Shown here: positions 1 through 36,362 of the stretch, piece after piece | How the letters are laid out: each line of letters opens with the position of its first letter | How positions within the stretch are numbered: the first letter of the stretch is position 1 | Assembly (NCBI GenBank): GCA_001804205.1 | Contig: MHFM01000009.1 | Span: 61,588-97,949 of the forward strand | Length of the DNA stretch: 36,362 nt | Direction: 5' to 3' | Source of the DNA: Omnitrophica bacterium RIFCSPLOWO2_01_FULL_45_10b | GTDB taxonomy: Bacteria; Omnitrophota; Omnitrophia; Omnitrophales; Danuiimicrobiaceae | The notes under the pieces: generated by a model | What the model was told of the DNA's origin: nothing | Databases searched by the model: none | The model's input: only the letters and a program-made list of their open reading frames with translations | Made by a program: the position numbers and the translations under genes

Positions 1-52
1 TGGGTGGCGGAAAGAATCTTGAGATCCTTCGGCCTGACGGCCTCAGGATGAC
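1..52. repeat. Right end of a GTCAT...ATGAC-type palindromic element, truncated by the window edge
   Basis: Ends in CCTCAGGATGAC (41-52), the same terminal motif as the complete copies at 3384-3494, 4597-4733, 23634-23761, 25163-25224 and 30540-30630. Confidence 0.45.
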
Positions 53-93
53 TTATAAAACCAGTTCATTGTTGGGGTTTCACTTCTATCTAT

Positions 94-1095
94 ATGATTA
101 TTGGATTAACAGGTAAAAACGGTTCGGGAAAAGGCGAAGTCGCGCGATTTTTAAAAGAGCGCGGTTTTGAATATCTTTCGCTTTCTGACGTCCTTCGGGA
201 GGAAGTAAAGCGCAGAGGCAAATCGCTGACGCGCGCCCAACTTATTCTGGCCGGGAATGAGCTTCGCAAAAAGTTCGGCCCTGATATTTTGGCAAAGCGG
301 GTTCTTGAGCATATCGACACTGACAAAAATTATGTCATTGATTCCATCCGTCATCCTTCTGAAGCAAAAGCATTAAAATCGCGCAATGGTTTTGTTTTGT
401 TGAACATTACGGCTTCTCCGCGAATCCGCTTTGAGCGCTTGAAAAAACGCAGGCGGGAAAGCGATCCGAAAACATTCCGCGAATTTGTAAAGCTTGAGCA
501 AACGGAAGCCAAAAGCTCAATCAAAAGTGATCAGCAGTTAAATCAAACGCTCAAACTTGCGGATCATACGGTTTCAAACACTGGAACTCTCGAAGCGTTT
601 CAAAGTAAGATTACAAAAATTGTGATGGCCATCGCGCATAAAAAAAAACGCCCGGATTGGGATGAATATTTTTTAGGGATCGCCAAAGTTGTTGCGCTTC
701 GCTCCAATTGCGTTAAACGAAAAGTGGCCGCGGTCATTGTTAAAGACAAACGCATTATTGCGACCGGCTATAACGGAACACCGCGCGGAGTAAAAAATTG
801 CAGCGAAGGGGGATGCCCCAGGTGCAATCAATTGACAAGTTCGGGAACAAAGTTAGATGAATGCCTTTGCTCGCATGGTGAAGAGAATGCGATTACACAA
901 TCCGCTTATCACGGCGTGAACATCAAGGACGCCACGATTTATACAACTTATTCACCTTGTTTGCTGTGCACCAAGATGATTATTAATAGCGGGCTTCACG
1001 AAGTCATTTTTAATATGGATTATCCTCTCGGAGAAACGTCGATGCGGCTTTTAAAAGAAGCCGGCGTTAAGGCCCGAAAAGTCAAATTGGATTAA
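94..1095 (+). CDS. Fusion protein: N-terminal P-loop nucleoside/nucleotide-kinase-like domain + C-terminal dCMP (deoxycytidylate) deaminase, ComEB type
   Basis: The N-terminus has a Walker A motif (GLTGKNGSGKGEV) in a small kinase-like fold of ~170 aa. The C-terminus has the cytidine/deoxycytidylate deaminase zinc motifs HGEENAI and PCLLCTKMI. Confidence 0.8.
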   Translation: MIIGLTGKNGSGKGEVARFLKERGFEYLSLSDVLREEVKRRGKSLTRAQLILAGNELRKKFGPDILAKRVLEHIDTDKNYVIDSIRHPSEAKALKSRNGFVLLNITASPRIRFERLKKRRRESDPKTFREFVKLEQTEAKSSIKSDQQLNQTLKLADHTVSNTGTLEAFQSKITKIVMAIAHKKKRPDWDEYFLGIAKVVALRSNCVKRKVAAVIVKDKRIIATGYNGTPRGVKNCSEGGCPRCNQLTSSGTKLDECLCSHGEENAITQSAYHGVNIKDATIYTTYSPCLLCTKMIINSGLHEVIFNMDYPLGETSMRLLKEAGVKARKVKLD

Positions 1096-1100
1096 CGGTA

Positions 1101-2090
1101 ATGCCTCAAAAAACACCGCTGTTACTTGAAGAAATTTACAAACCAATTCAAAATGTTCTTCCGCGCGTGGAAGAACGTATTCTCGAACTCCTCGCCACAC
1201 CCAATGAACTTTCAGGCGATGTCATTCGCCATTTTTTTCAATCCAAAGGAAAACTTTTAAGGCCAGCACTTGTCCTCTTTGGAGCCAGTTTTGGAAATTC
1301 AATTCCGGAACAAGTAATTCTTACAGCAGCAGCGCTTGAAATTTTTCATTCCGCTACGCTGATTCATGATGACATTATTGATTCCGCTTATTTGCGCCGG
1401 AATCTTCCCACCGTAAACGCCAAATGGAATTCGCAAGTTGCCGTCCTCGTCGGCGATTATCTTCATGACAAAGCGATTGAGGCTATTTTTGATACGAAAA
1501 ACGATCGGCTGATTGCAACTTTTTTAAAAACAGCAGGCATTGTTTGCGATGGCGAAATTCTTGAGCTGAAAGAGAAGAACAATTTTAATTTGAAGGAAGA
1601 AACTTATTTTACGATCATTGAACGCAAAACTGCCGCTTTACTTAGCACCTGCCTTGAATCGGGCGCCATTTTATCCGGCTTGGATGTGGAGCGTATCCTT
1701 GGCCTTAAGAAATTTGGCCTTTATTTTGGGATGGCCTTTCAAGTGATGGACGATTGCCTTGACTTCATGGGTCAGGAAAATGAATTTGGAAAAACACTGG
1801 GCGCCGATCTTCAGGCCGGAGTGCTGACGTTGCCTTTGATTCGATTGATTGCGCTTTTGGACGAAGGGGGTAAAGCCGAAATTTTTTCCAAGGTAAAATC
1901 AGGCCTTAATCGTTCCGAATTGGGAGATTTGATCCGGCTGCTTCAAGAATATGACGCGCTTGATTACTCCATCACGAAAGCGCGTGAATTTACAGAGCGC
2001 GCTTTGCTGGAACTTACCGTTTTCCCGGACTCACCCATACGCCGTAGCCTTGAAGCGCTTCTTGATTATGTCGTTGAACGAAATCGTTAG
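1101..2090 (+). CDS. Polyprenyl diphosphate synthase (trans-isoprenyl, long-chain IspB-like)
   Basis: Both aspartate-rich motifs are present: LIHDDIIDS (first DDxxD) and QVMDDCLDF (second DDxxD). Length is 329 aa. Confidence 0.85.
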   Translation: MPQKTPLLLEEIYKPIQNVLPRVEERILELLATPNELSGDVIRHFFQSKGKLLRPALVLFGASFGNSIPEQVILTAAALEIFHSATLIHDDIIDSAYLRRNLPTVNAKWNSQVAVLVGDYLHDKAIEAIFDTKNDRLIATFLKTAGIVCDGEILELKEKNNFNLKEETYFTIIERKTAALLSTCLESGAILSGLDVERILGLKKFGLYFGMAFQVMDDCLDFMGQENEFGKTLGADLQAGVLTLPLIRLIALLDEGGKAEIFSKVKSGLNRSELGDLIRLLQEYDALDYSITKAREFTERALLELTVFPDSPIRRSLEALLDYVVERNR

Positions 2091-2105
2091 CCAGCCGCTT
2101 TCCAA

Positions 2106-2792
2106 GTGCAACCTTCTTCCGGTATTCTTTATTTGGTAGCAACGCCCATCGGGAATTTAGAGGATATTACACTGCGCGCCGTCCGCCTTCTACGCGAAGT
2201 TGATTTTGTGATCTGCGAAGATTCCAGGCACAGCGGAATACTGCTCAAGCATTTGGAAATTAAAAAACCCCTGCGCGTGTTTCACGATCATACGCAAAAA
2301 GTAAAATTGGATTCACTCATCCAAGAACTGCAGAACGGTTCTCAGGCGGCCTATGTGACAGACGCAGGGACACCGCTTGTTTCTGATCCGGGTTTTGCTT
2401 TGGTTCAAGCGGCTTTGAACGCCGGCGTTCGGATTGAATCCATTCCAGGCCCAACGGCTTTTGTTGCCGCTTTAATCGTGAGCGGGCTTCCTACCCATGT
2501 GTTTACGTTTGTGGGTTATCTTCCTCAAAAGGAAAAGGCAAAGCGCGATGCGCTGCAAAATCTTGAAGGGGAGCAGAGAACATTGATTTTTTACGAGTCT
2601 CCTTACCGAGTTTTAAAAACATTGAAGGCAATGTTGGATATTTTTGGCGATCGCCGCGCTTCGGTTTCACGGGAACTCACTAAGAAATTCGAAGAAACGG
2701 TGCGAGGAAGGCTTTCTGAAATTTTGGCTTATTTTGAAAAAAAGAAAATTTTGGGTGAGTGGGCCATTGTGGTATCGGGCAAGGAAGATTAA
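2106..2792 (+). CDS. rsmI: 16S rRNA (cytidine1402-2'-O)-methyltransferase
   Basis: Tetrapyrrole-methylase-fold N-terminus LYLVATPIGNLEDITLRA and a conserved DAGTPLVSDPG segment. GTG start, 228 aa. Confidence 0.85.
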   Translation: MQPSSGILYLVATPIGNLEDITLRAVRLLREVDFVICEDSRHSGILLKHLEIKKPLRVFHDHTQKVKLDSLIQELQNGSQAAYVTDAGTPLVSDPGFALVQAALNAGVRIESIPGPTAFVAALIVSGLPTHVFTFVGYLPQKEKAKRDALQNLEGEQRTLIFYESPYRVLKTLKAMLDIFGDRRASVSRELTKKFEETVRGRLSEILAYFEKKKILGEWAIVVSGKED

Positions 2793-2795
2793 CCA

Positions 2796-3527
2796 ATGAA
2801 GCGTATTGCGATTTTTGTTTCCGGTTCCGGAACGAATATGGAAAATATCGCGCGGCATGTAAAATCGGGGGTGCTCACTTGTGATATCGCGCTTATCGTA
2901 TCCGACAATCCAAATGCTTCGGCGCTTAAGCGCGCCGCGAATCTTGGCCTAGAAACCTTCGTCATCGAACGTAAGGATTTTAAGTCCAAAGTGGATTTTG
3001 ATGTTAAAATAATGGAGAAGCTTAAGGAAAAGAAGATAGAAGCCGTCATTTTGGCGGGTTACATGCGGATTTTGAGCCCCGAATTTGTTCGCACTTGGCA
3101 GTGGTGTGTTTTGAATATTCATCCAAGCCTTCTTCCAAAGTATCCTGGAGCCCATGCCATTCGGGATGTCTGGGAGGCAAAAGAGAAAGAAACCGGGGTT
3201 ACCGTTCATTTTGTTACCGAGGATGTAGATTGCGGCCCTATTATTTTACAGCGCAAGGTTGCGATCAAACCAGACGATACGTTGGAGACGCTTGAAGCAC
3301 GTGTGCATGCAGCGGAGTATGAACTTTATCCGAAAGCCTTGGAGCTTTTTCTTGCCGGCAAATTGAAGGTAACTGGCAAAACCGTCATTGCGAGCCCCGT
3401 CCGCCCAGCGGAACGGCGGATCCGCCGGTCTGTTAGGCGGAAAGGGGCGAAGCAATCTCCGAGATCGCTTCGTCGCTTTACTCCTCGCGATGACGGCGGA
3501 TCAGCTTCCGGAGGCGTTCAACAATGA
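2796..3527 (+). CDS. purN: Phosphoribosylglycinamide formyltransferase with a ~45-aa repeat-encoded C-terminal tail
   Basis: [12 protein letters not shown]-terminus and NIHPSLLP formyltransferase core. The conserved core ends near ...LKVTGKTV. The rest ([11 protein letters not shown]...[14 protein letters not shown]) is a translation of the palindromic element at 3384-3494. The stop overlaps the next start (ATGA, 3524-3527). Confidence 0.85.
3384..3494. repeat. GTCAT...ATGAC palindromic element (111 bp) lying inside the purN reading frame
   Basis: The termini GTCATTGCGAG (3384-) and CTCGCGATGAC (-3494) are inverted repeats. Internal GAAGCAATC / GATCGCTTCG motifs are shared with the copy at 4597-4733. 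Confidence 0.75.
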
Positions 3528-3838
3528 AATGCCCTTTTTGCGCGGAAGAAATACAGGACCAAGCAATTAAATGCAGATATTGTGGTGAATTTTTAAATCG
3601 ATCACCGAAGGTGAAATGGTATTTTAAAACTTCGTTTTTGGTTATCGCATTTTTATGTGTGGGGCCGTTGATTTTGCCGCTCGTTTGGTTTCATCCGAAT
3701 TATTCGAAAAAAGTTAAGGTGATCGTAACGATTTTGATGTTGGTTTTGACTTATTTTTTGATGAAAGCCGTCGCGTTTGGCGTTAAATCCATCAATGTGT
3801 ATTACCAACAGTTAAATCAATTATTACAAGGTTCTTAA
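3524..3838 (+). CDS. Zinc-ribbon membrane protein (function unknown)
   Basis: N-terminal CPFC...CRYC zinc ribbon followed by two hydrophobic helices. Start is coupled to purN by an ATGA overlap. Confidence 0.55.
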
Positions 3839-4582
3839 ATGGCACTCAGAGAAGAATTTGAACGAACAGGAAATTGGCTGTTCCGGTGGCGAAGTTATTT
3901 ACCGCTGGTCTTAATGGCGTTGTTTCTTCTGGCGTTGAAGCGCTTTGGTTATCCTCAGCATAGCCATCAGTTAGATCAAATATGGGAAATTTTTTGTTTC
4001 TTGATTTCCTTCCTAGGCCTTGGCATTCGTATGTATGCGGTGGGTTGCGCACCGCGGGGGACTTCAGGCCGCAATGTTAAAGAACAGAGGGCAGCCTTTT
4101 TGAATACAACCGGCGTTTATTCTCTCATACGCCATCCGCTTTATTTTGGGAATTTTTTGATTTGGGTTGGGATTGTCCTCTCGCTTCGGTCCTGGTGGTT
4201 TACGGCCATGACCATTTTGGCGTTTTGGCTTTATTACGAAAAAATCATGTTTGCCGAGGAAGAATTTTTGCGCAGGGAATATGATGATCAATTTCTGAAA
4301 TGGGCCAGCAAAACACCCGCTTTTTTCCCGGTGAAATTGAACCTGTGGCAGAAGCCCGAGCTGTCTTTTAAACTAAAAAATGCTTTGCGGCGCGAATATT
4401 CCGGATTTTTTGCCATCATTTCGGTGTATGCGGTTTTGGATATTTTTGAGGAATTGATCACGACCGGCGAGTTAAGCATTGATATCATGTGGAGCATTCT
4501 ATTTGTGTGCGGGCTCGCAATCTATTTAGTTCTCATGTTTTTGAAGAAAAAAACAGATTTCTTGAATGTTCAAGGAAGATAG
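3839..4582 (+). CDS. Isoprenylcysteine carboxyl methyltransferase / phospholipid methyltransferase-family membrane protein
   Basis: Polytopic membrane protein with the RHPLYFGNFLIWVG motif typical of the ICMT/PEMT family. Confidence 0.6.
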   Translation: MALREEFERTGNWLFRWRSYLPLVLMALFLLALKRFGYPQHSHQLDQIWEIFCFLISFLGLGIRMYAVGCAPRGTSGRNVKEQRAAFLNTTGVYSLIRHPLYFGNFLIWVGIVLSLRSWWFTAMTILAFWLYYEKIMFAEEEFLRREYDDQFLKWASKTPAFFPVKLNLWQKPELSFKLKNALRREYSGFFAIISVYAVLDIFEELITTGELSIDIMWSILFVCGLAIYLVLMFLKKKTDFLNVQGR

Positions 4583-4596
4583 CGCTATGAGGAACA

Positions 4597-4733
4597 GTCA
4601 TTGCGAGCGACTGAAGGGAGCGAAGCAATCCCATTTATTTATTTTTTTCCATAGGATCGGGATAGCCCCTGTGGGGCAATCTCGGGGATCGCTTCGTCCC
4701 CGCCACAAAACGTTGGCGGGTCCTCGTGATGAC
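4597..4733. repeat. GTCAT...ATGAC palindromic element (137 bp), intergenic
   Basis: GTCATTGCGAGCG at 4597 and CTCGTGATGAC ending at 4733. It contains the GAAGCAATC and GATCGCTTCGTC motifs and the CCCCGCCACAAAACGTTGGCGGG hairpin. The track ORF 4566-4772 is a translation of it. Confidence 0.75.
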
Positions 4734-4752
4734 GGAAGGCAGGAGGGAGTAA

Positions 4753-6132
<1,380 letters not shown>

Positions 6133-6140
6133 CTTAAACG

Positions 6141-6452
6141 ATGCGCCGGTCCCGCCTTTTTTGGTTGCTTGCCGTGGTTGTGATTGCCACCTTAATTTAT
6201 CTGCCGAGCTTTTCTAAATACTTGAAGCTCAAACAAAAGGAGAGCGATCTCGAGCGCGAAATTAACCGTCTTCAGTCTGAAATTTCCGAGATCCGGAAGG
6301 AAGAACTTCTTTTAAAAACTGACTTGACCACACTTGAAACTACCGCACGCGAAGTATTAGGCCTCGTGAAACCGGGGGAAGTGGTTTATAAAGTTGTCGA
6401 AGAGGAAATTCCAGAAGAAGAAATCCTTCCAGTCAAAGCAACCTCCCGCTAG
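6141..6452 (+). CDS. Septum formation initiator (FtsB/DivIC family)
   Basis: Single N-terminal TM, a coiled-coil, and the ...AREVLGLVKPGEVVY motif typical of FtsB/DivIC. Sits immediately downstream of eno. Confidence 0.65.
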   Translation: MRRSRLFWLLAVVVIATLIYLPSFSKYLKLKQKESDLEREINRLQSEISEIRKEELLLKTDLTTLETTAREVLGLVKPGEVVYKVVEEEIPEEEILPVKATSR

Positions 6453-6466
6453 AGGACTTTGATTCC

Positions 6467-6494
6467 TTGCATTTCCGAGAAACATGACTATAAT
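6467..6494 (+). promoter_or_regulatory. Strong sigma70-type promoter (TTGCAT-N16-TATAAT)
   Basis: TTGCAT at 6467-6472, a 16-nt spacer, and TATAAT at 6489-6494. It lies 57 nt upstream of the displaced tRNA 5' fragment. Confidence 0.6.
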
Positions 6495-6550
6495 AAATCC
6501 CTGCTTTGATTCCAGGGGTTTTCCTATGGATTTGCTTTTTTAAGATTGAT

Positions 6551-6637
6551 CGCGGGGTGGAGCCCCGTAAAAGCGCTTCGCGCTCACGGGGCCGCGTGAT
6601 GAGCGACGAAGGAGCGAATTTTACGCGGCAGCCTGGT
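6551..6637 (+). pseudogene. Displaced 5' fragment of the initiator-type tRNA-Met (nt 1-21), itself interrupted by a 66-nt hairpin insert
   Basis: CGCGGGGTGGAGC (6551-6563) and AGCCTGGT (6630-6637) together equal nt 1-21 of the intact tRNA at 6906. The intervening 66 nt form GCCCCGT...ACGGGGC and CCGCGT...ACGCGG stems. Confidence 0.7.
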
Positions 6638-6641
6638 GAAA

Positions 6642-6944
6642 ATGAATGAACATTATGTTTATGTTTTATGTAGTCAGAAGGACAATGAATGGTATATTGG
6701 CCAGACGGATCGGCACCCAGAAGAAAGGCTTCGAGAACATAATGCTGGTCAAATGGTCTCAACCAAATTACGACGTCCTTTGGAATTGATTTACTATGAA
6801 ATGTATCGACATAAGCAAGATGCTTTGGGCCGCGAAAAATTTCTGAAGAGCGGCGCAGGGCATAATTTTGTTCGAAAGCAACTTAGAAATTTTTTGAATC
6901 ATCATCGCGGGGTGGAGCAGCCTGGTAGCTCGCAAGGCTCATAA
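6642..6944 (+). CDS. Small GIY-YIG (URI-domain) nuclease-family protein
   Basis: YVYVLCS...WYIGQT...R..EHN...E motif pattern of stand-alone GIY-YIG proteins. Start is ATG 6642 (or GTG 6636). There is no stop before the tRNA, so the last 13 codons and the stop lie inside tRNA 6906-6982. Confidence 0.8.
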   Translation: MNEHYVYVLCSQKDNEWYIGQTDRHPEERLREHNAGQMVSTKLRRPLELIYYEMYRHKQDALGREKFLKSGAGHNFVRKQLRNFLNHHRGVEQPGSSQGS

Positions 6945-6982
6945 CCTTGAGGTCAGGGGTTCAAATCCCCTCCCCGCTACCA
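6906..6982 (+). tRNA. tRNA-Met (anticodon CAU), initiator-like
   Basis: Hand-folded cloverleaf: acceptor CGCGGGG/CCCCGCT, D arm GAGC/GCTC, anticodon arm CAAGG-CTCATAA-CCTTG, T arm AGGGG-TTCAAAT-CCCCT, CCA encoded. The 5' end is identical to E. coli tRNA-fMet (CGCGGGGTGGAGCAGCCTGGTAGCTCG) and positions 1:72 are unpaired (C:U). There are only two consecutive G:C pairs at the bottom of the anticodon stem. Confidence 0.9.
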
Positions 6983-7111
6983 TTTCTTTCATTTATTTGC
7001 CAGGCCTGAAAGGCCTGGCACTTTCAGAGGTAGAAATGATTGCGGGAAGTGGTCATCCCGTAGAGGAACGTCAAGTTCCTCACGGGAAGTCCTGCCGCAA
7101 AAGCGGCAGGG

Positions 7112-7132
7112 CAAATCCCCTCCCCGCTACCA
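7112..7132 (+). repeat. Exact 21-nt duplicate of the tRNA-Met 3' end (displaced 3' fragment, att-like)
   Basis: CAAATCCCCTCCCCGCTACCA at 7112-7132 is identical to 6962-6982. The 129 nt between them contain the stems GCCAGGCCT/AGGCCTGGC, CCCGT.GAGGAAC/GTTCCTCACGGG and CCTGCCGC/GCGGCAGG. Confidence 0.85.
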
Positions 7133-7146
7133 TACATACTGGAGAT

Positions 7147-7194
7147 GAAGGCTTTGGAAGGGAATACCAACCGACCAAAGCCTTCTTCTCTTTT
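7147..7194 (+). terminator. Rho-independent terminator candidate
   Basis: An 11-bp stem, GAAGGCTTTGG (7147-7157) / CCAAAGCCTTC (7175-7185), followed by TTCTCTTTT. Confidence 0.55.
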
Positions 7195-7251
7195 GGAACT
7201 ACCTGGATTGCGCCGCTTCCTGTTGGCTTACTTCGAAACGTTGAAAAACGC

Positions 7252-8163
7252 ATGAAAAAGACCGTTTATCTCATTGAATACGCTGTCATTCGTTCCGTTT
7301 CTTTTTTTCTTAATCTCTTACCTCTTTCCTTAGCCCTTTACCTTGCAAGGCCCATTGGTTTTTTGTTGTTTCTTTTGCTGGGCCGGTCCCGCCGGATGGC
7401 GCTTGATAATATTCGTCAGGCGTACTCATCAGAAAAGTCTGAATCTGAAATTCGCGAAATTGCTCGAGGTGCTTTCATACATCTAACTGAATTTGGAGTT
7501 GAATGGTTGTCCATGCCTCGAATGATCCGGCACCCAGAGCATTATTTGGTTACCGTTCACCGCGGGGATCAAGTTCAAGCGGCCCTTCAAAAAGGGAAAG
7601 GCGCCATTGTGCTTGTATGTCATACCGGAAATTGGGAAATCATGGCTTTGATGGGAGGTTTGCTGGTGGCAAGACCTGTGGGCGCTTCTGTTTACGCTCT
7701 CGCAAGGCCGCTCAAAAATCCTTATCTTTATGAGTATGCGCTCCGTCTTCGTGGGGGAATGGGGTTAAAAAGCATTGAGAAAGGGGGCGGAGTTCGAGAA
7801 ACATTAAATTGCCTCAAAGAGAATGGAATCGTTTGTATTTTGATGGATCAACGCGTGAGCGAAGGGAGCATTGAAACCAATTTTTTCGGCCGACCGGCGC
7901 TCACGACAAGCCTTCCGATTATTGCTGCTTTGCGGCTCGGAACACCTGTTTTTTTTAATTTCCTTCATAGGACGAATGATTGTCATTACACCATGAGTGT
8001 CGAAGGGCCGTTATCGATTGAGTCTACCGGCAATGTTCGAACAGATATCCAGGTGAATACCCAACGATTTGTCGATCGCATCGAAACCGAAATTCGTAAG
8101 AAACCGATCCATTGGCTTTGGATGCACAACCGCTGGCGTCCTCAACACGGATCGAAGGATTAA
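7252..8163 (+). CDS. Lipid A biosynthesis lauroyl/myristoyl acyltransferase-family protein (LpxL/HtrB-like)
   Basis: N-terminal TM plus the HTGNWE catalytic motif and the MDQR... segment of the LpxL family. The track ORF starts at 6997, but its first 255 nt cover the tRNA fragment, hairpins and terminator. The first credible start is ATG 7252 (MKKTVYLIEY). Confidence 0.8.
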   Translation: MKKTVYLIEYAVIRSVSFFLNLLPLSLALYLARPIGFLLFLLLGRSRRMALDNIRQAYSSEKSESEIREIARGAFIHLTEFGVEWLSMPRMIRHPEHYLVTVHRGDQVQAALQKGKGAIVLVCHTGNWEIMALMGGLLVARPVGASVYALARPLKNPYLYEYALRLRGGMGLKSIEKGGGVRETLNCLKENGIVCILMDQRVSEGSIETNFFGRPALTTSLPIIAALRLGTPVFFNFLHRTNDCHYTMSVEGPLSIESTGNVRTDIQVNTQRFVDRIETEIRKKPIHWLWMHNRWRPQHGSKD

Positions 8164-8252
8164 CCGATTCGGCTTTTGAATAAAAGTTTCGTGCGCTTGG
8201 CTAAAAATGGTAGTATACCTTTCATCTTCAAACGCTTTCGAACCTACTTTCT

Positions 8253-9248
8253 ATGCCGCAAAAACAAATTAAAGCCTTAGTGACGGGCGGAGCGGGATTT
8301 ATTGGCTCGCATTTGTGCGAGGCGCTTCTGGACTTAGGTTTTTCCGTAACGGCCGTCGACAATTTTGCCACGGCATCCAAATCAAATATTCGCCACCTTT
8401 TAAAAACCCACCGCAGTTTTAAATTTTATAAAGGTTCTGTAATGAACCCCGCTTTAATGGAGCGATTGATTCGCAGTTGCGACATTGTTTATCATTTGGC
8501 TGCCGCCGTCGGCATTATCTATATCCTCGATCACCCAATCGATTCGATTTTAACGAACGTTAAAGGCACCGAAATAGTGCTAAAGCTGGCCAGCAAATAC
8601 GATAAGAAAGTGTTGATTACTTCAAGTTCTGAAGTCTATGGGAAGCAACCTCCTTCGCCTATTCGGGAGGAAGATGATCGAATTTTAGGTTCCACAAGCA
8701 CCAGCCGCTGGAGTTATTCGGATTCGAAAGCGACGGATGAATTCCTTGCCTTAGCATATGCCACTGAAAAAAAATTGCCTGTGGTGATTGTAAGATTGTT
8801 TAACGTGGTGGGGCCCCGGCAAGTCGGAAATTACGGCATGGTGCTTCCTCGATTTATTGAAGAAGCGCTTTCGAATAAGCCAATTACAGTTTTTGGTGAT
8901 GGATCGCAAATTCGTTCTTTTTGTTATGTGACAGATGCGGTACGTGCGATTGTTGATTTAAGTTTGAGCGAAAAAGCTTGTGGAAAAACATTCAATATCG
9001 GTAGCGACGAATCGCTTTCGATTAAACAATTGGCTTATAAGATTAAGCAGAAAACTCGTTCGCGCTCTAAAATTGTTTACATTTCCTACGAAAAATTTTA
9101 TGGTGAGCATTTTGAAGATGTAACCTTTCGAGCGCCCGATCTTTCCCGTATCCGGGCCACGATCCGATACCAGTCGCGCTATGGGATTGATCAAATCATC
9201 GATGAAACAGTTGCCTATTTTCAGCGCCGAACGGAAAAGCGGAAATGA
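8253..9248 (+). CDS. Extended-SDR NAD-dependent sugar-nucleotide epimerase/dehydratase (ArnA C-terminal / UDP-glucuronate decarboxylase-like)
   Basis: GGAGFIGSHL Rossmann motif, SSSEVYG, and catalytic YSDSK (YxxxK). Confidence 0.8.
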   Translation: MPQKQIKALVTGGAGFIGSHLCEALLDLGFSVTAVDNFATASKSNIRHLLKTHRSFKFYKGSVMNPALMERLIRSCDIVYHLAAAVGIIYILDHPIDSILTNVKGTEIVLKLASKYDKKVLITSSSEVYGKQPPSPIREEDDRILGSTSTSRWSYSDSKATDEFLALAYATEKKLPVVIVRLFNVVGPRQVGNYGMVLPRFIEEALSNKPITVFGDGSQIRSFCYVTDAVRAIVDLSLSEKACGKTFNIGSDESLSIKQLAYKIKQKTRSRSKIVYISYEKFYGEHFEDVTFRAPDLSRIRATIRYQSRYGIDQIIDETVAYFQRRTEKRK

Positions 9249-10063
9249 AACGGGCAATCTGTGCGGTTGTCATCCTGTTTTTGATCCTTCACTGTAATCC
9301 GGTGATTGCGGCGCAGCTTGATACGGAACGAGAATTAAAAGAATGGTCGCCTTATTTCGGCGGGGAAGATCGCAAACTTTATTTTGATTCCGCTTACGAA
9401 TACAGCCGAGTCAACATTTCCTCACGAAAAGTTGATTGGCAGCTTTATACAAATCTCATCATGTATCGGATCAAAGGCCAGCTGCCTTATATTGAGTTCA
9501 ACGTCCACAATCGAGATCGCGTCATCGATGAAACTCTCCATGTTGGCTCTTACTTTAAGTTCAGAGATTCATCCCTTCTTCTCGCCGAATTTGGTTTTGG
9601 TTTTGATACGGATTATATTTACAGATTTCAGGCCAAAGCAGAATATGAGCGGCCGCTTATCAAAGCGCTTCATTGGAAATTAGGTAGTCGGTACTTGCAT
9701 TATAAGGCAGCCGAAGTCCTGATTGCATCTCCGGGTATGATTTATTATTACGGCAATCACTATCTGATGGCAGACTATAATGTCTCAATTACGGAAGGAA
9801 GGCGCGATGCGCATTGGGCAACGGCCAAGGTTAATCTTGAACTTCATCAACGAGTGAACGCTTGGTTCGGAGTTGCGGCAGGCGAGCGGCTTTTTGATAT
9901 TCAGACATTACCCGCATCAGAGCAAGAGGGCTTTATTTTCTTTTGGGGCATCAATTTCAGATTATTGGAGAATATGAAGATTTATGGCGGATATTCCTAC
10001 TCTGAAGAACAACCTAACTTCATTAAACGCGGTTTTAATGGGGGGCTCTCGCTTAAATTTTAA
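9245..10063 (+). CDS. Outer-membrane beta-barrel protein, YaiO-like
   Basis: Signal peptide (ILHCNPVIA|AQ), alternating aromatic/Gly beta-strand pattern, and a C-terminal ...GGLSLKF ending in Phe. ATGA overlap with the upstream gene. The family call rests on recollection of YaiO size and C-terminus, not on an alignment. Confidence 0.5.
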   Translation: MKRAICAVVILFLILHCNPVIAAQLDTERELKEWSPYFGGEDRKLYFDSAYEYSRVNISSRKVDWQLYTNLIMYRIKGQLPYIEFNVHNRDRVIDETLHVGSYFKFRDSSLLLAEFGFGFDTDYIYRFQAKAEYERPLIKALHWKLGSRYLHYKAAEVLIASPGMIYYYGNHYLMADYNVSITEGRRDAHWATAKVNLELHQRVNAWFGVAAGERLFDIQTLPASEQEGFIFFWGINFRLLENMKIYGGYSYSEEQPNFIKRGFNGGLSLKF

Positions 10064-11329
10064 ATGAGTCCGTCCTTCCTCAATTTTGTTTATTTCATCG
10101 ACGCGATTCTTTTTGGGCTGATCGCTTTTTTAAGCTTCGGGACAATTGTTTACACATTTCTCCAAGAAGTAACAGTTCGGAAGCATCTTTATGTATTTAC
10201 CAAACTCAAAAGGAATTTTCGCAATCTCGCGCTCAAAAGTCCTAAAGCGATTCAAACCGCGTGTTTTGGTTTGGTGAACCGTTTTTCTGCCCGCGAACTT
10301 TTGGAGGCGATCAGCCATCGCGGAGACGTCATTCCGGAAAATCTAGAACCTTATCTTTCCGATTGTCTACTTGCTTCCGGAAAAATAAATGAAATTGATC
10401 ATCTCGCCAAACAAACTAAAAATAAATGGCAACGAATTGAAGCCATTACCGCACTTGGATATATTCGATCTCCTGCCGCCGTCGAGATTCTTAGCGCATC
10501 GCTTCTCGATCGCGATGACGATATTTCCTATTTTGCCATGCTTGCCCTCAGTCATATTAAGACGCCACAGGCCGCTGCTATTTTGATCGATTTTTTGAGC
10601 CGACATCGGTTCAGCGGCCACAAAATCGTTTCCTTGCTTGAATCTTTCCCTCCGGAAATTGCCAGTGAAATTTTGAAAGCGGCGGAAGGCCCTGATCCGA
10701 TCACGCGGTTTTGGATGATTAAGCTGCTTTCGAAATTTAAACAGACCAATTACTTCAGAGAAATTGTGCGCTTCGCTTCCGACTCATCTGCTGACGTGCG
10801 AGCAGCGGCTTGTGAATGTCTCAGCTCTTTGGGAAAAAAAGAAGCCAGAAGCGTTCTCGTTAAGTGCCTTTACGACGATGTTTGGTTTGTCCGAATGCAG
10901 GCCGTACGCGCGCTTTCTAAGATTGCCGGCCCCGAATCCTTTCCGCAGTTAATCGAACTGATGGTGAAAGATCCCTCTATTTTTGTAAAGGAAAGCGTTA
11001 AGAATGCAATCATGAAGGATATCGATCGCGCGCTCCCGTACCTATCCAAATATCTTGAACATGGCGACGAAGCTACGCGAAGGTATTGCATTGATGCGCT
11101 TGTGGATTCCAATTACGTCGTTAAAGTTTTGAGGGACATCCTTTCTGAAGACCCGAAAACAAAAGTTGCCACCACTCGCTTCCTTGAGCGCATGATTCGT
11201 TCGGGTGTTTACTTCGGTTTGAAGAAAAATTTGGAACCGTTTTCTTTTTCCGCCCGCGCCAATATTTTAAAGGTAATTCAAACGATCGATCCTCATCTTG
11301 CGGAACGCATCCAAAGCGATGAGGCGTAA
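10064..11329 (+). CDS. Membrane-anchored HEAT-repeat protein
   Basis: One N-terminal TM followed by a basic stretch, so the repeat domain is predicted cytoplasmic. Repeated ~30-aa units of the form ..A..ALG.I....A...L...L.D.D..VR..A..AL (PBS-lyase/HEAT-like). Confidence 0.65.
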   Translation: MSPSFLNFVYFIDAILFGLIAFLSFGTIVYTFLQEVTVRKHLYVFTKLKRNFRNLALKSPKAIQTACFGLVNRFSARELLEAISHRGDVIPENLEPYLSDCLLASGKINEIDHLAKQTKNKWQRIEAITALGYIRSPAAVEILSASLLDRDDDISYFAMLALSHIKTPQAAAILIDFLSRHRFSGHKIVSLLESFPPEIASEILKAAEGPDPITRFWMIKLLSKFKQTNYFREIVRFASDSSADVRAAACECLSSLGKKEARSVLVKCLYDDVWFVRMQAVRALSKIAGPESFPQLIELMVKDPSIFVKESVKNAIMKDIDRALPYLSKYLEHGDEATRRYCIDALVDSNYVVKVLRDILSEDPKTKVATTRFLERMIRSGVYFGLKKNLEPFSFSARANILKVIQTIDPHLAERIQSDEA

Positions 11330-11344
11330 CCAAAGAGATAAAAG

Positions 11345-12757
11345 ATGATATCAGGGCATTTTTTCACCGCCGCGTTCTTCATTTTTATTGCCTATTACCT
11401 TTTGGCAACAGCTTATTATTTGATTTTGGGCGGGGTTGGATTTTTTGAAGATCGCAAGAGAGCAAGGCAGCATCGGGAAGAAGATTACACTGCTTTTTCC
11501 GTATCCACTTTTACGATTCCCGTCAGCGTGATCATCCCCGCGCATAATGAAGAAGCCTGGATTCGCGATTCTGTCCAGTCAATCCTTAATTTGAACTATC
11601 CCGAGTTTGAATTGATTGTGGTAGACGATGGTTCGACAGACAAGACGTTAACGATTTTAAAAGAAACGCTGGAGTTGAAATTTGTTTTCAATCCCTACGT
11701 CGATCACTTCCAATCCGGAAAAGTTCTTGGGCTTTTTAAATCGAAATTATATCCGCATGTTACGGTTATCCATAAAGAAAGCGGGCAGAAAAAAGCGGGA
11801 GCTGTGAATGCAGCGCTTAATATCGCCAAATATAAGTTTGTCTGCGTGATGGACGGTGACACAGTTTTAGAGCCGGATATAGTTCTTAAAGTAATGGCCC
11901 ACATTCAAAAGGATCCGGAGCGATTGATTGGCGTTGGAAGTTATTTTGGGCTTGCCAATGAGTTCGGAATCAAAGACGGACGGGTGATCAAGAAGAATTT
12001 TTTGCGCCCGCCAACCGTAGCTTATCAAGATCTGGAATATGTTCGTTCGTTCATTGGTGCCCGGATCGCATGGAGCCGGTGGAATACAATGCCGATCGTA
12101 GCCGGCGGATTTGGATTATGGCGAAGAGATGTCTTTGTTGAATTAGGAGGCTATGATCCTCAGTATAGCAGCGAAGATGTCGAATTTACTTTTCGGGCTC
12201 ATGATTACGTTGCGAAAAATAGCAAGTTAGGTTATCAAATCTTAATGCTTCCTTATTGTGCCGGCTGGACGGAGGGCCCTGGAGATGTCAGTTCCCTCAT
12301 GAAACAGCGTAATCGTTGGCATCGGGTGACGGCCGAGGCAGTATGGGATTATAAATATATGATGTGCAATCCCCGTTACGGACGCTTCGCTTTTGTGACG
12401 TTTCCTTATTTTGTGCTTTATGAAGTCCTCGGCGTTTTTTTTGAATTAGGAAGCATTTTAATGACACTTGTTGGTTATGCTTTTGGGTTTATCGATCAAC
12501 GGTTGTTTTTTGGGATTTTTTTATTCATGGTGTTATGCCAAGCTTTGGCTTCACTGATCCCGCTTTTTGCATTTCAACGCGATCAAAAAATTTTCAACAC
12601 GAAAGAAATTTCCTATTTTGTATGTTTGGGTTGGATCGAATTTTTTTGGTATCGATGGATTATTTCATTTGCCAAACTATTAGGAACATACGATTATTTG
12701 TGCGGCGTTAGAACGTATGATCGCGTTCGGAGATTTAAGGTGAATCACTCAGGATGA
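11345..12757 (+). CDS. Processive family-2 glycosyltransferase (PgaC/cellulose-synthase-like polysaccharide synthase)
   Basis: VVDDGSTD, VMDGDTV, SEDVEF and QRNRWHR (QxxRW) motifs. One N-terminal and about four C-terminal TM helices. Confidence 0.8.
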   Translation: MISGHFFTAAFFIFIAYYLLATAYYLILGGVGFFEDRKRARQHREEDYTAFSVSTFTIPVSVIIPAHNEEAWIRDSVQSILNLNYPEFELIVVDDGSTDKTLTILKETLELKFVFNPYVDHFQSGKVLGLFKSKLYPHVTVIHKESGQKKAGAVNAALNIAKYKFVCVMDGDTVLEPDIVLKVMAHIQKDPERLIGVGSYFGLANEFGIKDGRVIKKNFLRPPTVAYQDLEYVRSFIGARIAWSRWNTMPIVAGGFGLWRRDVFVELGGYDPQYSSEDVEFTFRAHDYVAKNSKLGYQILMLPYCAGWTEGPGDVSSLMKQRNRWHRVTAEAVWDYKYMMCNPRYGRFAFVTFPYFVLYEVLGVFFELGSILMTLVGYAFGFIDQRLFFGIFLFMVLCQALASLIPLFAFQRDQKIFNTKEISYFVCLGWIEFFWYRWIISFAKLLGTYDYLCGVRTYDRVRRFKVNHSG

Positions 12758-12807
12758 AAAACAGCCCGTATTTTTGAAACCTTGAGAAGCGGAATCAAAT
12801 AAAATTC

Positions 12808-12835
12808 TTGCGGATTGGCGTGGATTCGTTACAAT
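12808..12835 (+). promoter_or_regulatory. Sigma70-type promoter candidate for the tRNA (TTGCGG-N16-TACAAT)
   Basis: TTGCGG at 12808-12813, a 16-nt spacer, TACAAT at 12830-12835. It lies 28 nt upstream of tRNA 12864. Confidence 0.5.
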
Positions 12836-12863
12836 TTTATGCCTTTAGGAGATTTTCCTTCAT

Positions 12864-12936
12864 GGCGGCGTAGCTCAGTTGGTAGAGCAAGGGACTCATA
12901 AGCCCTGGGTCAGAGGTTCGATTCCTCTCGCCGCCA
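12864..12936 (+). tRNA. tRNA with CAU anticodon (elongator Met or lysidine-dependent Ile2); CCA not encoded
   Basis: Acceptor GGCGGCG/CGCCGCC, D arm GCTC/GAGC, anticodon loop CTCATAA (A31:G39 mismatch at the bottom of the stem), T arm AGAGG-TTCGATT-CCTCT. Confidence 0.88.
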
Positions 12937-13066
12937 TTTTTAATTCCTTTGGAATGAAAAAGACTGCGGAGGAATCGAAGTGAGCCCCGTAGATGCGACT
13001 TATTAAGGAGCATCTTGCTACGGGGCGAGTGGCCGACCTGGAGTGAGCGCAGCGAACGTAAGGCGC

Positions 13067-13097
13067 CGATTCCTCTCGCCGCCACCATTTTTATTCC
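13067..13097 (+). repeat. Duplicate of the tRNA 3' end plus flank (displaced 3' fragment, here with CCA)
   Basis: CGATTCCTCTCGCCGCCA (13067-13084) equals 12919-12936. It is followed by CCA and TTTTTATTCC, compared with TTTTTAATTCC after the intact tRNA. The intervening ~120-130 nt carry GAGCCCCGTAG...CTACGGGGC hairpins and an inverted copy (GCGGAGGAATCG) of the T-arm segment. Confidence 0.8.
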
Positions 13098-13115
13098 TGT
13101 GATATAATCAAGCCT

Positions 13116-14525
13116 GTGATCCAAGAACAATTCTTAAAAACCATTCATAAATTTCGTATGCTGGAAAAAGGCGATACCGTTTTTATCGCTGCCTCAGGCG
13201 GTTGCGATTCTACAACACTCCTTCACTTGCTCACCGAAATTGCGCCGGCTTGGAAATTGAAACTTGGAATTCTCCACGTGAATCACAAATTAAGGGGCAA
13301 AGCTTCCAATCAAGATGAGGCATTCGTTAGAAATCTCGCCCGGCGCTTTAAAATTCCCGTCTTTGTAGCGCGCCTTCCTGTGGAGAAAAAAATGAAGGAA
13401 GAAAAAATTTCACTTGAAGAAGCAGCCCGCGAGGAACGCTACCATTTTTTTGAAAAGACAGCAGAGGCTAAGGGTGCCCGCAAAATTTTTTTAGCCCATA
13501 CACAGGATGATCAGGCTGAAACGGTTTTGATGCGGATTATTAACGGGACGGGGCTTCAGGGGCTTCAGGCGATTCGGCCTAAACGGAAGCTCAACAATGT
13601 TTATATCATGCGCCCCTTCATTGAAATTTCAAGGAATGAAATCAGGCGCTTTGCTCAAGTGAATTCAATCCGTTTTAGGGAAGATAAAAGCAACTGGTCG
13701 CTTCAATTTCTGAGGAACCGGATTCGCCTTAAACTTTTGCCTTTCCTCGAGCATTCATTTAATCCACAGGTCAAAAAGGCTTTGGCCCGCCTCCCTCATC
13801 TTTTAGATGTTGACCTCGCATTCTTGGAAGAAACAGCGGACATTTTTTATAAACGACTGGCCAAACAGAGAAACGAAGACGAAGTTGCTTTTCCAAAGCG
13901 ATCATTTCTTCAGCTTCGGCCTTCCATTCAATATCGTTTGATCGGCCGTGCGCTTCGAACTTTGGCGGAGGCGGAGTTAGATTTTGAGCATTGGAATACT
14001 TTTTTGGAGCGCTTGACAATGGAACGCCACTTTCAACTTCAATTGCCAAAAGGGATTCTTGCGGCTGTTTCTTCGGAAGTAGTTTGCCTGAAGCGGTCCA
14101 GAAAACATCGCATTTCTTTTTCTTATCCGCTTTTTTTGGGGAAGCCGCTTTATATCCCTGAAATTGACGCAACACTTTTCTGTGAATTGCTTTCGAAAAA
14201 GCCCCGGGTCCTGCGAAAAACAGATCGACGTTTTGATATCTTTGACGGCACAAAGCTTTCGTTTCCTCTTTTGGTCCGGAATCGTAAAGCGGGCGATCGA
14301 TTTCAGCCACTCGGTCAATCCAAGCCCGTCAAACTCAAGGGATTTTTGATCAGTAGGCATATTCCTTTTGACGACCGCGATTGCTTACCCCTTGTCGTTT
14401 CAGGAGATAGACTCGCGTGGGTCGGCGGTATTGGTATGGGTGAGATATTTAAGGTAACCAACCGCACAAAGCAGTTCATCCGTATTTTACTGAGGGGTCG
14501 GGATATTTCCCGACCCCTCATATAA
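13116..14525 (+). CDS. tilS: tRNA(Ile)-lysidine synthase
   Basis: PP-loop [14 protein letters not shown] and [10 protein letters not shown] motifs, plus the C-terminal TilS substrate-binding region. GTG start. The last ~10 codons are encoded by the hairpin at 14491-14520. Confidence 0.9.
14491..14520. repeat. GAGGGGTCGGG hairpin element, copy 1
   Basis: Perfect 12-bp stem TGAGGGGTCGGG / CCCGACCCCTCA with a 6-nt loop. A near-identical 13-bp copy is at 19461-19492. Confidence 0.7.
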
Positions 14526-14592
14526 GTCCAAGCCTCCCAAAAGGTTACAAATTGCTTGCCCCTATTTCCCTTTACTGTTAAAATGCGAGCTT

Positions 14593-16557
14593 ATGGAAAA
14601 TCAGGATTCAGGGCCAAATAAGGCCAATTTTAAAGAGAGTTCTCCCACAAAGAAATCTCCGCTCAAGAAACCCGCGCTTTCTAAAAAAGGACCTGATTCC
14701 GAACGCCGCCGCCTGATTGCTTTTCTTGTCATTCCTCTTATTTTCTTTGTCCTGCTTCAAATTTTTGTACTTCCCAAGATGGAGATGAAACAGCTTTCGT
14801 ACAGCGTTTTTTACGAAATGCTGATTAACAATCCTTCAACAGGTGAAATCGAGTCGGCAGAATTGGTTGAAACAACCGTTCGCGGCAAGTTAAAGGACGG
14901 GTCGTATTTTCAGGTCAATACACCAGTGAATGATTTGGAGTTGATTCCTCTTTTGCGCCGAAATGTCAAAAGTTTCAATGTCAACCCCCCGCAGGTATTT
15001 TGGCGCAATTTAATTTATTCCGTTCTCCCCGTTTTACTTTTAATTGGTTTTTTTTGGTTTTTTGTTTACCGGGGCGTCCAGCAAGGCGGTGGGAAAATTT
15101 TTTCATTCGGCAAGTCGCGCGCCAAATTATCCGGTGACCGGGAACGTGTTACGTTTAAAGACGTGGCTGGAGTGGATGAAGCCAAAGAAGAGCTTCAGGA
15201 AATCATCGAATTTTTAAAGGATCCAGGAAAATTTCAAAAACTTGGCGGAAAAATTCCAAAAGGCGTGTTGCTTTTAGGGCCTCCCGGAACAGGCAAAACA
15301 CTTTTGGCAAAAGCGGTGGCCGGAGAGGCGGATGTGCCGTTTTATTCGATCAGCGGATCCGATTTTGTGGAAATGTTTGTGGGCGTGGGCGCTGCGCGCG
15401 TGCGCGATCTTTTTGAGCAAGGTAAGCACGCTCCAAAAACAAGCGGGCGCGGAGCCATTATCTTTATCGATGAAATTGATGCGGTAGGCCGCCAACGTTT
15501 TGCCGGCATCGGCGGCGGCCATGATGAGCGTGAGCAGACTTTGAACGCACTTTTAGTGGAAATGGATGGCTTTGATAGCCATGCCGGAATTATTTTGATC
15601 GGTGCCACGAATCGGCCCGACGTTTTAGACCCCGCGCTTCTTCGGCCCGGGCGATTCGACCGGCAAATTGTTGTGGATCGGCCGGATATGAAGGGCCGCG
15701 AAGCCATTTTAAAAATTCATACCCGGAATGTGAAACTAGCAAAAGATGCCGATTTGTTAAAACTTGCGCGTTCTACGCCGGGTTTTTCGGGAGCCGATCT
15801 TGCAAATTTGGTGAATGAAGCCGCTTTGCTTTCCGCCCGTTATAATAAAAATGATGTGGCGCAAGCCGAACTTGAAAGCTCGATTGAACGGGTAATGGCC
15901 GGACCTGAGCGTAAGTCCCGCGTGATTTCAAAAGATGAAAAGGAAATTGTATCGGTTCATGAATCAGGCCATGCGATTCTTACCTTACTTCTTATGGGTT
16001 CCACCGATCAATTGCATAAGGTTTCAATTATTCCGCGCGGCCATGCAGCGCTTGGCTACACGCTTCATCTCCCCCTTGAGGATCGCTATCTGGTTCGAGA
16101 AAAGGAATTGATGGATAAAATTACCGTGCTTTTGGGAGGCCGGGTGGCGGAAGAGTTGGTTTTTAAGCAGATTACAACAGGGGCACACAATGATCTTGAA
16201 GTGGCCACCGGTTTCGCGCAGCGAATGGTTTGTGAATATGGAATGAGCAAGCGGCTTGGGCATTTGACATTCGGAAAGCAAGACCGCGAAGTTTTTCTGG
16301 GCCGAGACCTGATGCGTGAAAAAGATTATTCCGAAAGCACCGCGATTGTCATTGATGAAGAAGTCCGCCGGATTGTAGATGAATGTTATCAACGGGCCAA
16401 AAAGGTTCTGCAAGAGAATTTGGATAAGCTCAAAAAACTTTCAGACCGGCTTTTAGAAAAAGAAGTGCTGGATAGCGAAGAGGTTAAACAAATCATTGGG
16501 CTCAATCACGTCTCGAAAGTAGAACAGGCAAATTCACCCGGCCCGGCAAATCAGTAG
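14593..16557 (+). CDS. ftsH: ATP-dependent zinc metalloprotease FtsH
   Basis: Two N-terminal TMs, Walker A GPPGTGKT, Walker [12 protein letters not shown] region, and the HESGHA zinc motif. Confidence 0.95.
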
Positions 16558-16559
16558 CG

Positions 16560-17471
16560 TTGGCGCAAACAGGCCAATGGCCTGCCCGTCCTTTCTTTGA
16601 TGAATTGGGCGCTGATATCTCTATGATCTGGAAAATAAGAGCCGCCGCTCTCACCTTAGAACGTCCGCTGATGATGGGGGTTTTGAATTTAACCCCAGAT
16701 TCTTTTTATGATGGCGGCCGTTTTTTAAATCCCGCCCAAGCTGTCGAACAAGCTTTTCGTTTAATTCAAGAAGGCGCGGATATTTTGGATGTAGGGGCCG
16801 AATCAACAAAGCCGGCCGCAAAACCTGTTTCCGCAGAGGAAGAATGGCACCGCCTGGCGCCGGTATTGGAAGCGCTCAAAGGGCAGGTGCAGGTTCCTAT
16901 TTCTGTTGATACAACCAAGGCTCAAGTTGCAAAACGCGCTCTTGAGTCCGGTGCGCAAATCATTAATGATGTCAGCGGCCTTCGCAATGACCCCAAATTG
17001 GCAGAAGTGGTTAGGGAATTTGATGCCGGGCTTGTATTAATGCATCGCCGGGGAACGCCTGAAACCATGCAGCTCATGGCCGATTATCGGGATGTGGTGG
17101 AAGAAGTTTCCCGCGAGCTTTCGGAAAGTATGGCGATTGCCGAAGCAAGTGGTGTTTCTTCGGACAAAATCGTTTTGGACCCTGGAATCGGATTTTCTAA
17201 GACTGCTGATCAAAGTTTAGAGCTGATTGAACGTTTGGCGGAATTCAAACGGCTGGGCCGGCCCCTATTAATCGGACCATCGCGAAAATCATTTATTGGA
17301 CAAGTAACAAAGATGGCGCCTGACAGGCGGCTTTTTGGGACGACCGCCGCTTGCGTTTTAGCGTTTGAACGCGGCGCGAATATTTTTCGCGTTCACGATG
17401 TTTGGGCCGTCAAGGAAGCCATTTTAGTCGCAGGAGCCATTTTAAATTCTGGAAAGAAAATTTCCTTATGA
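16560..17471 (+). CDS. folP: Dihydropteroate synthase
   Basis: MGVLNLTPDSFYDGG, DVGAESTKP and GPSRKSFIG motifs. Start is TTG 16560 or in-frame ATG 16623. Confidence 0.9.
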   Translation: MAQTGQWPARPFFDELGADISMIWKIRAAALTLERPLMMGVLNLTPDSFYDGGRFLNPAQAVEQAFRLIQEGADILDVGAESTKPAAKPVSAEEEWHRLAPVLEALKGQVQVPISVDTTKAQVAKRALESGAQIINDVSGLRNDPKLAEVVREFDAGLVLMHRRGTPETMQLMADYRDVVEEVSRELSESMAIAEASGVSSDKIVLDPGIGFSKTADQSLELIERLAEFKRLGRPLLIGPSRKSFIGQVTKMAPDRRLFGTTAACVLAFERGANIFRVHDVWAVKEAILVAGAILNSGKKISL

Positions 17472-17577
17472 TCCCGTTAGAACTCTAAACGTAACGGAGT
17501 TATTTCAAATGCAAGCAGTTGAAACCGTGCAACAACCGTTATCATTAAAACCATCATTATTTGGAGTTCTAACGGGA
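17472..17577. mobile_element. MITE, copy 1 (106 bp, 14-bp TIR TCCCGTTAGAACTC) inserted at the folP|yebC junction
   Basis: TCCCGTTAGAACTC (17472-17485) and GAGTTCTAACGGGA (17564-17577) are perfect inverted repeats. About 93% identical to 21829-21934. Flanked by TGA/ATGA on both sides. Confidence 0.8.
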
Positions 17578-18323
17578 TGAGCGGACATTCGAAGTGGGCC
17601 AGTATCAAGCATAAAAAAGCGCTGGTTGATGCCAAGCGCGGTAAGATGTTTACCAAATTGATCCGGGAAATTACCGTGGCGGCGAAAACCGGAGGCGGTG
17701 ACCCCAATACGAACCCGAGGCTTCGTCTTGCGATTAGTACAGCTAAAAGCGGAAATATGCCAGCCGATAATATTGAACGGGCGGTTAAAAAGGGCACAGG
17801 CGCTTTGGAAGGCATTTCGTATGAAGAAGTAGTGTATGAAGGATATGGCCCCGAGGGCGTTGCTGTTTATGTTCAGTGCTTGAGCGATAATAAAAACCGG
17901 ACTGCTTCTGAAATTAGGAATATTTTTTCAAAAAAGTCAGGCAACATGGCCGGAGCCGGTTCCGTATCGTGGCTCTTCGAGCATAAGGGTTTCATTGTCG
18001 TTCATCAAAGCAAAGCAACGGAAGATCAATTGATGGAATTGGTGTTAAATGCAGGCGCCGAAGATTTATCGAAGGTGGGGGATAAATTTGAAATTCTGAC
18101 CAGCCCTCACGATTTTGAAGCAGTAAAAAAAGCGTTGGAAGGAGCTCCTATTCCTTATGAATCTGCAGATCTTCAGATGATTCCAAAAACTTTGGTGTCT
18201 GTTAGCGCTGCCCATGCGCGGCAGGTTTTGGCTTTGATTGAAGCATTGGAAGATCAAGATGATGTACAGCACGTTTATGCCAATTGTGACATTCCGGACG
18301 AAGTGATGAAAGAGGTAGCGTAA
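17577..18323 (+). CDS. yebC: YebC/PmpR-family transcriptional regulator
   Basis: Hallmark N-terminus MSGHSKWASIKHKKA..DAKRGK. 248 aa, upstream of ruvCAB. Confidence 0.9.
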   Translation: MSGHSKWASIKHKKALVDAKRGKMFTKLIREITVAAKTGGGDPNTNPRLRLAISTAKSGNMPADNIERAVKKGTGALEGISYEEVVYEGYGPEGVAVYVQCLSDNKNRTASEIRNIFSKKSGNMAGAGSVSWLFEHKGFIVVHQSKATEDQLMELVLNAGAEDLSKVGDKFEILTSPHDFEAVKKALEGAPIPYESADLQMIPKTLVSVSAAHARQVLALIEALEDQDDVQHVYANCDIPDEVMKEVA

Positions 18324-18326
18324 ACC

Positions 18327-18827
18327 ATGCGGATTGCGGGCATTGATCCAGGAACGATTCAGACCGGCGTTGGGATTTTGGAGGATGGCGGTAAGCAGCC
18401 GGTCTTAATTTTTTCAAAAACAATTCATGCGGGCAAAGAAAAATTAATCACCGGCCGGCTTGAAATTATTTTCACCGAATTGAAGTTGATTTTTGAGGAA
18501 TGGAAACCCGAAGTTGTGGCTTTAGAAAATGTATTCTATCAAAAAGATTTCCAAGCGGCCGTGAAAGTGGGCGAAGCCCGCGCGGCGGCCATGCTTGCGG
18601 CGAGCGCCAGCAAAATTCCGGTCGTCGAATATCCGCCGGCGCGTGTGAAACAATCGGTATGCGGAAATGGCCGTGCCGCGAAGGATCAAGTCCAATATAT
18701 GGTGCGAAGCATTCTGCGTTTTCGCGGGCCCCTTACTGCTGATTCAGCCGATGCCATTGCTGTTGCCCTGTGCCACAGCCACTCTAAAAAATTTAACCGC
18801 CTTCAAAAGGATTTGATGCATGTATAG
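18327..18827 (+). CDS. ruvC: Holliday junction resolvase RuvC
   Basis: MRIAGIDPG start, conserved acidic residues, 166 aa. Overlaps the ruvA start. Confidence 0.9.
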   Translation: MRIAGIDPGTIQTGVGILEDGGKQPVLIFSKTIHAGKEKLITGRLEIIFTELKLIFEEWKPEVVALENVFYQKDFQAAVKVGEARAAAMLAASASKIPVVEYPPARVKQSVCGNGRAAKDQVQYMVRSILRFRGPLTADSADAIAVALCHSHSKKFNRLQKDLMHV

Positions 18828-19431
18828 TTTTTTAGCAGGTGTTCTAGCCGAAAAATCGCCGACCGTAATTACGATTGACGTTGGCGGGATCGGCTTTCAA
18901 CTTTTAGTCCCGCTTTCTACTTCACAAAAGCTTCCCGAAGTTGGTGAAAAAGTGAAAGTATTGACTCATCATGTGGTTCGCGAAGATGCCCAGCTTTTGT
19001 TCGGATTTTTAAGCGAAGAAGAGCGGGCCTTATTTAAACTTTTGCTTGGCGTTTCGGGAATTGGGCCTAAATCGGCACTGACGATTCTTTCGGGTTTAGG
19101 AATCCGGGAGTTGAAAAAAGCAATCGTTCAAGGCTCGGTTCTAGCGTTAACTGCGATTCCGGGCATTGGCCGCAAGACCGCAGAGCGCCTTATTATTGAG
19201 TTGCGCGAGAAAATCGTGATCGAAGGCAGGCTTGATCCTGAAGGAATCCCTGTCATTTTGTCCAAACATGAAGCGCTTGCCCAGGATTCTCTGCGCGCTT
19301 TGGTTTCGTTGGGATATAGCAAACAAGATGCGAAGGCAGCCATTCAAAAGGTTTTGTCTCAAAAAGGGAATGATCGTTTAAACGCTGAATCGTTAATTCG
19401 GGAGTCGCTGAAACAAATCCAATATGTCTAA
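18820..19431 (+). CDS. ruvA: Holliday junction branch-migration complex subunit RuvA
   Basis: OB-fold N-terminus, HhH motifs GVSGIGPKSAL and IPGIGRKTAERL, and a C-terminal domain III. Confidence 0.9.
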   Translation: MYSFLAGVLAEKSPTVITIDVGGIGFQLLVPLSTSQKLPEVGEKVKVLTHHVVREDAQLLFGFLSEEERALFKLLLGVSGIGPKSALTILSGLGIRELKKAIVQGSVLALTAIPGIGRKTAERLIIELREKIVIEGRLDPEGIPVILSKHEALAQDSLRALVSLGYSKQDAKAAIQKVLSQKGNDRLNAESLIRESLKQIQYV

Positions 19432-19432
19432 G

Positions 19433-19744
19433 CCCCGTTAGAGATGACGTTGAATCTATTTGAGGGGTCGGGGAGTTTTCCCCGACCCCTCACCCTCGCC
19501 AGCTTCATTACATTGAAGATTCAAGTTCAATGAAGCTGGCAGAGGGTTACCTTAAGGAAATCCTACGCCCGCCAAAGATCGTTGGCGGGCTCAGGATGAG
19601 CCGTCGGGGACAGATTAAAAAGAGCTCCCCGATGGCTCATCTATTTAAACGTGCTTAATTAAGGGAAAAATGCTGCAGAAATTACTTCATCGGTTGAATT
19701 GTAATCTACGGAAACGCCAGAGGTGTTTCCTATCTCTAACGGGG
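19433..19744. mobile_element. 312-bp composite non-autonomous element with CCCCGTTAGAGAT inverted ends, filled with nested palindromes
   Basis: CCCCGTTAGAGAT (19433-19445) and ATCTCTAACGGGG (19732-19744). TAAG is present on both flanks (19429-19432 and 19745-19748). The interior holds the GAGGGGTCGGGG hairpin (19461-19492), a ~17-bp CCCTCGCCAGCTTCATT stem, the CCCGCCAA...TTGGCGGG hairpin and a 16-bp GATGAGCCGTCGGGGA stem. Confidence 0.65.
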
Positions 19745-19754
19745 TAAGCCGGAG

Positions 19755-20774
19755 ATGGAATCGGAAAGATTAGTTACGCAAGTTCTGCGCGAAGAAGACC
19801 TCGAGTTTGACAGTTCGCTTAGGCCCACGCAGTTTAAGGAATTTGTGGGCCAGGATAAAATCAAGGAGAATCTTTCCGTTTATATTGAAGCGGCCAAAAA
19901 ACGCAAGGAGTCGCTTGATCATGTTTTGCTTTTCGGTCCGCCGGGGCTCGGAAAAACTACCCTCGCCCATTTAATTGCAAAAGAAATGAACGCCAACATT
20001 CGAATTACCTCAGGGCCTGTTTTGGAGCGCGCGGGAGATTTGGCCGGTCTTTTGACGAATTTAGAAGAAGGCGATGTTTTATTCATCGATGAAATTCACC
20101 GCTTGTCTCATGTCGTGGAAGAATATTTATATCCCGCGATGGAAGATTATATTTTGGACATCATGATTGATAAAGGGCCAAATGCCCGCTCGGTTCGACT
20201 CAATCTTCCGCGTTTTACATTGGTCGGCGCGACGACTCGAAGCGGTCTTTTGACTTCGCCCCTTCGTTCGCGTTTTGGAATTGTGGAGCGAATTAATTAT
20301 TATTCAGATGAGGAGTTAACCACGATCGTCAGCCGTTCCGCCCGGCTTTTAAAAGTTGAAATTGATTCAAGAGGTGCCCATGAAATCGCTCGTCGCTCGC
20401 GAGGCACACCACGAATTGCCAATCGGCTTCTTAGGCGGGTGCGTGATTTTGCGCAAGTGAAAGCCAATGGTAAAGTGACCGCTGAGGTTGCTGATCAGGC
20501 GCTTAAAATGCTGGAGGTTGATGAAGCCGGCTTGGATCAAATGGATAAACGTATTCTTCAGTATCTTTTGCATGAATGCAGCGGTGGCCCGGTGGGCCTT
20601 AATACGCTTTCGGTTGCCATTGGCGAGGAAAGCGAAACTTTGGAAGAAATTTATGAGCCTTATTTGATTCAAAAAGGATTTTTGAAACGCACTCAATCGG
20701 GCCGCATGCTTACGAAATTGGCATACACTCATTTCGGCGTAGAACCGACAAAACGTCAGAAAGAGCTCTGGTAA
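19755..20774 (+). CDS. ruvB: Holliday junction DNA helicase RuvB
   Basis: Walker [10 protein letters not shown], Walker B FIDEIHRL, and [16 protein letters not shown]. Confidence 0.95.
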
Positions 20775-20989
20775 TGCCTCATCTAGGCAAGTTATTTATT
20801 ATTTTCGGCGCCAGTTTGATTTTAATAGGCATTCTGTTTCAATTTGTTGGTAAACTACCCGGAATTGGCCGCTTGCCCGGCGACATTTATATTCGAAAAG
20901 GGCCGGTTACTTTTTATTTTCCTATTGTTACTTCTCTCGCCATGAGTTTAATTCTTTCTCTTCTCGTTTCCTTTTTTTGGAGAAAATGA
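20774..20989 (+). CDS. Small membrane protein, DUF2905-like
   Basis: 71 aa with two TMs and an LPGDIYIRKG..TFYFPI motif. In the usual position after ruvB, with an ATGA-type overlap. Confidence 0.6.
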   Translation: MPHLGKLFIIFGASLILIGILFQFVGKLPGIGRLPGDIYIRKGPVTFYFPIVTSLAMSLILSLLVSFFWRK

Positions 20990-20993
20990 TTTC

Positions 20994-21827
20994 ATGCATT
21001 CCTTAATCCTTTGGAAAGCGTTGCTGGAAATCGGATTTATCTGGGTTCTCGTCTATTTTATGATCCGTTTTCTCCAGGGCACCCGTGCTGTCCAAGTTTT
21101 GAGCGGCTTGATCCTGCTTGTGATTTTATTCAATGTCGCAAAAATTTTGGAACTCAGCACGATCAATTGGGTTCTTACCAAATTGTTTGCGGTCGGCGTT
21201 CTTGCCTTTTTGATTCTCTTCCAGCCTGAGCTGCGCCGCGGCTTGGCGCGGATCGGCCAGAATACCATTTTCAATCCCTTTCTCAAAAAAGGCGGAACCG
21301 TCGATGAAGTTGTAGAAGCTTGTCAGCGGATGTCCAAAATGAAGCGCGGCGCTTTGATTGCAATTGAACGCGAAGCAGGGCTTAAAAATTATATCGAAAG
21401 CGGCATTCCTCTTGATGCCAAAATAAGTTCTGAGATTTTGTTGACGATTTTTGCTACCAATACGCCTACCCACGACGGTGCCGTGATCATTGAAGGTGAC
21501 CGGGTGGCTTCGGCGGGTTCGCTTTTTCCATTGAGTCAAAGTCAAACTCTGCCGCGCGCATTAGGGACACGGCATCGCGCCGCAATCGGTTTGACCGAGG
21601 AAACAGACGCGGTTTGTGTTGTTGTTTCAGAGGAAACAGGAGCTATTTCCGTTTCGGTTTATGGGAAACTGACGCGCGATTTGGACGAAGAAGGGCTCCG
21701 GCGCGTCTTAAAGAGTCTTTTTAGGCCTGAGGAACGGGGACGCGCTTTTCTGGATTATGTTCAACAGCGTTTTCGTTTCACCGGCTTCACGAAACGCGAC
21801 AATGGAGAGGAAAAGGCGCCAGAATGA
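20994..21827 (+). CDS. cdaA: Diadenylate cyclase (c-di-AMP synthase), membrane-bound CdaA type
   Basis: Three N-terminal TMs plus DAC domain motifs HDGAVII and GTRHRAAIGLTEETDA. Confidence 0.9.
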   Translation: MHSLILWKALLEIGFIWVLVYFMIRFLQGTRAVQVLSGLILLVILFNVAKILELSTINWVLTKLFAVGVLAFLILFQPELRRGLARIGQNTIFNPFLKKGGTVDEVVEACQRMSKMKRGALIAIEREAGLKNYIESGIPLDAKISSEILLTIFATNTPTHDGAVIIEGDRVASAGSLFPLSQSQTLPRALGTRHRAAIGLTEETDAVCVVVSEETGAISVSVYGKLTRDLDEEGLRRVLKSLFRPEERGRAFLDYVQQRFRFTGFTKRDNGEEKAPE

Positions 21828-21934
21828 TTCCCGTTAGAACTCTGAACTTAACGGAGTTAGTTCAAATGCAAGCAGTTGAAACCGGGCAACAACCGTTATC
21901 ATTAAAACCACCGTTATCTGGAGTTCTAACGGGA
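21828..21934. mobile_element. MITE, copy 2 (107 bp), inserted at the cdaA|cdaR junction
   Basis: TCCCGTTAGAACTC (21829-21842) and GAGTTCTAACGGGA (21921-21934). About 7 mismatches versus copy 1. Flanked by ATGA on both sides. Confidence 0.8.
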
Positions 21935-22878
21935 TGACGCGGTTTCGTTTGAGCTGGCTGATTGAAAATTGGGGCATTAAGCTGATTGCACTCATCCTTG
22001 CCGTCGGCTTTTGGTTTTATGTGGTAAGCGAAGAAAGCATCGAAGCAACCAAAACGATCCCGCTTGCCATTATTTCTCCGAGCAATCAATTGAGAGTTGT
22101 GAAAAGTTCCTCTTCCTTTTTGGAAGTAACATTTCAATCACCTCGGCATTTGTTTTCCGCGTTTTCTTCCGGAAATGTTACGGCGCGCCATAAAATCGAA
22201 GGGATCCAAAAGCCCGGCGATTACTCGTTCAACGTATCGGTGAATGATTTTACGCTTCCGGCGCCTGAAATTAGAGTTGTAAAAATTTTTCCTTCTTTTA
22301 TTACCGTTTCACTTGATGAAGTCATTGTCAAAAAACTTCCCGTTCAAGTGGATTTAGTTGGAGAACCGGCTTATGGGTATCGAGCAGACCAGGAGGCTAT
22401 TGAATTGGATCCAAATGCGGTTTTAGTTGAAGGGCCTAAAGCTGCGCTTGAGAAAATGGATACGATTAAAACAGAGCCTATTCAATTGGTTGGGCGGGTG
22501 CGTTCTTTTCGCCGTACGGTGAAGATTGCCGTGCTTCCGGAAATACGCGTTGTGGGAGATGCCATTACCGAGGTTCAGATTCCCATTAAAGCAGAATTTT
22601 CAGAACGGGAAATTCCGGATGTTCATGTTAAGATCCTTGGCACACCTTCTGCCGATCGTTATGCGCGAGTGGTGACGGATCAAATTGCGATTACCCTAAA
22701 AGGGCCGCAGGCCGTTCTGGATAAACTTGCAGCAACGGATATTTTGGCTTATGTTGAGGTAGAGGGTTTAAAAGAAGGAATTCAAGAGGTACCTGTAAAA
22801 CTCATTTTGCCGCCCGAAGTATCCCTCAAGGAAAAATTTCCACTTGCCTCAGTTGAAGTTAAGAAGCTAAAGTTTTGA
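21934..22878 (+). CDS. cdaR: CdaR (YbbR-domain) regulator of CdaA
   Basis: N-terminal TM followed by repeated YbbR-like beta modules (..V.V....P.G...). Canonical position after cdaA. Confidence 0.75.
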   Translation: MTRFRLSWLIENWGIKLIALILAVGFWFYVVSEESIEATKTIPLAIISPSNQLRVVKSSSSFLEVTFQSPRHLFSAFSSGNVTARHKIEGIQKPGDYSFNVSVNDFTLPAPEIRVVKIFPSFITVSLDEVIVKKLPVQVDLVGEPAYGYRADQEAIELDPNAVLVEGPKAALEKMDTIKTEPIQLVGRVRSFRRTVKIAVLPEIRVVGDAITEVQIPIKAEFSEREIPDVHVKILGTPSADRYARVVTDQIAITLKGPQAVLDKLAATDILAYVEVEGLKEGIQEVPVKLILPPEVSLKEKFPLASVEVKKLKF

Positions 22879-22895
22879 TTGAAGCCTTCTCTTTG

Positions 22896-23627
22896 ATGAA
22901 TTCCAAATCACGTGTTAAGTTGGGTTTAAACATTGATCATGTGGCGACGGTGCGCCAGGCGCGCGGCGGCGAAGAACCTCATTTGATTCAAGCGGCTTTG
23001 GATGGAATCAAAGGAGGAGCTGAGGGGATTACCGTCCATCTCAGGGAAGACAGGCGCCATATCCAGGATCAAGATGTTTTTGAGTTGAGAAAATCTATTT
23101 CAGTCCCGCTTAATCTTGAAATGTCTGTGAACAGCGATATTGTCAAGGTGGCGCGAAAATTAAGGCCTGCCAAAGCTTGTTTGGTTCCGGAACGCCGCAA
23201 AGAATTGACAACCGAAGGTGGATTGGACGTTATCGCCGGGAAACGCCGCATTTCGGAAGCTATCTATCTTCTTCAGGAAAAGGGAGTCATGGTAAGTTTG
23301 TTCGTTGATCCAATACCGGAACAAATACAGGCTGCCTTCGATATCGATTGTGATTTTGTTGAGCTTCACACAGGCTGCTATGCGAATGCGAAGCGTAAAA
23401 AGCGTCCGATCGAACTTAAGCGGTTGCGCGAAGCAGCTCTTTTGGCTCATCGGCTTGGTTTGGGTGTTCATGCTGGCCACGGCCTTAATTACGAGAATGT
23501 TAAAGCGATTGTGAAACTGCCTTTTATGGAGGAGCTCAACATCGGCCATGCGATTGTAAGCCGCGCTATTTTTGTTGGGATGAAAGCGGCGGTTCAAAAA
23601 ATGTGCCGCTTGATTGAAACTGCATGA
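22896..23627 (+). CDS. pdxJ: Pyridoxine 5'-phosphate synthase
   Basis: LGLNIDHVATVRQARG, HLREDRRHI and ELHTG..A motifs. ATG 22896 is preferred over the track's TTG 22875. Confidence 0.9.
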   Translation: MNSKSRVKLGLNIDHVATVRQARGGEEPHLIQAALDGIKGGAEGITVHLREDRRHIQDQDVFELRKSISVPLNLEMSVNSDIVKVARKLRPAKACLVPERRKELTTEGGLDVIAGKRRISEAIYLLQEKGVMVSLFVDPIPEQIQAAFDIDCDFVELHTGCYANAKRKKRPIELKRLREAALLAHRLGLGVHAGHGLNYENVKAIVKLPFMEELNIGHAIVSRAIFVGMKAAVQKMCRLIETA

Positions 23628-23633
23628 AAAAAC

Positions 23634-23761
23634 GTCATCCCCGCGTGTTTTAAGCGGGGATCCAGACTTATAGATTCCCGACACTTTCGGAGAAGAACAT
23701 CAAGTTCTTCCCGAAAAGTGCTCCGCGCATGAGCGCGAGCGTTAAAGATTTCGGGAATGAC
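23634..23761. repeat. GTCAT...ATGAC palindromic element (128 bp)
   Basis: GTCATCCCCGCG...TAAGCGGGGATC at the left and GATTTCGGGAATGAC at the right. Internal stems are GAAGAAC/GTTCTTC and GCTCCGCGC/GCGCGAGC. It overlaps the annotated 5' end of nnrD. Confidence 0.75.
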
Positions 23762-24643
23762 ATAGGATTTTGGACTGTGGATATTAAAAAAGAATTCCGA
23801 AAACAATTCCGTCCGAGACCGCGCGCATCTCATAAAGGAGATTATGGGAGAATCTTCATTTTGGCCGGCTCACGAGGTTTAAGCGGGGCCTGTTATCTGG
23901 CGAGCATGGCGGCATTTCGCTCCGGTGCCGGTTTGGTGACCGTGGGTGTTCCAGAAAGTCTGGTTCCGCCGTTGACAAAGCGCTTAACCGAAGCCATGAT
24001 GAAACCGCTTCCCGAAACGAGACAGGGCACATTAAGTCGGAGCGCGCTGCAGCCCATCCGGAATTTTTTAAAAACCCAGGATATTTTAGCGATAGGGCCC
24101 GGCCTTTCACTTAATCGCCAAACACAAGCTGTCGTGCGCGATACGGTGCTTGGGTCAACGAAACCGGTCGTTCTTGATGCGGATGGCTTAAATGCTTTTA
24201 AAGGTCAGGCCGATTTGTTCCGAAAATGTAAGGTACCTGTTATCGTGACGCCGCATGCCGGAGAATTTGTCCGTCTTTTTGGAACGCCGGTTCCGAAAGG
24301 CGAAAAGCTTCGAAGGCAAAGGGCTGTTGATGTTGCCAAAAAATATCGGGTGATTGTTGTTCTTAAAGGCTATCATACAGTTGTCGCTTCTCCTCAGGGG
24401 AAAGTGTATGTGAATAAAACAGGCAATCCCGGGATGGCAACGGGCGGATCTGGTGATATACTTACAGGCATGATTGCGGCGATGCTGGGCCAAGGTGCGG
24501 CGCCATTTCAAGCTGCGTGTTTCGGCGTTTTGATACACGGCTTAGCCGGTGATATGGCAGCGAAACAAAAAGGTGAAATTTCCATGGTGGCAAGCGATAT
24601 TCTTGGAGCGCTGCCTTCTGCATTTCAACAAATGATTGGGTGA
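23729..24643 (+). CDS. nnrD: ADP-dependent NAD(P)H-hydrate dehydratase (YjeF C-terminal family)
   Basis: HKGDYGRIFILAGS and GNPGMATGGSGD motifs. The first ~11 codons lie in the repeat at 23634-23761, so the real start may be GTG 23777. Confidence 0.8.
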   Translation: MSASVKDFGNDIGFWTVDIKKEFRKQFRPRPRASHKGDYGRIFILAGSRGLSGACYLASMAAFRSGAGLVTVGVPESLVPPLTKRLTEAMMKPLPETRQGTLSRSALQPIRNFLKTQDILAIGPGLSLNRQTQAVVRDTVLGSTKPVVLDADGLNAFKGQADLFRKCKVPVIVTPHAGEFVRLFGTPVPKGEKLRRQRAVDVAKKYRVIVVLKGYHTVVASPQGKVYVNKTGNPGMATGGSGDILTGMIAAMLGQGAAPFQAACFGVLIHGLAGDMAAKQKGEISMVASDILGALPSAFQQMIG

Positions 24644-24657
24644 GGAGGAAATCAATA

Positions 24658-25059
24658 ATGAAAGAAAAAGAATCTTCAAAAAGGCCGCTTATTCTTATCT
24701 TGGATGATGAGAAAGAAATTTTGGAAGCGTTTTCCTATCTGATGAAAGAATTAAATTGCGATACCGAGTTCTGCCCCACCCCCGAAGAAGCGATCGAAGT
24801 GATTCGAAAGGAACCGGATCACTACAGTTTAATCGTGACCGATATTAAGATGCCGACGATGAATGGCATCGAATTCGCTGAAAAGGTGCGCGAGCTTAAT
24901 TCGGAAGTCCCAATTATTTTTATGACGGGCTACCCTTCAGACGAGGTGAAAAGACAGACGCTTAGGTTCAAAAAAGTGGTCTATCTTGAAAAACCTTTTC
25001 ACTTGGTCCCTACATTTGGAGAGTTAATTCCCAAGCTGCTCGGCACCGAAGCAAGTTAA
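24658..25059 (+). CDS. Stand-alone response-regulator receiver domain (CheY-like)
   Basis: Acidic pocket ILDDEKE, phospho-acceptor context LIVTDIKMP, FMTG and EKPF. The AGGAGG SD 8 nt upstream favours ATG 24658 over GTG 24640. Confidence 0.8.
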   Translation: MKEKESSKRPLILILDDEKEILEAFSYLMKELNCDTEFCPTPEEAIEVIRKEPDHYSLIVTDIKMPTMNGIEFAEKVRELNSEVPIIFMTGYPSDEVKRQTLRFKKVVYLEKPFHLVPTFGELIPKLLGTEAS

Positions 25060-25162
25060 AAGCTAACGTTTTCCTCATCCCGCTTAAAAAATCATTCAGG
25101 ACAGCTTTTATAAAATCTGATATATTGTGCTGCGCTTATTAAAAGTACCTAACAAAAGCCGT

Positions 25163-25224
25163 GTCATTCCCACGATCTTTAAGCGGGAATCTATGGATCC
25201 CCGATAAAAGATTTCGGGGATGAC
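25163..25224. repeat. Short (62-bp) GTCAT...ATGAC palindromic element
   Basis: GTCATTCCCACG...TAAGCGGGAATC + GATCCCCGATAAAAGATTTCGGGGATGAC. Both halves match the ends of the element at 23634-23761. Confidence 0.7.
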
Positions 25225-25238
25225 AGTTTGGTTCTATT

Positions 25239-25250
25239 GCTGGCGTAGCT
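25239..25250 (+). pseudogene. 5' fragment of a disrupted tRNA (acceptor strand + start of D arm)
   Basis: GCTGGCG-TA-GCT. GCTGGCG is the perfect complement of CGCCAGC at 25552-25558, and TAGCT matches the tRNA position 8-12 consensus. Confidence 0.45.
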
Positions 25251-25417
25251 TCCGCCACAAAGCGTGGCGAGACCCGTCCAAAACAACGCTTTGCGGACGG
25301 ACCTCGCCGCGTTGTTTGGCGGGCAGGGGCAGAGCAACGGTTTTGCCCCGAGCAAAAACGCTCGGGATCGACCGCGAGGAGTCCTGGGCCGCCGGAGCTG
25401 ATCGGAATAAACTATCT

Positions 25418-25492
25418 GCCGGTGTAGCTCAGGGGTAGAGCAGCTGTTTTGTAAACAGCATGTCGGGGGTTCAAATCCCTCCACCGGCTCCA
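25418..25492 (+). tRNA. tRNA-Thr (anticodon UGU), CCA encoded
   Basis: Acceptor GCCGGTG/CACCGGC, D arm GCTC/GAGC, anticodon arm GCTGT-TTTGTAA-ACAGC, T arm GGGGG-TTCAAAT-CCCTC. Confidence 0.9.
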
Positions 25493-25534
25493 TTGATTTC
25501 TCAGCTCCGGCGGAACACGGATAAACCGTGGGTT

Positions 25535-25559
25535 GGAGGTTCAAGTCCTCTCGCCAGCT
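25535..25559 (+). pseudogene. 3' fragment of the same disrupted tRNA (T arm + acceptor strand)
   Basis: GGAGG-TTCAAGT-CCTCT-CGCCAGC-T. The preceding CACGG-ATAAA-CCGTG hairpin has only a 5-nt loop, so no valid anticodon arm exists. Confidence 0.45.
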
Positions 25560-25560
25560 A

Positions 25561-25668
25561 GTTTAGTGGTTAGTGATCAGTGGTTAGTATTTAGCGAAAA
25601 GCCAAAAAGCGAAATGGTTCTAGCTACTTGCCACTAATCACTAGTCACTAGTTACTAATCACTACTCA
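25561..25668. repeat. Long imperfect hairpin built from tandem heptamers (NNTTAGT x5 / CACTAAT-type x5)
   Basis: Left arm: GTTTAGT GGTTAGT GATCAGT GGTTAGT ATTTAGC. Right arm: CACTAAT CACTAGT CACTAGT TACTAAT CACTACT. The arms are roughly complementary around a ~26-nt loop. Confidence 0.55.
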
Positions 25669-25669
25669 C

Positions 25670-25752
25670 GGGGAGTTACCCAAGTGGACAAAGGGGACAG
25701 ACTGTAAATCTGTTGGCTTCGGCCTTCAGTGGTTCGAATCCACTACTCCCCA
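25670..25752 (+). tRNA. tRNA-Tyr (anticodon GUA), long variable arm, CCA not encoded
   Basis: Acceptor GGGGAGT/ACTCCCC, anticodon arm ACAGA-CTGTAAA-TCTGT, variable arm GGCTTCGGCC, T arm AGTGG-TTCGAAT-CCACT. Confidence 0.9.
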
Positions 25753-26015
25753 TGTTTATGGTGAATGGTTCTCCGCCAAAGGACGGATCCGCCTCCGGTG
25801 GAGAACTCTTTACTTCCAGCTATCTATAGGTAAAATACATTTAATTCTTTTAATGCATGTGCCGAAACAATAGAAACCAAGTGAACGGCGGTCAATTTAA
25901 GATTTTTCCGGAACTTGCTGCATCCTTAAGTTCTGTCTTGCGAACAAGTTAGATAGAAATAAAGGGTGCAAATTCTTTGCGGCAAAGTCCGGCCGGTGAT
26001 TCACAAACTATTTAA

Positions 26016-27341
26016 GTGAACAATTTGACCAAGCTGGAAGCAGGGGGTATTATTAGAAGTGATAGCAGTTACTTGGCAAAAGTTCTTTATTTAACAATCA
26101 TTTTCACGATTACAGTTTCACCGAAAGCCTTCTCAGTGGTAGAAGAAATATACGAAAGAGATATTCCCACTATTCAAGGAGCTACCGTCGGCCCTCTTGA
26201 AGAAGATCCCTTCAGCGGGGGACTCATTGGTTTTACTTCTGATAAAGACTGGAGGCTTCTCCCCGGTTTTGAATCTAAAACCACGTATGACTCAAATACC
26301 AACCGTGAGCGCCAGGGAAAAACCGACAAAAGAGACGAAGACATTATTCTTCATTATACGCCTTCCATCGCTTTAATTCGAAGCGGCACCCGATTTAGTT
26401 TCAGATCCATTTATCAGATGAGCTTTCAAGAGTTTTTGCGGGATGCAAAACAAACGGGTTTTAATCATAATGTTTCTCAAAGCATTCAATATGTAAGCCC
26501 AAAAATTAAAACAGGTATTACGTACGCTTTTTCCAATACGAAAGCCGCTGCTTCTGATGCCATTGCCAAACGACGCACCACCGTTACCAACAATTTTCAG
26601 CCAAAGTTTGAATATCAGTTTACGAGGCGATTCAGCGCAGCCGCACTCTATGAATTTTATGAGCTTGCGTATAAAGATATTGGTTCAAGAGATAACAGTA
26701 ATTACCGGCGTCACAACACAGGCGGCCGCGCGACCTATCATTTCAGCCCGAAGATGGATTTCTTTATCGAGGGAAGGGACCTTATTGTCAAATATTATAG
26801 AAACGGATTTCTTGATTCCAAGGGTTTTGTCCTATGGGGCGGCTCCAATGTGAAAGTAACGGAAAAATTTTATCTTACTTTTCAACCGGGGTATAAAATG
26901 CAAATCTATAAGGATTCAACCCTTAATACGTTTAACGGCTGGGTGTTTCAAGGAGATCTTCGATATAAGTTTTCGAATAAAATGCTTATTTTTTTAAAGG
27001 CGACCCGTGACCGACAGGAAACCAGCCGCGCCAATGGTGGTTGGAATATAGGCAACAACATCAACGGAACGGTTACTTATAAAGTTAGGCCGCGCATCAG
27101 TTTGGTTTTGGATGGATCGCTTGGCCGAACTGATTATATTCGTGAAACTACGGCCGTGGGAAAGACGAAGAGAAAGCAAGACCATACCGTTGTCGGAGGT
27201 GCTTTAATTAAATGGAATCCCATCCGCACCTTAAATTTCTCCGTTGGTTATAAGCTCCGTTTCAAAAATGTTAATATTGACAACGAAGGTGACTACCGGG
27301 CACATATTTTGGAATCAGCAATGTCTTACAAACTTGCATGA
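26016..27341 (+). CDS. Putative outer-membrane beta-barrel protein of the polysaccharide export locus
   Basis: GTG start and a hydrophobic N-terminal leader. About 400 aa of alternating Y/F/R beta-strand-like segments. ATGA-coupled to the Wza-like gene. No specific motif recognised. Confidence 0.5.
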   Translation: MNNLTKLEAGGIIRSDSSYLAKVLYLTIIFTITVSPKAFSVVEEIYERDIPTIQGATVGPLEEDPFSGGLIGFTSDKDWRLLPGFESKTTYDSNTNRERQGKTDKRDEDIILHYTPSIALIRSGTRFSFRSIYQMSFQEFLRDAKQTGFNHNVSQSIQYVSPKIKTGITYAFSNTKAAASDAIAKRRTTVTNNFQPKFEYQFTRRFSAAALYEFYELAYKDIGSRDNSNYRRHNTGGRATYHFSPKMDFFIEGRDLIVKYYRNGFLDSKGFVLWGGSNVKVTEKFYLTFQPGYKMQIYKDSTLNTFNGWVFQGDLRYKFSNKMLIFLKATRDRQETSRANGGWNIGNNINGTVTYKVRPRISLVLDGSLGRTDYIRETTAVGKTKRKQDHTVVGGALIKWNPIRTLNFSVGYKLRFKNVNIDNEGDYRAHILESAMSYKLA

Positions 27342-28078
27342 ACCCTAGGCAGCCATATTACGTAGAGGTAATTAATGCAATGCGAACAAATTATCGCAAT
27401 AAACTGAGAGCTGTTCTCTTATTGATTTCCATTTCTGTTTATTTTCTCGGCCCGTTTTCCACGCATCCGGTTTTTGCCGAAGAAAATATTCGAAGAACGC
27501 CGCCTCCTGGCTACTCTCAGCAAGCTCTTCTTGCTGCTAAAGCGAAAGCTACTCATGCCAAAAAGATGGCGGCAGCCGCTGCCGAAGACAGCTCGTATCG
27601 GGTCCAGCCGGGGGACCGCTTAGAGATCACGGTCTATCGAGAAGAAGATCTCTCGAAGGTTTATGAAGTCGACCCAAACGGAAAGCTCAATTTTCCGCTG
27701 ATCGGCGGCATTGAAGTAAAAGACCTTTCCATTGAACAATTGCGCAATAAGCTTACCGAGAACCTCAAAAAATTTATAACGGATCCTCAAATCAGCATTT
27801 CCCGATCGGAAGGCACCATTAAATCTATTTCCGTCTTGGGCTACGTGCAAAAGCCGGGCGTTTATGATTACACGCCTAATTCAACTTTGATGCGGATGAT
27901 TTCTACGGCAGGCGGGTTCAAAGACGGCGCCAATAAGAAAAAAATTAAAGTGGTGAGGATAATTAAAGGTAAAAAAGAAGTCATTGTCATTAACGCCAAA
28001 AAAATTATTAGCGGTAACGCGGACGATCCTAAAATACAGCCCAGCGACATTATTTTTGTTCCCGAATCGATTTTTTAA
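27338..28078 (+). CDS. Polysaccharide export protein (Wza/Poly_export + SLBB family)
   Basis: Signal peptide, the YRVQPGDRLEITVY Poly_export motif, and a later SVLGYVQKPGVY SLBB-like segment. Confidence 0.8.
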   Translation: MNPRQPYYVEVINAMRTNYRNKLRAVLLLISISVYFLGPFSTHPVFAEENIRRTPPPGYSQQALLAAKAKATHAKKMAAAAAEDSSYRVQPGDRLEITVYREEDLSKVYEVDPNGKLNFPLIGGIEVKDLSIEQLRNKLTENLKKFITDPQISISRSEGTIKSISVLGYVQKPGVYDYTPNSTLMRMISTAGGFKDGANKKKIKVVRIIKGKKEVIVINAKKIISGNADDPKIQPSDIIFVPESIF

Positions 28079-28095
28079 AGCTAAAAGGAGTTGAG

Positions 28096-29928
28096 ATGGC
28101 AGAAGTTCCTGAACTTGACTATAGTTCCGGAGTGTTTCAATCTGAAGAAGAAGCTGACGCATATAACTTGCAGCTTTTGTGGAAAGCGGTTCAAAACAAG
28201 CGCGGGATCATTGTTACGATTACAGGCATTGCGTTCGTTTTTTCACTGCTTTACGCGTTACACCTTCCGACTGTCTACACGGCACGCACCAAGATTTTTA
28301 TTGAAGGCGGCAAAGAATCCGCCTTTCAAAATCCGGAAATGATGGAATCGCCTGCCGCAAATCCTCTTCCCACTTATTTCCAAACCAGAGCCGAGATGCT
28401 TAAGAGCCATCATATTTTGGAACAAGCGGCTAAAGAATTAAATCTTGTGGAGCATTATCAAAAAGTAAATAAACGCATTAAAACCAACGAAGAAGCCGCC
28501 GATCTTTTAGGGGACGATAAAACCAACGTCAAACTCTTAAAAGGGACACAAATTGTGCAGCTTTCCGTAACCGATACCGATCCGCAATGGGCCGCGAAAA
28601 TAGCGGATGGCATTTCCGATACGTTTATCAAAGAGTCTTGGCGGGAACGCCTTTTTATTTCGGAGCAGATCCTAGAATGGTTTCCCAAAGAAGGGGAAAC
28701 CCTTCAGAAAAGCAGCGGCATTAACCAGCTGAGGCAATTAGATAAAGAAGGCGCTATTACGTCACTTCCAAGCGTGGCGAAGGACCCCGTGATCAATAGC
28801 ATTAAAGAAGAACGAATCAAAGTAGATGCCATGATGAGGGAACTTTCAAAACGGTATACGTCCGAACATCCCAAAATAAAAGAGCTGCAAGCCCGGGCTG
28901 ATTATCTGGAAAGCGAGATGAAATCCCAGATTCAAAAGATTGTTTCGGGGCTTAAATCGGGACTGTCCGGTGAATTCAGCGCGAGCAATATGAAGGTCAT
29001 TGAACGGGCTGAAATACCGACAAAGCCGTCCGGCCCTAAGCGCTTGGTAATGGTTTCACTCAGCACCCTCATCGCTTTATTTTTGAGCATTGTTCTTGCT
29101 GTCCAATTGAACAATCTAGACCTAAACATTAAGGCCGAAGAAGATGTGCGCCAAATCCCGATGCCATTTTTAGGTTATTTGCCTCAGCTTGATACATTGG
29201 CAGGAGATACGAAGAGCGATAGGCGCGAGAATTTATTGGAACACGTTCTTACCGACATGAGGCTGATGGATGACATTACCAATATCCGCGCCGCCGTGCT
29301 TTTTTCAATGCCGGCTGACCGAAGCAAGCTCTTAATGTTCACCAGCACGATTCCTGAGGAGGGCAAAACGACCGTAGCATCTCTTTTCGGGATGTCTTTG
29401 GCCCACGGCGGTGAAAAAGTGCTTCTGATTGATGCGGATATGCGCAAGCCCGCTTTACATCAAATATTCGGGCTTGAAAATAAGATTGGCTTAAGCCATT
29501 GCCTTGTCGGAACTGCAAAACCCCAGGAAGCCATTCAGAAAATCGATAAGATTCCGGGGCTTTCCATTATGACCGCAGGGGTAACACCACCTAATCCAGC
29601 GGCGCTTTTAGGCTCAAGCATGTTGGAGCGTTTGATTCAGGAGCTTGAACCTCATTACCGGCGTATTGTTTTTGATGGCCCTCCAGGGCTCCACATTATC
29701 GACAGCCTTCTTCTTTCCGCCAAAGTCCACGGGACGATTTTGATATTTGGCTTTGGAAAAATTCACCGTAATATCGCGAAAAAAATGAAAGAAAGGATTC
29801 TTTCGGCCAAAGGTACGCTGATCGGCGCCGCCATTAACGGCACTGATTATAAGAAGTTAGATTACGCTTCCTACACCTATTATCAGAAATACAGCAAATA
29901 CTACGGCGTCTCCAAAGCAGGCGATTAA
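28096..29928 (+). CDS. Polysaccharide co-polymerase / BY-kinase (Wzc-like: Wzz domain + tyrosine autokinase)
   Basis: Two TMs flanking a coiled-coil periplasmic domain. Walker A EEGKTT, Walker A' LIDADMRKP, Walker B IVFDGPP, and a C-terminal tyrosine cluster YASYTYYQKYSKYY. Confidence 0.85.
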   Translation: MAEVPELDYSSGVFQSEEEADAYNLQLLWKAVQNKRGIIVTITGIAFVFSLLYALHLPTVYTARTKIFIEGGKESAFQNPEMMESPAANPLPTYFQTRAEMLKSHHILEQAAKELNLVEHYQKVNKRIKTNEEAADLLGDDKTNVKLLKGTQIVQLSVTDTDPQWAAKIADGISDTFIKESWRERLFISEQILEWFPKEGETLQKSSGINQLRQLDKEGAITSLPSVAKDPVINSIKEERIKVDAMMRELSKRYTSEHPKIKELQARADYLESEMKSQIQKIVSGLKSGLSGEFSASNMKVIERAEIPTKPSGPKRLVMVSLSTLIALFLSIVLAVQLNNLDLNIKAEEDVRQIPMPFLGYLPQLDTLAGDTKSDRRENLLEHVLTDMRLMDDITNIRAAVLFSMPADRSKLLMFTSTIPEEGKTTVASLFGMSLAHGGEKVLLIDADMRKPALHQIFGLENKIGLSHCLVGTAKPQEAIQKIDKIPGLSIMTAGVTPPNPAALLGSSMLERLIQELEPHYRRIVFDGPPGLHIIDSLLLSAKVHGTILIFGFGKIHRNIAKKMKERILSAKGTLIGAAINGTDYKKLDYASYTYYQKYSKYYGVSKAGD

Positions 29929-29956
29929 AAACCGTCTGGTTTAAGGTGTCATCCTC

Positions 29957-29997
29957 AAAAAAGGGACAGGCAAGAAGTATTGCCTGTCCCTTTTTTT
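29957..29997 (+). terminator. Rho-independent terminator (potentially bidirectional)
   Basis: A-tract, then a 10-bp stem GGGACAGGCA (29963-29972) / TGCCTGTCCC (29981-29990), then TTTTTTT. Confidence 0.75.
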
Positions 29998-30138
29998 GTG
30001 TGATAATTTGTCAGAGGAAGCGGCTTGAGCACCGAAAATCGAGTGGCAGGAAAACACTCAAGTATGATATAAGTCTACAATAAACAAGGGGTTAGAAAGT
30101 ACTCAATTTTTACTCAAAAAAGCCGAAAAATAACAAGG

Positions 30139-30168
30139 TTGACGAGAAGGCAGTTTAACAGCTATACT
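30139..30168 (+). promoter_or_regulatory. Sigma70-type promoter candidate (TTGACG-N18-TATACT)
   Basis: TTGACG at 30139-30144, an 18-nt spacer, TATACT at 30163-30168. Confidence 0.45.
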
Positions 30169-30173
30169 TTCAC

Positions 30174-30238
30174 ATCATCTCAGCGGGACCGCGTGTTCCG
30201 CTGGCCCCGGATTCCTGTGAATCCGGGATTTTTATTTT
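30174..30238 (+). ncRNA. Candidate ~65-nt small RNA or attenuator (promoter + two hairpins + U-tract)
   Basis: The predicted TSS is ~6 nt after the -10 element. Hairpin GCGGGAC/GTTCCGC (30183-30201), then an 8-bp stem CCCGGATT/AATCCGGG (30206-30227) followed by ATTTTTATTTT. No family recognised. Confidence 0.3.
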
Positions 30239-30539
30239 AGGGGACTTTTATGGCGCGTGGGCATATGAAGCCGAAAGTTAAACATCTGGAAAGCTGTCAG
30301 TTAGAAGACAAGGTTCAGGTTGATAATCTTGTATTAACAAGGCCATCTTCTTGGCGTTGACCTTGTGACCAATTCGTGGCCAAAGCCCGTGACCCCATTT
30401 TGCCAAGATTCAGATCCTTATGAGAACAATAGGGAATCGGCCAGCCCGTAAGAAGGTGCCTCATCCGCGAGTTCGGAAAAAGCGGTGCGTCCCCCCCCGA
30501 TAAGTATTACACTGCCCCCAAAAAAGGCGATTAAAAACT

Positions 30540-30630
30540 GTCATTCTGAGCCCTTCGCCGCCTGTCATCCTGAACGAAGTGAAGGATCTAATCTACAAGT
30601 AGATTCTTCGGGCTGCGCCCTCAGAATGAC
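30540..30630. repeat. GTCAT...ATGAC palindromic element (91 bp)
   Basis: GTCATTCTGAG at 30540 and CTCAGAATGAC ending at 30630, with a nested GTCATCCTGAACGAAGTGAAGGATC. The track ORF 30485-30691 is a translation of it. Confidence 0.75.
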
Positions 30631-30820
30631 AAAGGTTTTTTTGATCCATCACCACTGGTCCACCCCCCATCTTTCTTCAACCTTGAATTAAGTCCCAAAA
30701 TTAGGAGAGGAATCCCAACTTTCGTATTGCGGTGTTTGCAACCGAATAGGGGGGGTGGTAAAGTTCATTATGAGTGTTCGGAAGATTGAACACCGAAGCA
30801 GTACCTTGGAGGCAGTACAA

Positions 30821-31591
30821 ATGAAAAACATCAATTTGAAGACAACGGCATTATTCATGAATGGGGCGCAATACTTGGGCGTCATCGCTGTTTTAGCCCT
30901 CGTGTTTGCAATATTAACCCCTTCTCTTTATGCGGCACCAAAGACCCCGAAGCAGCTAAAAGAGGACGAGGAAAAGAATAAAAATAGAATATATGCAGTA
31001 GGCGTTGATCCTAGTAAGGGACTTCCTAGTTCGACTGTTAAGAAGGGTGCGGCGCCCGTGGTAAAAATGGACCCCCTTCCTGGAGATCCATTTGAAGGTA
31101 AAGGCATTCCAGTAGATGAAAATGGCAAACCAGTAGACAATCCAACCATTGGGGCGGACACCATTGATCCTTTTAACCCGGTGAAGGATGATGGTTCTAA
31201 TGATGGTACTCTGGCTTATGATTTGGATGCTGCAGGTAAAGGTTACAACTCTGATTACCCCGTGATAGGCGGAGATTATTACTCCTCCGATAATTTTTGG
31301 AGTGATCTAGGGAGTACGTTCGATGCTTTTTCTTATGACCCAGATTTGTTCGGTGGAGTGGACGATGGCCTCTATGGTTTCGACTTCGGTGATTTAGGTG
31401 ATGATGCCGTTGCCGACAACCCTTTTGGTTTAGACCCTGTTGATGAAGACCTCAATTTCGGCAACATTAATGACAGTTTCACAAATTTTATGAGTGGGTT
31501 CATATTATCCGGCATCGATTTTACATTGCCCACCGTAATGCCGCCGGGTTACGATGATAAGACTCCGGATTTGTCGGGGGATCCGGGGTAG
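30821..31591 (+). CDS. Secreted acidic Asp/Gly/Pro/Phe-rich low-complexity protein (function unknown)
   Basis: A GGAGG SD 8 nt upstream of ATG 30821 is preferred over the track start 30755. Signal peptide ...LTPSLYA|AP. The mature part is dominated by D, G, P, F with recurring DPF/GD motifs. Confidence 0.55.
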   Translation: MKNINLKTTALFMNGAQYLGVIAVLALVFAILTPSLYAAPKTPKQLKEDEEKNKNRIYAVGVDPSKGLPSSTVKKGAAPVVKMDPLPGDPFEGKGIPVDENGKPVDNPTIGADTIDPFNPVKDDGSNDGTLAYDLDAAGKGYNSDYPVIGGDYYSSDNFWSDLGSTFDAFSYDPDLFGGVDDGLYGFDFGDLGDDAVADNPFGLDPVDEDLNFGNINDSFTNFMSGFILSGIDFTLPTVMPPGYDDKTPDLSGDPG

Positions 31592-31658
31592 GAGATTTAA
31601 ATTACCGATCTTTTAACAAGGAACAACGCTTTTTCCTGAACATTGAAGGATAGACCCA

Positions 31659-33689
31659 ATGTCGAAGACGGTCATTGCAAAAATATCCTTCAATCTTCAG
31701 TGGCTCGTCATTGTCTTCATTCTTTTCATTTCCACTTTTACCTTCGGCGGAACTTCAGTTCACTCCATTTATTGGACCCGCCTCTTCATTGCTTTTAGCC
31801 TCATTCTTCAAGCCCTTCTGTTCTTATCGGAGGACCATTATTTTAGCGATTTCCAGCCTGTCATTTGCCTCCCTCTTTTTTTCTACGCTGCTTTCCTCGC
31901 TTTGGTTTATGTTCAGGCTTCCTTCGGTTTGCGCCTATTTCGAGATTCAAGAATAGGCAGTATCAATTCCTATGTTACGTATAACTCGTTTATTCAGTTG
32001 GTTATTTATCTTTTGTTCTTTTTGATATGCGTCAAAACAGTGGCAAAACGTGAGGCGGCGGTGCGGATCAGCTCTTGGGTCGTGATATTTGCTTTGGGGA
32101 TTACCGCATGGGGTTTGATTCAAAATGTTATGGTTGACAGAGCCGTAATTAAAGAGCTTATCCTAACGGCTCGCAGCTTATGGTTCGGCCCATTTGTGAA
32201 TCAAAATAATTTGGGAGGATTTCTCGGGCTTAGCTTTCCTTTATTTTTAGGTTTGATGCAATACCGCTGGCATCGATTTAAAAGGAAATCGGCCGGAGAC
32301 CTTCAGGAAAAAGCCGTTTGGGTTAAATGGGCAGCGTTTGTCAATACGGGCACCGGTTTTTTACTTTTATTGGCTATTTTAGCTCTCGTCGCATGTTTTT
32401 TTACAGGGGCGAGGATGTCTGCCTTTGTCCTTTTGTTTTGCTGCATTGTTTATTTTTCAGTCTCCAGTTTCCGGAAACGCAATATCAAGATTTATTTATT
32501 GCTCCTCGCGATTTTGCTTTCGTCTTTTCTCTTCATTCGATGGCTTGGCTATGACAAAACAGCGGCTCAATTCAGCGCAAAGCAATTGCAAAGCACTTTT
32601 GACGTACGCATGGCCATTGCCAAGGAATCCCTTCAGATTTTTTATAGGTTTCCGCTTTTTGGAACCGGCTTGGATACGTATCGATTTATCGCGGGAAAGG
32701 TAACTGCCCCTGGTATCTGGGACTACAGTGTTGTTCCGCATGTTTACAACGATTATGTGGAATTATTGACGGAAGCAGGAATCGCTGGGTTCTTTTTATT
32801 TTTCGCCGCTATTTTTTCACTTCTGCTCATCGCCTTATTCCAAAGGGCTAAAAATCCTTCTTCCTGGAGCCGCACGATCACTTATCAAGCCATCATTTCA
32901 ATGTTGGGAATCGGCATTATGGAATATGCGGATTATCATTTGAAATTTCCCGCGGTTGCTTTCATGTTCACACTCCAATTAGCCTTTTTGTTTCAATTGA
33001 GCCGTTTCAAAGAAGCTCATAGCGTGCAGCCTGAAGCTTGCGGCAGAATGAAATTTGGCAAAGCAGTCTTACGATTAATATTTCCTCTCATCTGCTTTGC
33101 CTTAAGTCTTTCCTTGGTTTTTTCCGCTACCCGTATTTATCACGCGCAACGCTTGTCGTACGCCGGTGGAAACCATTTGTTGAATTTGAAAAACGCCGTA
33201 ACCTTACAGCCTTCCAATGCCGATTTCTGGCATCAGCTCGGCGCGGAGTACGATTTGAAAGCACGGCGGTCGCAGGAGGAAGAGAAAAAGGCATTTCAAA
33301 AAGAGGCAATTGTTTGTCTGCAAAAAGCGGCGGCGCTCAATCCTACTTTCGCATATTATTGGTTTTATTTGGGCACCTTGGAATATTCAGCCGGGTTTAC
33401 CCAGGAAGGAATTGTTTCGCTTAAACGATCTCTGGTTTGGGCGCCCAACAGGCAGGTTCGGTATTCGCTTTACCTGCTTTCGGTTTATTTAAGGGAAGCG
33501 AAACGGAATGGGCCCACTCCTGAGGGAATTAAATATTTTGTGAAGGCGAAAAACCTGTACCAGTCGCTTCAGCGCTTCGAGCCTCCGCCTAAAAAAAGGG
33601 ACTACGAACACTGGATGGCCAAATATTATTACGACCAGCTCCAGCGCGCAATTCCTTATTGGGAAAACAGTCCATCCACCAAACAATAG
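31659..33689 (+). CDS. O-antigen ligase/polymerase-family (Wzy_C) membrane protein with C-terminal TPR domain
   Basis: At least 10 TMs, the PHVYNDYVELLTEAGIAGF motif (H..N.Y.....E.G..G of the Wzy_C/O-antigen ligase family), and C-terminal TPR-like repeats (NADFWHQLGAEY, YYWFYLGTLEY). Confidence 0.75.
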   Translation: MSKTVIAKISFNLQWLVIVFILFISTFTFGGTSVHSIYWTRLFIAFSLILQALLFLSEDHYFSDFQPVICLPLFFYAAFLALVYVQASFGLRLFRDSRIGSINSYVTYNSFIQLVIYLLFFLICVKTVAKREAAVRISSWVVIFALGITAWGLIQNVMVDRAVIKELILTARSLWFGPFVNQNNLGGFLGLSFPLFLGLMQYRWHRFKRKSAGDLQEKAVWVKWAAFVNTGTGFLLLLAILALVACFFTGARMSAFVLLFCCIVYFSVSSFRKRNIKIYLLLLAILLSSFLFIRWLGYDKTAAQFSAKQLQSTFDVRMAIAKESLQIFYRFPLFGTGLDTYRFIAGKVTAPGIWDYSVVPHVYNDYVELLTEAGIAGFFLFFAAIFSLLLIALFQRAKNPSSWSRTITYQAIISMLGIGIMEYADYHLKFPAVAFMFTLQLAFLFQLSRFKEAHSVQPEACGRMKFGKAVLRLIFPLICFALSLSLVFSATRIYHAQRLSYAGGNHLLNLKNAVTLQPSNADFWHQLGAEYDLKARRSQEEEKKAFQKEAIVCLQKAAALNPTFAYYWFYLGTLEYSAGFTQEGIVSLKRSLVWAPNRQVRYSLYLLSVYLREAKRNGPTPEGIKYFVKAKNLYQSLQRFEPPPKKRDYEHWMAKYYYDQLQRAIPYWENSPSTKQ

Positions 33690-33705
33690 GATTTATCGGC
33701 AAACA

Positions 33706-35004
33706 ATGTTCTCGGAATTTACATTAAAACGTGTCTTGAAATGGCTTCACAAAGGAGGCTTCGCCGTCCTGGATCAAGGGCTTTTTGCAGGCTCTAATTT
33801 TTTGGCCAGCATCCTCTTAGCCCGATGGCTTCCGGCCGCTGAGTATGGGGCGTTTGTGGTGGCGTATTCTATTTTTTTGCTTCTCGGAGTTTTTCATACA
33901 GCAATTTTGACTGAGCCAATGCTTGTCTTTGGCTCTGGGAAGTATAGTAGCAAGTTCCAAAGCTATCTGGGATGCCTTTTGTATGGTCATTTGGTGCTTG
34001 CGCTTACCATAAGTTTAATCATGGCAATCACCGCAATTATCTTTGCTCACTTTGGTTCTCGCTTGCTTGCGAATGCCTTTTTCGGCTTGACGGTTGCGAG
34101 CCCTTTCATCCTTCTGCTTTGGATTTTACGGCGGGTTTATTATGTTGAATTCAAACCGCATTTGGCAGCTCTAGGGGGTATCCTTTATGTGGTATTGATG
34201 TCTTTTGGAATGTATGTGCTTTATCACATGGAATTGCTCTCATCCTTTTCCGGATTTTGTGTTATGGGGCTTGCAAGCGTGTTGGTCAGTGTATGTTTCT
34301 TATGGTTTTTGCGTCCTGATTTACGTCTTAGCAAGAGTCGAGCCGTATTTCATTCTGTTGCAATGAATCACTGGAACTACGGCAAGTGGTCTTCTGCCAC
34401 AGCTCTTCTTATGTGGCTTCCAGGCAATATTTATTACACCCTCTTACCAATTTGGACGGGGCTTGAAGGGAGCGCCGCTTTGCGGGCAACAATGAACCTT
34501 GTCATGCCGATTTTGCAGGCCAATACGTCAATAGCAATCCTTTTAATCCCGCGCTTTGTAAAGAAGTTCAAAGCTCACGGCGTAAAAAGTCTTCATCGGT
34601 TCGTTCTCCTCACCTTTGTCCCATTTATTGGAGGCCCCTTGTTCTATTGGATATTTATTGTTTTATTTGGCGAAAGAATAATGAGTTTGCTTTATGGAGC
34701 TAAATACCTTGGGCATAGCAATTTGTTGACCCTCCTTAGTCTAATTCCACTCTCTGCAGGTTTTATATCTGTTTTCAGCACGGCTCTGCGTGCAATGGAG
34801 CGGCCTGATCGCATTGTTTTATGCTACCTCTTTTCAAGTGTTGCAACTTTAGTTTTAGGATTTTGGTTGGTTTCCACTCAAAAGGAAATGGGAGCGACGA
34901 TAGGTTTGCTGGGGTCTTCAATTGTTACCGCGTTTGCAATGGGTCGAGCTTATTTTAAAGCAATTTATCAACCAAGGAAAATAAGCTATGGCATGTCTGC
35001 GTGA
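33706..35004 (+). CDS. Polysaccharide/oligosaccharide flippase (Wzx, MOP superfamily)
   Basis: 432 aa with about 12 TMs and a typical Wzx hydropathy layout. Located in the Wzy-dependent locus. Confidence 0.65.
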   Translation: MFSEFTLKRVLKWLHKGGFAVLDQGLFAGSNFLASILLARWLPAAEYGAFVVAYSIFLLLGVFHTAILTEPMLVFGSGKYSSKFQSYLGCLLYGHLVLALTISLIMAITAIIFAHFGSRLLANAFFGLTVASPFILLLWILRRVYYVEFKPHLAALGGILYVVLMSFGMYVLYHMELLSSFSGFCVMGLASVLVSVCFLWFLRPDLRLSKSRAVFHSVAMNHWNYGKWSSATALLMWLPGNIYYTLLPIWTGLEGSAALRATMNLVMPILQANTSIAILLIPRFVKKFKAHGVKSLHRFVLLTFVPFIGGPLFYWIFIVLFGERIMSLLYGAKYLGHSNLLTLLSLIPLSAGFISVFSTALRAMERPDRIVLCYLFSSVATLVLGFWLVSTQKEMGATIGLLGSSIVTAFAMGRAYFKAIYQPRKISYGMSA

Positions 35005-36362
35005 GCTTTTAGCAGAGTTTGAAAATCGCGGTGTCCGCTATTGCATTCTTCACGGATGGCAATCGTTGCCCGACCACTTGCCGTCGGATTTGGATATTGT
35101 GGTTCACCCAAGTGATTTAAATAAGCTGGAGCGAATTCTGAGAAATTCAGAAAGCATCAAGCTTGTCCAATTGGTTGAGTACAAAACTTCTTGTTATCGC
35201 TTTGATCTGGCCTTTAAGGAAAATGAAGCCACTCGGTTCATTCCGTTAGACACTGCATCAGATTATCGTTGGGATGGCTTTGTATTCTTCGAAGCGGAGG
35301 AACTTTTGGCTGATAGAAAAAAGTGGAATGGGTTCTGGGTCGCAGCGCCGAAAGTTGAATTTGCTTATTTATTGGCAAAGAGAGTTTCGAAAGGAATTCA
35401 ATCGGACCGGCAGAAGATCATTCGGTTGCAAGAGCTATGCAATGCACTTGGTGAAAATGCGTATGTTATTACGCTTCGTTTGTTTGGTGCCTCATTGGGG
35501 GAAAAGGTAATTCGATGGATTACGAATTCAGATTGGGAGAATTTGGAAGCTCATGCGCCTTCATTAAAACAAGCCTTGCATTGGGAAGTAGTAAAACGCG
35601 ATCCTTTAAACCCTGTTTGTTATTGGGCTTCAGAGCTGAAACGGATTTGGCTAAGATTGAAATATCCAACAGGTTTATTTGTTGTAGTTCTGGGTCCGGA
35701 TGCAGCAGGTAAAAGCACATTGATTCAGCACCTTCAAAATAACCTCGCTCCACTTTTCAGGCGGTCGACGGTTTTTCATTTATATCCTAATTTGTTTGAG
35801 GTAAGAAAAGGTCAGGGCCCGGTTACAAATCCGCACGGTAAATCTCTGCGTTCTTGGCTCACCTCGTTGCTTAAAATGTTGTATTATTTGGTAGATTATG
35901 ATTTAGGTTATTTGATTAAAATATGGCTTCAGCTAGTGCGTTCTAACGTAGTATTATTCGACCGTTATTACGATGATCTTCTTGTAGATCCTTGCCGTTA
36001 CCGTTACGGTGGCCCAAAATGGCTGGTTTCTTTTTTTCGTTTCTTTATCCCAAAGCCTGATCTTTTTTTAATCCTTGATGTTCCCGAGGAGCAAATCATA
36101 GCACGGAAACAGGAGGTCTCACATGAGGAAATAAAGCGTCAACGCCAAGCCTATTGCCAGTTAGCATCCGAACTTCCAAATGCTATTTTGTTGGATGGTT
36201 CTCTAAAAGCTGATTTTGTTGCGCAATCTGCTGAAGAAATTATTTTAGATTATATGCAAGAGCGTTATCTTAATCGAAGAAGCAATTATTTTCATCGAAA
36301 CGATTTCGAAACACTCAATTGGCTTGAGACAATCTTGTGTTCTTCCGGAAAAGGGCGTTTTG
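34988..36362 (+). CDS. Long ORF open at the 3' edge (at least 458 codons), absent from the supplied ORF track: N-terminal nucleotidyltransferase-like domain + thymidylate-kinase-like P-loop domain
   Basis: Read codon by codon from ATG 34988 (which overlaps the Wzx stop by 17 nt) to the window end with no stop. N-terminus: GVRYCILHGW...LPSDLDIVVHPSD. P-loop VVVLGPDAAGKST at about codon 233. LFDRYYDD (DRY motif of dTMP-kinase-like folds). Confidence 0.7.
   Translation, partial: MACLRELLAEFENRGVRYCILHGWQSLPDHLPSDLDIVVHPSDLNKLERILRNSESIKLVQLVEYKTSCYRFDLAFKENEATRFIPLDTASDYRWDGFVFFEAEELLADRKKWNGFWVAAPKVEFAYLLAKRVSKGIQSDRQKIIRLQELCNALGENAYVITLRLFGASLGEKVIRWITNSDWENLEAHAPSLKQALHWEVVKRDPLNPVCYWASELKRIWLRLKYPTGLFVVVLGPDAAGKSTLIQHLQNNLAPLFRRSTVFHLYPNLFEVRKGQGPVTNPHGKSLRSWLTSLLKMLYYLVDYDLGYLIKIWLQLVRSNVVLFDRYYDDLLVDPCRYRYGGPKWLVSFFRFFIPKPDLFLILDVPEEQIIARKQEVSHEEIKRQRQAYCQLASELPNAILLDGSLKADFVAQSAEEIILDYMQERYLNRRSNYFHRNDFETLNWLETILCSSGKGRF

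Follow-up and report, generated by a model that had tools for sequence, protein, structure and literature searches.

Why should a bacterial gene for an initiator-type tRNA stand behind pieces of its own 5' end, and how did its anticodon loop come to provide the stop codon of a nuclease? The question is raised by Omnitrophica bacterium RIFCSPLOWO2_01_FULL_45_10b (assembly GCA_001804205.1, contig MHFM01000009.1), of which a stretch of 36,362 nt, here called the window, was analysed. In the window eno and ftsB are followed by the Omnitrophota tRNA-fMet gene, and between the ancestral promoter of this gene and the intact tRNA lies a nuclease cassette with three components, namely a fragment of the tRNA 5' end, a palindromic module of two hairpins (66 nt) and a GIY-YIG ORF of 100 codons. 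An initial annotation, made from the letters alone, had proposed that the tRNA gene was opened by at least two invasions. The anatomy it described was borne out almost base for base, with corrections to the promoter, the ORF start, the terminator and the 3' copy; the arrangement itself proved to be old and phylum-wide, and no recent double invasion. Its parts are as follows.

6467..6494, + strand: ancestral tRNA-fMet promoter, TTGCAT-N16-TATAAT, as read from the sequence
6495..6550, + strand: ancestral pre-tRNA leader, aligning with the leaders of empty-site alleles
6551..6563, + strand: tRNA-fMet 5' fragment, nt 1-13, an exact match to 6906-6918
6563..6629 (66 nt at 6564-6629), no strand assigned: two-hairpin palindromic module (CM R1)
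6630..6637, + strand: tRNA-fMet 5' fragment, nt 14-21; GCAGCCTGGT at 6628-6637 equals 6917-6926
6642..6944, + strand: minimal UPF0213/Slx1-like GIY-YIG nuclease ORF, 100 aa (Pfam PF01541, E 2.8e-15)
6891..6905, + strand: second leader copy, now coding for the last nuclease residues before the tRNA (82% repeat over 28 nt)
6906..6982, + strand: intact initiator-type tRNA-Met(CAT) (ARAGORN; Rfam tRNA, 61.1 bits)
6983..7111, + strand: 129-nt ORF-less hairpin insert, E2 (fold, inverted repeats I1 and I10, CCCGTA..ACGGG motif)
7112..7133, + strand: displaced tRNA 3'-end copy, C56 to CCA, an exact 22-nt repeat of 6962-6983
7142..7196, + strand: probable original terminator of the tRNA transcription unit (16-nt arms 7142-7157 and 7175-7190, 94% complementary, then CTTTTGG)
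12863..13087, + strand: second 3' pattern, a tRNA(CAT) upstream of tilS with a 129-nt insert and copy (ARAGORN, repeats, fold)

An intact tRNA behind its own fragments

So odd an order invites the suspicion of a chimeric assembly, and this was ruled out: at least seven metagenome assemblies, independent of one another, have the identical locus. A region of 851 nt is 100% identical across seven contigs that come from various samples and were built by various assemblers; in two further contigs the identity is 98.8-99.8%. The tRNA 5' fragment was moreover found in 10 divergent relatives.

The intact tRNA is identical to that of a relative with an empty allele (L094). Its anticodon is CAT, and C1 lies opposite U72 as a mismatch (5' CGCGGGG, 3' strand CCCCGCT). 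Of the three G-C pairs expected of an initiator at 29-31:39-41 only two are present (A29-U41, G30-C40, G31-C39, in CAAGG/CCTTG), and initiator identity is therefore likely but incomplete by this rule; the same stem reads GGG/CCC in relative L014.

Both pieces of the 5' fragment, nt 1-13 at 6551-6563 and nt 14-21 at 6630-6637 with 66 nt between them, lie exactly where they were first placed. Equivalents of 9-27 nt occur upstream of the ORF in all fMet-type relatives, and in L014 and L028 the fragment runs on to nt 33/34. The duplicated 5' piece would originally have spanned some 15-20 nt of leader up to tRNA nt 33, which is the site of a group I intron: an ORF-less intron of this kind (RF00028) interrupts the anticodon loop of tRNA-fMet at U33/C34 in L013 (70.7 bits) and L028 (60.3 bits). 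Rfam gave no RF00028 match in the window, and an intron-encoded origin of the window ORF was ruled out, as a ribozyme is missing and the distance from fragment to ATG is a mere 4-25 nt.

A nuclease that ends inside a tRNA

The nuclease ORF has no stop of its own but reads 39 nt into the tRNA, which supplies its last 13 codons and, as the UAA of the anticodon loop, its stop (TAA 6942-6944). This overlap had been recognised from the start; the reading frame had, however, been opened right at the fragment, whereas homologues and gene callers favour ATG 6642 over GTG 6636. About 20 relatives with 57-72% amino-acid identity have the same ORF-into-tRNA junction at the same locus, and about 20 homologues end in RGVEQPGSSQGS. 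The ORF start TTTTACGT, found in some phyla and resembling a module motif, was considered as a shared feature and dropped because it is not universal.

The encoded protein is an 88-aa catalytic domain with a 12-aa, tRNA-encoded tail. It matches PF01541 over residues 6-72 with 56.8 bits, against a curated cut-off of 22.6; across 20-37 homologues Y7, Y18, G20 and E65 never vary, and R29 and H33 hardly do. A dN/dS of 0.07-0.11, where measurable, indicates purifying selection on the ORF. Neither Pfam nor the AF2 model (pLDDT 92.7) gave a sequence-specific DNA-binding domain beyond the catalytic core. The RING/PHD zinc finger of Slx1 is also absent, and since the nuclease has no further domain it is not an Slx1 orthologue. 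In the PDB, its sequence matches 1zg2 (9.5e-8) and 1ywl (7e-7), and in a Foldseek search with the model the best folds were UPF0213 (1zg2) and Slx1 (7cq3, TM 0.63, rmsd 1.7 A), with rmsd 1.7-2.8 A across the two, while I-TevI reached only E 1.6. Judged by its modelled fold, the nuclease is UPF0213/Slx1-like, not I-TevI-like; YhbQ and YazA have been grouped with the structure-selective Slx1 (PMC7017083). No NCBIfam model recognises it. A weak GIY-like tblastn match at 15478-15552, within ftsH, was set aside as chance.

Promoter, leader and terminator

The promoter at 6467-6494 is less canonical than the near-consensus site it was taken for: its -35 element, TTGCAT, matches three of six consensus positions, for which reason a consensus promoter scan does not list it. 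The site itself is upheld by conservation, TTGCAT or TTGCAA-N16/17-TATAAT recurring 5' of tRNA-fMet in empty alleles (L094, L096, L097) as well as occupied ones (L013, L016). In alignment, the promoter and leader regions of occupied alleles correspond to those of empty ones, and the 5' fragment therefore marks the start of the ancestral gene. The last 15 nt of the leader (6536-6550) are repeated just 5' of the intact tRNA, the repeat continuing into the tRNA (6891-6918 against 6536-6563), and in L013 the end of the ORF, TTTTTTGATATGCAT, is similar to the L094 leader, TTTTCTTGATACGC.

The intact tRNA, as had been remarked, has no obvious promoter of its own. In all relatives the ORF abuts the tRNA within 0-8 codons, so that a separate promoter would find no space between the two; within the ORF, the promoter scan gave a weak promoter-like site (6671-6698, 9/12 matches, with TG) that could drive the tRNA independently of read-through. 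The second hairpin of the 66-nt module, hp2, is followed by ATTTT and is terminator-like, and would as such oppose read-through from the old tRNA promoter. At the far end, the terminator first drawn at 7147-7194, with an 11-bp stem and a U-tract, retains its stem and the CTTTTGG behind it, but the stem (7142-7190) encloses a loop of 17 nt and because of this is not listed by a terminator scan.

A palindromic partner

Initially noted as a hairpin insert, the 66-nt piece is no unrelated invader; it belongs to a palindromic module that several phyla conserve as the partner of this GIY-YIG family. Its first hairpin, hp1, reads CCCCGTAAAAG-stem-CACGGGG and hp2 reads CCGCGTGATG-stem-ATTTTACGCGG, which is approximately the hp1 consensus in reverse complement; CM R1 matches the module with 63.4 bits on the + strand and 41.8 bits on the - strand. 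Compensatory changes affect 15 of 23 module pairs in 10 orthologues. In 63 modules, aligned by fitting to the model, stems are 93.5% Watson-Crick, and outside one conserved position G.U (12) is about as frequent as A.C (11). By these signs the module behaves as a DNA palindrome, not as an RNA motif.

Across 80 loci the module motifs cluster within 300 nt upstream of GIY-YIG ORFs, with the module upstream of the ORF in about 58. Its sequence differs between loci, its hairpin order is inverted in many phyla, and by lineage it is placed at four different positions of the 5' fragment; ORF-less copies follow tRNAs and also form tandem arrays. In the window and 20 loci, Rfam 15 recognised nothing but tRNA and the group I intron at the gathering score, with chance-level matches only at E up to 5. 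A hammerhead ribozyme in hp2 (UGAUGA..GAA) was rejected, being neither conserved in orthologues nor matched by Rfam.

Empty and occupied alleles

Uninterrupted tRNA-fMet alleles, which the initial annotation had predicted among relatives, exist in L094, L096 and L097. There eno-ftsB is followed by TTGCAT-N17-TATAAT (TTGCAA in L097; the -10 of L096 is TACAAT), a leader some 45 nt long and then an intact tRNA-fMet, with no CM R1 module match at E <= 0.1. Alleles are occupied in the window, L010, L012-L017, L027, L028 and L032, so that presence and absence are polymorphic at a conserved site. By enolase identity to the window the two states interleave (empty 82, 76 and 70%, occupied 58-77%), some empty-site genomes being closer to the window than many occupied ones. 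Empty alleles could nevertheless be precise losses through the direct repeats, not never-invaded sites.

In one close genome pair, L027 and L032, the ORF is 68-86% identical while its flanks, in windows of 50 nt, reach 92-100% (the alignment as a whole, about 95%), and the edges of this divergence island lie at the module and the tRNA. The order eno-ftsB-cassette-tRNA is kept in at least 10 divergent MAGs, a phylum-wide synteny that would fit long vertical inheritance equally well.

A separate event at the 3' end

Behind the intact tRNA, the 129 nt of hairpins at 6983-7111 were confirmed. The exact copy of the tRNA 3' end that follows, first given as 21 nt (7112-7132), is 22 nt long (7112-7133); including a 3-nt T-loop deletion, AGGG-CAAATCCC, which it has in common with the 3' fragment of L096, the window 3' fragment probably reaches to about 7106. 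E2 contains hairpins at 6998-7020 and 7091-7110, a module-type hairpin at 7057-7086 and a strand (7042-7052) that is the complement of the tRNA 3' end. Compared with shuffled sequences, the fold of 7030-7135 is far more stable (z = -7.8); for E2 the fold z is -7.8 to -8.3, and its CM match is weak (21.5 bits, E 0.004). In gene calling, the hairpin region 6997-7250 was swallowed into a lipid A acyltransferase ORF.

The tRNA(CAT) beside tilS repeats the pattern, with an insert at 12938-13066 (marginal CM match, 13.3 bits, E 0.27) and a copy of its own 3' end plus CCA at 13067-13087; the direct repeat around the insert is 22 nt and exact at the first tRNA and 18 nt at the second. An E2-type insert is absent from L012, L013, L028, L094 and L097, and L016 and L010 have a 3' insert. 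In L012, L013 and L028 the cassette is accompanied by a plain CCA and terminator and no 3' fragment. The initial view of more than one invasion is sustained on this side, and comparison of the alleles indicates that insert and copy are a separate, lineage-specific event, repeated at the second tRNA. The ancestral gene had been drawn from the promoter through 6551...7132 to the terminator: its 5' start holds, and 6551 and 7132 may be the two ends of one gene, with a fragment in L096 that begins at nt 34 speaking for this and the relatives without any 3' fragment against it.

Neither insert contains an integrase or recombinase gene, each being 129 nt of hairpins without an ORF, and an integrase island was ruled out on that ground. 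Nor are they classical MITEs: E2 and E3 have nothing in common but a motif and their length, the inverted ends of each fit the tRNA beside it and not those of the other, and near-identical copies, common terminal inverted repeats and a fixed target duplication were not found, modules differing between loci.

A wider family of cassettes

A genome-collection scan of species-representative genomes placed the module-plus-ORF unit at >554 bacterial loci, usually right behind the CCA of a tRNA on its own strand, whatever the isotype, as in Patescibacteria, Verrucomicrobiota and others, where it would make use of the transcription units of these tRNAs. A tRNA ends within 400 nt upstream on the same strand at 43 of 80 loci and on the opposite strand at one; CCA is followed by CGTAAA at 39 of 44 tRNA-cassette junctions, over 16 isotypes, and 9 of the 80 loci hold two copies within a few kb. 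Among 2.9 M viral contigs (IMG/VR) the family is essentially absent, with one partial match, and PHROG has no match to the nuclease; a phage origin was rejected on these two results. In full-text literature searches neither minimal GIY-YIG cassettes linked to tRNAs nor CGTAAAA/CACGTGG palindromes were found described, and this family of tRNA-linked, probably selfish cassettes is apparently undescribed. Apart from T4 SegB and the grouping of Slx1 with YhbQ and YazA, the searches gave only a passing mention of GIY-YIG genes horizontally transferred from Patescibacteria.

How the arrangement may have arisen

The account that we hold to be probable, though by no means assured, is that the window carries an occupied allele of the Omnitrophota tRNA-fMet gene downstream of eno-ftsB, the occupant being a dispensable, selfish-type cassette of inverted imperfect palindromes and a domain-only Slx1/UPF0213-like GIY-YIG gene. 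Insertion would be flanked by a direct duplication, from some 15-20 nt of leader to tRNA nt 33, whose left copy would be the decaying 5' fragment that carries the module and whose right copy would be the start of the functional tRNA. The nuclease gene may have lost, or never had, a stop of its own, and would run through the duplicated leader into the tRNA. Nuclease and tRNA-fMet would then most likely share one transcript from the old tRNA promoter, and RNase P cleavage at 6906 would turn the nuclease message into a non-stop mRNA, open to rescue by tmRNA, so that only unprocessed precursors would give full-length protein. A competition between RNase P processing and translation on one transcript is plausible. 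The predicted nuclease probably acts on DNA structures, such as module hairpins or cruciforms and tRNA-gene DNA, and would need no long recognition sequence; the constant company of DNA palindromes is an only suggestive hint of hairpin or branched-DNA cleavage. Any target within nt 1-21 would be carried by both the intact tRNA and the 5' fragment. The resulting breaks may drive spread by recombination and allele replacement, with tRNA and module as homology arms, and the 129-nt insert with its tRNA 3' copy would be a separate insertion of an ORF-less relative.

Three other explanations have to be weighed against this one. It is rather unlikely, in our estimation, that a single nested insertion split tRNA-fMet between nt 33 and 34, the element bringing both nuclease ORF and replacement tRNA and leaving 6551... 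and ...7132 as the original halves. Much does converge on that position, since the 5' fragments of L014 and L028 end there, the group I introns of L013 and L028 occupy it, and the 3' fragment of L096, with the same T-loop deletion as the window, starts exactly at nt 34; L096 could derive from such an allele if its two 5' parts had recombined with each other. Yet the cassette of L012, L013 and L028 lacks the other half, the window duplicate starts at C56 and not at nt 34, and different sequences separate the two 3' copies in L016, L010 and the window. At another tRNA there is a comparable 129-nt insert whose copy also starts at C56, and 3' inserts therefore arise on their own.

The nuclease might instead be a domesticated, vertically inherited host gene, a stable part of the Omnitrophota chromosome, immobile, co-expressed with tRNA-fMet and serving for example DNA repair at a highly transcribed locus, with the fragments as scars. 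Its conserved synteny, intact ORFs with conserved catalytic residues, a dN/dS of about 0.1 and a single nuclease copy in the 36 kb of the window are all as such a gene would have them; we nonetheless think this distinctly improbable, given empty alleles in genomes nearer the window than many occupied ones, the divergence island limited to the ORF (in one pair), a module at four different sites and, in other phyla, cassettes beside 16 tRNA isotypes, with paired copies at some loci. The explanation to which we give the least credence, and very little of it, has the module act as RNA within the 5' UTR, whether by attenuation, by binding a protein or by directing processing, and so control nuclease translation or tRNA maturation. 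The module always lies between promoter or tRNA and ORF, on the coding-strand side, its stems covary, hp2 is like a small terminator, and the fragment of tRNA nt 1-7 can pair with the CCCCG of hp1 as an alternative fold; but hp1 and hp2 are reverse complements of each other, the CM matches both strands, G.U is not favoured over A.C, hairpin order and position in the 5' fragment vary, copies without an ORF follow tRNAs or stand in tandem, and no Rfam family matches.

The selfish-cassette account can be carried further, to a reading that is possible but doubtful: a new class of bacterial mobile DNA, in which a domain-only, Slx1-like structure-selective GIY-YIG nuclease would recognise the shape of DNA, both in its own paired palindromes and in tRNA-gene DNA able to form a cloverleaf, and not a sequence. 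The unit would insert at tRNA-gene helix junctions, hijack tRNA promoters and mobilise ORF-less palindromes in trans, and in Omnitrophota the overlap with the initiator tRNA would couple nuclease dosage to pre-tRNA processing. Insertion points would then lie after 73/76, in the T-loop at 55/56, and at 9/10, 13/14, 19/20, 27/28 and 33/34.

Implications

If the selfish-cassette account is true, a widespread type of selfish element has gone unnoticed in Omnitrophota, Patescibacteria (CPR) and Verrucomicrobiota, and UPF0213/YhbQ-like minimal GIY-YIG nucleases gain a first genomic context and a candidate substrate. An essential bacterial tRNA would be supplying the last 13 codons and the stop of a protein gene, which makes tRNA 5' processing against translation on one transcript testable, as well as a limitation of a potentially toxic nuclease by tmRNA. 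Such cassettes would also explain many of the tRNA fragments and hairpin-rich spacers beside tRNA genes in MAGs, and can mislead gene callers.

Comparison with known systems

The nearest free-standing parallels are GIY-YIG homing endonucleases of T4-like phages, notably SegB in the tRNA gene cluster of T4 (PMC2330249). The cassette resembles it as an intron-free GIY-YIG gene among or next to tRNA genes, with presence/absence polymorphism and perhaps a local recombination tract (suggested by one pair here). Unlike SegB, the nuclease is a bare 88-aa catalytic domain without a DNA-binding domain and has a fold nearer Slx1/UPF0213 than I-TevI; the cassette is chromosomal and almost absent from viral contigs, and has in addition a palindromic module, a tRNA duplication and a tRNA overlap. 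Likeness to UPF0213 (E. coli YhbQ, B. subtilis YazA) and Slx1 lies in profile matches of 1e-7, a TM of about 0.63 and the GIY-YIG residues; unlike Slx1, the nuclease has no RING/PHD zinc finger and no Slx4 partner. Slx1 and YhbQ occur as single-copy host genes and are not known for any link to tRNAs or for flanking palindromes.

In collaborative homing, a free-standing endonuclease serves an ORF-less group I intron, as with cyanophage psbA and F-CphI. L013 and L028 likewise have the nuclease gene beside an ORF-less group I intron at U33/C34, where the duplicated 5' fragment ends, but the window has no intron and the link is positional only. An ORF that ends inside a same-strand tRNA also recalls mitochondrial tRNA punctuation, and tRNA 5' processing would therefore remove the stop codon, a situation met in bacteria by tmRNA rescue of non-stop mRNA. 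Unlike in punctuation, a real UAA codon serves as the stop here, provided by the anticodon loop of an initiator tRNA in a bacterium; the overlap is kept throughout the phylum, and no polyadenylation-based completion is involved.

Palindromic DNA recognised as hairpins is familiar from REP/REPIN-RAYT systems, IS200/IS605 ends and MITEs, and integron attC sites. With these the module has in common short imperfect palindromes with conserved unpaired bases, inverted pairs, covarying stems and ORF-less copies or arrays; it differs in its GIY-YIG nuclease, in place of an HUH/Y1 transposase or tyrosine recombinase, in its tie to tRNAs and in that no fixed target duplication was seen. Finally, as Williams is said to have described in 2002, integrative elements in tRNA genes bring a replacement tRNA 3' end and leave an attL/attR duplication. 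The 3' patterns of the window follow the same order of intact tRNA, insert and displaced copy starting in the T-loop (6962-6982/7112-7132; 12920-12937/13067-13084), yet depart from it in inserts of 129 nt that have no integrase and contain a strand complementary to the duplicated tRNA end. In the main cassette it is the 5' side of the tRNA that is duplicated, the mirror image of a classical integrative element.

Architecture of the tRNA-fMet locus

Comparison with relatives shows that the tRNA-fMet promoter is separated from the tRNA by a dispensable cassette, made up of a palindromic module and a minimal GIY-YIG nuclease; this cassette is flanked by a duplicated tRNA 5' region and belongs to a large tRNA-linked family. 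ARAGORN finds four tRNA genes in the window, and reading of 6300-7400 together with a repeat search gives the following layout, to which a second tRNA is added.

Features of the window
6551-6563: repeat of tRNA nt 1-13
6630-6637: repeat of tRNA nt 14-21, 66 nt from the preceding repeat
6636 (GTG) or 6642 (ATG) to TAA 6942-6944: GIY-YIG ORF (Pfam PF01541, E 2.8e-15)
6906-6982: intact tRNA-Met(CAT) (ARAGORN; Rfam tRNA, 61.1 bits)
6983-7111: E2, a 129-nt hairpin insert with a strong fold (z = -7.8 to -8.3)
6998-7020: hairpin in E2
7042-7052: strand of E2 complementary to the tRNA 3' end
7057-7086: module-type hairpin in E2
7091-7110: further hairpin in E2
7112-7133: tRNA 3'-end copy with CCA (repeat search)
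7142-7196: probable terminator stem with 16-nt arms, then CTTTTGG
12863-12937, pattern to 13087: second tRNA(CAT), a 129-nt hairpin insert, then the 3' end of this tRNA repeated over 18 nt, plus CCA

The split 5' copy (nt 1-13, 66 nt, nt 14-21), the ORF running into the tRNA and the 129 nt of hairpins described in the initial annotation are recovered by both sequence reading and repeat search, while other details need amending. A TTGCAT-type promoter site does lie where it had been placed, but only 3/6 consensus positions of the -35 are matched and the site is absent from the scan's listing. The ORF indeed ends 39 nt into the tRNA, its TAA falling in the anticodon loop, but homologues back ATG 6642 rather than a start right at the fragment's end. 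The 3'-end copy is exact, at 22 rather than 21 nt, and the terminator stem is present, although with a 17-nt loop and likewise unlisted by the scan. Misassembly, which had been flagged for checking, is ruled out as the source of the locus: seven contigs, drawn from different samples and built with different assemblers, agree at 100% identity over an 851-nt region.

The longest ORF of the adjoining lipid A acyltransferase (6997-8163) starts at TTG 6997 and runs through hairpin insert and tRNA 3' copy as well as terminator, and gene callers likewise place the start inside the hairpin region in related contigs (375 aa). As its Pfam domain does not begin until after about 7254, the N-terminus has probably been annotated incorrectly.

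Empty alleles and duplication of the tRNA 5' region

The uninterrupted alleles sought by the initial annotation were reached through homologues of the neighbouring DivIC protein. In one such locus, L094, which has no cassette, TTGCAT-N17-TATAAT is followed by about 43 nt of leader and by the same tRNA-fMet sequence as in the window; L096 and L097 are equivalent, and in all three no match to CM R1, the covariance model built on the two-hairpin module, was listed at E <= 0.1. Since promoter and leader of occupied alleles can be aligned with those of empty ones, the 5' fragment lies at the ancestral gene start and under the promoter that belonged to it. In the repeat search, the 15 nt that immediately precede the intact tRNA (6891-6905) and now code for the C-terminus of the nuclease are similar to the leader at 6536-6550, the ORF end of the occupied locus L013 is similar to the L094 leader, and the 5' fragment extends to nt 33/34 in L014 and L028. 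These resemblances and this extent show that a direct duplication, reaching from roughly leader -20 to tRNA nt 33, flanks the cassette.

Enolase identity to the window is 82, 76 and 70% in the empty genomes and 58-77% in occupied ones; by enolase and DivIC similarity the former are as close to the window as many of the latter, or closer, so the cassette was gained or lost more than once. Between L027 and L032, flanks are 92-100% identical per 50-nt window, with 68-86% identity exactly between module and tRNA, and the ORF (L027 1049-1295) forms a sharp island of divergence in which the majority of changes are synonymous. This pattern, seen in one pair, would be expected if recombination within the conserved arms had exchanged one allele for a diverged version. 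Separately, in cassette-free L096 (region 3056-3310) a 61-aa ORF lies between the intact tRNA-fMet and a tRNA 3' fragment.

The palindromic module

Orthologues of the 66-nt insert share two hairpins, hp1 (CCCCGTAAAG-stem-loop-CACGGGG) and hp2 (CCACGTGATG-stem-GNRA-CATTTTACGTGG), and among the nested invasions initially proposed, this insert is not a separate invader. Compensatory changes affect 15 of 23 predicted pairs (10 sequences). The consensus sequences of hp1 and hp2 are reverse complements of each other, and CM R1 therefore matches both strands in the window (63.4 and 41.8 bits). A genome-collection scan confirmed at least 554 relatives, with motif and context counts taken from the best 80 loci; in these, CGTAAAR, YTTTACG and CACGTGG are concentrated within 300 nt upstream of the ORF, and the covariance model finds a module upstream of the ORF in about 58/80. 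Watson-Crick pairs make up 93.5% of the stem cells in a set of 63 different modules. A transcribed RNA structure is expected to show an excess of G.U pairs; on the ORF strand, outside one conserved position, G.U (12) and A.C (11) are level in these 63 modules, the alignment being fitted to the model. Along with the inverse-repeat design, this lack of G.U excess in a model-fitted alignment speaks for a DNA palindrome that could be used on either strand.

Module sites in the 5' fragment (Omnitrophota loci)
9/10: L012, L013, L016
13/14: window, L017
19/20: L010, L027, L032, L028, L059
27/28: L014; second copy in L028

These four sites do not track the two protein subgroups, so modules moved or were inserted more than once. 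The modules of L027 and L032 differ at 2/70 positions (one compensatory pair), and the adjacent ORF at 53% of synonymous sites. Right after the tRNA-fMet terminator of L012, a tandem array (4370-4802) of two alternating hairpin units has ACGGGGCAACCACG in common with the module; the units resemble ORF-less derivatives of the module that multiplied in situ.

A minimal nuclease abutting the tRNA

The closest named homologues of the nuclease come from Candidatus Omnitrophota MAGs, and about 20 homologues (57-72% identity) end in a common tail, RGVEQPGSSQGS, which is translated tRNA-fMet nt 1-36. The order enolase, DivIC/FtsB, nuclease, tRNA-fMet is kept in the contexts fetched for several homologues, and in each a 5' fragment of tRNA-fMet (exact match 9-27 nt) precedes the ORF and has the two-hairpin element within it. 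From domain end to tRNA nt 1, relatives vary between 0 and 8 codons, and the L028 ORF enters the tRNA in a different frame, so the conserved feature is close abutment of ORF and tRNA and no particular peptide. Purifying selection acts on the ORF and maintains the protein (dN/dS 0.11 for L027 against L032 and 0.07-0.08 for the window against L014 and L016; in other pairs synonymous sites have reached saturation and pN is about 0.2). In L013 (952-1190) and L028 (3073-3290) an ORF-less group I intron (RF00028, 70.7 and 60.3 bits) sits between U33 and C34 of tRNA-fMet, and the nuclease ORF continues through exon 1 into it.

The protein is without a DNA-binding domain, and PDB matches of its profile are UPF0213 proteins only (1zg2, 1ywl). 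Its AF2 model is confident (pLDDT 92.7), with UPF0213 and the Slx1 nuclease domain as the nearest predicted folds (TM about 0.63, rmsd 1.7-2.8 A) and I-TevI reaching an E of only 1.6 against the model. YhbQ and YazA have been placed with Slx1, a structure-selective nuclease, in a review (PMC7017083). No PHROG or NCBIfam model for the family was found, and it is nearly absent from 2.9 million viral contigs.

Displaced tRNA ends on the 3' side

E2 gives a weak but significant match to CM R1 (21.5 bits, E 0.004). The second tRNA(CAT), probably tRNA-Ile2 since it lies directly upstream of tilS, is followed by an insert of the same length with a marginal match (E 0.27); its 3' copy also starts at C56, and the intact gene has no encoded CCA. 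An insert with a tRNA-end copy is present in L016 and L010, and in L012, L013 and L028 the tRNA ends in a plain CCA followed by the terminator, so the 3' event of the proposed nested invasions holds up as separate and lineage-specific. The same plain ends speak against the earlier idea that 6551...7132 was a single ancestral gene split in two, which we consider unlikely even though the 3' fragment of cassette-free L096 starts exactly at nt 34 and shares the 3-nt T-loop deletion of the window's fragment; U33/C34 is also where the intron is inserted in L013 and L028.

Elsewhere in the window (25493-25670), a hairpin comes after tRNA-Thr, then a piece of another tRNA's 3' end (GGAGGTTCAAGTCCTCTCGCCAGCTA, about 25533-25561), and an odd stretch rich in ACTAGT/CACTAAT-like words precedes tRNA-Tyr. 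A dispersed GC-rich hairpin repeat (GGTTCTCCGCCAAAGG...; 25767-25795, 25252-25281, 4699-4723, 5575-5599) resembles the 3' insert after tRNA-fMet in L016 and is a second small repeat family in these genomes.

tRNA linkage and a possible mode of spread

Among the best 80 of at least 554 loci, a same-strand tRNA ends within 400 nt upstream of the ORF in 43 (opposite strand, 1/80), and a further 16 have one overlapping the ORF or within 150 nt downstream; 16 isotypes are involved, and at nine loci a second nuclease gene lies a few kb or less from the first. A CGTAAA-type motif lies within 12 nt past the tRNA end in 39/44 upstream junctions, typically as CCA followed directly by CGTAAAA. A 19-nt tRNA 3'-end copy follows the ORF in L039 and L047, and in L089 the ORF is preceded by 31 nt from the 5' part of an elongator-type tRNA-Met and followed by the whole tRNA. 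The tRNA-Met 3' end occurs three times in L047 (2704-3330; MAG labelled Gammaproteobacteria), whose nuclease cassette lies inside a unit like the window's 129-nt insert, with a T-arm antisense strand, hairpins and a 3' fragment with CCA.

Transcription would start at the old tRNA promoter and run through the ORF into the tRNA. Family-wide, strict co-orientation of ORF and tRNA supports this, as does the tight spacing that leaves no intergenic room, with two caveats: a promoter-like site within the ORF (6671-6698), partly forced by WYIG codons, and the terminator-like shape of hp2. RNase P cleavage at 6906 would then yield a non-stop nuclease mRNA and keep the nuclease scarce. The enzyme may act on DNA structures, making breaks that would lead to recombination-based spread and allele replacement.

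Relation to known systems

Literature searches for tRNA-linked minimal GIY-YIG cassettes found no description. Among the nearest known systems are GIY-YIG homing endonucleases of the T4 SegB type, SegB being free-standing in a tRNA cluster (PMC2330249), Slx1/UPF0213 nucleases, tRNA-targeting integrative elements, hairpin-recognising mobile DNA (REP/RAYT, IS200/IS605, attC), and collaborative homing of a free-standing endonuclease with an ORF-less intron. None of these unites a domain-only Slx1-like nuclease, paired palindromes, obligatory tRNA linkage and, in this case, an ORF ending inside the initiator tRNA. We rate the locus as a putative kind of selfish nuclease cassette or tRNA-targeting element in a previously undescribed combination, which, were structure-guided insertion demonstrated, could constitute a distinct class of mobile DNA.

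Follow-up and report, generated by a model that had tools for sequence, protein, structure and literature searches.

Our analysis of a 36,362-nucleotide stretch of the genome of Omnitrophica bacterium RIFCSPLOWO2_01_FULL_45_10b (the window) revealed four adjacent genes that probably form a self-contained cassette, horizontally gained or lost, by which a polysaccharide is made and exported in a synthase-dependent manner, with a HEAT-repeat protein as putative subunit and docking platform of the synthase. The genes and their surroundings are as follows.

7243-8163, LpxL-family acyltransferase gene, directly upstream of the four genes (profile matches)
8164-8252, strand not applicable, upstream border of the cassette, spacer 3' of the LpxL-like gene (comparison with the same-genus genome G064)
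8253-9248, plus strand, SDR gene (ORF call)
9245-10063, plus strand, YaiO-family barrel gene, 272 aa (ORF call)
10064-11329, plus strand, HEAT-repeat protein gene, 421 aa (ORF call)
11345-12757, plus strand, processive GT2 gene (ORF call)
12758-12862, strand not applicable, downstream border of the cassette, spacer 5' of tRNA-CAT (comparison with G064)
12863-12937, tRNA-CAT (ARAGORN)

The four genes are tightly packed, and the coordinates and all three junctions given in the first-pass annotation were re-read as claimed: an ATGA overlap of the SDR and barrel genes at 9245-9248 (GAAATGAAA), a TAA/ATG abutment of the barrel and HEAT genes at 10063/10064 (TTTTAAATGAGT), and a 15-nt spacer between the HEAT and GT2 genes, followed by the ATG at 11345. 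The families that it had named for the four proteins agree with the HMM searches (Pfam/NCBIfam). These profiles detected no TPR, PilZ, GGDEF, deacetylase or hydrolase domains in the four proteins, in line with the earlier statement that the module has no PilZ/GGDEF, deacetylase or hydrolase. A scan for promoters and terminators yielded background level only.

The last gene encodes a protein that is assigned by its profiles and motifs to the membrane-integrated processive family-2 glycosyltransferases of the PgaC/BcsA/hyaluronan-synthase class. It matches PF00535 (4.9e-30), as well as PF13641 and PF13632, and its best NCBIfam match is PgaC_IcaA (TIGR03937; 111.2 bits in three stretches, 5.7e-32); as this score is far under the cut-off of 422.3, identity with PgaC was rejected, and the protein falls under every other NCBIfam equivalog cut-off too. 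Across 72 orthologues, the motifs D95/S97/D99, D170xD172, E277-D278 and Q321RxRW325 show conservation of 95% or more. The description of this protein as a multi-TM GT2 with the QxxRW processivity motif is borne out by QRNRW at residues 321-325 and by hydrophobic segments at the N-terminus (5-31) and, several in number, at the C-terminus (348-411). Residues 59-380/406 align with hyaluronan synthase and BcsA, including the channel region (E 1e-5 to 1e-3). Natural HEAT-GT2 fusions were not found among 120 GT2 homologues.

The second protein is predicted to be a 14-stranded, OmpG-like outer-membrane pore of the YaiO family. It scores above the cut-offs of PF19413 YaiO (43.1 bits vs 23.9) and TIGR04390 (53.8 bits vs 32, residues 53-272 of 272), starts with a signal peptide (hydrophobic residues 2-26) and ends in ...SLKF; together with the 14 strands of the AlphaFold2 model (pLDDT 88.9, pTM 0.81), this agrees with the 272-aa YaiO-like outer-membrane barrel ending in Phe that had been proposed. 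In the fold search, the best TM-score was obtained with the 14-stranded porin OmpG (2x9k, TMq 0.65), further OmpG structures (4ctd, 2wvp, 2f1c) matching at TMq 0.59-0.61, and the barrel did not stand out as similar to PgaA, BcsC or AlgE. The porins of the latter group have 16-18 strands and are larger, which counts against the reading of the module as a polysaccharide exporter, as does the lack in the operon of a periplasmic scaffold or modifying enzyme for crossing of the periplasm. Nevertheless, the barrel, which has no TPR domain, is presumed to be the exit pore in the outer membrane. No study of the function of YaiO-family barrels was found in the literature search; in the literature found, yaiO was mainly used as a PCR marker.

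The small barrel, resembling an oligosaccharide porin rather than the larger EPS porins, also suggests that the GT2 could make short oligosaccharides (NodC-like chito-oligosaccharides or similar), released through it as a signal or a short surface glycan. This is consistent with a NodC match of the GT2 at 1.7e-10, Chitin_synth_2 matches on many of its orthologues, and the lack of both a TPR scaffold and a chain-modifying enzyme. However, we consider such a product quite unlikely, as the PgaC_IcaA match is far better than that to NodC, the alignment with hyaluronan synthase and BcsA takes in the channel region, and relatives carry TPR-porin fusions typical of polymer exporters.

The HEAT-repeat protein is predicted to span the inner membrane once, in the N-out/C-in orientation, with its solenoid in the cytoplasm. 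It matches HEAT_2 (7.2e-37, four stretches), and a K/R-rich stretch comes after its only hydrophobic segment (residues 3-34). In the AlphaFold2 model (pLDDT 90.7), a helix at 3-56 comprises the TM segment and a stalk, and residues 60-418 form an all-alpha solenoid. The cytoplasmic location of the repeats, previously deduced from the positive-inside rule, is upheld by the family, since 80 of 83 homologues keep both the TM segment and a K/R bias behind it, and there are homologues with a lipoprotein-type signal peptide preceding the TM segment. The fold search yielded matches to designed alphaRep and importin-alpha proteins alone, giving no functional lead. Identity with phycobilisome lyases or NblB was rejected (NblB, 56 vs 300 bits; CpcE, 25 vs 330), the match being to generic PBS-HEAT repeats only. 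The family has the motifs NKWRRIEA, DEDISYF, RFWALKLL, DVRAAACECLG and WFVRMHAVRALS. A search of 1.84 billion representatives with the HEAT profile gave about 70 full-length clusters of about 420 aa among the best 150; the count of 2629 at E <= 1e-30 is swamped by giant multi-HEAT proteins and is unusable as a family size.

The first protein, which has no hydrophobic segment, appears to be a cytoplasmic extended SDR, a 4-oxidising nucleotide-sugar enzyme of the UXS/ArnA/LegB-like kind, and is presumed to supply the precursor for the synthase. The earlier assignment to sugar-nucleotide SDRs was confirmed by matches to PF01370 (6.7e-55) and PF16363 (1.4e-50). Among solved structures, the protein is closest to that of human UDP-glucuronate decarboxylase UXS1 (8.8e-47 over the whole length), and its SSSEVYG, YSDSK and GSQIRSFCYV align with UXS motifs. 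The ArnA decarboxylase domain is matched at 1.3e-32 (NCBIfam), ArnA being also among the PDB matches; a LegB-type dehydratase profile gives a comparable score (173 bits), and all NCBIfam equivalog cut-offs are above the scores obtained. The sequence thus fits either a decarboxylase or a 4,6-dehydratase, and the profiles do not separate them. UDP-sugar dehydrogenases that could supply UDP-glucuronate are encoded in the genome. The 4-nt overlap of the SDR and barrel genes is kept in relatives, and about one in four related loci lack the SDR gene.

Two tests had been set beforehand, family placement of the barrel and HEAT proteins by HMM and co-conservation of the barrel, HEAT and GT2 genes; the HMM searches upheld the named families, and co-conservation was observed. 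When loci were collected through the HEAT protein alone, the HEAT gene was found directly upstream of a GT2 orthologue in 71 of the 74 with enough flank, and the barrel was present in every Omnitrophota-type locus with enough upstream flank (31/31). The HEAT-GT2 pair also occurs in Acidobacteriota, Nitrospirota and Aminicenantes, so that the linkage of the two genes spans at least four phyla. Independent genomes with differing flanks repeat the SDR-barrel-HEAT-GT2 order, 4-nt overlaps included; with dozens of them showing the same gene order, chance falls far short of explaining the arrangement. Gene order marks the HEAT protein as a likely obligate partner of the GT2, and no description of a HEAT-partnered GT2 was found in the literature search. 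The families, the topology and the co-conservation of the trio together favor the original view of a compact synthase-dependent polysaccharide module in which a membrane-anchored cytoplasmic HEAT solenoid takes the partner slot.

The relatives fall into receiver-headed and SDR-headed forms, the window's module being SDR-headed, with neither a receiver nor a TPR protein. A stand-alone, phosphorylatable receiver is encoded in 10-11 Omnitrophota relatives forming one clade, and receiver-SDR fusions occur as well; in both cases, they hold the operon position that is occupied here by the SDR. In the rest of the genome that contains the window, no orthologue of this operon receiver was found; the best receiver there shows 38% identity, a generic level. 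In Nitrospirota, the HEAT and GT2 genes are directly followed by a gene for a TPR-YaiO fusion (YaiO, 3.4e-29), the classic design of TPR-porin exporters, which ties the YaiO barrel and the module to export and to canonical synthase-dependent systems. A profile seeded with the Nitrospirota TPR-YaiO barrel converges on the Omnitrophota barrel family; the profile of the Omnitrophota barrels alone did not reach those of Nitrospirota, the reverse iteration did. Acidobacteriota and Aminicenantes relatives have TPR proteins after the GT2. The Acidobacteriota protein is 976 aa long, its C-terminal part of about 800 aa being without domain assignment. Hence, the observation that the system has no TPR protein holds for this locus but not as a general trait, and is a feature of the lineage.

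The same comparisons bear on an OpgH-like scheme, in which a glucan is made that stays in the periplasm or envelope and the barrel serves some other purpose. It would account for the lack of a periplasmic scaffold, but is very improbable given that the barrel is co-inherited with HEAT-GT2 throughout the Omnitrophota-type loci with enough upstream flank and that, in Nitrospirota, it is fused to TPR directly after the GT2.

Comparison with G064 shows an empty site: this genome has the LpxL-like gene, then a gap of about 205 bp, then tRNA-CAT and tilS, and lacks all four genes at this place. Its tRNA-CAT, directly after LpxL, is 97% identical to that of the window. As the same LpxL-tRNA-tilS site is empty in G064, and the module was found in only 10 of the 151 sampled Omnitrophota genomes, it is an accessory cassette, and its genes were probably gained or lost as one block. 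The position next to LpxL, together with the ArnA-like SDR and the possibility of an ArnC-like GT2, could also be read as an Arn-like system modifying lipid A/LPS or making a lipid-linked sugar. Such a role is hardly credible: the LpxL adjacency is not conserved in the loci of relatives, and G064 keeps LpxL without the module; the QRxRW motif, ED base, C-terminal multi-TM bundle and processive-synthase alignment of the GT2 are unlike ArnC/GtrB-type enzymes; and Arn-type pathways have no role for a dedicated outer-membrane barrel. Arn-like lipid A modification was accordingly rejected on the GT2 motifs and the non-conserved adjacency.

In the preferred reading, synthesis and export of a polysaccharide, the SDR would act on a UDP-sugar to produce the donor or co-donor, the most likely reaction being the conversion of UDP-glucuronate to UDP-xylose or a 4-keto-pentose, with 4,6-dehydration as the alternative. 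The GT2 would carry out polymerisation on the cytoplasmic side and thread the chain through its own TM channel; the YaiO barrel, similar in size to OmpG and in this module lacking a TPR scaffold, would let the chain out of the cell. As for the HEAT protein, it would act as a non-catalytic part of the synthase, with a TM helix that packs on the GT2 bundle in the manner of PgaD or the BcsB anchor and a solenoid that forms a cytoplasmic platform for docking and regulation, at the place taken in known systems by PilZ, PgaD or other c-di-GMP receptors. Because relatives place a receiver or a receiver-SDR fusion at the operon position of the SDR, we infer that the solenoid may recruit such soluble partners (receiver, SDR) to the synthase. 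In the receiver-less form, control could be exerted via precursor supply, transcription or an unlinked signal.

To our knowledge, all known synthase-dependent systems are gated by c-di-GMP through a few receptor modules. The genome of the bacterium contains 11 GGDEF and 7 PilZ matches, and c-di-GMP may act on the module via an unlinked receptor or the HEAT-GT2 pair itself. These matches, the lack of a receiver gene in the window's operon, and the precedent of PgaD, an inner-membrane partner encoded beside the GT2 in the Pga system, would also suit an ordinary c-di-GMP-gated synthase with the HEAT protein as a PgaD-like co-receptor rather than a platform for docking of the SDR or receiver. This explanation seems unlikely, as the Pfam and NCBIfam profiles revealed no c-di-GMP-binding domain or motif in the HEAT protein or the GT2, HEAT solenoids are protein-binding folds, and a clade of close relatives has phosphorelay receivers in the operon.

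A bolder version of the docking platform, which we put forward tentatively and with considerable doubt, is that the HEAT solenoid represents a new kind of regulatory subunit of synthases, a hub for a phosphorylated receiver or a nucleotide-sugar enzyme, gating being achieved by phosphorelay or substrate channelling instead of c-di-GMP. The donor channelled here could be a UDP-pentose or 4-keto sugar, yielding a xylose-type exopolysaccharide; we know of no such bacterial polymer from synthase-dependent systems. The receiver-SDR fusions are the key clue for the hub.

The synthase-dependent systems for cellulose, PNAG, alginate and Pel are textbook machines of the biofilm matrix. The module described here keeps the synthase and the porin, with a YaiO barrel as the putative exporter and a cytoplasmic HEAT solenoid replacing the partner, while its relatives appear to replace c-di-GMP receptors with phosphorelay receivers. 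Solving it would show what YaiO-family barrels do, the cryptic one of E. coli among them, and would reveal a new mode of control for a processive glycosyltransferase and, possibly, a polymer not seen before. The smallest form is the copy in the window: it has four genes and neither TPR nor receiver, and a sister genome offers the matching site cleanly empty, which makes the cassette convenient for heterologous reconstitution.

Of the traits of the synthase-dependent class, the module has the motifs of a processive GT2 and an outer-membrane barrel encoded with the synthase, whereas a periplasmic TPR scaffold and an operon-encoded c-di-GMP receptor (PilZ, degenerate GGDEF, MshEN or PgaCD site) are absent. 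It resembles PgaABCD/IcaADBC in the processive multi-TM GT2 serving as polymerase and translocase, with PgaC_IcaA as the best profile, in the non-catalytic inner-membrane partner beside it and in the outer-membrane barrel in the operon. However, the partner here, a HEAT solenoid of 421 aa, contrasts with the small PgaD and its two TM segments; the YaiO-family barrel has 14 strands and no TPR, against 16 strands and a TPR part in PgaA; neither a PgaB-type deacetylase, PgaD nor a recognised c-di-GMP site is present; and a UXS-like SDR stands at the head of the operon, unlike in Pga. BcsA-BcsB and the Chlorella-virus hyaluronan synthase share with the module the GT domain leading into a TM/interface region and the D, DxD, ED and QxxRW motifs, but the similarity is remote, and the module has neither a PilZ domain nor a periplasmic BcsB-like subunit, its partner being cytoplasmic.

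The yaiO-yaiX-yaiP-yaiS cluster of E. coli, whose yaiO-yaiP pair was suggested earlier as perhaps the nearest analogue, also has a YaiO-family barrel near a multi-TM GT2. The common HMM family stood (both barrels pass PF19413), but the analogy is a loose one: pairwise similarity of the barrels is marginal (E 0.005); YaiP aligns in the generic GT core only (27% identity, E 2e-10, BLASTP), and was rejected as an orthologue on this ground; and the E. coli cluster has no HEAT gene, containing instead an IS2-disrupted acyltransferase and an LmbE-like deacetylase. NfrA-NfrB, a c-di-GMP-activated exopolysaccharide synthase of E. coli and receptor of phage N4, similarly combines a GT2 with an outer-membrane TPR-barrel protein across two membranes (annotation), but NfrB carries the MshEN c-di-GMP domain, and a relationship was rejected, the best E for NfrB being 0.40 and NfrA having NfrA_C rather than YaiO.

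The window's module is thus best placed, by its gene content, as a receiver-less, TPR-less, SDR-headed form within a HEAT-GT2-YaiO family that was not found described in the literature search. It differs from the receiver-headed relatives in having no receiver and in the SDR that heads the operon with a 4-nt overlap, and from the Nitrospirota form in having no TPR on its barrel; with both of them, it has in common the HEAT-GT2 core and a YaiO-type exporter.

The module is made up of four genes on one strand, and their junctions, read directly in the sequence, are those reported by the first-pass annotation: an ATGA overlap, a TAA-ATG abutment and a 15-nt spacer. ORF calling and tRNA positions give the following layout:

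6906-6982, tRNA(CAT)
8253-9248, + strand, SDR gene
9245-10063, + strand, YaiO-family barrel gene
10064-11329, + strand, HEAT protein gene
11345-12757, + strand, GT2 gene
12863-12937, tRNA(CAT), directly upstream of tilS (13116-14525)

A gene for an LpxL-family acyltransferase lies between the first tRNA(CAT) and the module. The two tRNA(CAT) genes are distinct tRNAs and do not form a duplication. The GC content of the module is 43-45%, and its base composition is in line with that of the flanks. The source assembly is 1.84 Mb in size and 93% complete, and the names of homologues put it in Omnitrophota.

The first gene encodes an extended short-chain dehydrogenase of the NAD-dependent epimerase/dehydratase family (PF01370, 6.7e-55), whose closest solved structure is human UDP-glucuronate decarboxylase (UXS; 8.8e-47 over the full length); its SSSEVYG, YSDSK and GSQIRSFCYV segments align with the UXS motifs. 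A LegB-type 4,6-dehydratase profile scored roughly equally, and the protein stayed below every equivalog cut-off. As UXS is the best solved relative, the LegB-type score is similar and equivalog cut-offs are unmet, we classify the protein by homology as a 4-oxidising nucleotide-sugar enzyme, more likely a decarboxylase than a dehydratase. UDP-glucuronate could be supplied by the products of three UDP-sugar dehydrogenase genes found in the source genome.

The second protein has an N-terminal signal peptide, ends in Phe and belongs, as had been proposed, to the YaiO family (PF19413, 43.1 bits, cut-off 23.9; TIGR04390, 53.8 bits, cut-off 32; residues 53-272). Its AlphaFold2 model, built from a 34-sequence alignment, is a confident 14-stranded barrel (pLDDT 88.9, pTM 0.81) with no plug domain and about 20 mature residues ahead of the first strand; the top solved match by TM-score (0.59-0.65) is OmpG, a 14-stranded monomeric porin. 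The GT2 protein likewise fell into the expected family, matching Glycos_transf_2, Glyco_tranf_2_3 and Glyco_trans_2_3. The alignment with hyaluronan synthase and BcsA covers residues 59-380/406, and D95/S97/D99, D170xD172, E277-D278 and Q321RxRW325 are at least 95% conserved among 72 orthologues. The top NCBIfam profile is PgaC_IcaA, whose cut-off of 422 bits lies above the 111 bits scored here.

The HEAT protein contains a single hydrophobic segment (residues 3-34). In its model (pLDDT 90.7) a long helix (3-56) is followed by an unbroken alpha-solenoid (60-418), and the only fold matches are designed alphaRep and importin-alpha proteins. The segments NKWRRIEA, RFWALKLL and DVRAAACECLG belong to its conserved face. 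The earlier placement of the repeats in the cytoplasm by the positive-inside rule is borne out and extends to the homologues: an N-terminal TM is present in 80 of the 83 with an intact N-terminus, and in the 13 homologues printed with counts the 25 residues past the TM contain 4-10 K/R, compared with 0-3 before it. Some HEAT partners (P0002, P0003 and P0005, alignment A2 columns 1-113; L001:6001-7491) begin with an additional signal peptide that contains a lipobox (LSSC or LSGC), followed by a periplasmic segment of about 55 residues before the conserved TM. Such proteins would have an anchor on each side of the inner membrane. Because this arrangement fits no other orientation, the conserved TM is placed N-out/C-in and the solenoid in the cytoplasm.

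Used as a database query, the HEAT protein retrieved 49 homologues of the same length. In all four with genomic context examined, barrel, HEAT and GT2 genes occurred in unchanged order between unrelated flanks; the SDR gene leads with a 4-nt overlap in three of them, and in the remotest (29% identity) the SDR is a downstream receiver fusion. A wider survey, in which one genome per GTDB species was scanned with a pattern from the HEAT alignment and the ORFs called were searched with the window's proteins, yielded 80 loci. Since these loci were picked by HEAT alone, the identity of the neighbors is an independent result. Co-conservation of the trio, on which the first-pass annotation had staked its proposal, is clear: a GT2 orthologue lies immediately 3' of the HEAT gene in 71 of 74 loci with enough downstream flank, and the barrel directly 5' of it in 31/31 Omnitrophota-type loci with enough upstream flank (there are 36 Omnitrophota-type loci in all, some labeled 'Elusimicrobia', 'Planctomycetia' or 'Clostridia', which are MAG labels and may reflect mis-binning). 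The SDR is also found in about three quarters of the Omnitrophota-type loci. The three exceptions for GT2, all from Acidobacteriota (L075:6554-7930, L078:1656-3032, L085:4305-5759), encode HEAT homologues of the same build with GT2 absent within several kb, and are either orphan paralogues or paired with a different partner.

Distant HEAT homologues with the same TM-plus-solenoid build (22-30% identity) come from 44 loci of Acidobacteriota/Terriglobia, Nitrospirota and Aminicenantes. There, too, a GT2 orthologue adjoins HEAT (E 1e-50 to 1e-69), except in L075, L078 and L085 and in four contig-truncated loci (L048, L051, whose end carries the first ~30 GT2 residues, L066 and L073). In Nitrospirota, GT2 is followed by a TPR-YaiO fusion (YaiO 3.4e-29), a sulfatase-family membrane protein and an amidohydrolase, and a profile seeded with the Nitrospirota barrel converges on those of Omnitrophota; in Acidobacteriota and Aminicenantes, the genes 3' of GT2 encode large TPR proteins. 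The conserved core, as judged from these comparisons, is HEAT plus GT2, with a YaiO barrel as the predicted exporter and TPR present or absent. The remark that no TPR protein is visible is thus true of the window's module and does not describe the family: as TPR accompanies the module in all three of these groups, the TPR-less state is a reduced lineage variant. In the nitrospirotal locus L086 (10874-13872), the sulfatase-family protein (678 aa, LtaS/BcsG-like build) and the amidohydrolase are candidate polymer-modifying enzymes, which the window's version lacks. In the acidobacterial locus L071 (9474-12404), the 976-aa protein after GT2 has TPRs confined to its first ~165 residues; the ~800 C-terminal residues matched no family in a Pfam search, and the protein is possibly a different outer-membrane exporter.

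Within Omnitrophota-type loci two forms of the module occur. In one, a stand-alone receiver of ~127 aa (PF00072) is encoded directly 5' of the barrel (L006, L012, L020, L027, L028, L029, L034, L036, L037 and L038; L026 has a stand-alone receiver at a contig edge). Four of them encode, in addition, a protein in which a phosphorelay domain is unusually joined to a nucleotide-sugar enzyme, a receiver-SDR fusion (Response_reg + Epimerase, ~460 aa; L006:6432-7814, L027:4378-5766, L036:4322-5710, L037:9098-10480), whose SDR half is orthologous to the window's SDR. CofD/YvcK-family proteins (~440 aa, with a weakly receiver-like N-terminus) are found inside receiver-headed modules as well (L006:5087-6430, L027:3056-4381, L036:3003-4313). 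In the GT2 tree, rooted with sequences from other phyla and dependent on that outgroup for its root, every receiver-headed locus falls into one clade (SH-aLRT 97), and the window groups with L001, L002, L010, L017 and L041 in a separate SDR-headed clade (SH-aLRT 98). No orthologue of the module receiver was found in the window's genome, where the top match (38% identity) is at the generic level. The window's copy of the module thus represents the receiver-less, TPR-less, SDR-headed form.

The module behaves as an accessory cassette. In a genome of the same genus (G064, contig C69), the LpxL-like gene, a repeat-rich spacer of ~205 bp, tRNA(CAT) and tilS-ftsH are contiguous, with none of the four module genes in between. 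In a genome of the same family (G086), the module is on one contig, and tilS-ftsH and enolase are on another. Among genomes sampled evenly across the phylum, 10/151 (9/124 high-quality) have the HEAT partner, and these are scattered over five families. The four genes are therefore acquired or lost together as a unit, and this adds to the evidence that they function together. The tRNA(CAT)-tilS pairing is kept in G064, where the tRNA (L110:1141-1213, 97% identical) directly follows LpxL; in the spacer (L110:950-1100), a palindromic 'gataatcagggcgg...' element resembling small repeat families occurs twice.

Beyond the domain identities, catalytic motifs, membrane topology, barrel architecture, gene linkage and block inheritance established here, a working scheme can be proposed. 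The cytoplasmic SDR would prepare a donor sugar, GT2 would polymerise it and translocate the chain, and the chain would exit through the YaiO barrel. The HEAT protein would be a non-catalytic synthase subunit, its TM/stalk helix packing on GT2 and its solenoid acting in the cytoplasm as a surface for docking or regulation. The phosphorylatable receiver of one clade and the SDR of the other take the same operon position, and some genomes encode them as a fusion; this suggests that the solenoid may bind SDR and receiver proteins. With 11 GGDEF and 7 PilZ matches in the source genome, c-di-GMP control of the module is conceivable. Matches to PgaC/chitin-synthase-like profiles point to a backbone of beta-linked hexosamine or hexose; a pentose or 4-keto/6-deoxy sugar component is suggested by the UXS-like SDR.

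Several other features of the window were noted. Over positions 26016-35004 and on to 36361, where the AT skew changes sign, the window carries another polysaccharide locus, which is unrelated to the module and of the Wzx/Wzy type:

26016-27341, BBP2_2 beta-barrel porin
27338-28078, Wza-like Poly_export+SLBB protein
28096-29928, Wzz/Wzc-like chain-length/ATPase protein
31659-33689, Wzy_C polymerase/ligase with TPR

Two further ORFs of this locus (30755-31591 and 33706-35004) had no match in the Pfam search. The c-di-AMP cyclase CdaA and a YbbR-type partner are encoded at 20994-22878. A 139-aa stand-alone receiver (24640-25059), the start of which overlaps the end of a NAD(P)H-hydrate dehydratase gene, shares only 28% identity with the module-type receiver. 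A 333-aa ORF at 94-1095 combines an AAA_17/AAA_18 kinase-like N-terminal half with a dCMP/cytidine deaminase zinc-binding domain.

The literature searched describes neither a GT2 synthase with a HEAT partner nor the function of YaiO. NfrAB, considered as a relative of the module, is unrelated in sequence. The E. coli yaiO-yaiP pair had been suggested as possibly the nearest analogue; what the yaiO-yaiX-yaiP-yaiS cluster has in common with the module is limited to a barrel of the same family and the general plan of pairing a barrel with a GT2. Although the module differs from Pga in that its GT2 fails the PgaC equivalog test and PgaB, PgaD and TPR are absent, synthase systems of the Pga/Ica type are its closest functional counterpart.

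Follow-up and report, generated by a model that had tools for sequence, protein, structure and literature searches.

Why should an intact tRNA gene be followed, 130 nt further on, by a second copy of its own 3′ end? The question is raised by tRNA-CAU in the stretch of DNA analyzed here (the window, 36,362 nt of contig MHFM01000009.1 from Omnitrophica bacterium RIFCSPLOWO2_01_FULL_45_10b). The last 18 nt of this gene (CGATTCCTCTCGCCGCCA, 12919-12936) recur exactly at 13067-13084, and an exact repeat of that length inside 150 nt lies far beyond chance. The first-pass annotation of the window had noticed this repeat together with its T-rich flank, and the coordinates (12919 and 13067) bear it out: TTTTTA(A)TTCCT follows both copies (from 12937 and from 13088). 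It had also remarked that only the distal copy encodes CCA, and in the sequence CCA does stand directly 3′ of that copy (13085-13087) and is absent from the functional gene. The ORF downstream of tRNA-CAU, with its start at 13116, is tilS (PP-loop and TilS_C domains), and because tilS is the next gene downstream, the tRNA is probably tRNA-Ile2. The parts of the locus are listed below, where R1 is the covariance model of the core; genomes are coded from G000 (this genome) upwards and loci carry the letter L.

12864..12936, plus strand: tRNA-CAU, intact, CCA not encoded (Rfam RF00005, 69.9 bits; ARAGORN bounds 12863-12937)
12937..12965, plus strand: linker TTTTTAATTCCTTTGGAATGAAAAAGACT, 29 nt, its start resembling the flank 3′ of the distal copy
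12966..12976, plus strand: 5′ arm GCGGAGGAATC, 11 nt, reverse-complementary to tRNA nt 57-65 and to 3 acceptor nt; it provides the 5′ strand of helix P1
12977..13067, plus strand: R1 core, 91 nt, three-way junction (model R1, 112.4 bits, E = 1e-28)
12977-12983, plus strand: J1/2 of the core, GAAGUGA
12984-12991 paired with 13019-13026, plus strand: P2 of the core, tip variable
13027-13030, plus strand: J2/3 of the core, GAGU
13031-13039 paired with AGGCGCC at 13061-13067, plus strand: P3 of the core, GGCCGACCU, with the variable P4 hairpin between its strands
13067..13087, plus strand: displaced copy of tRNA nt 56/57-73 plus CCA, its nt 57-65 being the 3′ strand of P1
13088..13115, plus strand: distal flank TTTTTATTCCTG, which repeats the start of the linker in diverged form, then TGATATAAT; tilS at 13116

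The nucleotide C13067 is common to the displaced copy and the GGCGCC of the core. The arm with the base that follows it (GCGGAGGAATCG, 12966-12977) is an inverted copy of the T-loop and the 3′ strand of the T-stem, in which 4 nt are deleted as compared with the acceptor part. Within the distal flank, an extended -10-like TGATATAAT lies at 13100-13108, 8 nt ahead of the tilS start, and a promoter scan of the flank (13088-13115) called no full sigma-70 site. Because this -10-like sequence sits right after the displaced tRNA end, tilS may have a promoter of its own there.

The tRNA-fMet locus and other inserts in this genome

The first-pass annotation had described the same architecture at tRNA-fMet and had taken the two loci for equal-sized, related inserts of a small non-autonomous element that targets tRNA 3′ ends. 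The features of this second locus are as follows.

6906-6982: tRNA-fMet, comparison locus, not R1
6983..7133, plus strand: spacer and displaced end of tRNA-fMet, with one hairpin and a dispersed ~42-nt double-hairpin repeat (~7058-7099)
7112-7133, plus strand: copy of tRNA-fMet nt 56-76, 3′ of the 129-nt spacer

The duplicate and its 129-nt spacer are real, as the 22-nt CAAATCCCCTCCCCGCTACCAT is found at 6962 and again at 7112. The proposed kinship of the two inserts did not survive. Global alignment of the two spacers gave noise without real similarity, and the R1 model, run over the whole window with filters off, had the tRNA-CAU copy as its sole match and left the fMet spacer unmatched. When that spacer was compared with 41 related genomes, the only part that recurred was the ~42-nt double hairpin, a dispersed repeat. 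On these three grounds (noisy alignment, no R1 match, a different repeat), the fMet insert was ruled out as a second R1 copy, and since it is not one, the near agreement of the spacers (129 and 130 nt) is a coincidence. As to the module that the two spacers were said to share, GAAGTG (7046 and 12977) and the foot CCCGTAGA..ACGGG (7057 and 12986) do occur in both; nothing else is common, and a literal search of the genome returned only the two copies in the window. The shared module was rejected as an element, its common part being the foot of a widespread hairpin type. What remains of the small non-autonomous element is the tRNA-CAU spacer, which is ORF-less and has hundreds of relatives, but the fMet insert does not belong with it.

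Immediately 5′ of R1 arms, one meets repeatedly a hairpin type that has the foot CCGT(G/A)(A/G)(A/G)...(Y)(Y)TACGG and a single bulged base. Such hairpins are found in the linkers of L030, L039, L047, L056, L198 and L200 and at window positions 7057-7086 and 6553-6580; R1's own P2 is of the same type, as are hairpins in the fMet inserts. By its sequence, the CCGT-foot hairpin seems to be a repeat family of REP type in these genomes.

Upstream of tRNA-fMet (window 6467-6944) lies a copy of the first 13 nt of the tRNA, so that both the 5′ and the 3′ end of this gene are duplicated; after this copy come hairpins, a D-loop fragment and a 102-aa GIY-YIG ORF whose end falls inside the tRNA. Elsewhere in the genome, a downstream copy of the gene's own 3′ end was found at 5 of the 46 tRNA genes. 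A second full R1 copy was found at none of the tRNA genes of this genome, where R1 is represented by the one full copy and by two core-deleted ectopic copies on contig C33. The latter (..GCGGAGGAATCGAAGGGAGC joined to CGATTCCTCTCGCCGCCA; 12438-12648, locus L018 ~1040-1250, minus strand) are 143 nt apart and keep the CAU-type linker, the arm and the displaced piece. Both lie upstream of an ORF for a 274-aa membrane protein, one of them abutting its ATGGCG start, and both are followed by TGATTTTCC. Three more tRNA genes carry 3′-end copies with non-R1 cores, tRNA-Ser GGA on contig C62 (6277-6368) among them. At tRNA-Arg CCG on C12 (83753-83828, minus strand), a partial tRNA copy is split in the T-loop between nt 56 and 57 by a 67-nt hairpin insert, and a second Arg-like pseudo-tRNA is present at the same locus. 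The tRNA-Gly GCC gene on C68 (4141-4212, minus strand) has an arm of its own (GCGGGAGAATCGAAG) and an interval of 937 nt.

The R1 family and its fold

In BLAST comparisons with relatives, the 3′ two-thirds of the tRNA-CAU spacer and the displaced end were conserved at 76-80% identity, and the matches lay beside other tRNA genes. Within the same order, a covariance search recovered ~375 R1 copies, spread over 68 of 96 genomes and numbering as many as 19 in a single one; within the phylum Omnitrophota, R1 is present in 76 of 151 genomes from many families. At least 119 stretches matched in a pattern scan of species-representative genomes, and nearly every one carries the label Candidatus Omnitrophota. 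R1 is patchily distributed: a genome has between 0 and 19 copies, and several genomes have none although their completeness is 95-97%.

The module is 95-115 nt long and ORF-less. A tRNA on the same strand lies within 400 nt upstream in 112 of 132 distinct copies, 32 tRNA species being represented, and nearly all copies are found 10-80 nt 3′ of an intact tRNA in the same orientation. The integrated order is intact tRNA, locus-specific linker (often a terminator hairpin), arm, core, and tRNA nt 57-73 in direct repeat, which sometimes continues into the flank. In 89 of 111 copies, this displaced piece agrees with the tRNA at 17 of 17 positions. Its start lies at C56/R57, and the arm stops just ahead of the GAA of the core, in all cases examined. 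The other end varies: among the 111 copies, nt 73 (in 21 of them) and the end of CCA are the most frequent limits of the exact repeat, with tails that reach 80 nt and more, and at Leu-UAG, Gly-GCC and Ser-UGA in G052 and at L056 it takes in 40-80 nt of native hairpins 3′ of the tRNA. Since many repeats extend into the flank, insertion always at the last base of the tRNA was rejected as a general rule. The arm is exactly complementary to the local tRNA over 6-12 nt from nt 57 (mode 7-8 in 111 members), and the complement may reach nt 57-65(68). Over the first 12 nt, arms match the local tRNA at 8.5 positions on average, against 6.1 for other tRNAs.

Eleven aligned copies follow a common plan, in which the arm is followed by GAAG(G/U)GAGC, a variable hairpin, GCG(G/A)G(U/G)GGCCGACC(U/C)G, a second variable hairpin, GGAAGGCGCC and the copy of the local tRNA from the T-loop to the 3′ end. 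RNAalifold folds them into a three-way junction: the arm pairs with the displaced end as P1, a long variable hairpin makes up P2, and P3 (GGCcGaCCU with AGGCGCC), which bears the variable P4 on top, abuts P1. The inverted T-arm copy had been noted at first pass as able to pair with the tRNA 3′ segment, and both RNAalifold and covariation now place it opposite the displaced 3′ end as helix P1. When 38 copies were scored, pairing cells amounted to 95.5%; shuffling the columns lowered this to 79%, and sliding the partners to ~42%. Of 26 pairs, 20 had changed on both sides. P2 contains 18 G:U vs. 2 A:C pairs, and because of this excess the tRNA-sense strand is taken to be the strand that folds. 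P1 has no such bias (10 G:U vs. 12 A:C), which is the expectation if its complementarity is templated at the DNA level. At the gathering thresholds of Rfam 15, the tRNA alone reaches score. The R1 core is a conserved, covarying structure without a gene.

At L020/L028 (G022 C18) and L023 (G038 C23), the gene after tRNA-Arg(ACG) and R1 has the HAE...PCxxC motifs of a deaminase, and from these motifs we presume it to be tadA, the editor of that same tRNA. The candidate tadA beside tRNA-Arg(ACG) would be a second adjacency of a tRNA and its modifier, like that of tRNA-CAU and tilS.

Gain, loss and the search for an enzyme

A comparison of orthologous tRNA-CAU/tilS loci in relatives, as had been suggested at first pass, did find sites free of R1. 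In G009 the spacer is 19 nt long, and G004 and G005, of the same genus, have other fillers in this position and no R1. At tRNA-His in genus g12, the G042 site is empty, the tRNA being followed directly by TTTTCTATCTCAAATAGCGG, and G052 has two identical units of terminator-linker, arm, core and nt 57-73 before the homologous flank TTCTTTATCTCAAAGAGCAG. Because the G052 units carry the linker and the empty G042 site provides the comparison, the linker is counted as part of the inserted unit. Perfect tandem units also occur at tRNA-Thr in G067, and there are further arrays elsewhere. Such comparisons of orthologous loci show R1 to have been gained and lost. R1 also forms tandem arrays and occupies occasional non-tRNA sites.

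The median identity of cores is 0.75 between different tRNAs of the same genome, 0.56 between different genomes at the same tRNA, and 0.53 in the background. The similarity within genomes could reflect gene conversion instead of recent transposition. As regards CCA, the two repeat copies may disagree, and they do so either way round (the window copy and L186 vs. L042 and L053), which suggests that they can stem from different lineages.

Arm-like sequences (GGGAATTGAAG, GAGGGAATGAA) also stand 3′ of tRNA-His without an R1 core, at L217 (G048), L216 (G051), L219 (G039) and L226 (G036), in some of these loci at the end of a different hairpin element. These core-less arms may have arisen by deletion or may belong to another element family that shares the arm.

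A protein linked to R1 was sought by clustering the ORFs of 30 and then 80 R1 loci, and only host genes recurred across loci (EF-Tu, trigger factor, LeuRS, ThrRS and a deaminase); small GIY-YIG ORFs were seen at 3 of the first 30 loci, and none recurred among the 80. Profile searches were also made in R1-rich genomes. Reverse transcriptase (PF00078) had no match in G052, G035 and G067, which hold 11-14 R1 copies each. For the Y1 HUH transposase (PF01797), the copy-rich G052 gave two matches, and G035 (with 14 R1 copies) and G067 (with 11), each of 94-95% completeness, gave none. IS110-type recombinase (PF02371) was matched in none of 5 R1-rich genomes, and TnpB/Cas12-like nuclease (PF07282) had no match over the cut-off in 5 R1-rich genomes. 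Two Xer-like (XerC/D-like) recombinases are encoded in all genomes tested, with or without R1, and are therefore uninformative on it. Each R1-rich genome has at least one further P4-like integrase, and these are diverse, each at its own tRNA gene. The extra tyrosine integrases were rejected as the R1 enzyme: they are diverse and unlinked to R1, and the R1-free G016 has an ortholog of one of them. BLAST against phage records gave no R1 match, and none of 80 viral contigs picked by a loose pattern matches R1. R1 matches none of the RNA or mobile-element families searched, and a literature search found no published description of such a tRNA-linked element.

Readings of R1 and comparison with known systems

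Taken together, the sequence data make it reasonably probable that R1 is a non-autonomous mobile (integrative) module, which would enter tRNA genes in the T-loop between nt 56 and 57, leave the tRNA intact and be moved in trans. Relative to an empty site, the event could be worded as the placement of a block of nt 57-73, linker, arm and core at the T-loop 56/57 boundary or, equivalently, as the placement of linker, arm, core and nt 57-73 after nt 73; by either wording, the tRNA would stay whole and one copy of its 3′ end would be displaced. The first-pass idea that the insert supplies a replacement 3′ end is plausible as one of these two sequence-equivalent descriptions. On the tRNA-sense strand, the arm and the displaced end would pair as P1 and close the three-way junction, P1 would imitate the target duplex, and the junction of the core with nt 57 would come to lie at the foot of the stacked helices. 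The folded single strand may then be the site of recombination or strand transfer. The acting form would more likely be DNA than RNA, because copy-rich genomes gave no reverse transcriptase match, and the mobilizing enzyme would act in trans. On reaching a new tRNA, a short arm could dock first and be perfected afterwards. Since tRNAs hardly differ in nt 57-62, such re-targeting is plausible, with only 2-4 positions of the arm having to change, whether through selection for P1 or through templated correction of an imperfect inverted repeat, both of which are possible.

Several observations count against a mobile R1. The arm is short and partly universal (the 8.5 vs. 6.1 matches of 12 given above), the run-on of repeats 40-80 nt into the flank is not predicted by a single fixed cut site, and this genome has only one full copy. 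Selection for a fold on the sense strand would suit a functional RNA equally well. If R1 is mobile, a ~100-nt gene-less element colonizes essential single-copy tRNA genes without killing its host, which would survive thanks to docking at the conserved T-loop and to the full tRNA left upstream. A target-matched arm combined with a conserved junction also raises the question of whether targets are chosen by base pairing and whether an enzyme reads the fold.

It is conceivable, although rather unlikely, that R1 is instead an ncRNA useful to the host, a trailer of the tRNA transcript that controls 3′ processing or stability or serves as a decoy for tRNA-binding factors, and that it owes its spread to local duplication and its retention to selection, not to mobility. 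Such an RNA would fit a conserved tRNA-sense fold in which G:U pairs are tolerated, a module that is always oriented with the tRNA and close behind it, and a displaced end that is identical to the tRNA in 80% of copies. Terminator prediction calls none in the linker between tRNA-CAU and R1 in the window (12937-12965), but a canonical terminator stands between tRNA and R1 in many other linkers. A host function is also hard to reconcile with the patchy occurrence, including the absence of R1 from several nearly complete genomes (95-97%), with empty sites in close relatives and with identical tandem units and ectopic copies, and R1 is unmatched by Rfam families.

R1 could also be a by-product of break repair, which we regard as unlikely. 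An endonuclease (e.g., a small stand-alone GIY-YIG enzyme) would cut the T-loop, and template switching would capture structured repeats and duplicate the 3′ part of the gene. Consistent with this, unrelated inserts share the 56/57 boundary in this genome (R1 at tRNA-CAU, the hairpin repeat at tRNA-fMet, the core at tRNA-Gly on C68 and the 67-nt insert at tRNA-Arg), the right boundary of the repeat is variable, and P1 lacks strand bias, as templated copying of DNA predicts. GIY-YIG genes are found in 94 of the 96 genomes, and some adjoin tRNA or R1 loci. However, their number per genome does not track that of R1, for which reason GIY-YIG was rejected as the R1 partner, and of the 7 small GIY-YIG genes of this genome, just 2 have a tRNA nearby. 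Passive filler would also not be expected to show a covarying fold or strongly conserved junction sequences.

We give only a slim chance to R1 being a new class of protein-less, guide-bearing mobile element, in which the arm would pair with the T-arm of the tRNA gene or transcript and the junction would either catalyze strand transfer at the 56/57 boundary or recruit a general host enzyme. Were this so, target choice would be programmed by nucleic-acid pairing, with no protein encoded by the element. Very unlikely, in our view, is a self-acting RNA, i.e., an intron-like ribozyme or guide whose arm aligns the T-loop and whose core cuts and joins at the 56/57 boundary, a kind of "redundant intron" with a spare 3′ exon. 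The conserved junction nucleotides do resemble a catalytic or protein-binding core, either copy of nt 57-65 can serve the arm as partner, so that either junction comes to the foot of P1/P3, and the element encodes no protein. Yet no known ribozyme or intron family resembles R1 even at E ≤ 10, a permissive Rfam scan of 12800-13150 having given only chance-level matches. Fixation in DNA would need a reverse transcriptase, which is unmatched in G052, G035 and G067, and repeats that run into a flank of untranscribed appearance would be left unexplained. A decayed att remnant (CIME) of an ordinary integrase island once seated in the tRNA gene, which had been named at first pass as an alternative, with the remark that no integrase remains, is barely credible: as its signature, tyrosine-integrase integration does leave the tRNA 3′ end in direct repeat from the T-loop onwards, such elements stripped of their genes are known (PMC5704250) and P4-like integrases do lie beside tRNA genes in these genomes, but decay would not yield the same conserved, covarying structure of ~100 nt hundreds of times at 32 tRNA species, R1 loci have no linked ORF or integrase, and the integrases present are diverse, each at its own tRNA.

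R1 appears to lack a defining feature of each of three known systems, namely integrase elements and CIMEs, attC/CTX sites, and IS200/IS605. Williams in 2002 reportedly sorted integration within tRNA genes into sublocation classes, one of them in the T-loop. A CIME is a tRNA-integrated integrase element whose genes have been lost (PMC5704250). Like R1, tyrosine-integrase elements and CIMEs are flanked by direct repeats that cover the tRNA 3′ segment from the T-loop on; they leave the tRNA intact by supplying a copy of its end, and they accrete in tandem at the displaced end (PMC5704250). In contrast, R1 measures only ~100-200 nt, has no tyrosine or serine recombinase ORF at its loci and presents one conserved core at 32 tRNA species; it also has a target-complementary arm and a covarying single-strand fold, neither of which is a feature of att sites.

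Folded single-strand sites are known from the attC of integrons and from the attP(+) hairpin of CTX phage, the latter being used by XerC/D. As in R1, an inverted pair ~90 nt apart folds on one strand into a stem that imitates a duplex target, structural conservation is strand-specific, and after integration the inverted pair stands next to one junction. The R1 consensus differs in having no visible GTTRRRY/RYYYAAC core sites or dif-like sequence, a strongly conserved three-way junction in place of a variable loop, and a stem whose sequence follows the local tRNA. In IS200/IS605, the Y1 transposase is guided by pairing over 4-5 nt, and insertion takes place 3′ of a fixed 4-5-nt site and produces no direct repeats. 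Their miniatures (PATEs, REPs) resemble R1 in being non-coding, strand-specific, hairpin-rich and multi-copy, and in IS200/IS605, as in R1, a short internal sequence pairs with the flank at the cleavage site. R1, in contrast, is flanked by direct repeats of 17 to >80 nt and has an arm of 8-12 nt, and the Y1 transposase expected for PATE or REP-RAYT systems is unmatched in two copy-rich genomes. OMEGA guide RNAs (TnpB omega-RNA) and the bridge or seek RNAs of IS110/IS1111 differ from R1 in that TnpB is unmatched in 5 R1-rich genomes and the IS110-type recombinase is matched in 0 of 5; retroelements (retrons, group II introns and tRNA-primed elements) differ by the unmatched reverse transcriptase in G052, G035 and G067. 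Unlike a MITE, R1 has an inverted pair that consists of target tRNA sequence and changes with the tRNA, and the length of its duplication varies.

R1-type modules break assemblies and leave pseudo-tRNA fragments that confuse annotation, and they would explain many of the "att-like" repeats at tRNA genes in uncultured phyla. Nested insertions are seen at L192 (G052 C5) and L222 (G046 C10), where hairpins have been inserted into both the D-loop and the anticodon loop of a tRNA-Ala pseudo-copy, and where the displaced 3′ pieces are split in turn by further hairpin inserts of 40-60 nt.

Follow-up and report, generated by a model that had tools for sequence, protein, structure and literature searches.

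The two copies and their genes

The window, by which we mean the whole stretch of DNA analysed, comprises 36,362 nt of the forward strand (positions 61,588-97,949) of contig MHFM01000009.1 from Omnitrophica bacterium RIFCSPLOWO2_01_FULL_45_10b (GCA_001804205.1; GTDB lineage Bacteria; Omnitrophota; Omnitrophia; Omnitrophales; Danuiimicrobiaceae). Two copies of a short repeat, A and B, each of ~105 nt and sharing 94% identity over 109 nt, lie at the folP|yebC and cdaA|cdaR junctions (Table 1). Their terminal inverted repeats are perfect over 14/14 nt, and extend to 15-16 bp family-wide. The end sequence TCCCGTTAGAACTC has exactly four matches within the window, arranged as two inverted pairs; the chance expectation is 0.24 and four matches were reached in 0/100 shuffles. 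The initial annotation had described two such near-identical copies with 14-nt inverted ends between these same four genes, and we find both where it placed them, save for a T at 21828 that belongs to the left repeat of copy B. Its reading of the junctions is borne out as well: both upstream TGA stops are kept, the downstream ATGs are rebuilt at the right ends of the elements, and a GGAG lies 10 nt before each rebuilt ATG. YebC residues 1-247 align to NF001030 profile positions 1-244, i.e. from residue 1, and CdaR homologues are of equal length with 99-100% coverage.

Table 1. Features at the two copies and at the related third element
Feature	Position	Strand	Details
folP (dihydropteroate synthase), upstream of copy A	16560-17471	+	NCBIfam TIGR01496, E 9.9e-100; stop TGA 17469-17471
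Left target duplicate ATGA	17468-17471	+	relic yebC ATG 17468-17470 overlaps folP stop; read from the sequence and the empty sites in L043 and L041
ORF MIPLEL-stop, 6 codons	17468-17488	+	begins at the relic yebC ATG; different phase from the element's open frame (4-nt-repeat variant)
Element copy A	17472-17577	+	inverted ends 17472-17485 / 17564-17577; final A is the A of the yebC ATG
Internal GGAG of copy A	17496-17499	+	9 nt before the internal ATG at 17509; from the sequence
Internal ORF of copy A, MQAVETVQQPLSLKPSLFGVLTG-stop, 23 codons	17509-17580	+	TGA 17578-17580 overlaps yebC ATG 17577-17579
GGAG 10 nt 5' of yebC ATG	17563-17566	+	within the last codons of the small ORF and the terminal stem
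yebC	17577-18323	+	start codon rebuilt at right end of copy A; right duplicate ATGA 17577-17580; NF001030
Third element, 312 nt, ruvA|ruvB	19433-19744	+	related ends CCCCGTTAGAGAT / ATCTCTAACGGGG with shared core CCCGTTAGA
cdaA (diadenylate cyclase)	20994-21827	+	TIGR00159, E 3.4e-73; Pfam DAC; stop TGA 21825-21827
Left direct repeat ATGAT, copy B	21824-21828	+	ATG 21824-21826 overlaps cdaA stop; from the sequence
Read-through ORF of copy B, MIPVRTLNLTELVQMQAVETGQQPLSLKPPLSGVLTG-stop, 37 codons	21824-21937	+	from duplicated ATG to TGA overlapping cdaR ATG
Element copy B	21829-21934	+	inverted ends 21829-21842 / 21921-21934; extra T at 21828
GGAG 10 nt 5' of cdaR ATG	21920-21923	+	from the sequence
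cdaR (YbbR-domain regulator of CdaA)	21934-22878	+	Pfam YbbR, E 1.6e-15; ATG rebuilt at right end of copy B; right repeat ATGAC 21934-21938

No gene was called inside the element by gene calling. The minus-strand ORFs at 17477-17815 and 21862-22137, which run over the copies, lack Pfam matches and were taken as spurious. The promoter and terminator scan returned nothing within copy A or copy B, so that the idea of an element-borne promoter or terminator was dropped. The window ORFs scanned hold no transposase domain, in agreement with the initial annotation. Separate REP-like hairpins are present elsewhere in the window.

Empty sites and mobility

Removal of copy A and one duplicate predicts an empty folP|yebC site, TTATGAGCGG, and this sequence is found verbatim in two relatives, whose YebC is 95% (L043) and 87% (L041) identical. 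Within the species itself, the element occupies folP|yebC in 10/10 fetched contigs reaching the site. The ancestral form predicted for cdaA|cdaR is GAATGACGCGG; relatives with 71-76% CdaR identity carry CTAATGCG or CTGATGCG, both 1-nt overlaps, or TAAAATG, and in the closest relative (85%) the gap between cdaA and cdaR measures 85 nt.

In collection scans the family grew to 74 distinct sites of insertion, spread over Omnitrophica, Saccharibacteria and one MAG of Limnocylindria. At least nine copies reside in bin CAIUKF01 (bin-329), at least ten in IMG bin Ga0155264 and two in the window, and every site holds a single unit, never a tandem. GCA_001804055.1 and PEWV01 also rank among the MAGs rich in copies. 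The elements range from 83 to 205 nt and carry only an ORF of 26-66 codons. Their outer CCCGTTAGA is invariant and the paired ends have the form CCCGTTAGA...TCTAACGGG. A set of acidobacterial repeats with CGTTAGAACTC (L013, L030, L062, L066, L092, L098, L101), examined for insertion at stop codons, displayed no consistent association with ORFs and was assigned to a different family.

The direct repeat that flanks the element is ATGNN. It is perfect over 5 nt at 42 of 65 sites, and its two variable positions, 4 and 5, agree between left and right at 44 of 51 sites, where shuffling expects 16.9 (maximum 27). In copy A the repeat is reduced to 4 nt (ATGA). The initial annotation had proposed a 3-4-bp duplication at these junctions: the repeat does contain ATGA, and its family-wide form is the 5-nt ATGNN.

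The element is thus a mobile, non-autonomous, inverted-repeat, MITE-like sequence. An ancient leader or spacer that never moved, inherited vertically and with its copies kept alike by gene conversion, would account for the occupancy of folP|yebC in all ten conspecific contigs. This idea is already refuted by the empty sites in relatives at 95% and 87% YebC identity, by the 74 flanking contexts in at least three phyla and by the covariation of the variable repeat positions, and its probability is as good as nil.

The search for paired ends extended to spacings of up to 600 nt. Neither an autonomous partner nor unpaired or widely spaced inverted ends were found in 115 fetched loci, and a scan of viral contigs found no paired ends. 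The element is presumably moved by a transposase that cuts with a 4-5-bp stagger.

Insertion at start codons

What do the 74 sites have in common? At 70 of them the right ATG, GTG or TTG opens an ORF that is at least 60 codons long or runs off the contig; at the other four the right ATG opens a short ORF only. Where the repeat deviates, a left TAA or TAG is still a stop and a right GTG or TTG is still a start. Since the sites share ATGRN and nearly all right ATGs open real ORFs, we identify the target as the start codon of a gene, and the element is associated with start codons across the family. The stop/start overlap, put forward initially as the insertion target, is a narrower feature: the stop of an upstream ORF falls within the repeat at only 22 of 74 sites. 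ATGA overlaps do predominate in the 100-nt subfamily to which the window copies belong, with the overlap in 12 of 18 copies and a stop in the left inverted repeat in three more. Family-wide, ATGA overlaps represent one context only and not a specific target.

A different context is apparent at sites that lack an upstream ORF. There, a -10 box (at least 5/6 match to TATAAT) lies 6-9 nt upstream in 20 of 43 cases, compared with 2.7% of background ATGs. The presence of a strong -10 box so close to the left ATG suggests that the genes at about half of these sites are leaderless.

Start codons might be chosen by the integration machinery or might simply be the sole sites at which an insertion is tolerated. 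The third element in the window bears on the question. This 312-nt relative at ruvA|ruvB is flanked by the direct repeat TAAG (19429-19432 and 19745-19748), which holds the ruvA stop, and its empty site GTCTAAACCGGAAATGG is present in L043, L041 and L042, all of which have an 8-nt ruvA-ruvB overlap. That a related element has duplicated TAAG rather than ATG speaks against a strict ATG specificity of the enzyme itself.

A frame kept open through the element

The frame that starts at the left duplicated ATG is free of stops inside the element in 65 of 74 copies, with a stop in the remaining 9. Of the two remaining sense frames, one is open in 0 of 74 copies and the other in 3; for the antisense frames the count is 0-6. 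When interiors were shuffled, 7.7 of 53 copies were expected to be open (maximum 18), compared with 50 of 53 observed; when copies were grouped into 15 clusters with less than 60% identity between them, all members were open in 13. Internal lengths of 93, 96, 99, 102 and 105 nt proceed in whole-codon steps, and variants of 83, 85 and 205 nt are open too. The frame is never in phase with the host gene (0 copies). It ends beside or on the host start codon: in 42 copies at a TAA in the right repeat, 7 nt before the host ATG, and in 4 at the overlapping TGA of ATGA. Both the read-through frame and the placement of its stop are maintained.

Copy B follows this pattern, and its 37-codon ORF recurs unchanged in L088 and L104 and as a homologous ORF in L045. 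Copy A has the alternative arrangement, in which the left ATG is out of phase and opens a 6-codon ORF, as in 9 of 18 copies of the 100-nt subfamily. Nearly all copies of that subfamily keep the internal Met with its GGAG; the few that do not are mostly outliers with a different interior. At the same folP|yebC ATGA, two relatives contain other insertions: in L042 an element with unrelated ends and a 36-codon ORF, in L039 a 212-nt insert with a 71-codon ORF, each linked by ATGA overlaps on both sides. We count these two inserts as independent support for the view that translation is relayed through the insertion.

Is the peptide itself the selected product? The element could be a mobile gene encoding a small protein of 33-37 aa with a function of its own, for instance as a toxin, a membrane peptide or a regulator, and the upkeep of the ORF across phyla, together with the conserved N-terminus M-x-PVRT and C-termini SEF or VLTG, would fit such a role. 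However, those termini are encoded by the inverted repeats themselves. Variability is equal at all three codon positions of the element ORF, and its synonymous fraction of 0.26-0.30 is close to the neutral 0.22-0.23, whereas that of yebC is 0.85-0.94. The variants span 26-66 codons, and phmmer with the 37-aa window peptide against 1.84 billion representative proteins retrieved no real homologue, the sole match being spurious (low-complexity, 872 aa). VRTLNLTELVQMQAVETGQQPLSLK is one example of an element-ORF peptide. On this comparison of substitutions the peptide evolves neutrally and is not what selection acts on, and a small-protein gene is very unlikely.

The terminal stem

The predicted RNA folds of the copies are strong (copy A, -33.3 kcal/mol, z = -6.0; copy B, -36.8 kcal/mol, z = -5.1). 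RNAalifold retains a 16-bp terminal stem only (-23 kcal/mol), which takes in the A and U of the host AUG, and folds computed with flanks agree with it. Only 2-5 nt separate the left ATG from the stem. Matched changes in both arms distinguish eight variant subfamilies around the invariant outer CCCGTTAGA, and a U-G wobble is found next to the stem in 36 copies, on the sense strand only. No conserved interior structure or covariation was found within the main family. Rfam 15 returned only four tRNAs at gathering score, and nothing at E <= 1 in 17440-17610.

The strength of this stem, its matched double changes and the sense-strand wobble could indicate that the element acts chiefly as a cis-acting RNA or DNA hairpin, be it a translational repressor or thermosensor stem, an RNase III site or a single-stranded DNA hairpin for transposition, with the open frame secondary. 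Such a hairpin does not predict lengths that preserve phase or a stop placed at the host start, and the interior and the Rfam search offer it nothing further. As the chief explanation we consider it distinctly unlikely; it is compatible with, and not exclusive of, the explanation that we favour below, in which the stem has a part of its own.

The stem also alters how the GGAG is to be read. The initial annotation had regarded the two insertions as breaking translational coupling, with the element-borne GGAG positioned to start the downstream gene. In its general form this would be an ordinary MITE that landed in ATGA overlaps, uncoupled the genes and left the downstream one to be translated independently. 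In its favour, inverted ends, a duplicated target and an empty site are all MITE features, and GGAG precedes the host ATG at 10 nt in both window copies and occurs there in 39 of 74 family copies. In 32 of 74, though, the corresponding motif is TGAG, so that GGAG is not a general feature, and in the predicted fold it is paired, together with the first two bases of the AUG, inside the 16-bp stem. Nor does this explanation touch the frame that is stop-free in 65/74 copies, the whole-codon lengths or the ORF stop beside or on the host ATG. The claim that coupling is broken is contradicted by the ATGA-linked ORFs of both window copies (37 codons in B, 6 + 23 in A) and by the open frame family-wide. 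We therefore regard an ordinary, uncoupling MITE as unlikely.

A model for passage of translation

Based on these observations, we propose that the element is a MITE-like sequence that integrates at start codons, duplicates 4-5 bp including the start codon (ATGNN) and has an architecture that lets translation through. We put the probability of this reading at roughly 0.75. Integration at the start codon of a host gene would generate the 4-5-bp duplication containing ATGNN, and the left ATG would retain the original initiation context, whether that is an overlapping upstream stop, a Shine-Dalgarno sequence or, in a leaderless mRNA, the 5' end. Ribosomes starting there would follow the stop-free ORF through the element to the TAA in the right inverted repeat, 4 nt short of the host ATG, or to the TGA of an ATGA that overlaps it. 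In the mRNA the inverted ends are predicted to pair into a stem of ~16 bp with both ATGs at its base, which would sequester GAG or GGAG as well as the first two bases of the host AUG. By translating the small ORF, ribosomes would open this stem and reach their stop at or beside the host start codon, where reinitiation might result from RNA unfolding, from termination-reinitiation coupling or from both. Because ribosomes would be handed back to the host start, expression of the host gene would continue to depend on the initiation signals it had before, and the insertion would be nearly neutral.

In copy B, the predicted chain runs from cdaA through ATGA to the 37-codon ORF and through a second ATGA to cdaR. 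In copy A, the relic ATG would open the 6-codon ORF, after which the element's GGAG and 23-codon ORF would lead to yebC via an ATGA overlap. Translation of the small ORFs and reinitiation are inferred here from sequence conservation, and coupling is probably relayed through the element, not broken. Two features moderate the model. Structure just downstream of an upstream stop/start is reported to lower coupling and initiation (PMC12548453); since the stem lies so close behind the left ATG, the relay may be inefficient at its first step. Copy A and the eight other out-of-phase copies of its subfamily need a second step, at the internal GGAG and ATG, and for them the argument is weaker.

A broader picture can be drawn, which we offer tentatively and consider rather unlikely. 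Elements with the CCCGTTAGA terminus might constitute a cross-phylum superfamily of start-codon-homing transposons whose machinery recognises start sites, including the 5'-terminal AUG of leaderless mRNAs. An autonomous parent without a promoter or RBS of its own could express its transposase from the captured host start codon (M-x-PVRT...SEF-stop) and return ribosomes to the host gene, and the short elements would be in-frame deletion derivatives of it.

What are the implications of an element that lets translation through? If the model is correct, it provides a clear natural case of a transposon shaped for invisibility to translation and would explain how mobile DNA can persist in very compact genomes with short intergenic regions, such as those of Saccharibacteria and Omnitrophica. 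It would also carry an idea that has so far been noted in mycobacterial MIRUs alone into other phyla and leaderless genes, and would offer a natural setting in which to weigh termination-reinitiation against RNA unfolding as models of coupling. For cdaA-cdaR, the stoichiometric link is probably relayed, not lost. There are practical consequences too: gene callers will miss the mini-ORFs of the element, gaps of 100 nt may be misread by annotators as uncoupled junctions and the element may cause assembly chimeras (L005).

Comparison with known systems

In its dispersed copies, inverted ends, duplication, filled and empty sites and lack of a transposase gene, the element resembles a classical MITE. 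Correia/CREE, ERIC, RUP and Nezha duplicate TA or similar and scatter through intergenic DNA. To our knowledge, none of them has been described as duplicating a start codon, nor as maintaining a read-through ORF with its end at the start of the host gene. Our literature search found no description of MITEs that duplicate a start codon with a read-through ORF, of MITEs in connection with translational coupling or of MITEs in Saccharibacteria, nor did it find the end sequence of the element in a relevant context. These bacterial MITEs are ~100-150 bp long, multicopy, with inverted repeats and target duplication, and are co-transcribed as long RNA hairpins (PMC3184786).

Other mobile repeats share single traits with the element. 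Rickettsia palindromic elements (RPE; Ogata et al. 2000) are mobile palindromes of ~100-150 bp that persist because they remain translationally open at their sites of insertion (PMC3184786). RPEs, however, lie inside coding sequence and join the host protein, whereas here a separate upstream mini-cistron is formed and an in-phase fusion class is never seen. REP and REPIN sequences differ in being short GC-rich palindromes without target duplication, while the element has a 4-5-bp duplication and ends that are not GC-rich or REP-like. The Neisseria REP2 and Borrelia upstream repeats provide a further comparison (PMC3184786); REP2 brings a promoter and joins the gene to an ATG of its own, and has no terminal inverted repeats, start-codon duplication or separate coupled ORF.

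The proposed mechanism has precedents in leader ORFs. Phage f1 VII/IX, rpmI-rplT and synthetic bicistronic designs each have a short upstream ORF whose translation passes through structure that masks the downstream RBS and terminates at or next to the downstream start; the Shine-Dalgarno sequence lies in the last codons of that ORF (PMC12548453). The element appears to work likewise, but these are fixed operon features or engineered cassettes and not a mobile repeat family.

The MIRUs of mycobacteria (mycobacterial interspersed repetitive units) are the closest precedent and share the same functional logic. As summarised from Supply et al. 1997, MIRUs are 40-100 bp long and apparently mobile, with 4-nt direct repeats; they lie between operon genes or at start codons, are co-transcribed and contain a small ORF that overlaps its neighbours with a -4 spacing, a design that reviews read as permitting insertion with little effect on expression (PMC12548453, PMC3184786). 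A site at start codons or between cistrons and an internal ORF that overlaps the flanking genes are likewise found in the present element. MIRUs are Mycobacterium sequences, GC-rich, with imperfect inverted repeats and often in tandem arrays (VNTRs). By description, the element is set apart from them by perfect 14-16-bp ends, the CCCGTTAGA terminus, single units and duplication of ATGNN, as well as by its hosts, Omnitrophica, Saccharibacteria and a Limnocylindria MAG, in which it is often located at leaderless genes.

The element and its two copies in the window

The window carries two copies of a short element with inverted ends, copy A between folP and yebC and copy B between cdaA and cdaR, which are 94% identical over 109 nt. 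The 14-mer TCCCGTTAGAACTC at their ends is present at just four places in the window, which form two inverted pairs, against a chance expectation of 0.24 matches; four occurrences were reached in 0 of 100 shuffles. Read directly from the sequence, both upstream stops are kept, both downstream ATGs are rebuilt and a GGAG lies 10 nt before each regenerated ATG. The scanned window ORFs showed no transposase domain. The two copies with their inverted ends, kept stops, rebuilt ATGs and GGAG, and the identity of the four flanking genes, had been described in an initial annotation of the sequence and are confirmed as an observation. A window scan returned no promoter-like or terminator-like site within either copy.

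Positions of the two element copies, the flanking genes and other repeats in the window
Feature	Position	Remarks
Copy A	17472-17577	between folP and yebC
Copy B	21829-21934	between cdaA and cdaR; extra T in front, at 21828
folP	16560-17471	stop TGA at 17469-17471
yebC	17577-18323	regenerated ATG at 17577
cdaA	20994-21827	stop TGA at 21825-21827
cdaR (YbbR-domain)	21934-22878	regenerated ATG at 21934
ruvA-ruvB insert	19433-19744	312 nt
REP-like hairpins, CCCGCCA-N-TGGCGGG	4699-4720, 5575-5596, 19568-19589, 25252-25274	dispersed; intergenic and within the ruvA-ruvB insert
Second repeat family, GTCATCCCCGCG...CGGGGATGAC type	23629-23664, 25163-25229	
tRNA-Met gene / repeat of its 3' end	6906-6982 / 7111-7132	~150 nt downstream
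tRNA-Met gene / repeat of its 3' end	12863-12937 / 13057-13095	~150 nt downstream

Family and target site

The family was collected with a pattern of two 11-nt end cores separated by a gap of 65-95 nt, leaving flanks and interior unconstrained. This pattern matched 28 stretches in a genome collection (Omnitrophica CG07_land, many Saccharibacteria MAGs and one MAG labelled Limnocylindria, with at least nine copies in one bin) and 71 in a metagenome collection, and gave no match in the viral contigs scanned. Removal of duplicates left 74 distinct insertion sites, including a few orthologous ones in close relatives. The interiors are highly divergent, forming 15 clusters below 60% identity, and the ends are constant. 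On one fetched contig, L005 (ANAN16 scaffold_60302, 700-813), the element and yebC follow a left flank that belongs to a different insertion site (a SIS-domain gene, seen likewise in contig L106), apparently either an assembly chimera across the repeat or recombination between copies.

Every member reads ATGNN, T CCCGTTAGAACTC ... GAGTTCTAACGGG, ATGNN. Of 65 sites, 42 have a perfect 5-nt direct repeat, and at the repeat's variable positions 4-5 (AA, GA, AG, AT, CG) left equals right in 44 of 51 sites, where shuffling expects 16.9 and reaches at most 27; the repeat is therefore a genuine target duplication, whose length of 4-5 bp suggests a staggered cut. At 70 of 74 sites a real ORF begins at the right ATG, which in a few cases is GTG or TTG. 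Mutated right copies retain a start codon, and mutated left copies a stop (TAA, TAG). The left ATG is preceded by varied contexts: an upstream ORF ends within the repeat, as an ATGA overlap, in 22 sites, and at a TAG of the left inverted repeat in 6; about 10 sites have a Shine-Dalgarno-like motif with no upstream ORF ending there; and a strong -10 hexamer stands 6-9 nt before the left ATG (peak 7-8 nt) in 20 of the 43 sites without an upstream ORF (background 2.7%), sites that look like leaderless genes. The common denominator is thus the start codon, not the stop/start overlap initially taken as the target; such overlaps dominate in the window's own 100-nt subfamily (12 of 18 sites). Repeat position 4 is strongly purine (A 38, G 12, C 1, T 0), which suggests some sequence preference, and the TAAG duplicated by the related 312-nt ruvA-ruvB element argues against strict ATG specificity. 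Start codons may be either chosen or no more than tolerated.

Contigs of relatives were obtained via their YebC proteins. The folP-yebC junction reads TCCTTATGAGCGGCC in L043, from the closest relative (YebC 95% identical), and TCCTTATGAGCGGGC in L041 (87%), and both contain the predicted empty site. The element is present in every own-species contig that reaches this site; with L043 empty, it follows that copy A is fixed in the window's species and younger than the split from L043. At cdaA-cdaR, where an ancestral ATGA had likewise been predicted, the relatives have CTAATGCG, CTGATGCG or TAAAATG and none has ATGA. In the closest CdaR relative (85%; locus P0122 on contig ERZ27297570) the cdaA-cdaR gap is 85 nt and the 8-nt ruvA/ruvB overlap is intact; if this gap holds the same element, it would be 21 nt (7 codons) shorter than copy B.

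An open frame across the element

Of the 60 copies that retain the left ATG, 46 have an ORF running from it through the entire element; this ORF ends in 42 of them at a TAA in the right inverted repeat (GAG TTC TAA cggg ATG; 4-nt spacer) and in four at the TGA of the right ATGA. Whatever the start codon, this read-through frame is stop-free inside the element in 65 of 74 copies, compared with 0 and 3 of 74 for the other sense frames and 0-6 for the antisense frames; open copies number 50 of 53, where shuffled interiors give an expected 7.7 (maximum 18 in 2000 trials). In most subfamilies the internal length (93, 96, 99, 102 or 105 nt) varies by whole codons, and the 83-, 85- and 205-nt size variants stay open as well (28, 26 and 66 codons). 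The 205-nt variant (contig L103, 5158-5365) contains nested hairpins, has a TACAAT box in front and runs uninterrupted to the TAA of the right inverted repeat.

What is being maintained by this open frame? In no copy is the ORF in phase with the host gene. Its variability is equal at all three codon positions, and the synonymous share of single-base codon differences is 26-30%, against a neutral expectation of 22-23% and 85-94% for yebC. It is the inverted repeats that encode the constant residues M-x-PVRT and SEF/VLTG, and a search of 1.84 billion representative proteins gave no real homologue of the window peptide. Since the frame is kept open and the peptide is unconserved, what selection removes is stops and frameshifts; the product is not its target.

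In copy B a 37-codon ORF starts at an ATG (21824) that shares bases with the cdaA stop and ends at a TGA (21935-21937) that overlaps the cdaR ATG, so that the junction reads cdaA-ATGA-ORF-ATGA-cdaR. Copy A represents a variant with a left repeat of only 4 nt, found at 9 sites of the window's subfamily. Its relic ATG (17468) opens MIPLEL-stop, the family frame stays open and re-entry is at an internal ATG (17509) with a GGAG ahead (17496-17499), giving a 23-codon ORF whose TGA overlaps the yebC ATG; almost every copy of the subfamily retains this internal Met with its GGAG. With both ORFs ending in ATGA overlaps, the initial view that the insertions break coupling is not borne out.

A terminal stem at the host start

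Each window copy is predicted to fold into a long hairpin (-33 to -37 kcal/mol; z-scores -5 to -6). The sole structure shared by the predicted folds of 27 divergent copies is a 16-bp terminal stem (-23 kcal/mol) that takes in the GAG/GGAG motif together with the first two bases (A and U) of the host AUG; folds predicted with flanks place both ATGs at the stem base. The U of this AUG has the fifth base of the left repeat as its partner, in an A-U pair in 19 copies and a G-U pair in 7. Both arms have changed in matched fashion in eight variant subfamilies (for example TGCCG/CGGCA, GAGCTC/GAGCTC, GACCT/AGGTC, GAAGT/ACTTC, AAAACT/AGTTTT), and the outer CCCGTTAGA is invariant. Of the 74 copies, 39 have GGAG and 32 have TGAG.

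Other inserts and repeats

Relatives carry different inserts at folP-yebC. In L042 (YebC 90%; 5999-6109) the ATGA holds a 103-nt element whose 16-bp ends are TCCCACCACCTCCTTT / AAAGGAGGTGGTGGGA; its 5' arm mimics the anti-Shine-Dalgarno (3' end of 16S rRNA), its 3' arm is a Shine-Dalgarno sequence, and its 36-codon ORF has ATGA overlaps at both sides. The 212-nt insert of L039 (6789-7004) and L040 (1084-1299; YebC 89%) is built from other repeats, of GTCATTGCGAGG type and CCCGCCA...TGGCGGG type, and holds a 71-codon ORF, called as a 71-aa gene, again with ATGA overlaps at both sides. With copy A, this makes three unrelated insertions at one junction, each keeping a putative relay ORF, as independent support for passage of translation through the insert.

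The ruvA-ruvB insert has ends CCCCGTTAGAGAT / ATCTCTAACGGGG related to those of the main family, nested hairpin repeats and a flanking TAAG direct repeat that contains the ruvA stop; L041, L042 and L043 lack it, and their ruvA and ruvB overlap by 8 nt. The old ruvB ATG (19424) now opens MSKPR-stop, and the start of ruvB has moved 5 codons downstream, to 19755; the TAA of the direct repeat, 7 nt ahead of that ATG, closes a 25-codon ORF (19670-19747). A 27-nt palindrome in contig L091 (12089-12116), CCCGTTAGAGAT-GTC-ATCTCTAATGGGG, consists of the two ends of this type almost abutting, and could represent a minimal element or the footprint of an excision. One copy of the second repeat family fills a gap of ~100 nt between pdxJ and the NAD(P)H-hydrate dehydratase gene that is 2 nt in L041. 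The repeated 3' ends of both tRNA-Met genes look like attachment-site duplication from a small integrated or excised element. Acidobacterial repeats of 89-93 nt (L013, L030, L062, L066, L092, L098, L101) share a CGTTAGAACTC core, with ends ACGTTAGAACTCAATC and flanks T-N-A; at these seven loci no start- or stop-codon association was found.

A proposed translational relay and its relation to known elements

The element is mobile, duplicates the start codon and keeps one frame open from the old start to the new one; the ORF ends either on the host start or 4 nt short of it, and the element ends form a stem masking that start. We propose, with a probability of roughly three in four, that the insertion relays translation to the host gene instead of breaking coupling; the descriptive part, a start-codon-duplicating mobile element, is held with high confidence, and the initial interpretation is partly supported overall. 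Ribosomes would initiate at the old ATG via native signals, be it coupling to the upstream gene, a Shine-Dalgarno sequence or the 5' end of a leaderless mRNA; while translating they would unwind the stem, terminate at the host start and reinitiate there. RNA-unfolding and reinitiation models of coupling have been reviewed (PMC12548453), and our proposal combines both. Caveats are that coupling is reported to be lower where a stop or start is directly followed by structure (PMC12548453), and that the relay in copy A would require two steps.

The literature searched gave no account of the present family, or of MITEs tied to translational coupling. Structurally the element conforms to a MITE, except that an autonomous partner was not found in the loci fetched. 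Mycobacterial interspersed repetitive units (MIRUs) are described as entering start codons with a coupled ORF at -4 spacing (PMC12548453); according to an earlier review they have 4-nt direct repeats, imperfect inverted repeats and ORFs that overlap adjacent genes (PMC3184786), and the logic of start-site insertion with a coupled ORF is therefore already known. The present family differs from MIRUs in its perfect inverted ends, its ATGNN duplication and its occurrence as single units, not tandem arrays, as well as in its cross-phylum distribution and its use of apparently leaderless genes.

Follow-up and report, generated by a model that had tools for sequence, protein, structure and literature searches.

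An intact tRNA-Thr(UGU) gene nested within the probable wreck of another in an Omnitrophota genome

An intact tRNA-Thr(UGU) gene lies among the three pieces of a second tRNA-Thr gene of the same isoacceptor type at 25239-25559 of the window, by which we mean the whole analysed stretch of 36,362 nucleotides from a metagenome-assembled Omnitrophota genome (1.84 Mb in 75 contigs, 93% complete). The block is probably the wreck of a resident tRNA-Thr(UGU) gene, broken into three pieces by two insertions, with its functional successor inside. The initial annotation of this DNA had noticed a dead tRNA around the intact gene and had overlooked that the two share an isoacceptor; on the present reading, 25239-25559 is to be annotated as a three-segment tRNA pseudogene enclosing a live gene. 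A literature search returned no description, for bacteria, of a tRNA gene that lies inside a disrupted copy of itself, and the breaking of bacterial tRNA genes by hairpin elements that leave a substitute is apparently a recurring, undescribed route of replacement. To this the analysis adds that the same alleles are found in relatives, at syntenic positions, both intact and as shells, and it defines a family of palindromic elements (PE) with fixed insertion positions in tRNA genes. The features of the locus are collected in Table 1.

Table 1. Coordinates of the nested tRNA-Thr locus and its neighbouring features, in window positions
Feature	Position	Strand	Details
Candidate promoter, sigma-70 type	25098-25126	+	AGGACA-17-TATATT, TG-extended; consensus scan only
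Outer tRNA-Thr(UGU), piece a	25239-25250	+	acceptor 5' strand GCTGGCG, U8, A9, D-stem G10-U12
Insert 1, palindromic element (PE)	25251-25323	.	73 bp; self-complementary TCCGCC...GGCGG(G); in the D stem between nt 12 and 13
Outer tRNA-Thr(UGU), piece b	25324-25345	+	CAGGGGCAGAGCAACGGTTTTG; directly 3' of the repeat
Insert 2, carries replacement tRNA	25346-25521	+	176 bp; in the anticodon loop between nt 35 and 36
G+C-rich hairpin of insert 2	25346-25366	+	CCCGAGC / GCTCGGG; abuts the broken end of piece b
Inverted repeat, left arm	25389-25401	+	CCGCCGGAGCTGA; begins with CCGCC, typical of PE ends
Inner tRNA-Thr(UGU)	25418-25492	+	intact; acceptor GCCGGUG/CACCGGC; CCA encoded
Inverted repeat, right arm	25501-25513	+	TCAGCTCCGGCGG; followed by A, as in PE ends (GGCGGA)
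Outer tRNA-Thr(UGU), piece c	25522-25559	+	U36, A37, A38 through T arm, acceptor 3' strand, discriminator U
tRNA-Tyr(GUA)	25670-25752	+	conserved downstream neighbour; anchors locus orthology (ARAGORN, Rfam)

The two sequences first taken as the halves of a dead tRNA, GCTGGCGTAGCT at 25239-25250 and GGAGG-TTCAAGT-CCTCT-CGCCAGC-T at 25535-25559, are present there and do belong to one gene; the division into halves does not stand, the gene being in three pieces of which the middle one, piece b, had been missed. Joined in order, pieces a, b and c give 72 nt that ARAGORN folds into a perfect cloverleaf of tRNA-Thr(tgt). Piece b contributes C13, the D loop, the D-stem 3' strand, nt 26, the anticodon-stem strand ACGGT and the loop bases UU, U34 and G35, and piece c the anticodon-stem 3' strand, the variable loop, the T arm and the acceptor 3' strand, with no CCA encoded. 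The outer gene had also been said to have no valid anticodon arm, which is wrong: the 5' strand ACGGT and the start of the loop (TTTG) lie at 25336-25345, upstream of insert 2, and CACGG at 25516-25520, at the right edge of insert 2, is a mere look-alike partner. What had been described as about 140 nt of hairpins proves to be one 73-bp member of a repeat family, piece b itself and the unique left arm of insert 2.

As a contiguous tRNA the outer gene was not detected in 25100-25900, where cmscan against Rfam (E<=10) and ARAGORN find solely the inner tRNA-Thr and tRNA-Tyr; by reconstitution and by its intact orthologue, the joined outer gene belongs to the tRNA family (RF00005). In their present state the outer pieces would be non-functional. 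The perfect condition of all three fits a very recent event, and it equally fits selection on the pieces. We also rejected the idea that the outer ends belong to a tmRNA-like gene, since a G3:U70 pair is absent and ARAGORN calls no tmRNA at the locus (the single such call in the genome falls on contig C75).

Orthologous loci show that the fragments did form one gene. NnrD lies directly upstream of tRNA-Thr(TGT) and tRNA-Tyr in the congeneric genomes G001, G004 and G005 and in two genomes of another family, G022 and G031; the window's genome, in which the locus has NnrD, a response regulator, a porin and Wza/Wzc as neighbours, has one extra response-regulator ORF at this place. The outer allele is intact at the orthologous locus in G005 (69/72 identical to the joined pieces), G022 (68/72) and G031 (68/72). 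Piece a agrees at every base with nt 1-12 of the intact genes of all three genomes, piece b matches the intact gene of G005 except at two D-loop bases, and piece c is 97% identical to all three. The exact outer allele occurs in only 3 of the 401 Omnitrophota genomes searched, near variants being the normal gene in other families. Exact-protein look-ups for strain variants returned, for NnrD, only the same record (GCA_001804055.1, MHFF01000031.1), identical over 6.9 kb; the response regulator was not on record.

The inner gene was confirmed as an intact tRNA-Thr(TGT) by ARAGORN and by Rfam (tRNA, 71.5 bits). It is the assembly's only intact UGU-Thr gene and would now supply tRNA-Thr(UGU). Inner and outer genes are identical at 57/72 positions and differ by two compensated acceptor-pair changes, in the anticodon stem, in the T arm and in the encoded CCA. 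The body of the inner gene is of the order-standard type (68/72 to the tRNA-Thr(TGT) of G024); its acceptor stem, GCCGGTG/CACCGGC, is two compensated pairs off and is common to the tRNA-Thr(CGT) of G002 (69/72). The two halves of the inner gene match each other, and it is a complete foreign allele rather than a hybrid of host and element. The proposal that a tRNA gene was destroyed by a cassette carrying another tRNA is supported, since the joined pieces correspond to an intact orthologue and the insert carries a different, complete allele. The competing proposal of a tRNA-ended, SINE-like element fails: the block is single-copy, as are the arms of the cassette, and only the PE and generic tRNA sequence recur.

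Insert 2, the cassette that holds the inner gene, has no target duplication. It contains no ORF with a family match: the only one, of 117 aa on the minus strand and running across the tRNA, gave no Pfam hit. The insert has no match among phage and plasmid sequences, and its left arm is absent from the 96 genomes of the order. No second copy of the cassette was found, its flanks and inverted repeat being those of a single genome. Hairpins resembling the G+C-rich one at its left end also sit directly against tRNA stumps in the tRNA-fMet locus of the window and in the tRNA-Gln locus on C18.

The perfect 13-bp inverted repeat previously noted around the inner tRNA was confirmed and is the longest such bracket among the 46 tRNA genes of the genome, the others being <=9 bp and A+T-rich. 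By our estimate the chance expectation for such a bracket is ~1e-5 per tRNA; the inverted repeat is not a product of chance. The repeat with its flanks was found nowhere else among the 96 genomes of the order and two public contig collections, and a search for the bracket pattern gave one chance hit, inside a kinase ORF of Gemmatimonadota, and zero in metagenome contigs. The arms resemble PE termini at their start and end (CCGCC...GGCGGA), so that the cassette has the appearance of a PE-type hairpin whose loop contains a tRNA, with the G+C-rich hairpin next to the stump ahead of it. A role for the 13-bp stem as a conserved processing stem is speculation, with no comparative support. The arms also share a 10-nt identity with the anticodon arm of tRNA-Arg(CCG), probably by chance.

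Insert 1 belongs to a family with ~15 distinct copies in the genome, each of which matches both strands in nhmmer searches because the element is self-complementary, with the ends TCCGCC...GGCGGA. Its DNA is predicted to fold at -23.5 kcal/mol (z -4.0). The PE is multi-copy, carries terminal inverted repeats and forms a hairpin, as MITE and REP elements do. The window's copy has no target duplication, and none was found at the TAGCT-PE-CAG and GGTTC-PE-RA junctions; the genome, at 93% completeness, has no match to a RAYT/IS200-type transposase (Y1, PF01797).

Copies of the PE are concentrated in broken tRNA genes. Nine or ten of the ~15 lie inside tRNA fragments, an extreme enrichment given that tRNA genes make up ~0.2% of the genome. 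The element interrupts the D stem at 12/13 in the window's Thr, C19 Thr and C18 Gln loci, the D loop in C12 Arg, the T loop at 56/57 in C1 Gly, C21 Ala, C42 Leu and C12 Arg, and anticodon loops at C19 and C45. Further copies occur in G003, G005, G008, G009 and G011, the same 12/13 or 56/57 junctions being used in relatives, and the copy in a tRNA-Arg(TCG) stump of congeneric G003 is 97% identical to the window's. Metagenome contigs were scanned for TAGCT followed by the PE start, a motif-selected pattern that bears on recurrence and not on exclusivity; of 18 hits, 11 were a PE at 12/13 of a 5' stump (TAGCT-PE-CA), and an intact tRNA (Thr, Arg-TCT) follows downstream wherever the contig reaches one. 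A search for an intron-like role found no PE in any intact or sole-copy tRNA of the genome, from whose assembly tRNA-Asn, tRNA-Ile(GAT) and tRNA-Ala(TGC) are missing. The distribution suggests that the PE prefers conserved sites of tRNA genes and survives in dead copies only.

The joined outer tRNA has all its stems intact, and the whole block is predicted to fold as RNA at -167.6 kcal/mol (z -8.5) with the outer acceptor stem closed around it. An RtcB ligase gene is present as well, and the outer gene might on these grounds be a functional interrupted tRNA whose intervening sequences are removed as RNA, the inner tRNA being excised from the anticodon loop. We find this scarcely credible. The inserts have no group I or other Rfam match (E<=10, 25100-25900), the tRNA splicing endonuclease EndA (PF01974) was not found in the 93% complete genome, and one of the inserts sits within the D stem. 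The ends that RNase P and RNase Z are established to leave, 3'-OH and 5'-P, are not ones that RtcB ligates. In G005, G031 and G145 the homologous stumps are incomplete, showing that such shells decay, and none of the genome's sole-copy tRNAs carries a PE.

The nested design recurs. At C19 an intact tRNA-Thr(CGT) stands between the pieces of another tRNA-Thr(CGT) (acceptor GCCCATG/CGTGGGC), which is interrupted by a PE at 12/13 and broken at 35/36; L105, a metagenome contig from a near strain, has further layers relative to C19. In G005 it is the outer allele that is alive; 22 nt downstream, the inner allele survives as a 3' stump (...CACCGGCTCCA), its T loop interrupted by a PE. G031 has an intact copy of the outer allele, flanked by a 5' stump (GCTGGCGTAG) and a 3' stump (ATAAACAGCATGTCGGGGGTTCGATTCCCTCCGCCAGCTC) that derive from the order-standard allele; the 3' stump again starts at nt 36, and here the "outer" allele would itself be the invader. 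Upstream of the live gene of G145, which belongs to another family, a 5' stump breaks off at G35 (...CTGTTTTG). Breaks at 35/36 are thus found in the window, C19, G031 and G145, and breaks at 56/57 in many stumps; the 3' stumps of the window, C19 and G031 are all preceded by ...GG-A. A pattern search for 3' stumps with 1 mismatch returned mostly intact genes. Three tRNA-Thr(UGU) alleles occur at this one locus within the genus, each of them found as a live gene or as a shell.

The arrangement might also have come from a local tandem duplication of tRNA-Thr with subsequent decay and hairpin insertions, the remnants deriving from two former copies and no cassette being involved. Stumps identical to the neighbouring intact gene, in G005 and on metagenome contig L098, and the coexistence of multiple alleles at the locus within the genus favour such a history. 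It is nevertheless decidedly unlikely, as the break points are exactly complementary (nt 35, nt 36) under one matching acceptor stem, the remnants combine, with neither overlap nor gap, into a gene that shares 96% identity with the G005 orthologue, and the same 35/36 break is found at C19, G031 and G145. The nesting might also be an artefact of assembly, two strain alleles of the tRNA-Thr locus having been interleaved across repeated k-mers. The genome is a 75-contig metagenome-assembled one with N gaps, for example at the C19 locus, and the PE is a repeat; but the architecture recurs in independent assemblies and loci (G003, G005, G031, G145 and several metagenome contigs), the arms of the cassette are not repeats but unique sequence, and the locus is identical in the genome's public record GCA_001804055.1, which makes such an artefact very improbable.

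Stumps of this kind could also be attL/attR-type scars, left by tyrosine-integrase islands or prophages that entered the anticodon or T loop and were later nearly all deleted. Integration is the textbook source of tRNA fragments, and fragments of this origin are common (PMC9897764, citing Williams 2002). The breaks in the anticodon and T loops fall in the classic sublocations of integrases, and the genome contains 18 near-identical tRNA fragments, nine of which begin at nt 55-59 and some of which lie on different contigs from the parent gene. Here, however, a 5' and a 3' stump flank just 176 bp; there is no repeated core, the 5' stump ending at G35 and the 3' stump starting at U36; the intact gene is no hybrid and is a complete foreign allele; neither a tyrosine nor a serine recombinase gene lies within or beside the insert; and the only two tyrosine recombinases (PF00589) of the genome, ~305 aa each and by our reading XerC/XerD-like, are encoded on other contigs. 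Since the predicted direct repeat, the hybrid restored gene and the recombinase are all missing here, we regard integrase scars as unlikely.

If the block is the wreck of a resident gene with its successor inside, the cassette would have entered the tRNA-Thr anticodon loop at a site-specific break or insertion, and the event would not have been lethal because the cassette brought its own copy of the gene that it destroyed. The dead shell would then tolerate PE copies at conserved sites where they would be lethal in live genes. Transcription would probably enter upstream, the candidate promoter ahead of the whole block being a possible start of a Thr-Tyr transcript, and RNase P and RNase Z would release the inner tRNA. 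Arrival by insertion is what we infer for the cassette; the remnants of both alleles in G005, in a different order, imply a more complicated history of the locus than a single insertion.

No enzyme is encoded in or beside the cassette, and no nuclease ORF lies within it. The genome has seven small GIY-YIG ORFs, and both of the two that we inspected sit in layouts of stumps and intact tRNA genes. At C18, nt 1-12 of a tRNA-Gln are followed by a PE, nt 13-19, the GIY-YIG ORF, a second stump, hairpins and an intact tRNA-Gln; at 6550-7132 of the window, the 5' and 3' stumps of a tRNA-fMet flank a GIY-YIG ORF and the intact gene. By analogy, the threonine locus would be an ORF-less counterpart of these loci. 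Because GIY-YIG ORFs occur in the same layout at other tRNA loci, we propose a nuclease acting in trans, for which these small proteins appear to be the best candidates.

It is possible, and we advance this only tentatively, that Omnitrophota host an undescribed class of miniature hairpin-ended "break-and-replace" cassettes that open tRNA genes at 12/13, 35/36 and 56/57, carry as cargo a complete tRNA of the same isoacceptor and are mobilised in trans, perhaps by the tRNA-linked small GIY-YIG nucleases. Between closely related species, tRNA alleles would turn over rapidly under the action of these elements. A mobile cassette would be a selfish element whose targets are essential and universally conserved genes and which avoids lethality by bringing the replacement along; to our knowledge this strategy is known for homing endonucleases and integrative islands and not in an ORF-less, tRNA-in-tRNA form. 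Mobility would also explain the differences in tRNA alleles between congeneric genomes, compensated acceptor-stem variants included, and the odd partial or duplicate tRNAs that tRNA finders report in uncultured lineages. The DNA of the old and the new tRNA-Thr genes would then be a concrete substrate on which to assay the many uncharacterised small GIY-YIG proteins encoded beside tRNA genes.

The case shares a trait with each of four known systems, namely tRNA-integrating islands, SegB, REP/MITE elements and the disrupted tRNAs of Archaea, and lacks the defining feature of each. Islands and prophages integrate into tRNA genes and restore them (PMC9897764, citing Reiter 1989 and Williams 2002). 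The threonine locus resembles them in its tRNA target, the break in an anticodon or T loop, the retention of a working tRNA and the dead fragment left behind. It differs in that its insert is 176 bp long and has no integrase and no attL/attR direct repeat, and in that the cassette brings a whole new gene where an island would complete the old one, so that both stumps remain. SegB is a free-standing GIY-YIG homing endonuclease encoded in the tRNA gene cluster of phage T4, where nearby markers are preferentially inherited (PMC2330249). A small GIY-YIG gene among tRNA genes is likewise found at other tRNA loci of this genome, whereas the cassette itself has no nuclease gene and resides in a bacterial chromosome rather than a phage, and a nested full-gene replacement with hairpin elements stands in place of the co-conversion of flanks by SegB.

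The 73-bp PE is like REP/BIME and MITE elements in being short, non-coding, multi-copy and strongly hairpin-forming with 6-bp terminal inverted repeats (TCCGCC/GGCGGA). Unlike them, it has no target-site duplication, its genome has no Y1 transposase match, and its copies are concentrated in tRNA fragments at 12/13, 56/57 and 35/36. In bacterial tRNA genes, group I introns form intervening sequences of 200-300 nt within the anticodon loop; no group I core is detected here, and the intervening sequence holds a complete tRNA. Disrupted tRNA genes (intron-containing, split and permuted) are known from Archaea and red algae (PMC4390854, PMC3293823), and, like this locus, are interrupted at non-canonical positions, the D arm and the anticodon loop among them. 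They are functional genes that require a splicing endonuclease and BHB motifs, whereas the present host is a bacterium with no EndA match, and its interrupted gene contains a complete substitute.

Pieces of tRNA genes, some of them interrupted by a 73-bp self-complementary palindromic element (PE), occur in the window and on other contigs of the same assembly (table). Both exact 3' stumps of tRNA-Met in the window lie ~130 nt downstream of the respective intact gene. On contig C12, tRNA-Arg(CCG) units stand three in tandem, differing in completeness and in the position of the PE. On contig C75, the intact tRNA-Val(CAC) has an extra copy downstream, in which the acceptor stem differs yet is base-paired (GGCAGT/ACTGCC) and the D loop is broken by an insert of a type other than the PE, consisting of two hairpins with A+T-rich loops and a CAG at the end of each. 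The same two-hairpin insert type is present on contigs C42 and C19 and in a congeneric genome.

Coordinates of tRNA pieces, repeats, hairpins and the ORF
Feature	Location	Description
tRNA-Met 3' stump	window 7112-7132	exact; from T-loop nt 57; parent intact gene 6906-6982
tRNA-Met 3' stump	window 13067-13084	exact; from T-loop nt 57; parent intact gene 12863-12937
GTCATTCCC...GGGGATGAC repeat	window 25162-25225	one copy
Motif CCGGAGCTGA / TCAGC-TCCGG	window 25392-25401, 25501-25510	in inverted-repeat arms
Hairpin	window 25561-25668	long, imperfect; between outer tRNA-Thr 3' stump and tRNA-Tyr
Hairpin	window 25761-25813	just past tRNA-Tyr
tRNA-Val(CAC), second copy	C75:4849-5100	D loop interrupted
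tRNA-Arg(CCG) tandem	C12:83380-83860	three units
tRNA-Arg(CCG), first unit		intact
tRNA-Arg(CCG), second unit		without 5' acceptor strand; PE in D loop
tRNA-Arg(CCG), third unit		3' fragment, sequence as first unit; PE in T loop
PE copy	C59:8236	within a GTCATTCCC...GGGGATGAC repeat
ORF	G031:C82, ~840-1330 (displayed minus strand)	bounded by inverted repeats

The motif tabulated for the arms of the perfect 13-bp inverted repeat around the inner tRNA-Thr(UGU) is shared with the anticodon arm of the C12 tRNA-Arg(CCG), which is itself near-palindromic (TCAGCCTCCGGAGCTGA); this match is probably a coincidence. The repeat upstream of the outer, broken tRNA-Thr(UGU) is very abundant, with dozens of matches (query positions 13-76) in the assembly and in relatives, and is unrelated to the PE; one PE copy, on contig C59, sits inside a repeat of this kind.

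No tRNA-Asn, tRNA-Ile(GAT) or tRNA-Ala(TGC) was found in the whole assembly, and tRNA-Gln(CTG) on contig C18 runs into an N gap; the missing genes likely reflect an incomplete assembly together with an unassembled rRNA operon.

Hairpins lie on either side of tRNA-Tyr in the window. The longer is made up of tandem heptamers of the TAGTGGT and ACTAATC types; the shorter starts with GGTTC|TCCGCC, similar to the T-loop/PE junction, and may be another short PE-type element. At the tRNA-Thr locus of a genome from another family (G031), the ORF is placed between a tRNA-Thr 3' stump and tRNA-Tyr. Judged by eye, its putative product resembles the four-helix-bundle proteins of 23S rRNA intervening sequences.

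Follow-up and report, generated by a model that had tools for sequence, protein, structure and literature searches.

The open reading frame (ORF) that runs off the 3' end of the window – the whole 36,362-nt stretch of Omnitrophica DNA analysed here – is the 5' part of one intact gene of 859 codons. As judged by structure modelling and sequence motifs, its product combines three nucleotide-using domains: a nucleotidyltransferase (NTase), a thymidylate-kinase-like P-loop kinase and a choline-kinase/APH-type kinase. The gene belongs to a cassette of Wzx/Wzy exopolysaccharide loci that is made up of a Wzx flippase, the fusion enzyme and one particular GT4 glycosyltransferase, often joined by a SAM methyltransferase. 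On balance, we lean towards a role in which this single cytoplasmic protein carries out phosphate-linked tailoring of the repeat unit before flipping.

An 859-codon gene cut by a contig end

Direct translation from the ATG at 34988 (+ strand, as for all features below) yields a stop-free frame of 458 residues spanning 34988–36362, just as the first-pass annotation had read it; its guess that the frame was missing from the ORF track for want of a stop also holds, since the frame appears only in an open-ended listing (34988..36361, 3'-open). A Shine-Dalgarno-like AAGGAA (34974–34979, read from the sequence) lies 9 nt 5' of the start codon, and the start overlaps the end of the upstream gene by the 17 nt originally noted, with the upstream stop codon (35002–35004) falling within the overlap. 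Chance does not account for the frame, whose product matches more than 140 homologues, the best non-identical match having an E-value of ~1e-147. As the window stops at the end of its contig (C9, 97949 bp), it is a break in the assembly, and nothing biological, that truncates the ORF.

Extending the contig, as had been suggested, completes the ORF to 859 codons, uninterrupted in four public assemblies/contigs of the same organism; the window holds codons 1–458 (34988–36362). The complete ORF lies at L055:3417–5996 (protein P0264); L055 and the tail of the window share 4791 nt at 100% identity. Past the end of C9, the bridge crosses a 386-nt unassembled gap and reaches C59:1–819 of the same genome, the four public contigs matching the window tail at 100% and the head of C59 at 99.84% identity. 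The 496-aa protein P0002 (contig L002), initially 100% identical and seemingly full-length, was rejected: its last 44 residues are encoded by AT-rich DNA absent from this genome, which marks L002 as a chimeric contig end. Searches of 40 close relatives of the same order and of 300 genomes across the phylum yielded no orthologue usable as a full-length template. The ORF at the window end deserves annotation as a portion of an 859-aa gene rather than as a truncated kinase.

Three nucleotide-using domains

The N-terminal domain (aa 1–226; 34988–35665) is modelled by AF2 with a pLDDT of 96.1 as a Pol-β-type NTase fold followed by a helical bundle, and the model makes it a Pol-β-fold nucleotidyltransferase of the ANT(2'')/LnuA/JHP933 type. 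The best Foldseek match in the PDB is JHP933 (4o8s/4ok0, E 5e-6), followed by ANT(2'')-Ia (5kqj), TM1012 (2ewr) and LnuA (4fo1), the top matches all being NTases, of which JHP933 and TM1012 are themselves uncharacterised. The domain shares with these enzymes the order of an NTase α/β part and a helical part as well as a DxD...D triad; the resemblance is distant, with TM-scores of only 0.40–0.46 and 14–18% identity, and the G[GS] motif of NTases takes the atypical form H-G-W. Across 44 homologues, D36 of the [DE]x[DE] metal-binding motif (S33-D34-L35-D36-IVV; 35084–35104) and the third carboxylate D88 (35249–35251) are invariant and D34 is present in at least 90%; E124, K131 and K135 of the helical part are also conserved (invariant or in at least 90%). 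The α/β fold, the [DE]x[DE] motif and the third carboxylate together place the domain in the Pol-β-like NTase superfamily. Only the fold comparison succeeded in finding structural relatives: a PDB sequence search with the N-domain gave no match, and no Pfam model reached its cut-off. The first-pass reading of this half as an uncharacterised NTase is therefore borne out by AF2, Foldseek and the acidic triad as far as the fold goes, but not as membership of PF14907 (NTP_transf_5), which we rejected: the match scores 13.2 bits (E 0.068) over only 50 residues against a gathering threshold of 31.2, the homologues do not match it consistently, and it is not among the families most often matched by the 44 homologues.

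Domain 2 (aa 227 to ~445; 35666–36322) proved to be thymidylate-kinase-like, as first proposed. It matches PF02223 (E 2e-7, 31.3 bits, cut-off 27), and Foldseek aligns it with Tmk structures at probability 1.0 (TMt 0.66–0.77, overall TM ~0.7). The P-loop GPDAAGKST (aa 236–244; 35693–35719) and the DRY motif of Tmk/dNK-type kinases (aa 325–327, within DRYYDD, aa 325–330; 35960–35977) are both present, as the initial reading had it: G236, G241 and K242 do not vary, T244 is found in at least 90% of homologues, and D325-R326-Y327 is conserved, as is R373-K374 of the LID-like R373-K374-x-E376 (36104–36115). Gathering score, P-loop, DRY and fold thus make it a member of the Thymidylate_kin superfamily.

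Going by most database names, the protein would be a housekeeping dTMP kinase, albeit a fused one. Fold, P-loop, DRY and LID-type basic residues are shared with Tmk, the PF02223 score is just over the cut-off, and source annotations of the homologues read 'dTMP kinase' or 'thymidylate kinase'. We nevertheless reject this identity as extremely improbable. On the TIGR00041 equivalog model the whole-protein score is 30.3 bits against a cut-off of 83.25. A canonical tmk is located elsewhere in the genome (C42:54086–54670, 164 bits on TIGR00041), the fusion gene scoring 19 bits in the same genome scan. Where Tmk has its dTMP-binding region, domain 2 carries instead a family-specific insert of ~25 aa, of which GPVTNPHGKSLRS (aa 277–289; 35816–35854) is conserved, with P282 invariant and H283 in at least 90%; it is the sole lower-pLDDT stretch of domain 2 in the structure model of aa 1–458. 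Furthermore, and unlike Tmk, domain 2 is always fused to the NTase domain, and the gene is always found within polysaccharide loci. Finally, the fusion gene was not found in the 40 same-order relatives searched and turned up in only one of the 300 genomes sampled in the phylum, a distribution incompatible with an essential gene.

The first-pass annotation was right about a fusion of an NTase and a kinase, but its count of two domains fell short: beyond the contig break, after a linker of ~140 aa, comes a third (aa 585–859), which its sequence motifs identify as a choline-kinase/APH-type kinase. It contains HGDFTPWN (aa 736–743) and DWEY (aa 755–758). No aligned C-terminal domain departs from HGDxxPWN, DWE or the N-lobe Lys (VKVG; here YCKVGW), and a downstream Glu (E33 of alignment A4) is present in at least 90% of these domains, so that HxDxxxxN, D(W/F)E and the Lys/Glu pair of APH/ChoK enzymes are all in place. 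Among solved relatives of the domain 3 profile, the LicA choline kinase (4r77) is closest (E 1e-4), followed by corramycin phosphotransferase and a ChoK-family protein (3dxq). The best Pfam match is PF01633, at 18–20 bits, which is below its gathering threshold of 29; PF01636 scores 14–16 bits, below its threshold of 23.2, which some homologues do pass (best E 7.8e-8 among members of alignment A1).

These relatives, all choline/ethanolamine kinases or a small-molecule phosphotransferase, raise the possibility of a Lic-like pathway of precursor activation contained in one protein and acting on soluble metabolites rather than on the lipid-linked unit. The ChoK-like domain would phosphorylate a small alcohol or free sugar, the NTase would make an NDP-activated donor, the P-loop kinase would supply or modify the nucleotide, and the GT4 or another transferase would add the donor to the unit. 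We consider this the less likely course, though one to be taken seriously. In the Lic pathway of Streptococcus pneumoniae and Haemophilus (LicA kinase, LicC cytidylyltransferase, LicD transferase), a ChoK/APH-fold kinase and nucleotidyl transfer likewise place a phosphate-linked group on a surface glycan, and LicD-type transferases also have a DxD NTase-like fold. Pairs of an APH-fold anomeric sugar kinase and a nucleotidyltransferase are well known in biochemistry (NahK, AmgK-MurU). However, known NDP-sugar and CDP-alcohol synthases have the Rossmann-type NTP_transferase fold, and the Pol-β fold normally targets hydroxyls. The similarity of LicA to domain 3 is limited to the catalytic core, and Pfam scans of the locus revealed no LicC-type (Rossmann) cytidylyltransferase and no LicB or LicD homologue. 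In addition, the fusion protein differs from the Lic system in its extra Tmk-like kinase, an active site that soluble activation leaves without a role, in uniting the activities in one polypeptide, and in being tied to Wzx and GT4.

A conserved cassette with a divergent Wzx

The upstream gene (33706–35004, 432 aa) had been taken for a Wzx, and it is indeed one, albeit divergent. Pfam finds no match to it even at E 1; hhalign aligns it with the Polysacc_synt flippases at probability 100% (E 2.4e-52). Polysacc_synt homology and a polytopic topology of ~9–10 hydrophobic segments, together with synteny, make it a Wzx/MOP flippase. The fusion gene does not stand at the end of the locus, as had been supposed, but in its middle: genes for a methyltransferase, a small kinase, a GT4 and a Wzy follow, the first two separating the fusion gene from the GT4.

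Co-occurrence with Wzx is seen well beyond this organism. At E ≤ 0.001, 1216 representatives match the N-domain in a library clustered at 50% identity, and the family is patchily distributed over many bacterial phyla and some archaea. The divergent Wzx is conserved beside the fusion gene in other phyla at 37–44% identity, and the order [Wzx-like]-[NTase-TMK-(APH fused or next gene)]-[GT4] recurs in Inmirania, Rhodothermus bifroesti, Thermodesulfobacteriota and Binataceae, with GT4 identities of 52–60%. Cyanobacteriota and Vampirovibrio have the same genes with the GT4 at 37–38% identity, and a related locus is present on Leisingera plasmids. A methyltransferase is found in or beside the cassette in most examined loci, and in some relatives a hexapeptide acyltransferase is fused to the enzyme. 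Rarity of the cassette in the organism's own phylum suggests that the locus was probably acquired horizontally.

In two family proteins examined, flippase and fusion enzyme are one polypeptide: P0146 (1312 aa), known from a single 4.3-kb contig, and P0151 (1356 aa), encoded on a 984-kb contig in a locus Wza-Wzc-PGT-[fusion]-GT4-GT4-Wzy. These fusions speak for an enzyme that acts on the substrate of Wzx or beside it, and are hard to reconcile with a pathway of soluble metabolites. The examined loci also carry de novo GDP-sugar genes, a further point against soluble precursor activation. In favour of that reading, an APH-like domain or gene adjoins the GT4 in nearly all examined loci, directly upstream in most, the window locus being an exception.

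Adjacency and fusion to Wzx could alternatively mean that the enzyme is an accessory of export that leaves the glycan unmodified, its NTP-using domains regulating or energising Wzx flipping, or controlling how the chain is polymerised or how long it grows, for instance through phosphorylation or nucleotidylation of a partner protein. Export of exopolysaccharide is under phosphorylation control in the case of Wzc-type tyrosine-kinase regulation; moreover, JHP933, the nearest structure to the N-domain, is a member of the DUF1814/MenT/AbiEii group, which acts on macromolecules (tRNA) and not on sugars. We regard such a role as improbable: the tightest and best-conserved neighbour across phyla is the glycosyltransferase rather than a protein of export, domain 3 belongs with the small-molecule ChoK/APH kinases and not with the protein kinases, the hexapeptide acyltransferase fused in some relatives is a typical sugar-tailoring enzyme, and there are no PADLOC or toxin-like matches. 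A role in defence or as a toxin was considered separately and rejected, PADLOC giving no match for the fusion protein.

A proposed phosphate-linked tailoring step

Tailoring of the repeat unit remains our preferred reading. From the demonstrated gene structure, folds, conservation of catalytic residues, neighbourhood and Wzx fusions we infer a substrate, an order of steps and a product. Working on the cytoplasmic side of the membrane and drawing on ATP/NTP, the enzyme would attach a phosphate-linked decoration to the repeat unit while this is still carried on undecaprenyl diphosphate; the sugar decorated is probably the one contributed by the neighbouring GT4. Phosphate transfer would fall to one of the kinase domains or to both, and the NTase domain would either nucleotidylate the unit or attach a group via the phosphate added by the kinase. 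In the window locus, methylation of the product by the methyltransferase encoded next door may follow, and flipping of the completed unit by Wzx would come last. The ChoK-like domain is closer to small-molecule kinases than to the glycan kinases WaaP and WbdD, and with respect to this resemblance activation of a soluble precursor fits as well as direct action on the lipid-linked unit.

Several systems offer partial parallels. ANT(2'') and LnuA transfer a nucleotidyl group to hydroxyls on sugar-like compounds. WbdD (E. coli O9a) and WaaP have a kinase fold, which in WbdD is combined with a SAM methyltransferase, and modify a lipid-linked glycan in the cytoplasm; the methyltransferase and the extra small kinase that follow the fusion gene in the window locus are reminiscent of this, and waaG (GT4) and waaP adjoin each other. 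However, no sequence relationship of the fusion protein to WbdD or WaaP is detectable, and WbdD is a chain terminator in ABC-transporter pathways, whereas the window locus is of the Wzx/Wzy type. In the biosynthesis of the lasso peptide pseudomycoidin, the P-loop kinase PsmK phosphorylates a hydroxyl and the ANT(2'')-like NTase PsmN is then needed to put a hexose on the phosphate (PMC6993621). The likeness lies in the pairing of enzyme types; the substrate, however, is a peptide, not a glycan, and the two proteins are separate. A published family of phosphonate gene clusters has Ppm between a 'thymidylate kinase' and a PF14907 NTase (PMC8942020), a hint that a phosph(on)ate compound is being activated; this lends some support to soluble precursor activation.

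In agreement with the first-pass annotation, we found no characterised homologue, and a full-text literature search retrieved no published study of the fusion family; chemistry of a Pol-β NTase together with a Tmk-like kinase on a glycan is without characterised precedent. A bolder version of the tailoring proposal, which we offer as speculation and consider unlikely, is that a flippase-docked enzyme with three active sites caps the repeat unit with a phosphodiester-, pyrophosphate- or nucleotide-linked group, thereby licensing flipping by its dedicated divergent Wzx; this would be a widespread, undescribed step of Wzx/Wzy pathways.

Hundreds to thousands of database entries of this family carry the name "dTMP kinase" or "hypothetical"; in many bacterial phyla and some archaea, the family is a constant component of a polysaccharide cassette. 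If the repeat units do receive a phosphate or nucleotide group, this would be a new exopolysaccharide tailoring reaction, and it would explain why these loci have their own divergent Wzx.

Completion of the reading frame across a contig break

Translation of 34988–36362 (+) yields 458 residues with no stop, in agreement with the stop-free frame running off the window described in the first-pass annotation; the frame is listed only when open ends are allowed, consistent with the guess made there as to why the ORF track omitted it. The ATG at 34988 precedes the upstream stop codon (35002–35004), giving the 17-nt overlap noted previously, and AAGGAA is read 9 nt before this ATG (+). The end of the window is the exact end of contig C9 of the source genome bin (1.84 Mb, 75 contigs, 93% complete). 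Homologues of the fusion protein fall into two length classes, ~430–480 and ~780–870 aa, the extra part of the longer class being a C-terminal APH/choline-kinase-like domain. Using the C-terminal region of one long homologue as a query against the bin, we found a 5'-open frame of 272 aa containing HGDFTPWN...DWEY at the extreme start of contig C59. An exact-protein look-up with the next gene on C59 retrieved four public contigs, each with both gene pieces on one molecule (NCBI GCA_001804055.1 MHFF01000031.1 and three ENA assemblies). The bridging contig L055 shows 100% identity to the last 4791 nt of the window and 99.84% identity to the first 7000 nt of C59, and the gap between C9 and C59 is 386 nt in 4/4 public contigs. 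Extended in this way, the ORF is an uninterrupted 859 codons (L055:3417–5996; product P0264).

Codon 459 is the exact point of the contig break and also the start of a GC-rich palindromic repeat of ~95 nt, to which the break is due (L055:4792 to ~4890, in the 386-nt gap just past window position 36362). The repeat core is TCCGCC..GGCGGATCCGCC.TTCTGCTGGGCGG, with ~28 related copies genome-wide, one of them within the window at about 3384–3494. In contrast to most copies, that in the fusion gene is without the ...CGCTCGCAATGAC-type termini. Read in frame as VSSPLLSFPHSASRSGGSAILLGGVGGQSRV, it lengthens by ~31 residues the linker that joins the Tmk-like domain to the ChoK-like one; each of the four public assemblies has the in-frame repeat, and the stretch is missing from homologues such as P0012, P0025 and P0027. 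We rejected the 496-aa product P0002 of L002 (ENA contig k141_398380) as the full protein: contig and window are 100% identical through codon 452, and at residue 453 the product diverges into AT-rich DNA that is absent from the bin (switch region L002:3241–3411). L002 is probably a chimeric contig end, a MEGAHIT join at the palindromic repeat, and through the join a spurious 496-aa protein enters databases as ‘complete’. On its opposite strand, the AT-rich tail holds the start of a small hydrophobic ORF.

Domain composition of the fusion protein

Structures were predicted for aa 1–458 and aa 1–226. Domain 1 (aa 1–226) matches no Pfam model at cut-off; PF14907 scores 13 bits against a cut-off of 31, and homologues match it inconsistently. 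Its AlphaFold2 model (pLDDT 96.1, alignment of 43 sequences) has only nucleotidyltransferases as top Foldseek matches in the PDB, bearing out the NTase-like reading of the N-terminal half: JHP933 (4o8s/4ok0, E 5e-6), ANT(2'')-Ia, TM1012 and LnuA, then RelP and Pol mu, with modest TM-scores of 0.40–0.46. D36 and D88 do not vary across the homologue alignment, at least 90% of homologues keep S33 and D34, and conservation extends to E124, K131 and K135 of the helical half; judged by these residues, the domain looks catalytically competent.

Domain 2 (aa 227–445) is thymidylate-kinase-like, as first proposed: PF02223 matches barely above cut-off, Foldseek aligns the domain to Tmk structures with a TMt of ~0.7, and conservation covers the P-loop, DRY and a LID-like RK-E. 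A further conserved element, the insert GPVT[DN]PHGKPPRS, falls in the region that binds dTMP in Tmk. Against the Tmk equivalog model the domain scores 30 bits, short of the cut-off of 83, and a normal tmk is encoded elsewhere in the genome (contig C42, 164 bits); we rejected a housekeeping Tmk role.

Domain 3 (aa 585–859) scores under the Pfam cut-offs in the fusion protein itself. Its invariant features are an N-lobe Lys, HGDxxPWN and DWE(Y), and its profile matches LicA choline kinase (4r77, E 1e-4), corramycin phosphotransferase and a ChoK-family protein in the PDB.

The polysaccharide locus and the spread of the cassette

Upstream of the fusion gene, the window encodes an EpsL-like outer-membrane barrel, Wza, a Wzz/BY-kinase, a secreted acidic protein, a Wzy_C-TPR protein and a 432-aa polytopic membrane protein. 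The last has no Pfam match even at E 1; hhalign matches it to Polysacc_synt flippases at 100% probability, which identifies it, at the level of sequence profiles, as a divergent Wzx. Downstream, on C59 and L055, follow a SAM methyltransferase (TIGR04290/Methyltransf_9-like, C59 824–1573), a 282-aa RIO/Bud32/APH-like kinase (C59 1576–2424), a GT4, two Wzy_C proteins and another GT4, and then an AAA_14/DUF4143 ATPase (C59 8676–9830), an epimerase and GDP-mannose 4,6-dehydratase. Since polysaccharide genes lie on either side, the fusion gene is mid-locus and not at the locus end, where the first-pass annotation had put it. The ATPase gene, between the GT4 and the GDP-sugar genes, may be an insertion. 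The three Wzy_C genes (O-antigen ligase/polymerase-like; window 31659–33689, C59 4027–5319 and C59 5573–6871), one with C-terminal TPR repeats, are an unusual redundancy in a single Wzx/Wzy locus. The methyltransferase and the 282-aa kinase separate the fusion gene from GT4, whereas in most other lineages GT4 follows directly.

With domain 1 alone as the query, we retrieved 392 representative clusters at E <= 1e-10, a number that rises to 1216 at E <= 0.001. One gene order recurs in Inmirania, Rhodothermus bifroesti, Thermodesulfobacteriota and Binataceae: a Wzx-like gene, then NTase-TMK (with APH either fused or encoded by the gene that follows), then GT4. In these loci GT4 identities are 52–60%, and flippase identities are 34–44% where present (the flank of one Thermodesulfobacteriota locus, L020, yielded no flippase). 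In the R. bifroesti locus (Logan contig L018) a 345-aa gene of its own encodes the ChoK-like domain, and the upstream Wzx-like gene is in pieces of 358, 87 and 139 aa (L018:8287–10013), the result of a frameshift or of misassembly. Several metagenomic contigs share the Wzx-like/fusion/GT4 order; Cyanobacteriota and Vampirovibrio have the same genes (GT4 at 37–38% identity), and cultured Leisingera plasmids carry a related locus at 27% identity (GT4, flippase, phosphotransferase, EpsG, fusion-family protein, GT, rfbCBDA). A methyltransferase is usually close to the fusion-family gene, and in one lineage a hexapeptide acyltransferase is fused to the enzyme. Checking the longest family members revealed P0146 (1312 aa) and P0151 (1356 aa), in which a Wzx homologue is fused ahead of NTase-TMK-APH; the P0151 gene, on a contig of 984 kb, has the context Wza-Wzc-epimerase-PGT-[fusion]-GT4-GT4-Wzy. 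The fusion gene was found in 0/40 relatives of the same order, and in the phylum sample 1 of 300 other genomes has a match, a distant one. The closest homologues (51–57% identity) are from other phyla and an archaeon, and the G+C content of the gene (42%) is slightly lower than the genome mean (44.8%). The simplest explanation is that the cassette was acquired horizontally.

Proposed function

Our literature search found no published study of the NTase-TMK-APH family, the source names of which (‘dTMP kinase’, ‘hypothetical’, ‘phosphotransferase’) are automatic. Already known are the superfamily of each domain and the nearest functional analogues, the Lic pathway and WbdD/WaaP. The methyltransferase-plus-kinase pairing in the locus itself recalls WbdD, the product of which is a methyl-phosphate cap. 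In a lasso-peptide cluster, the P-loop kinase PsmK and the ANT(2'')-like NTase PsmN jointly attach hexose to phosphate (PMC6993621). In a published survey, one family of phosphonate clusters has Ppm flanked by a PF14907 NTase and a ‘thymidylate kinase’ (PMC8942020), a pair that may be related. Because domain 3 is ChoK-like, a Lic-like route of precursor activation is a possible, less likely alternative; fusion to Wzx makes it more likely that the enzyme works on the lipid-linked unit or next to it. A regulatory role is less likely. The family combines three nucleotide-using domains, all apparently active and all devoted to the Wzx/GT4 cassette of Wzx/Wzy loci, and together these domains would make a phosphate-linked decoration on the repeat unit, at the membrane, prior to flipping.
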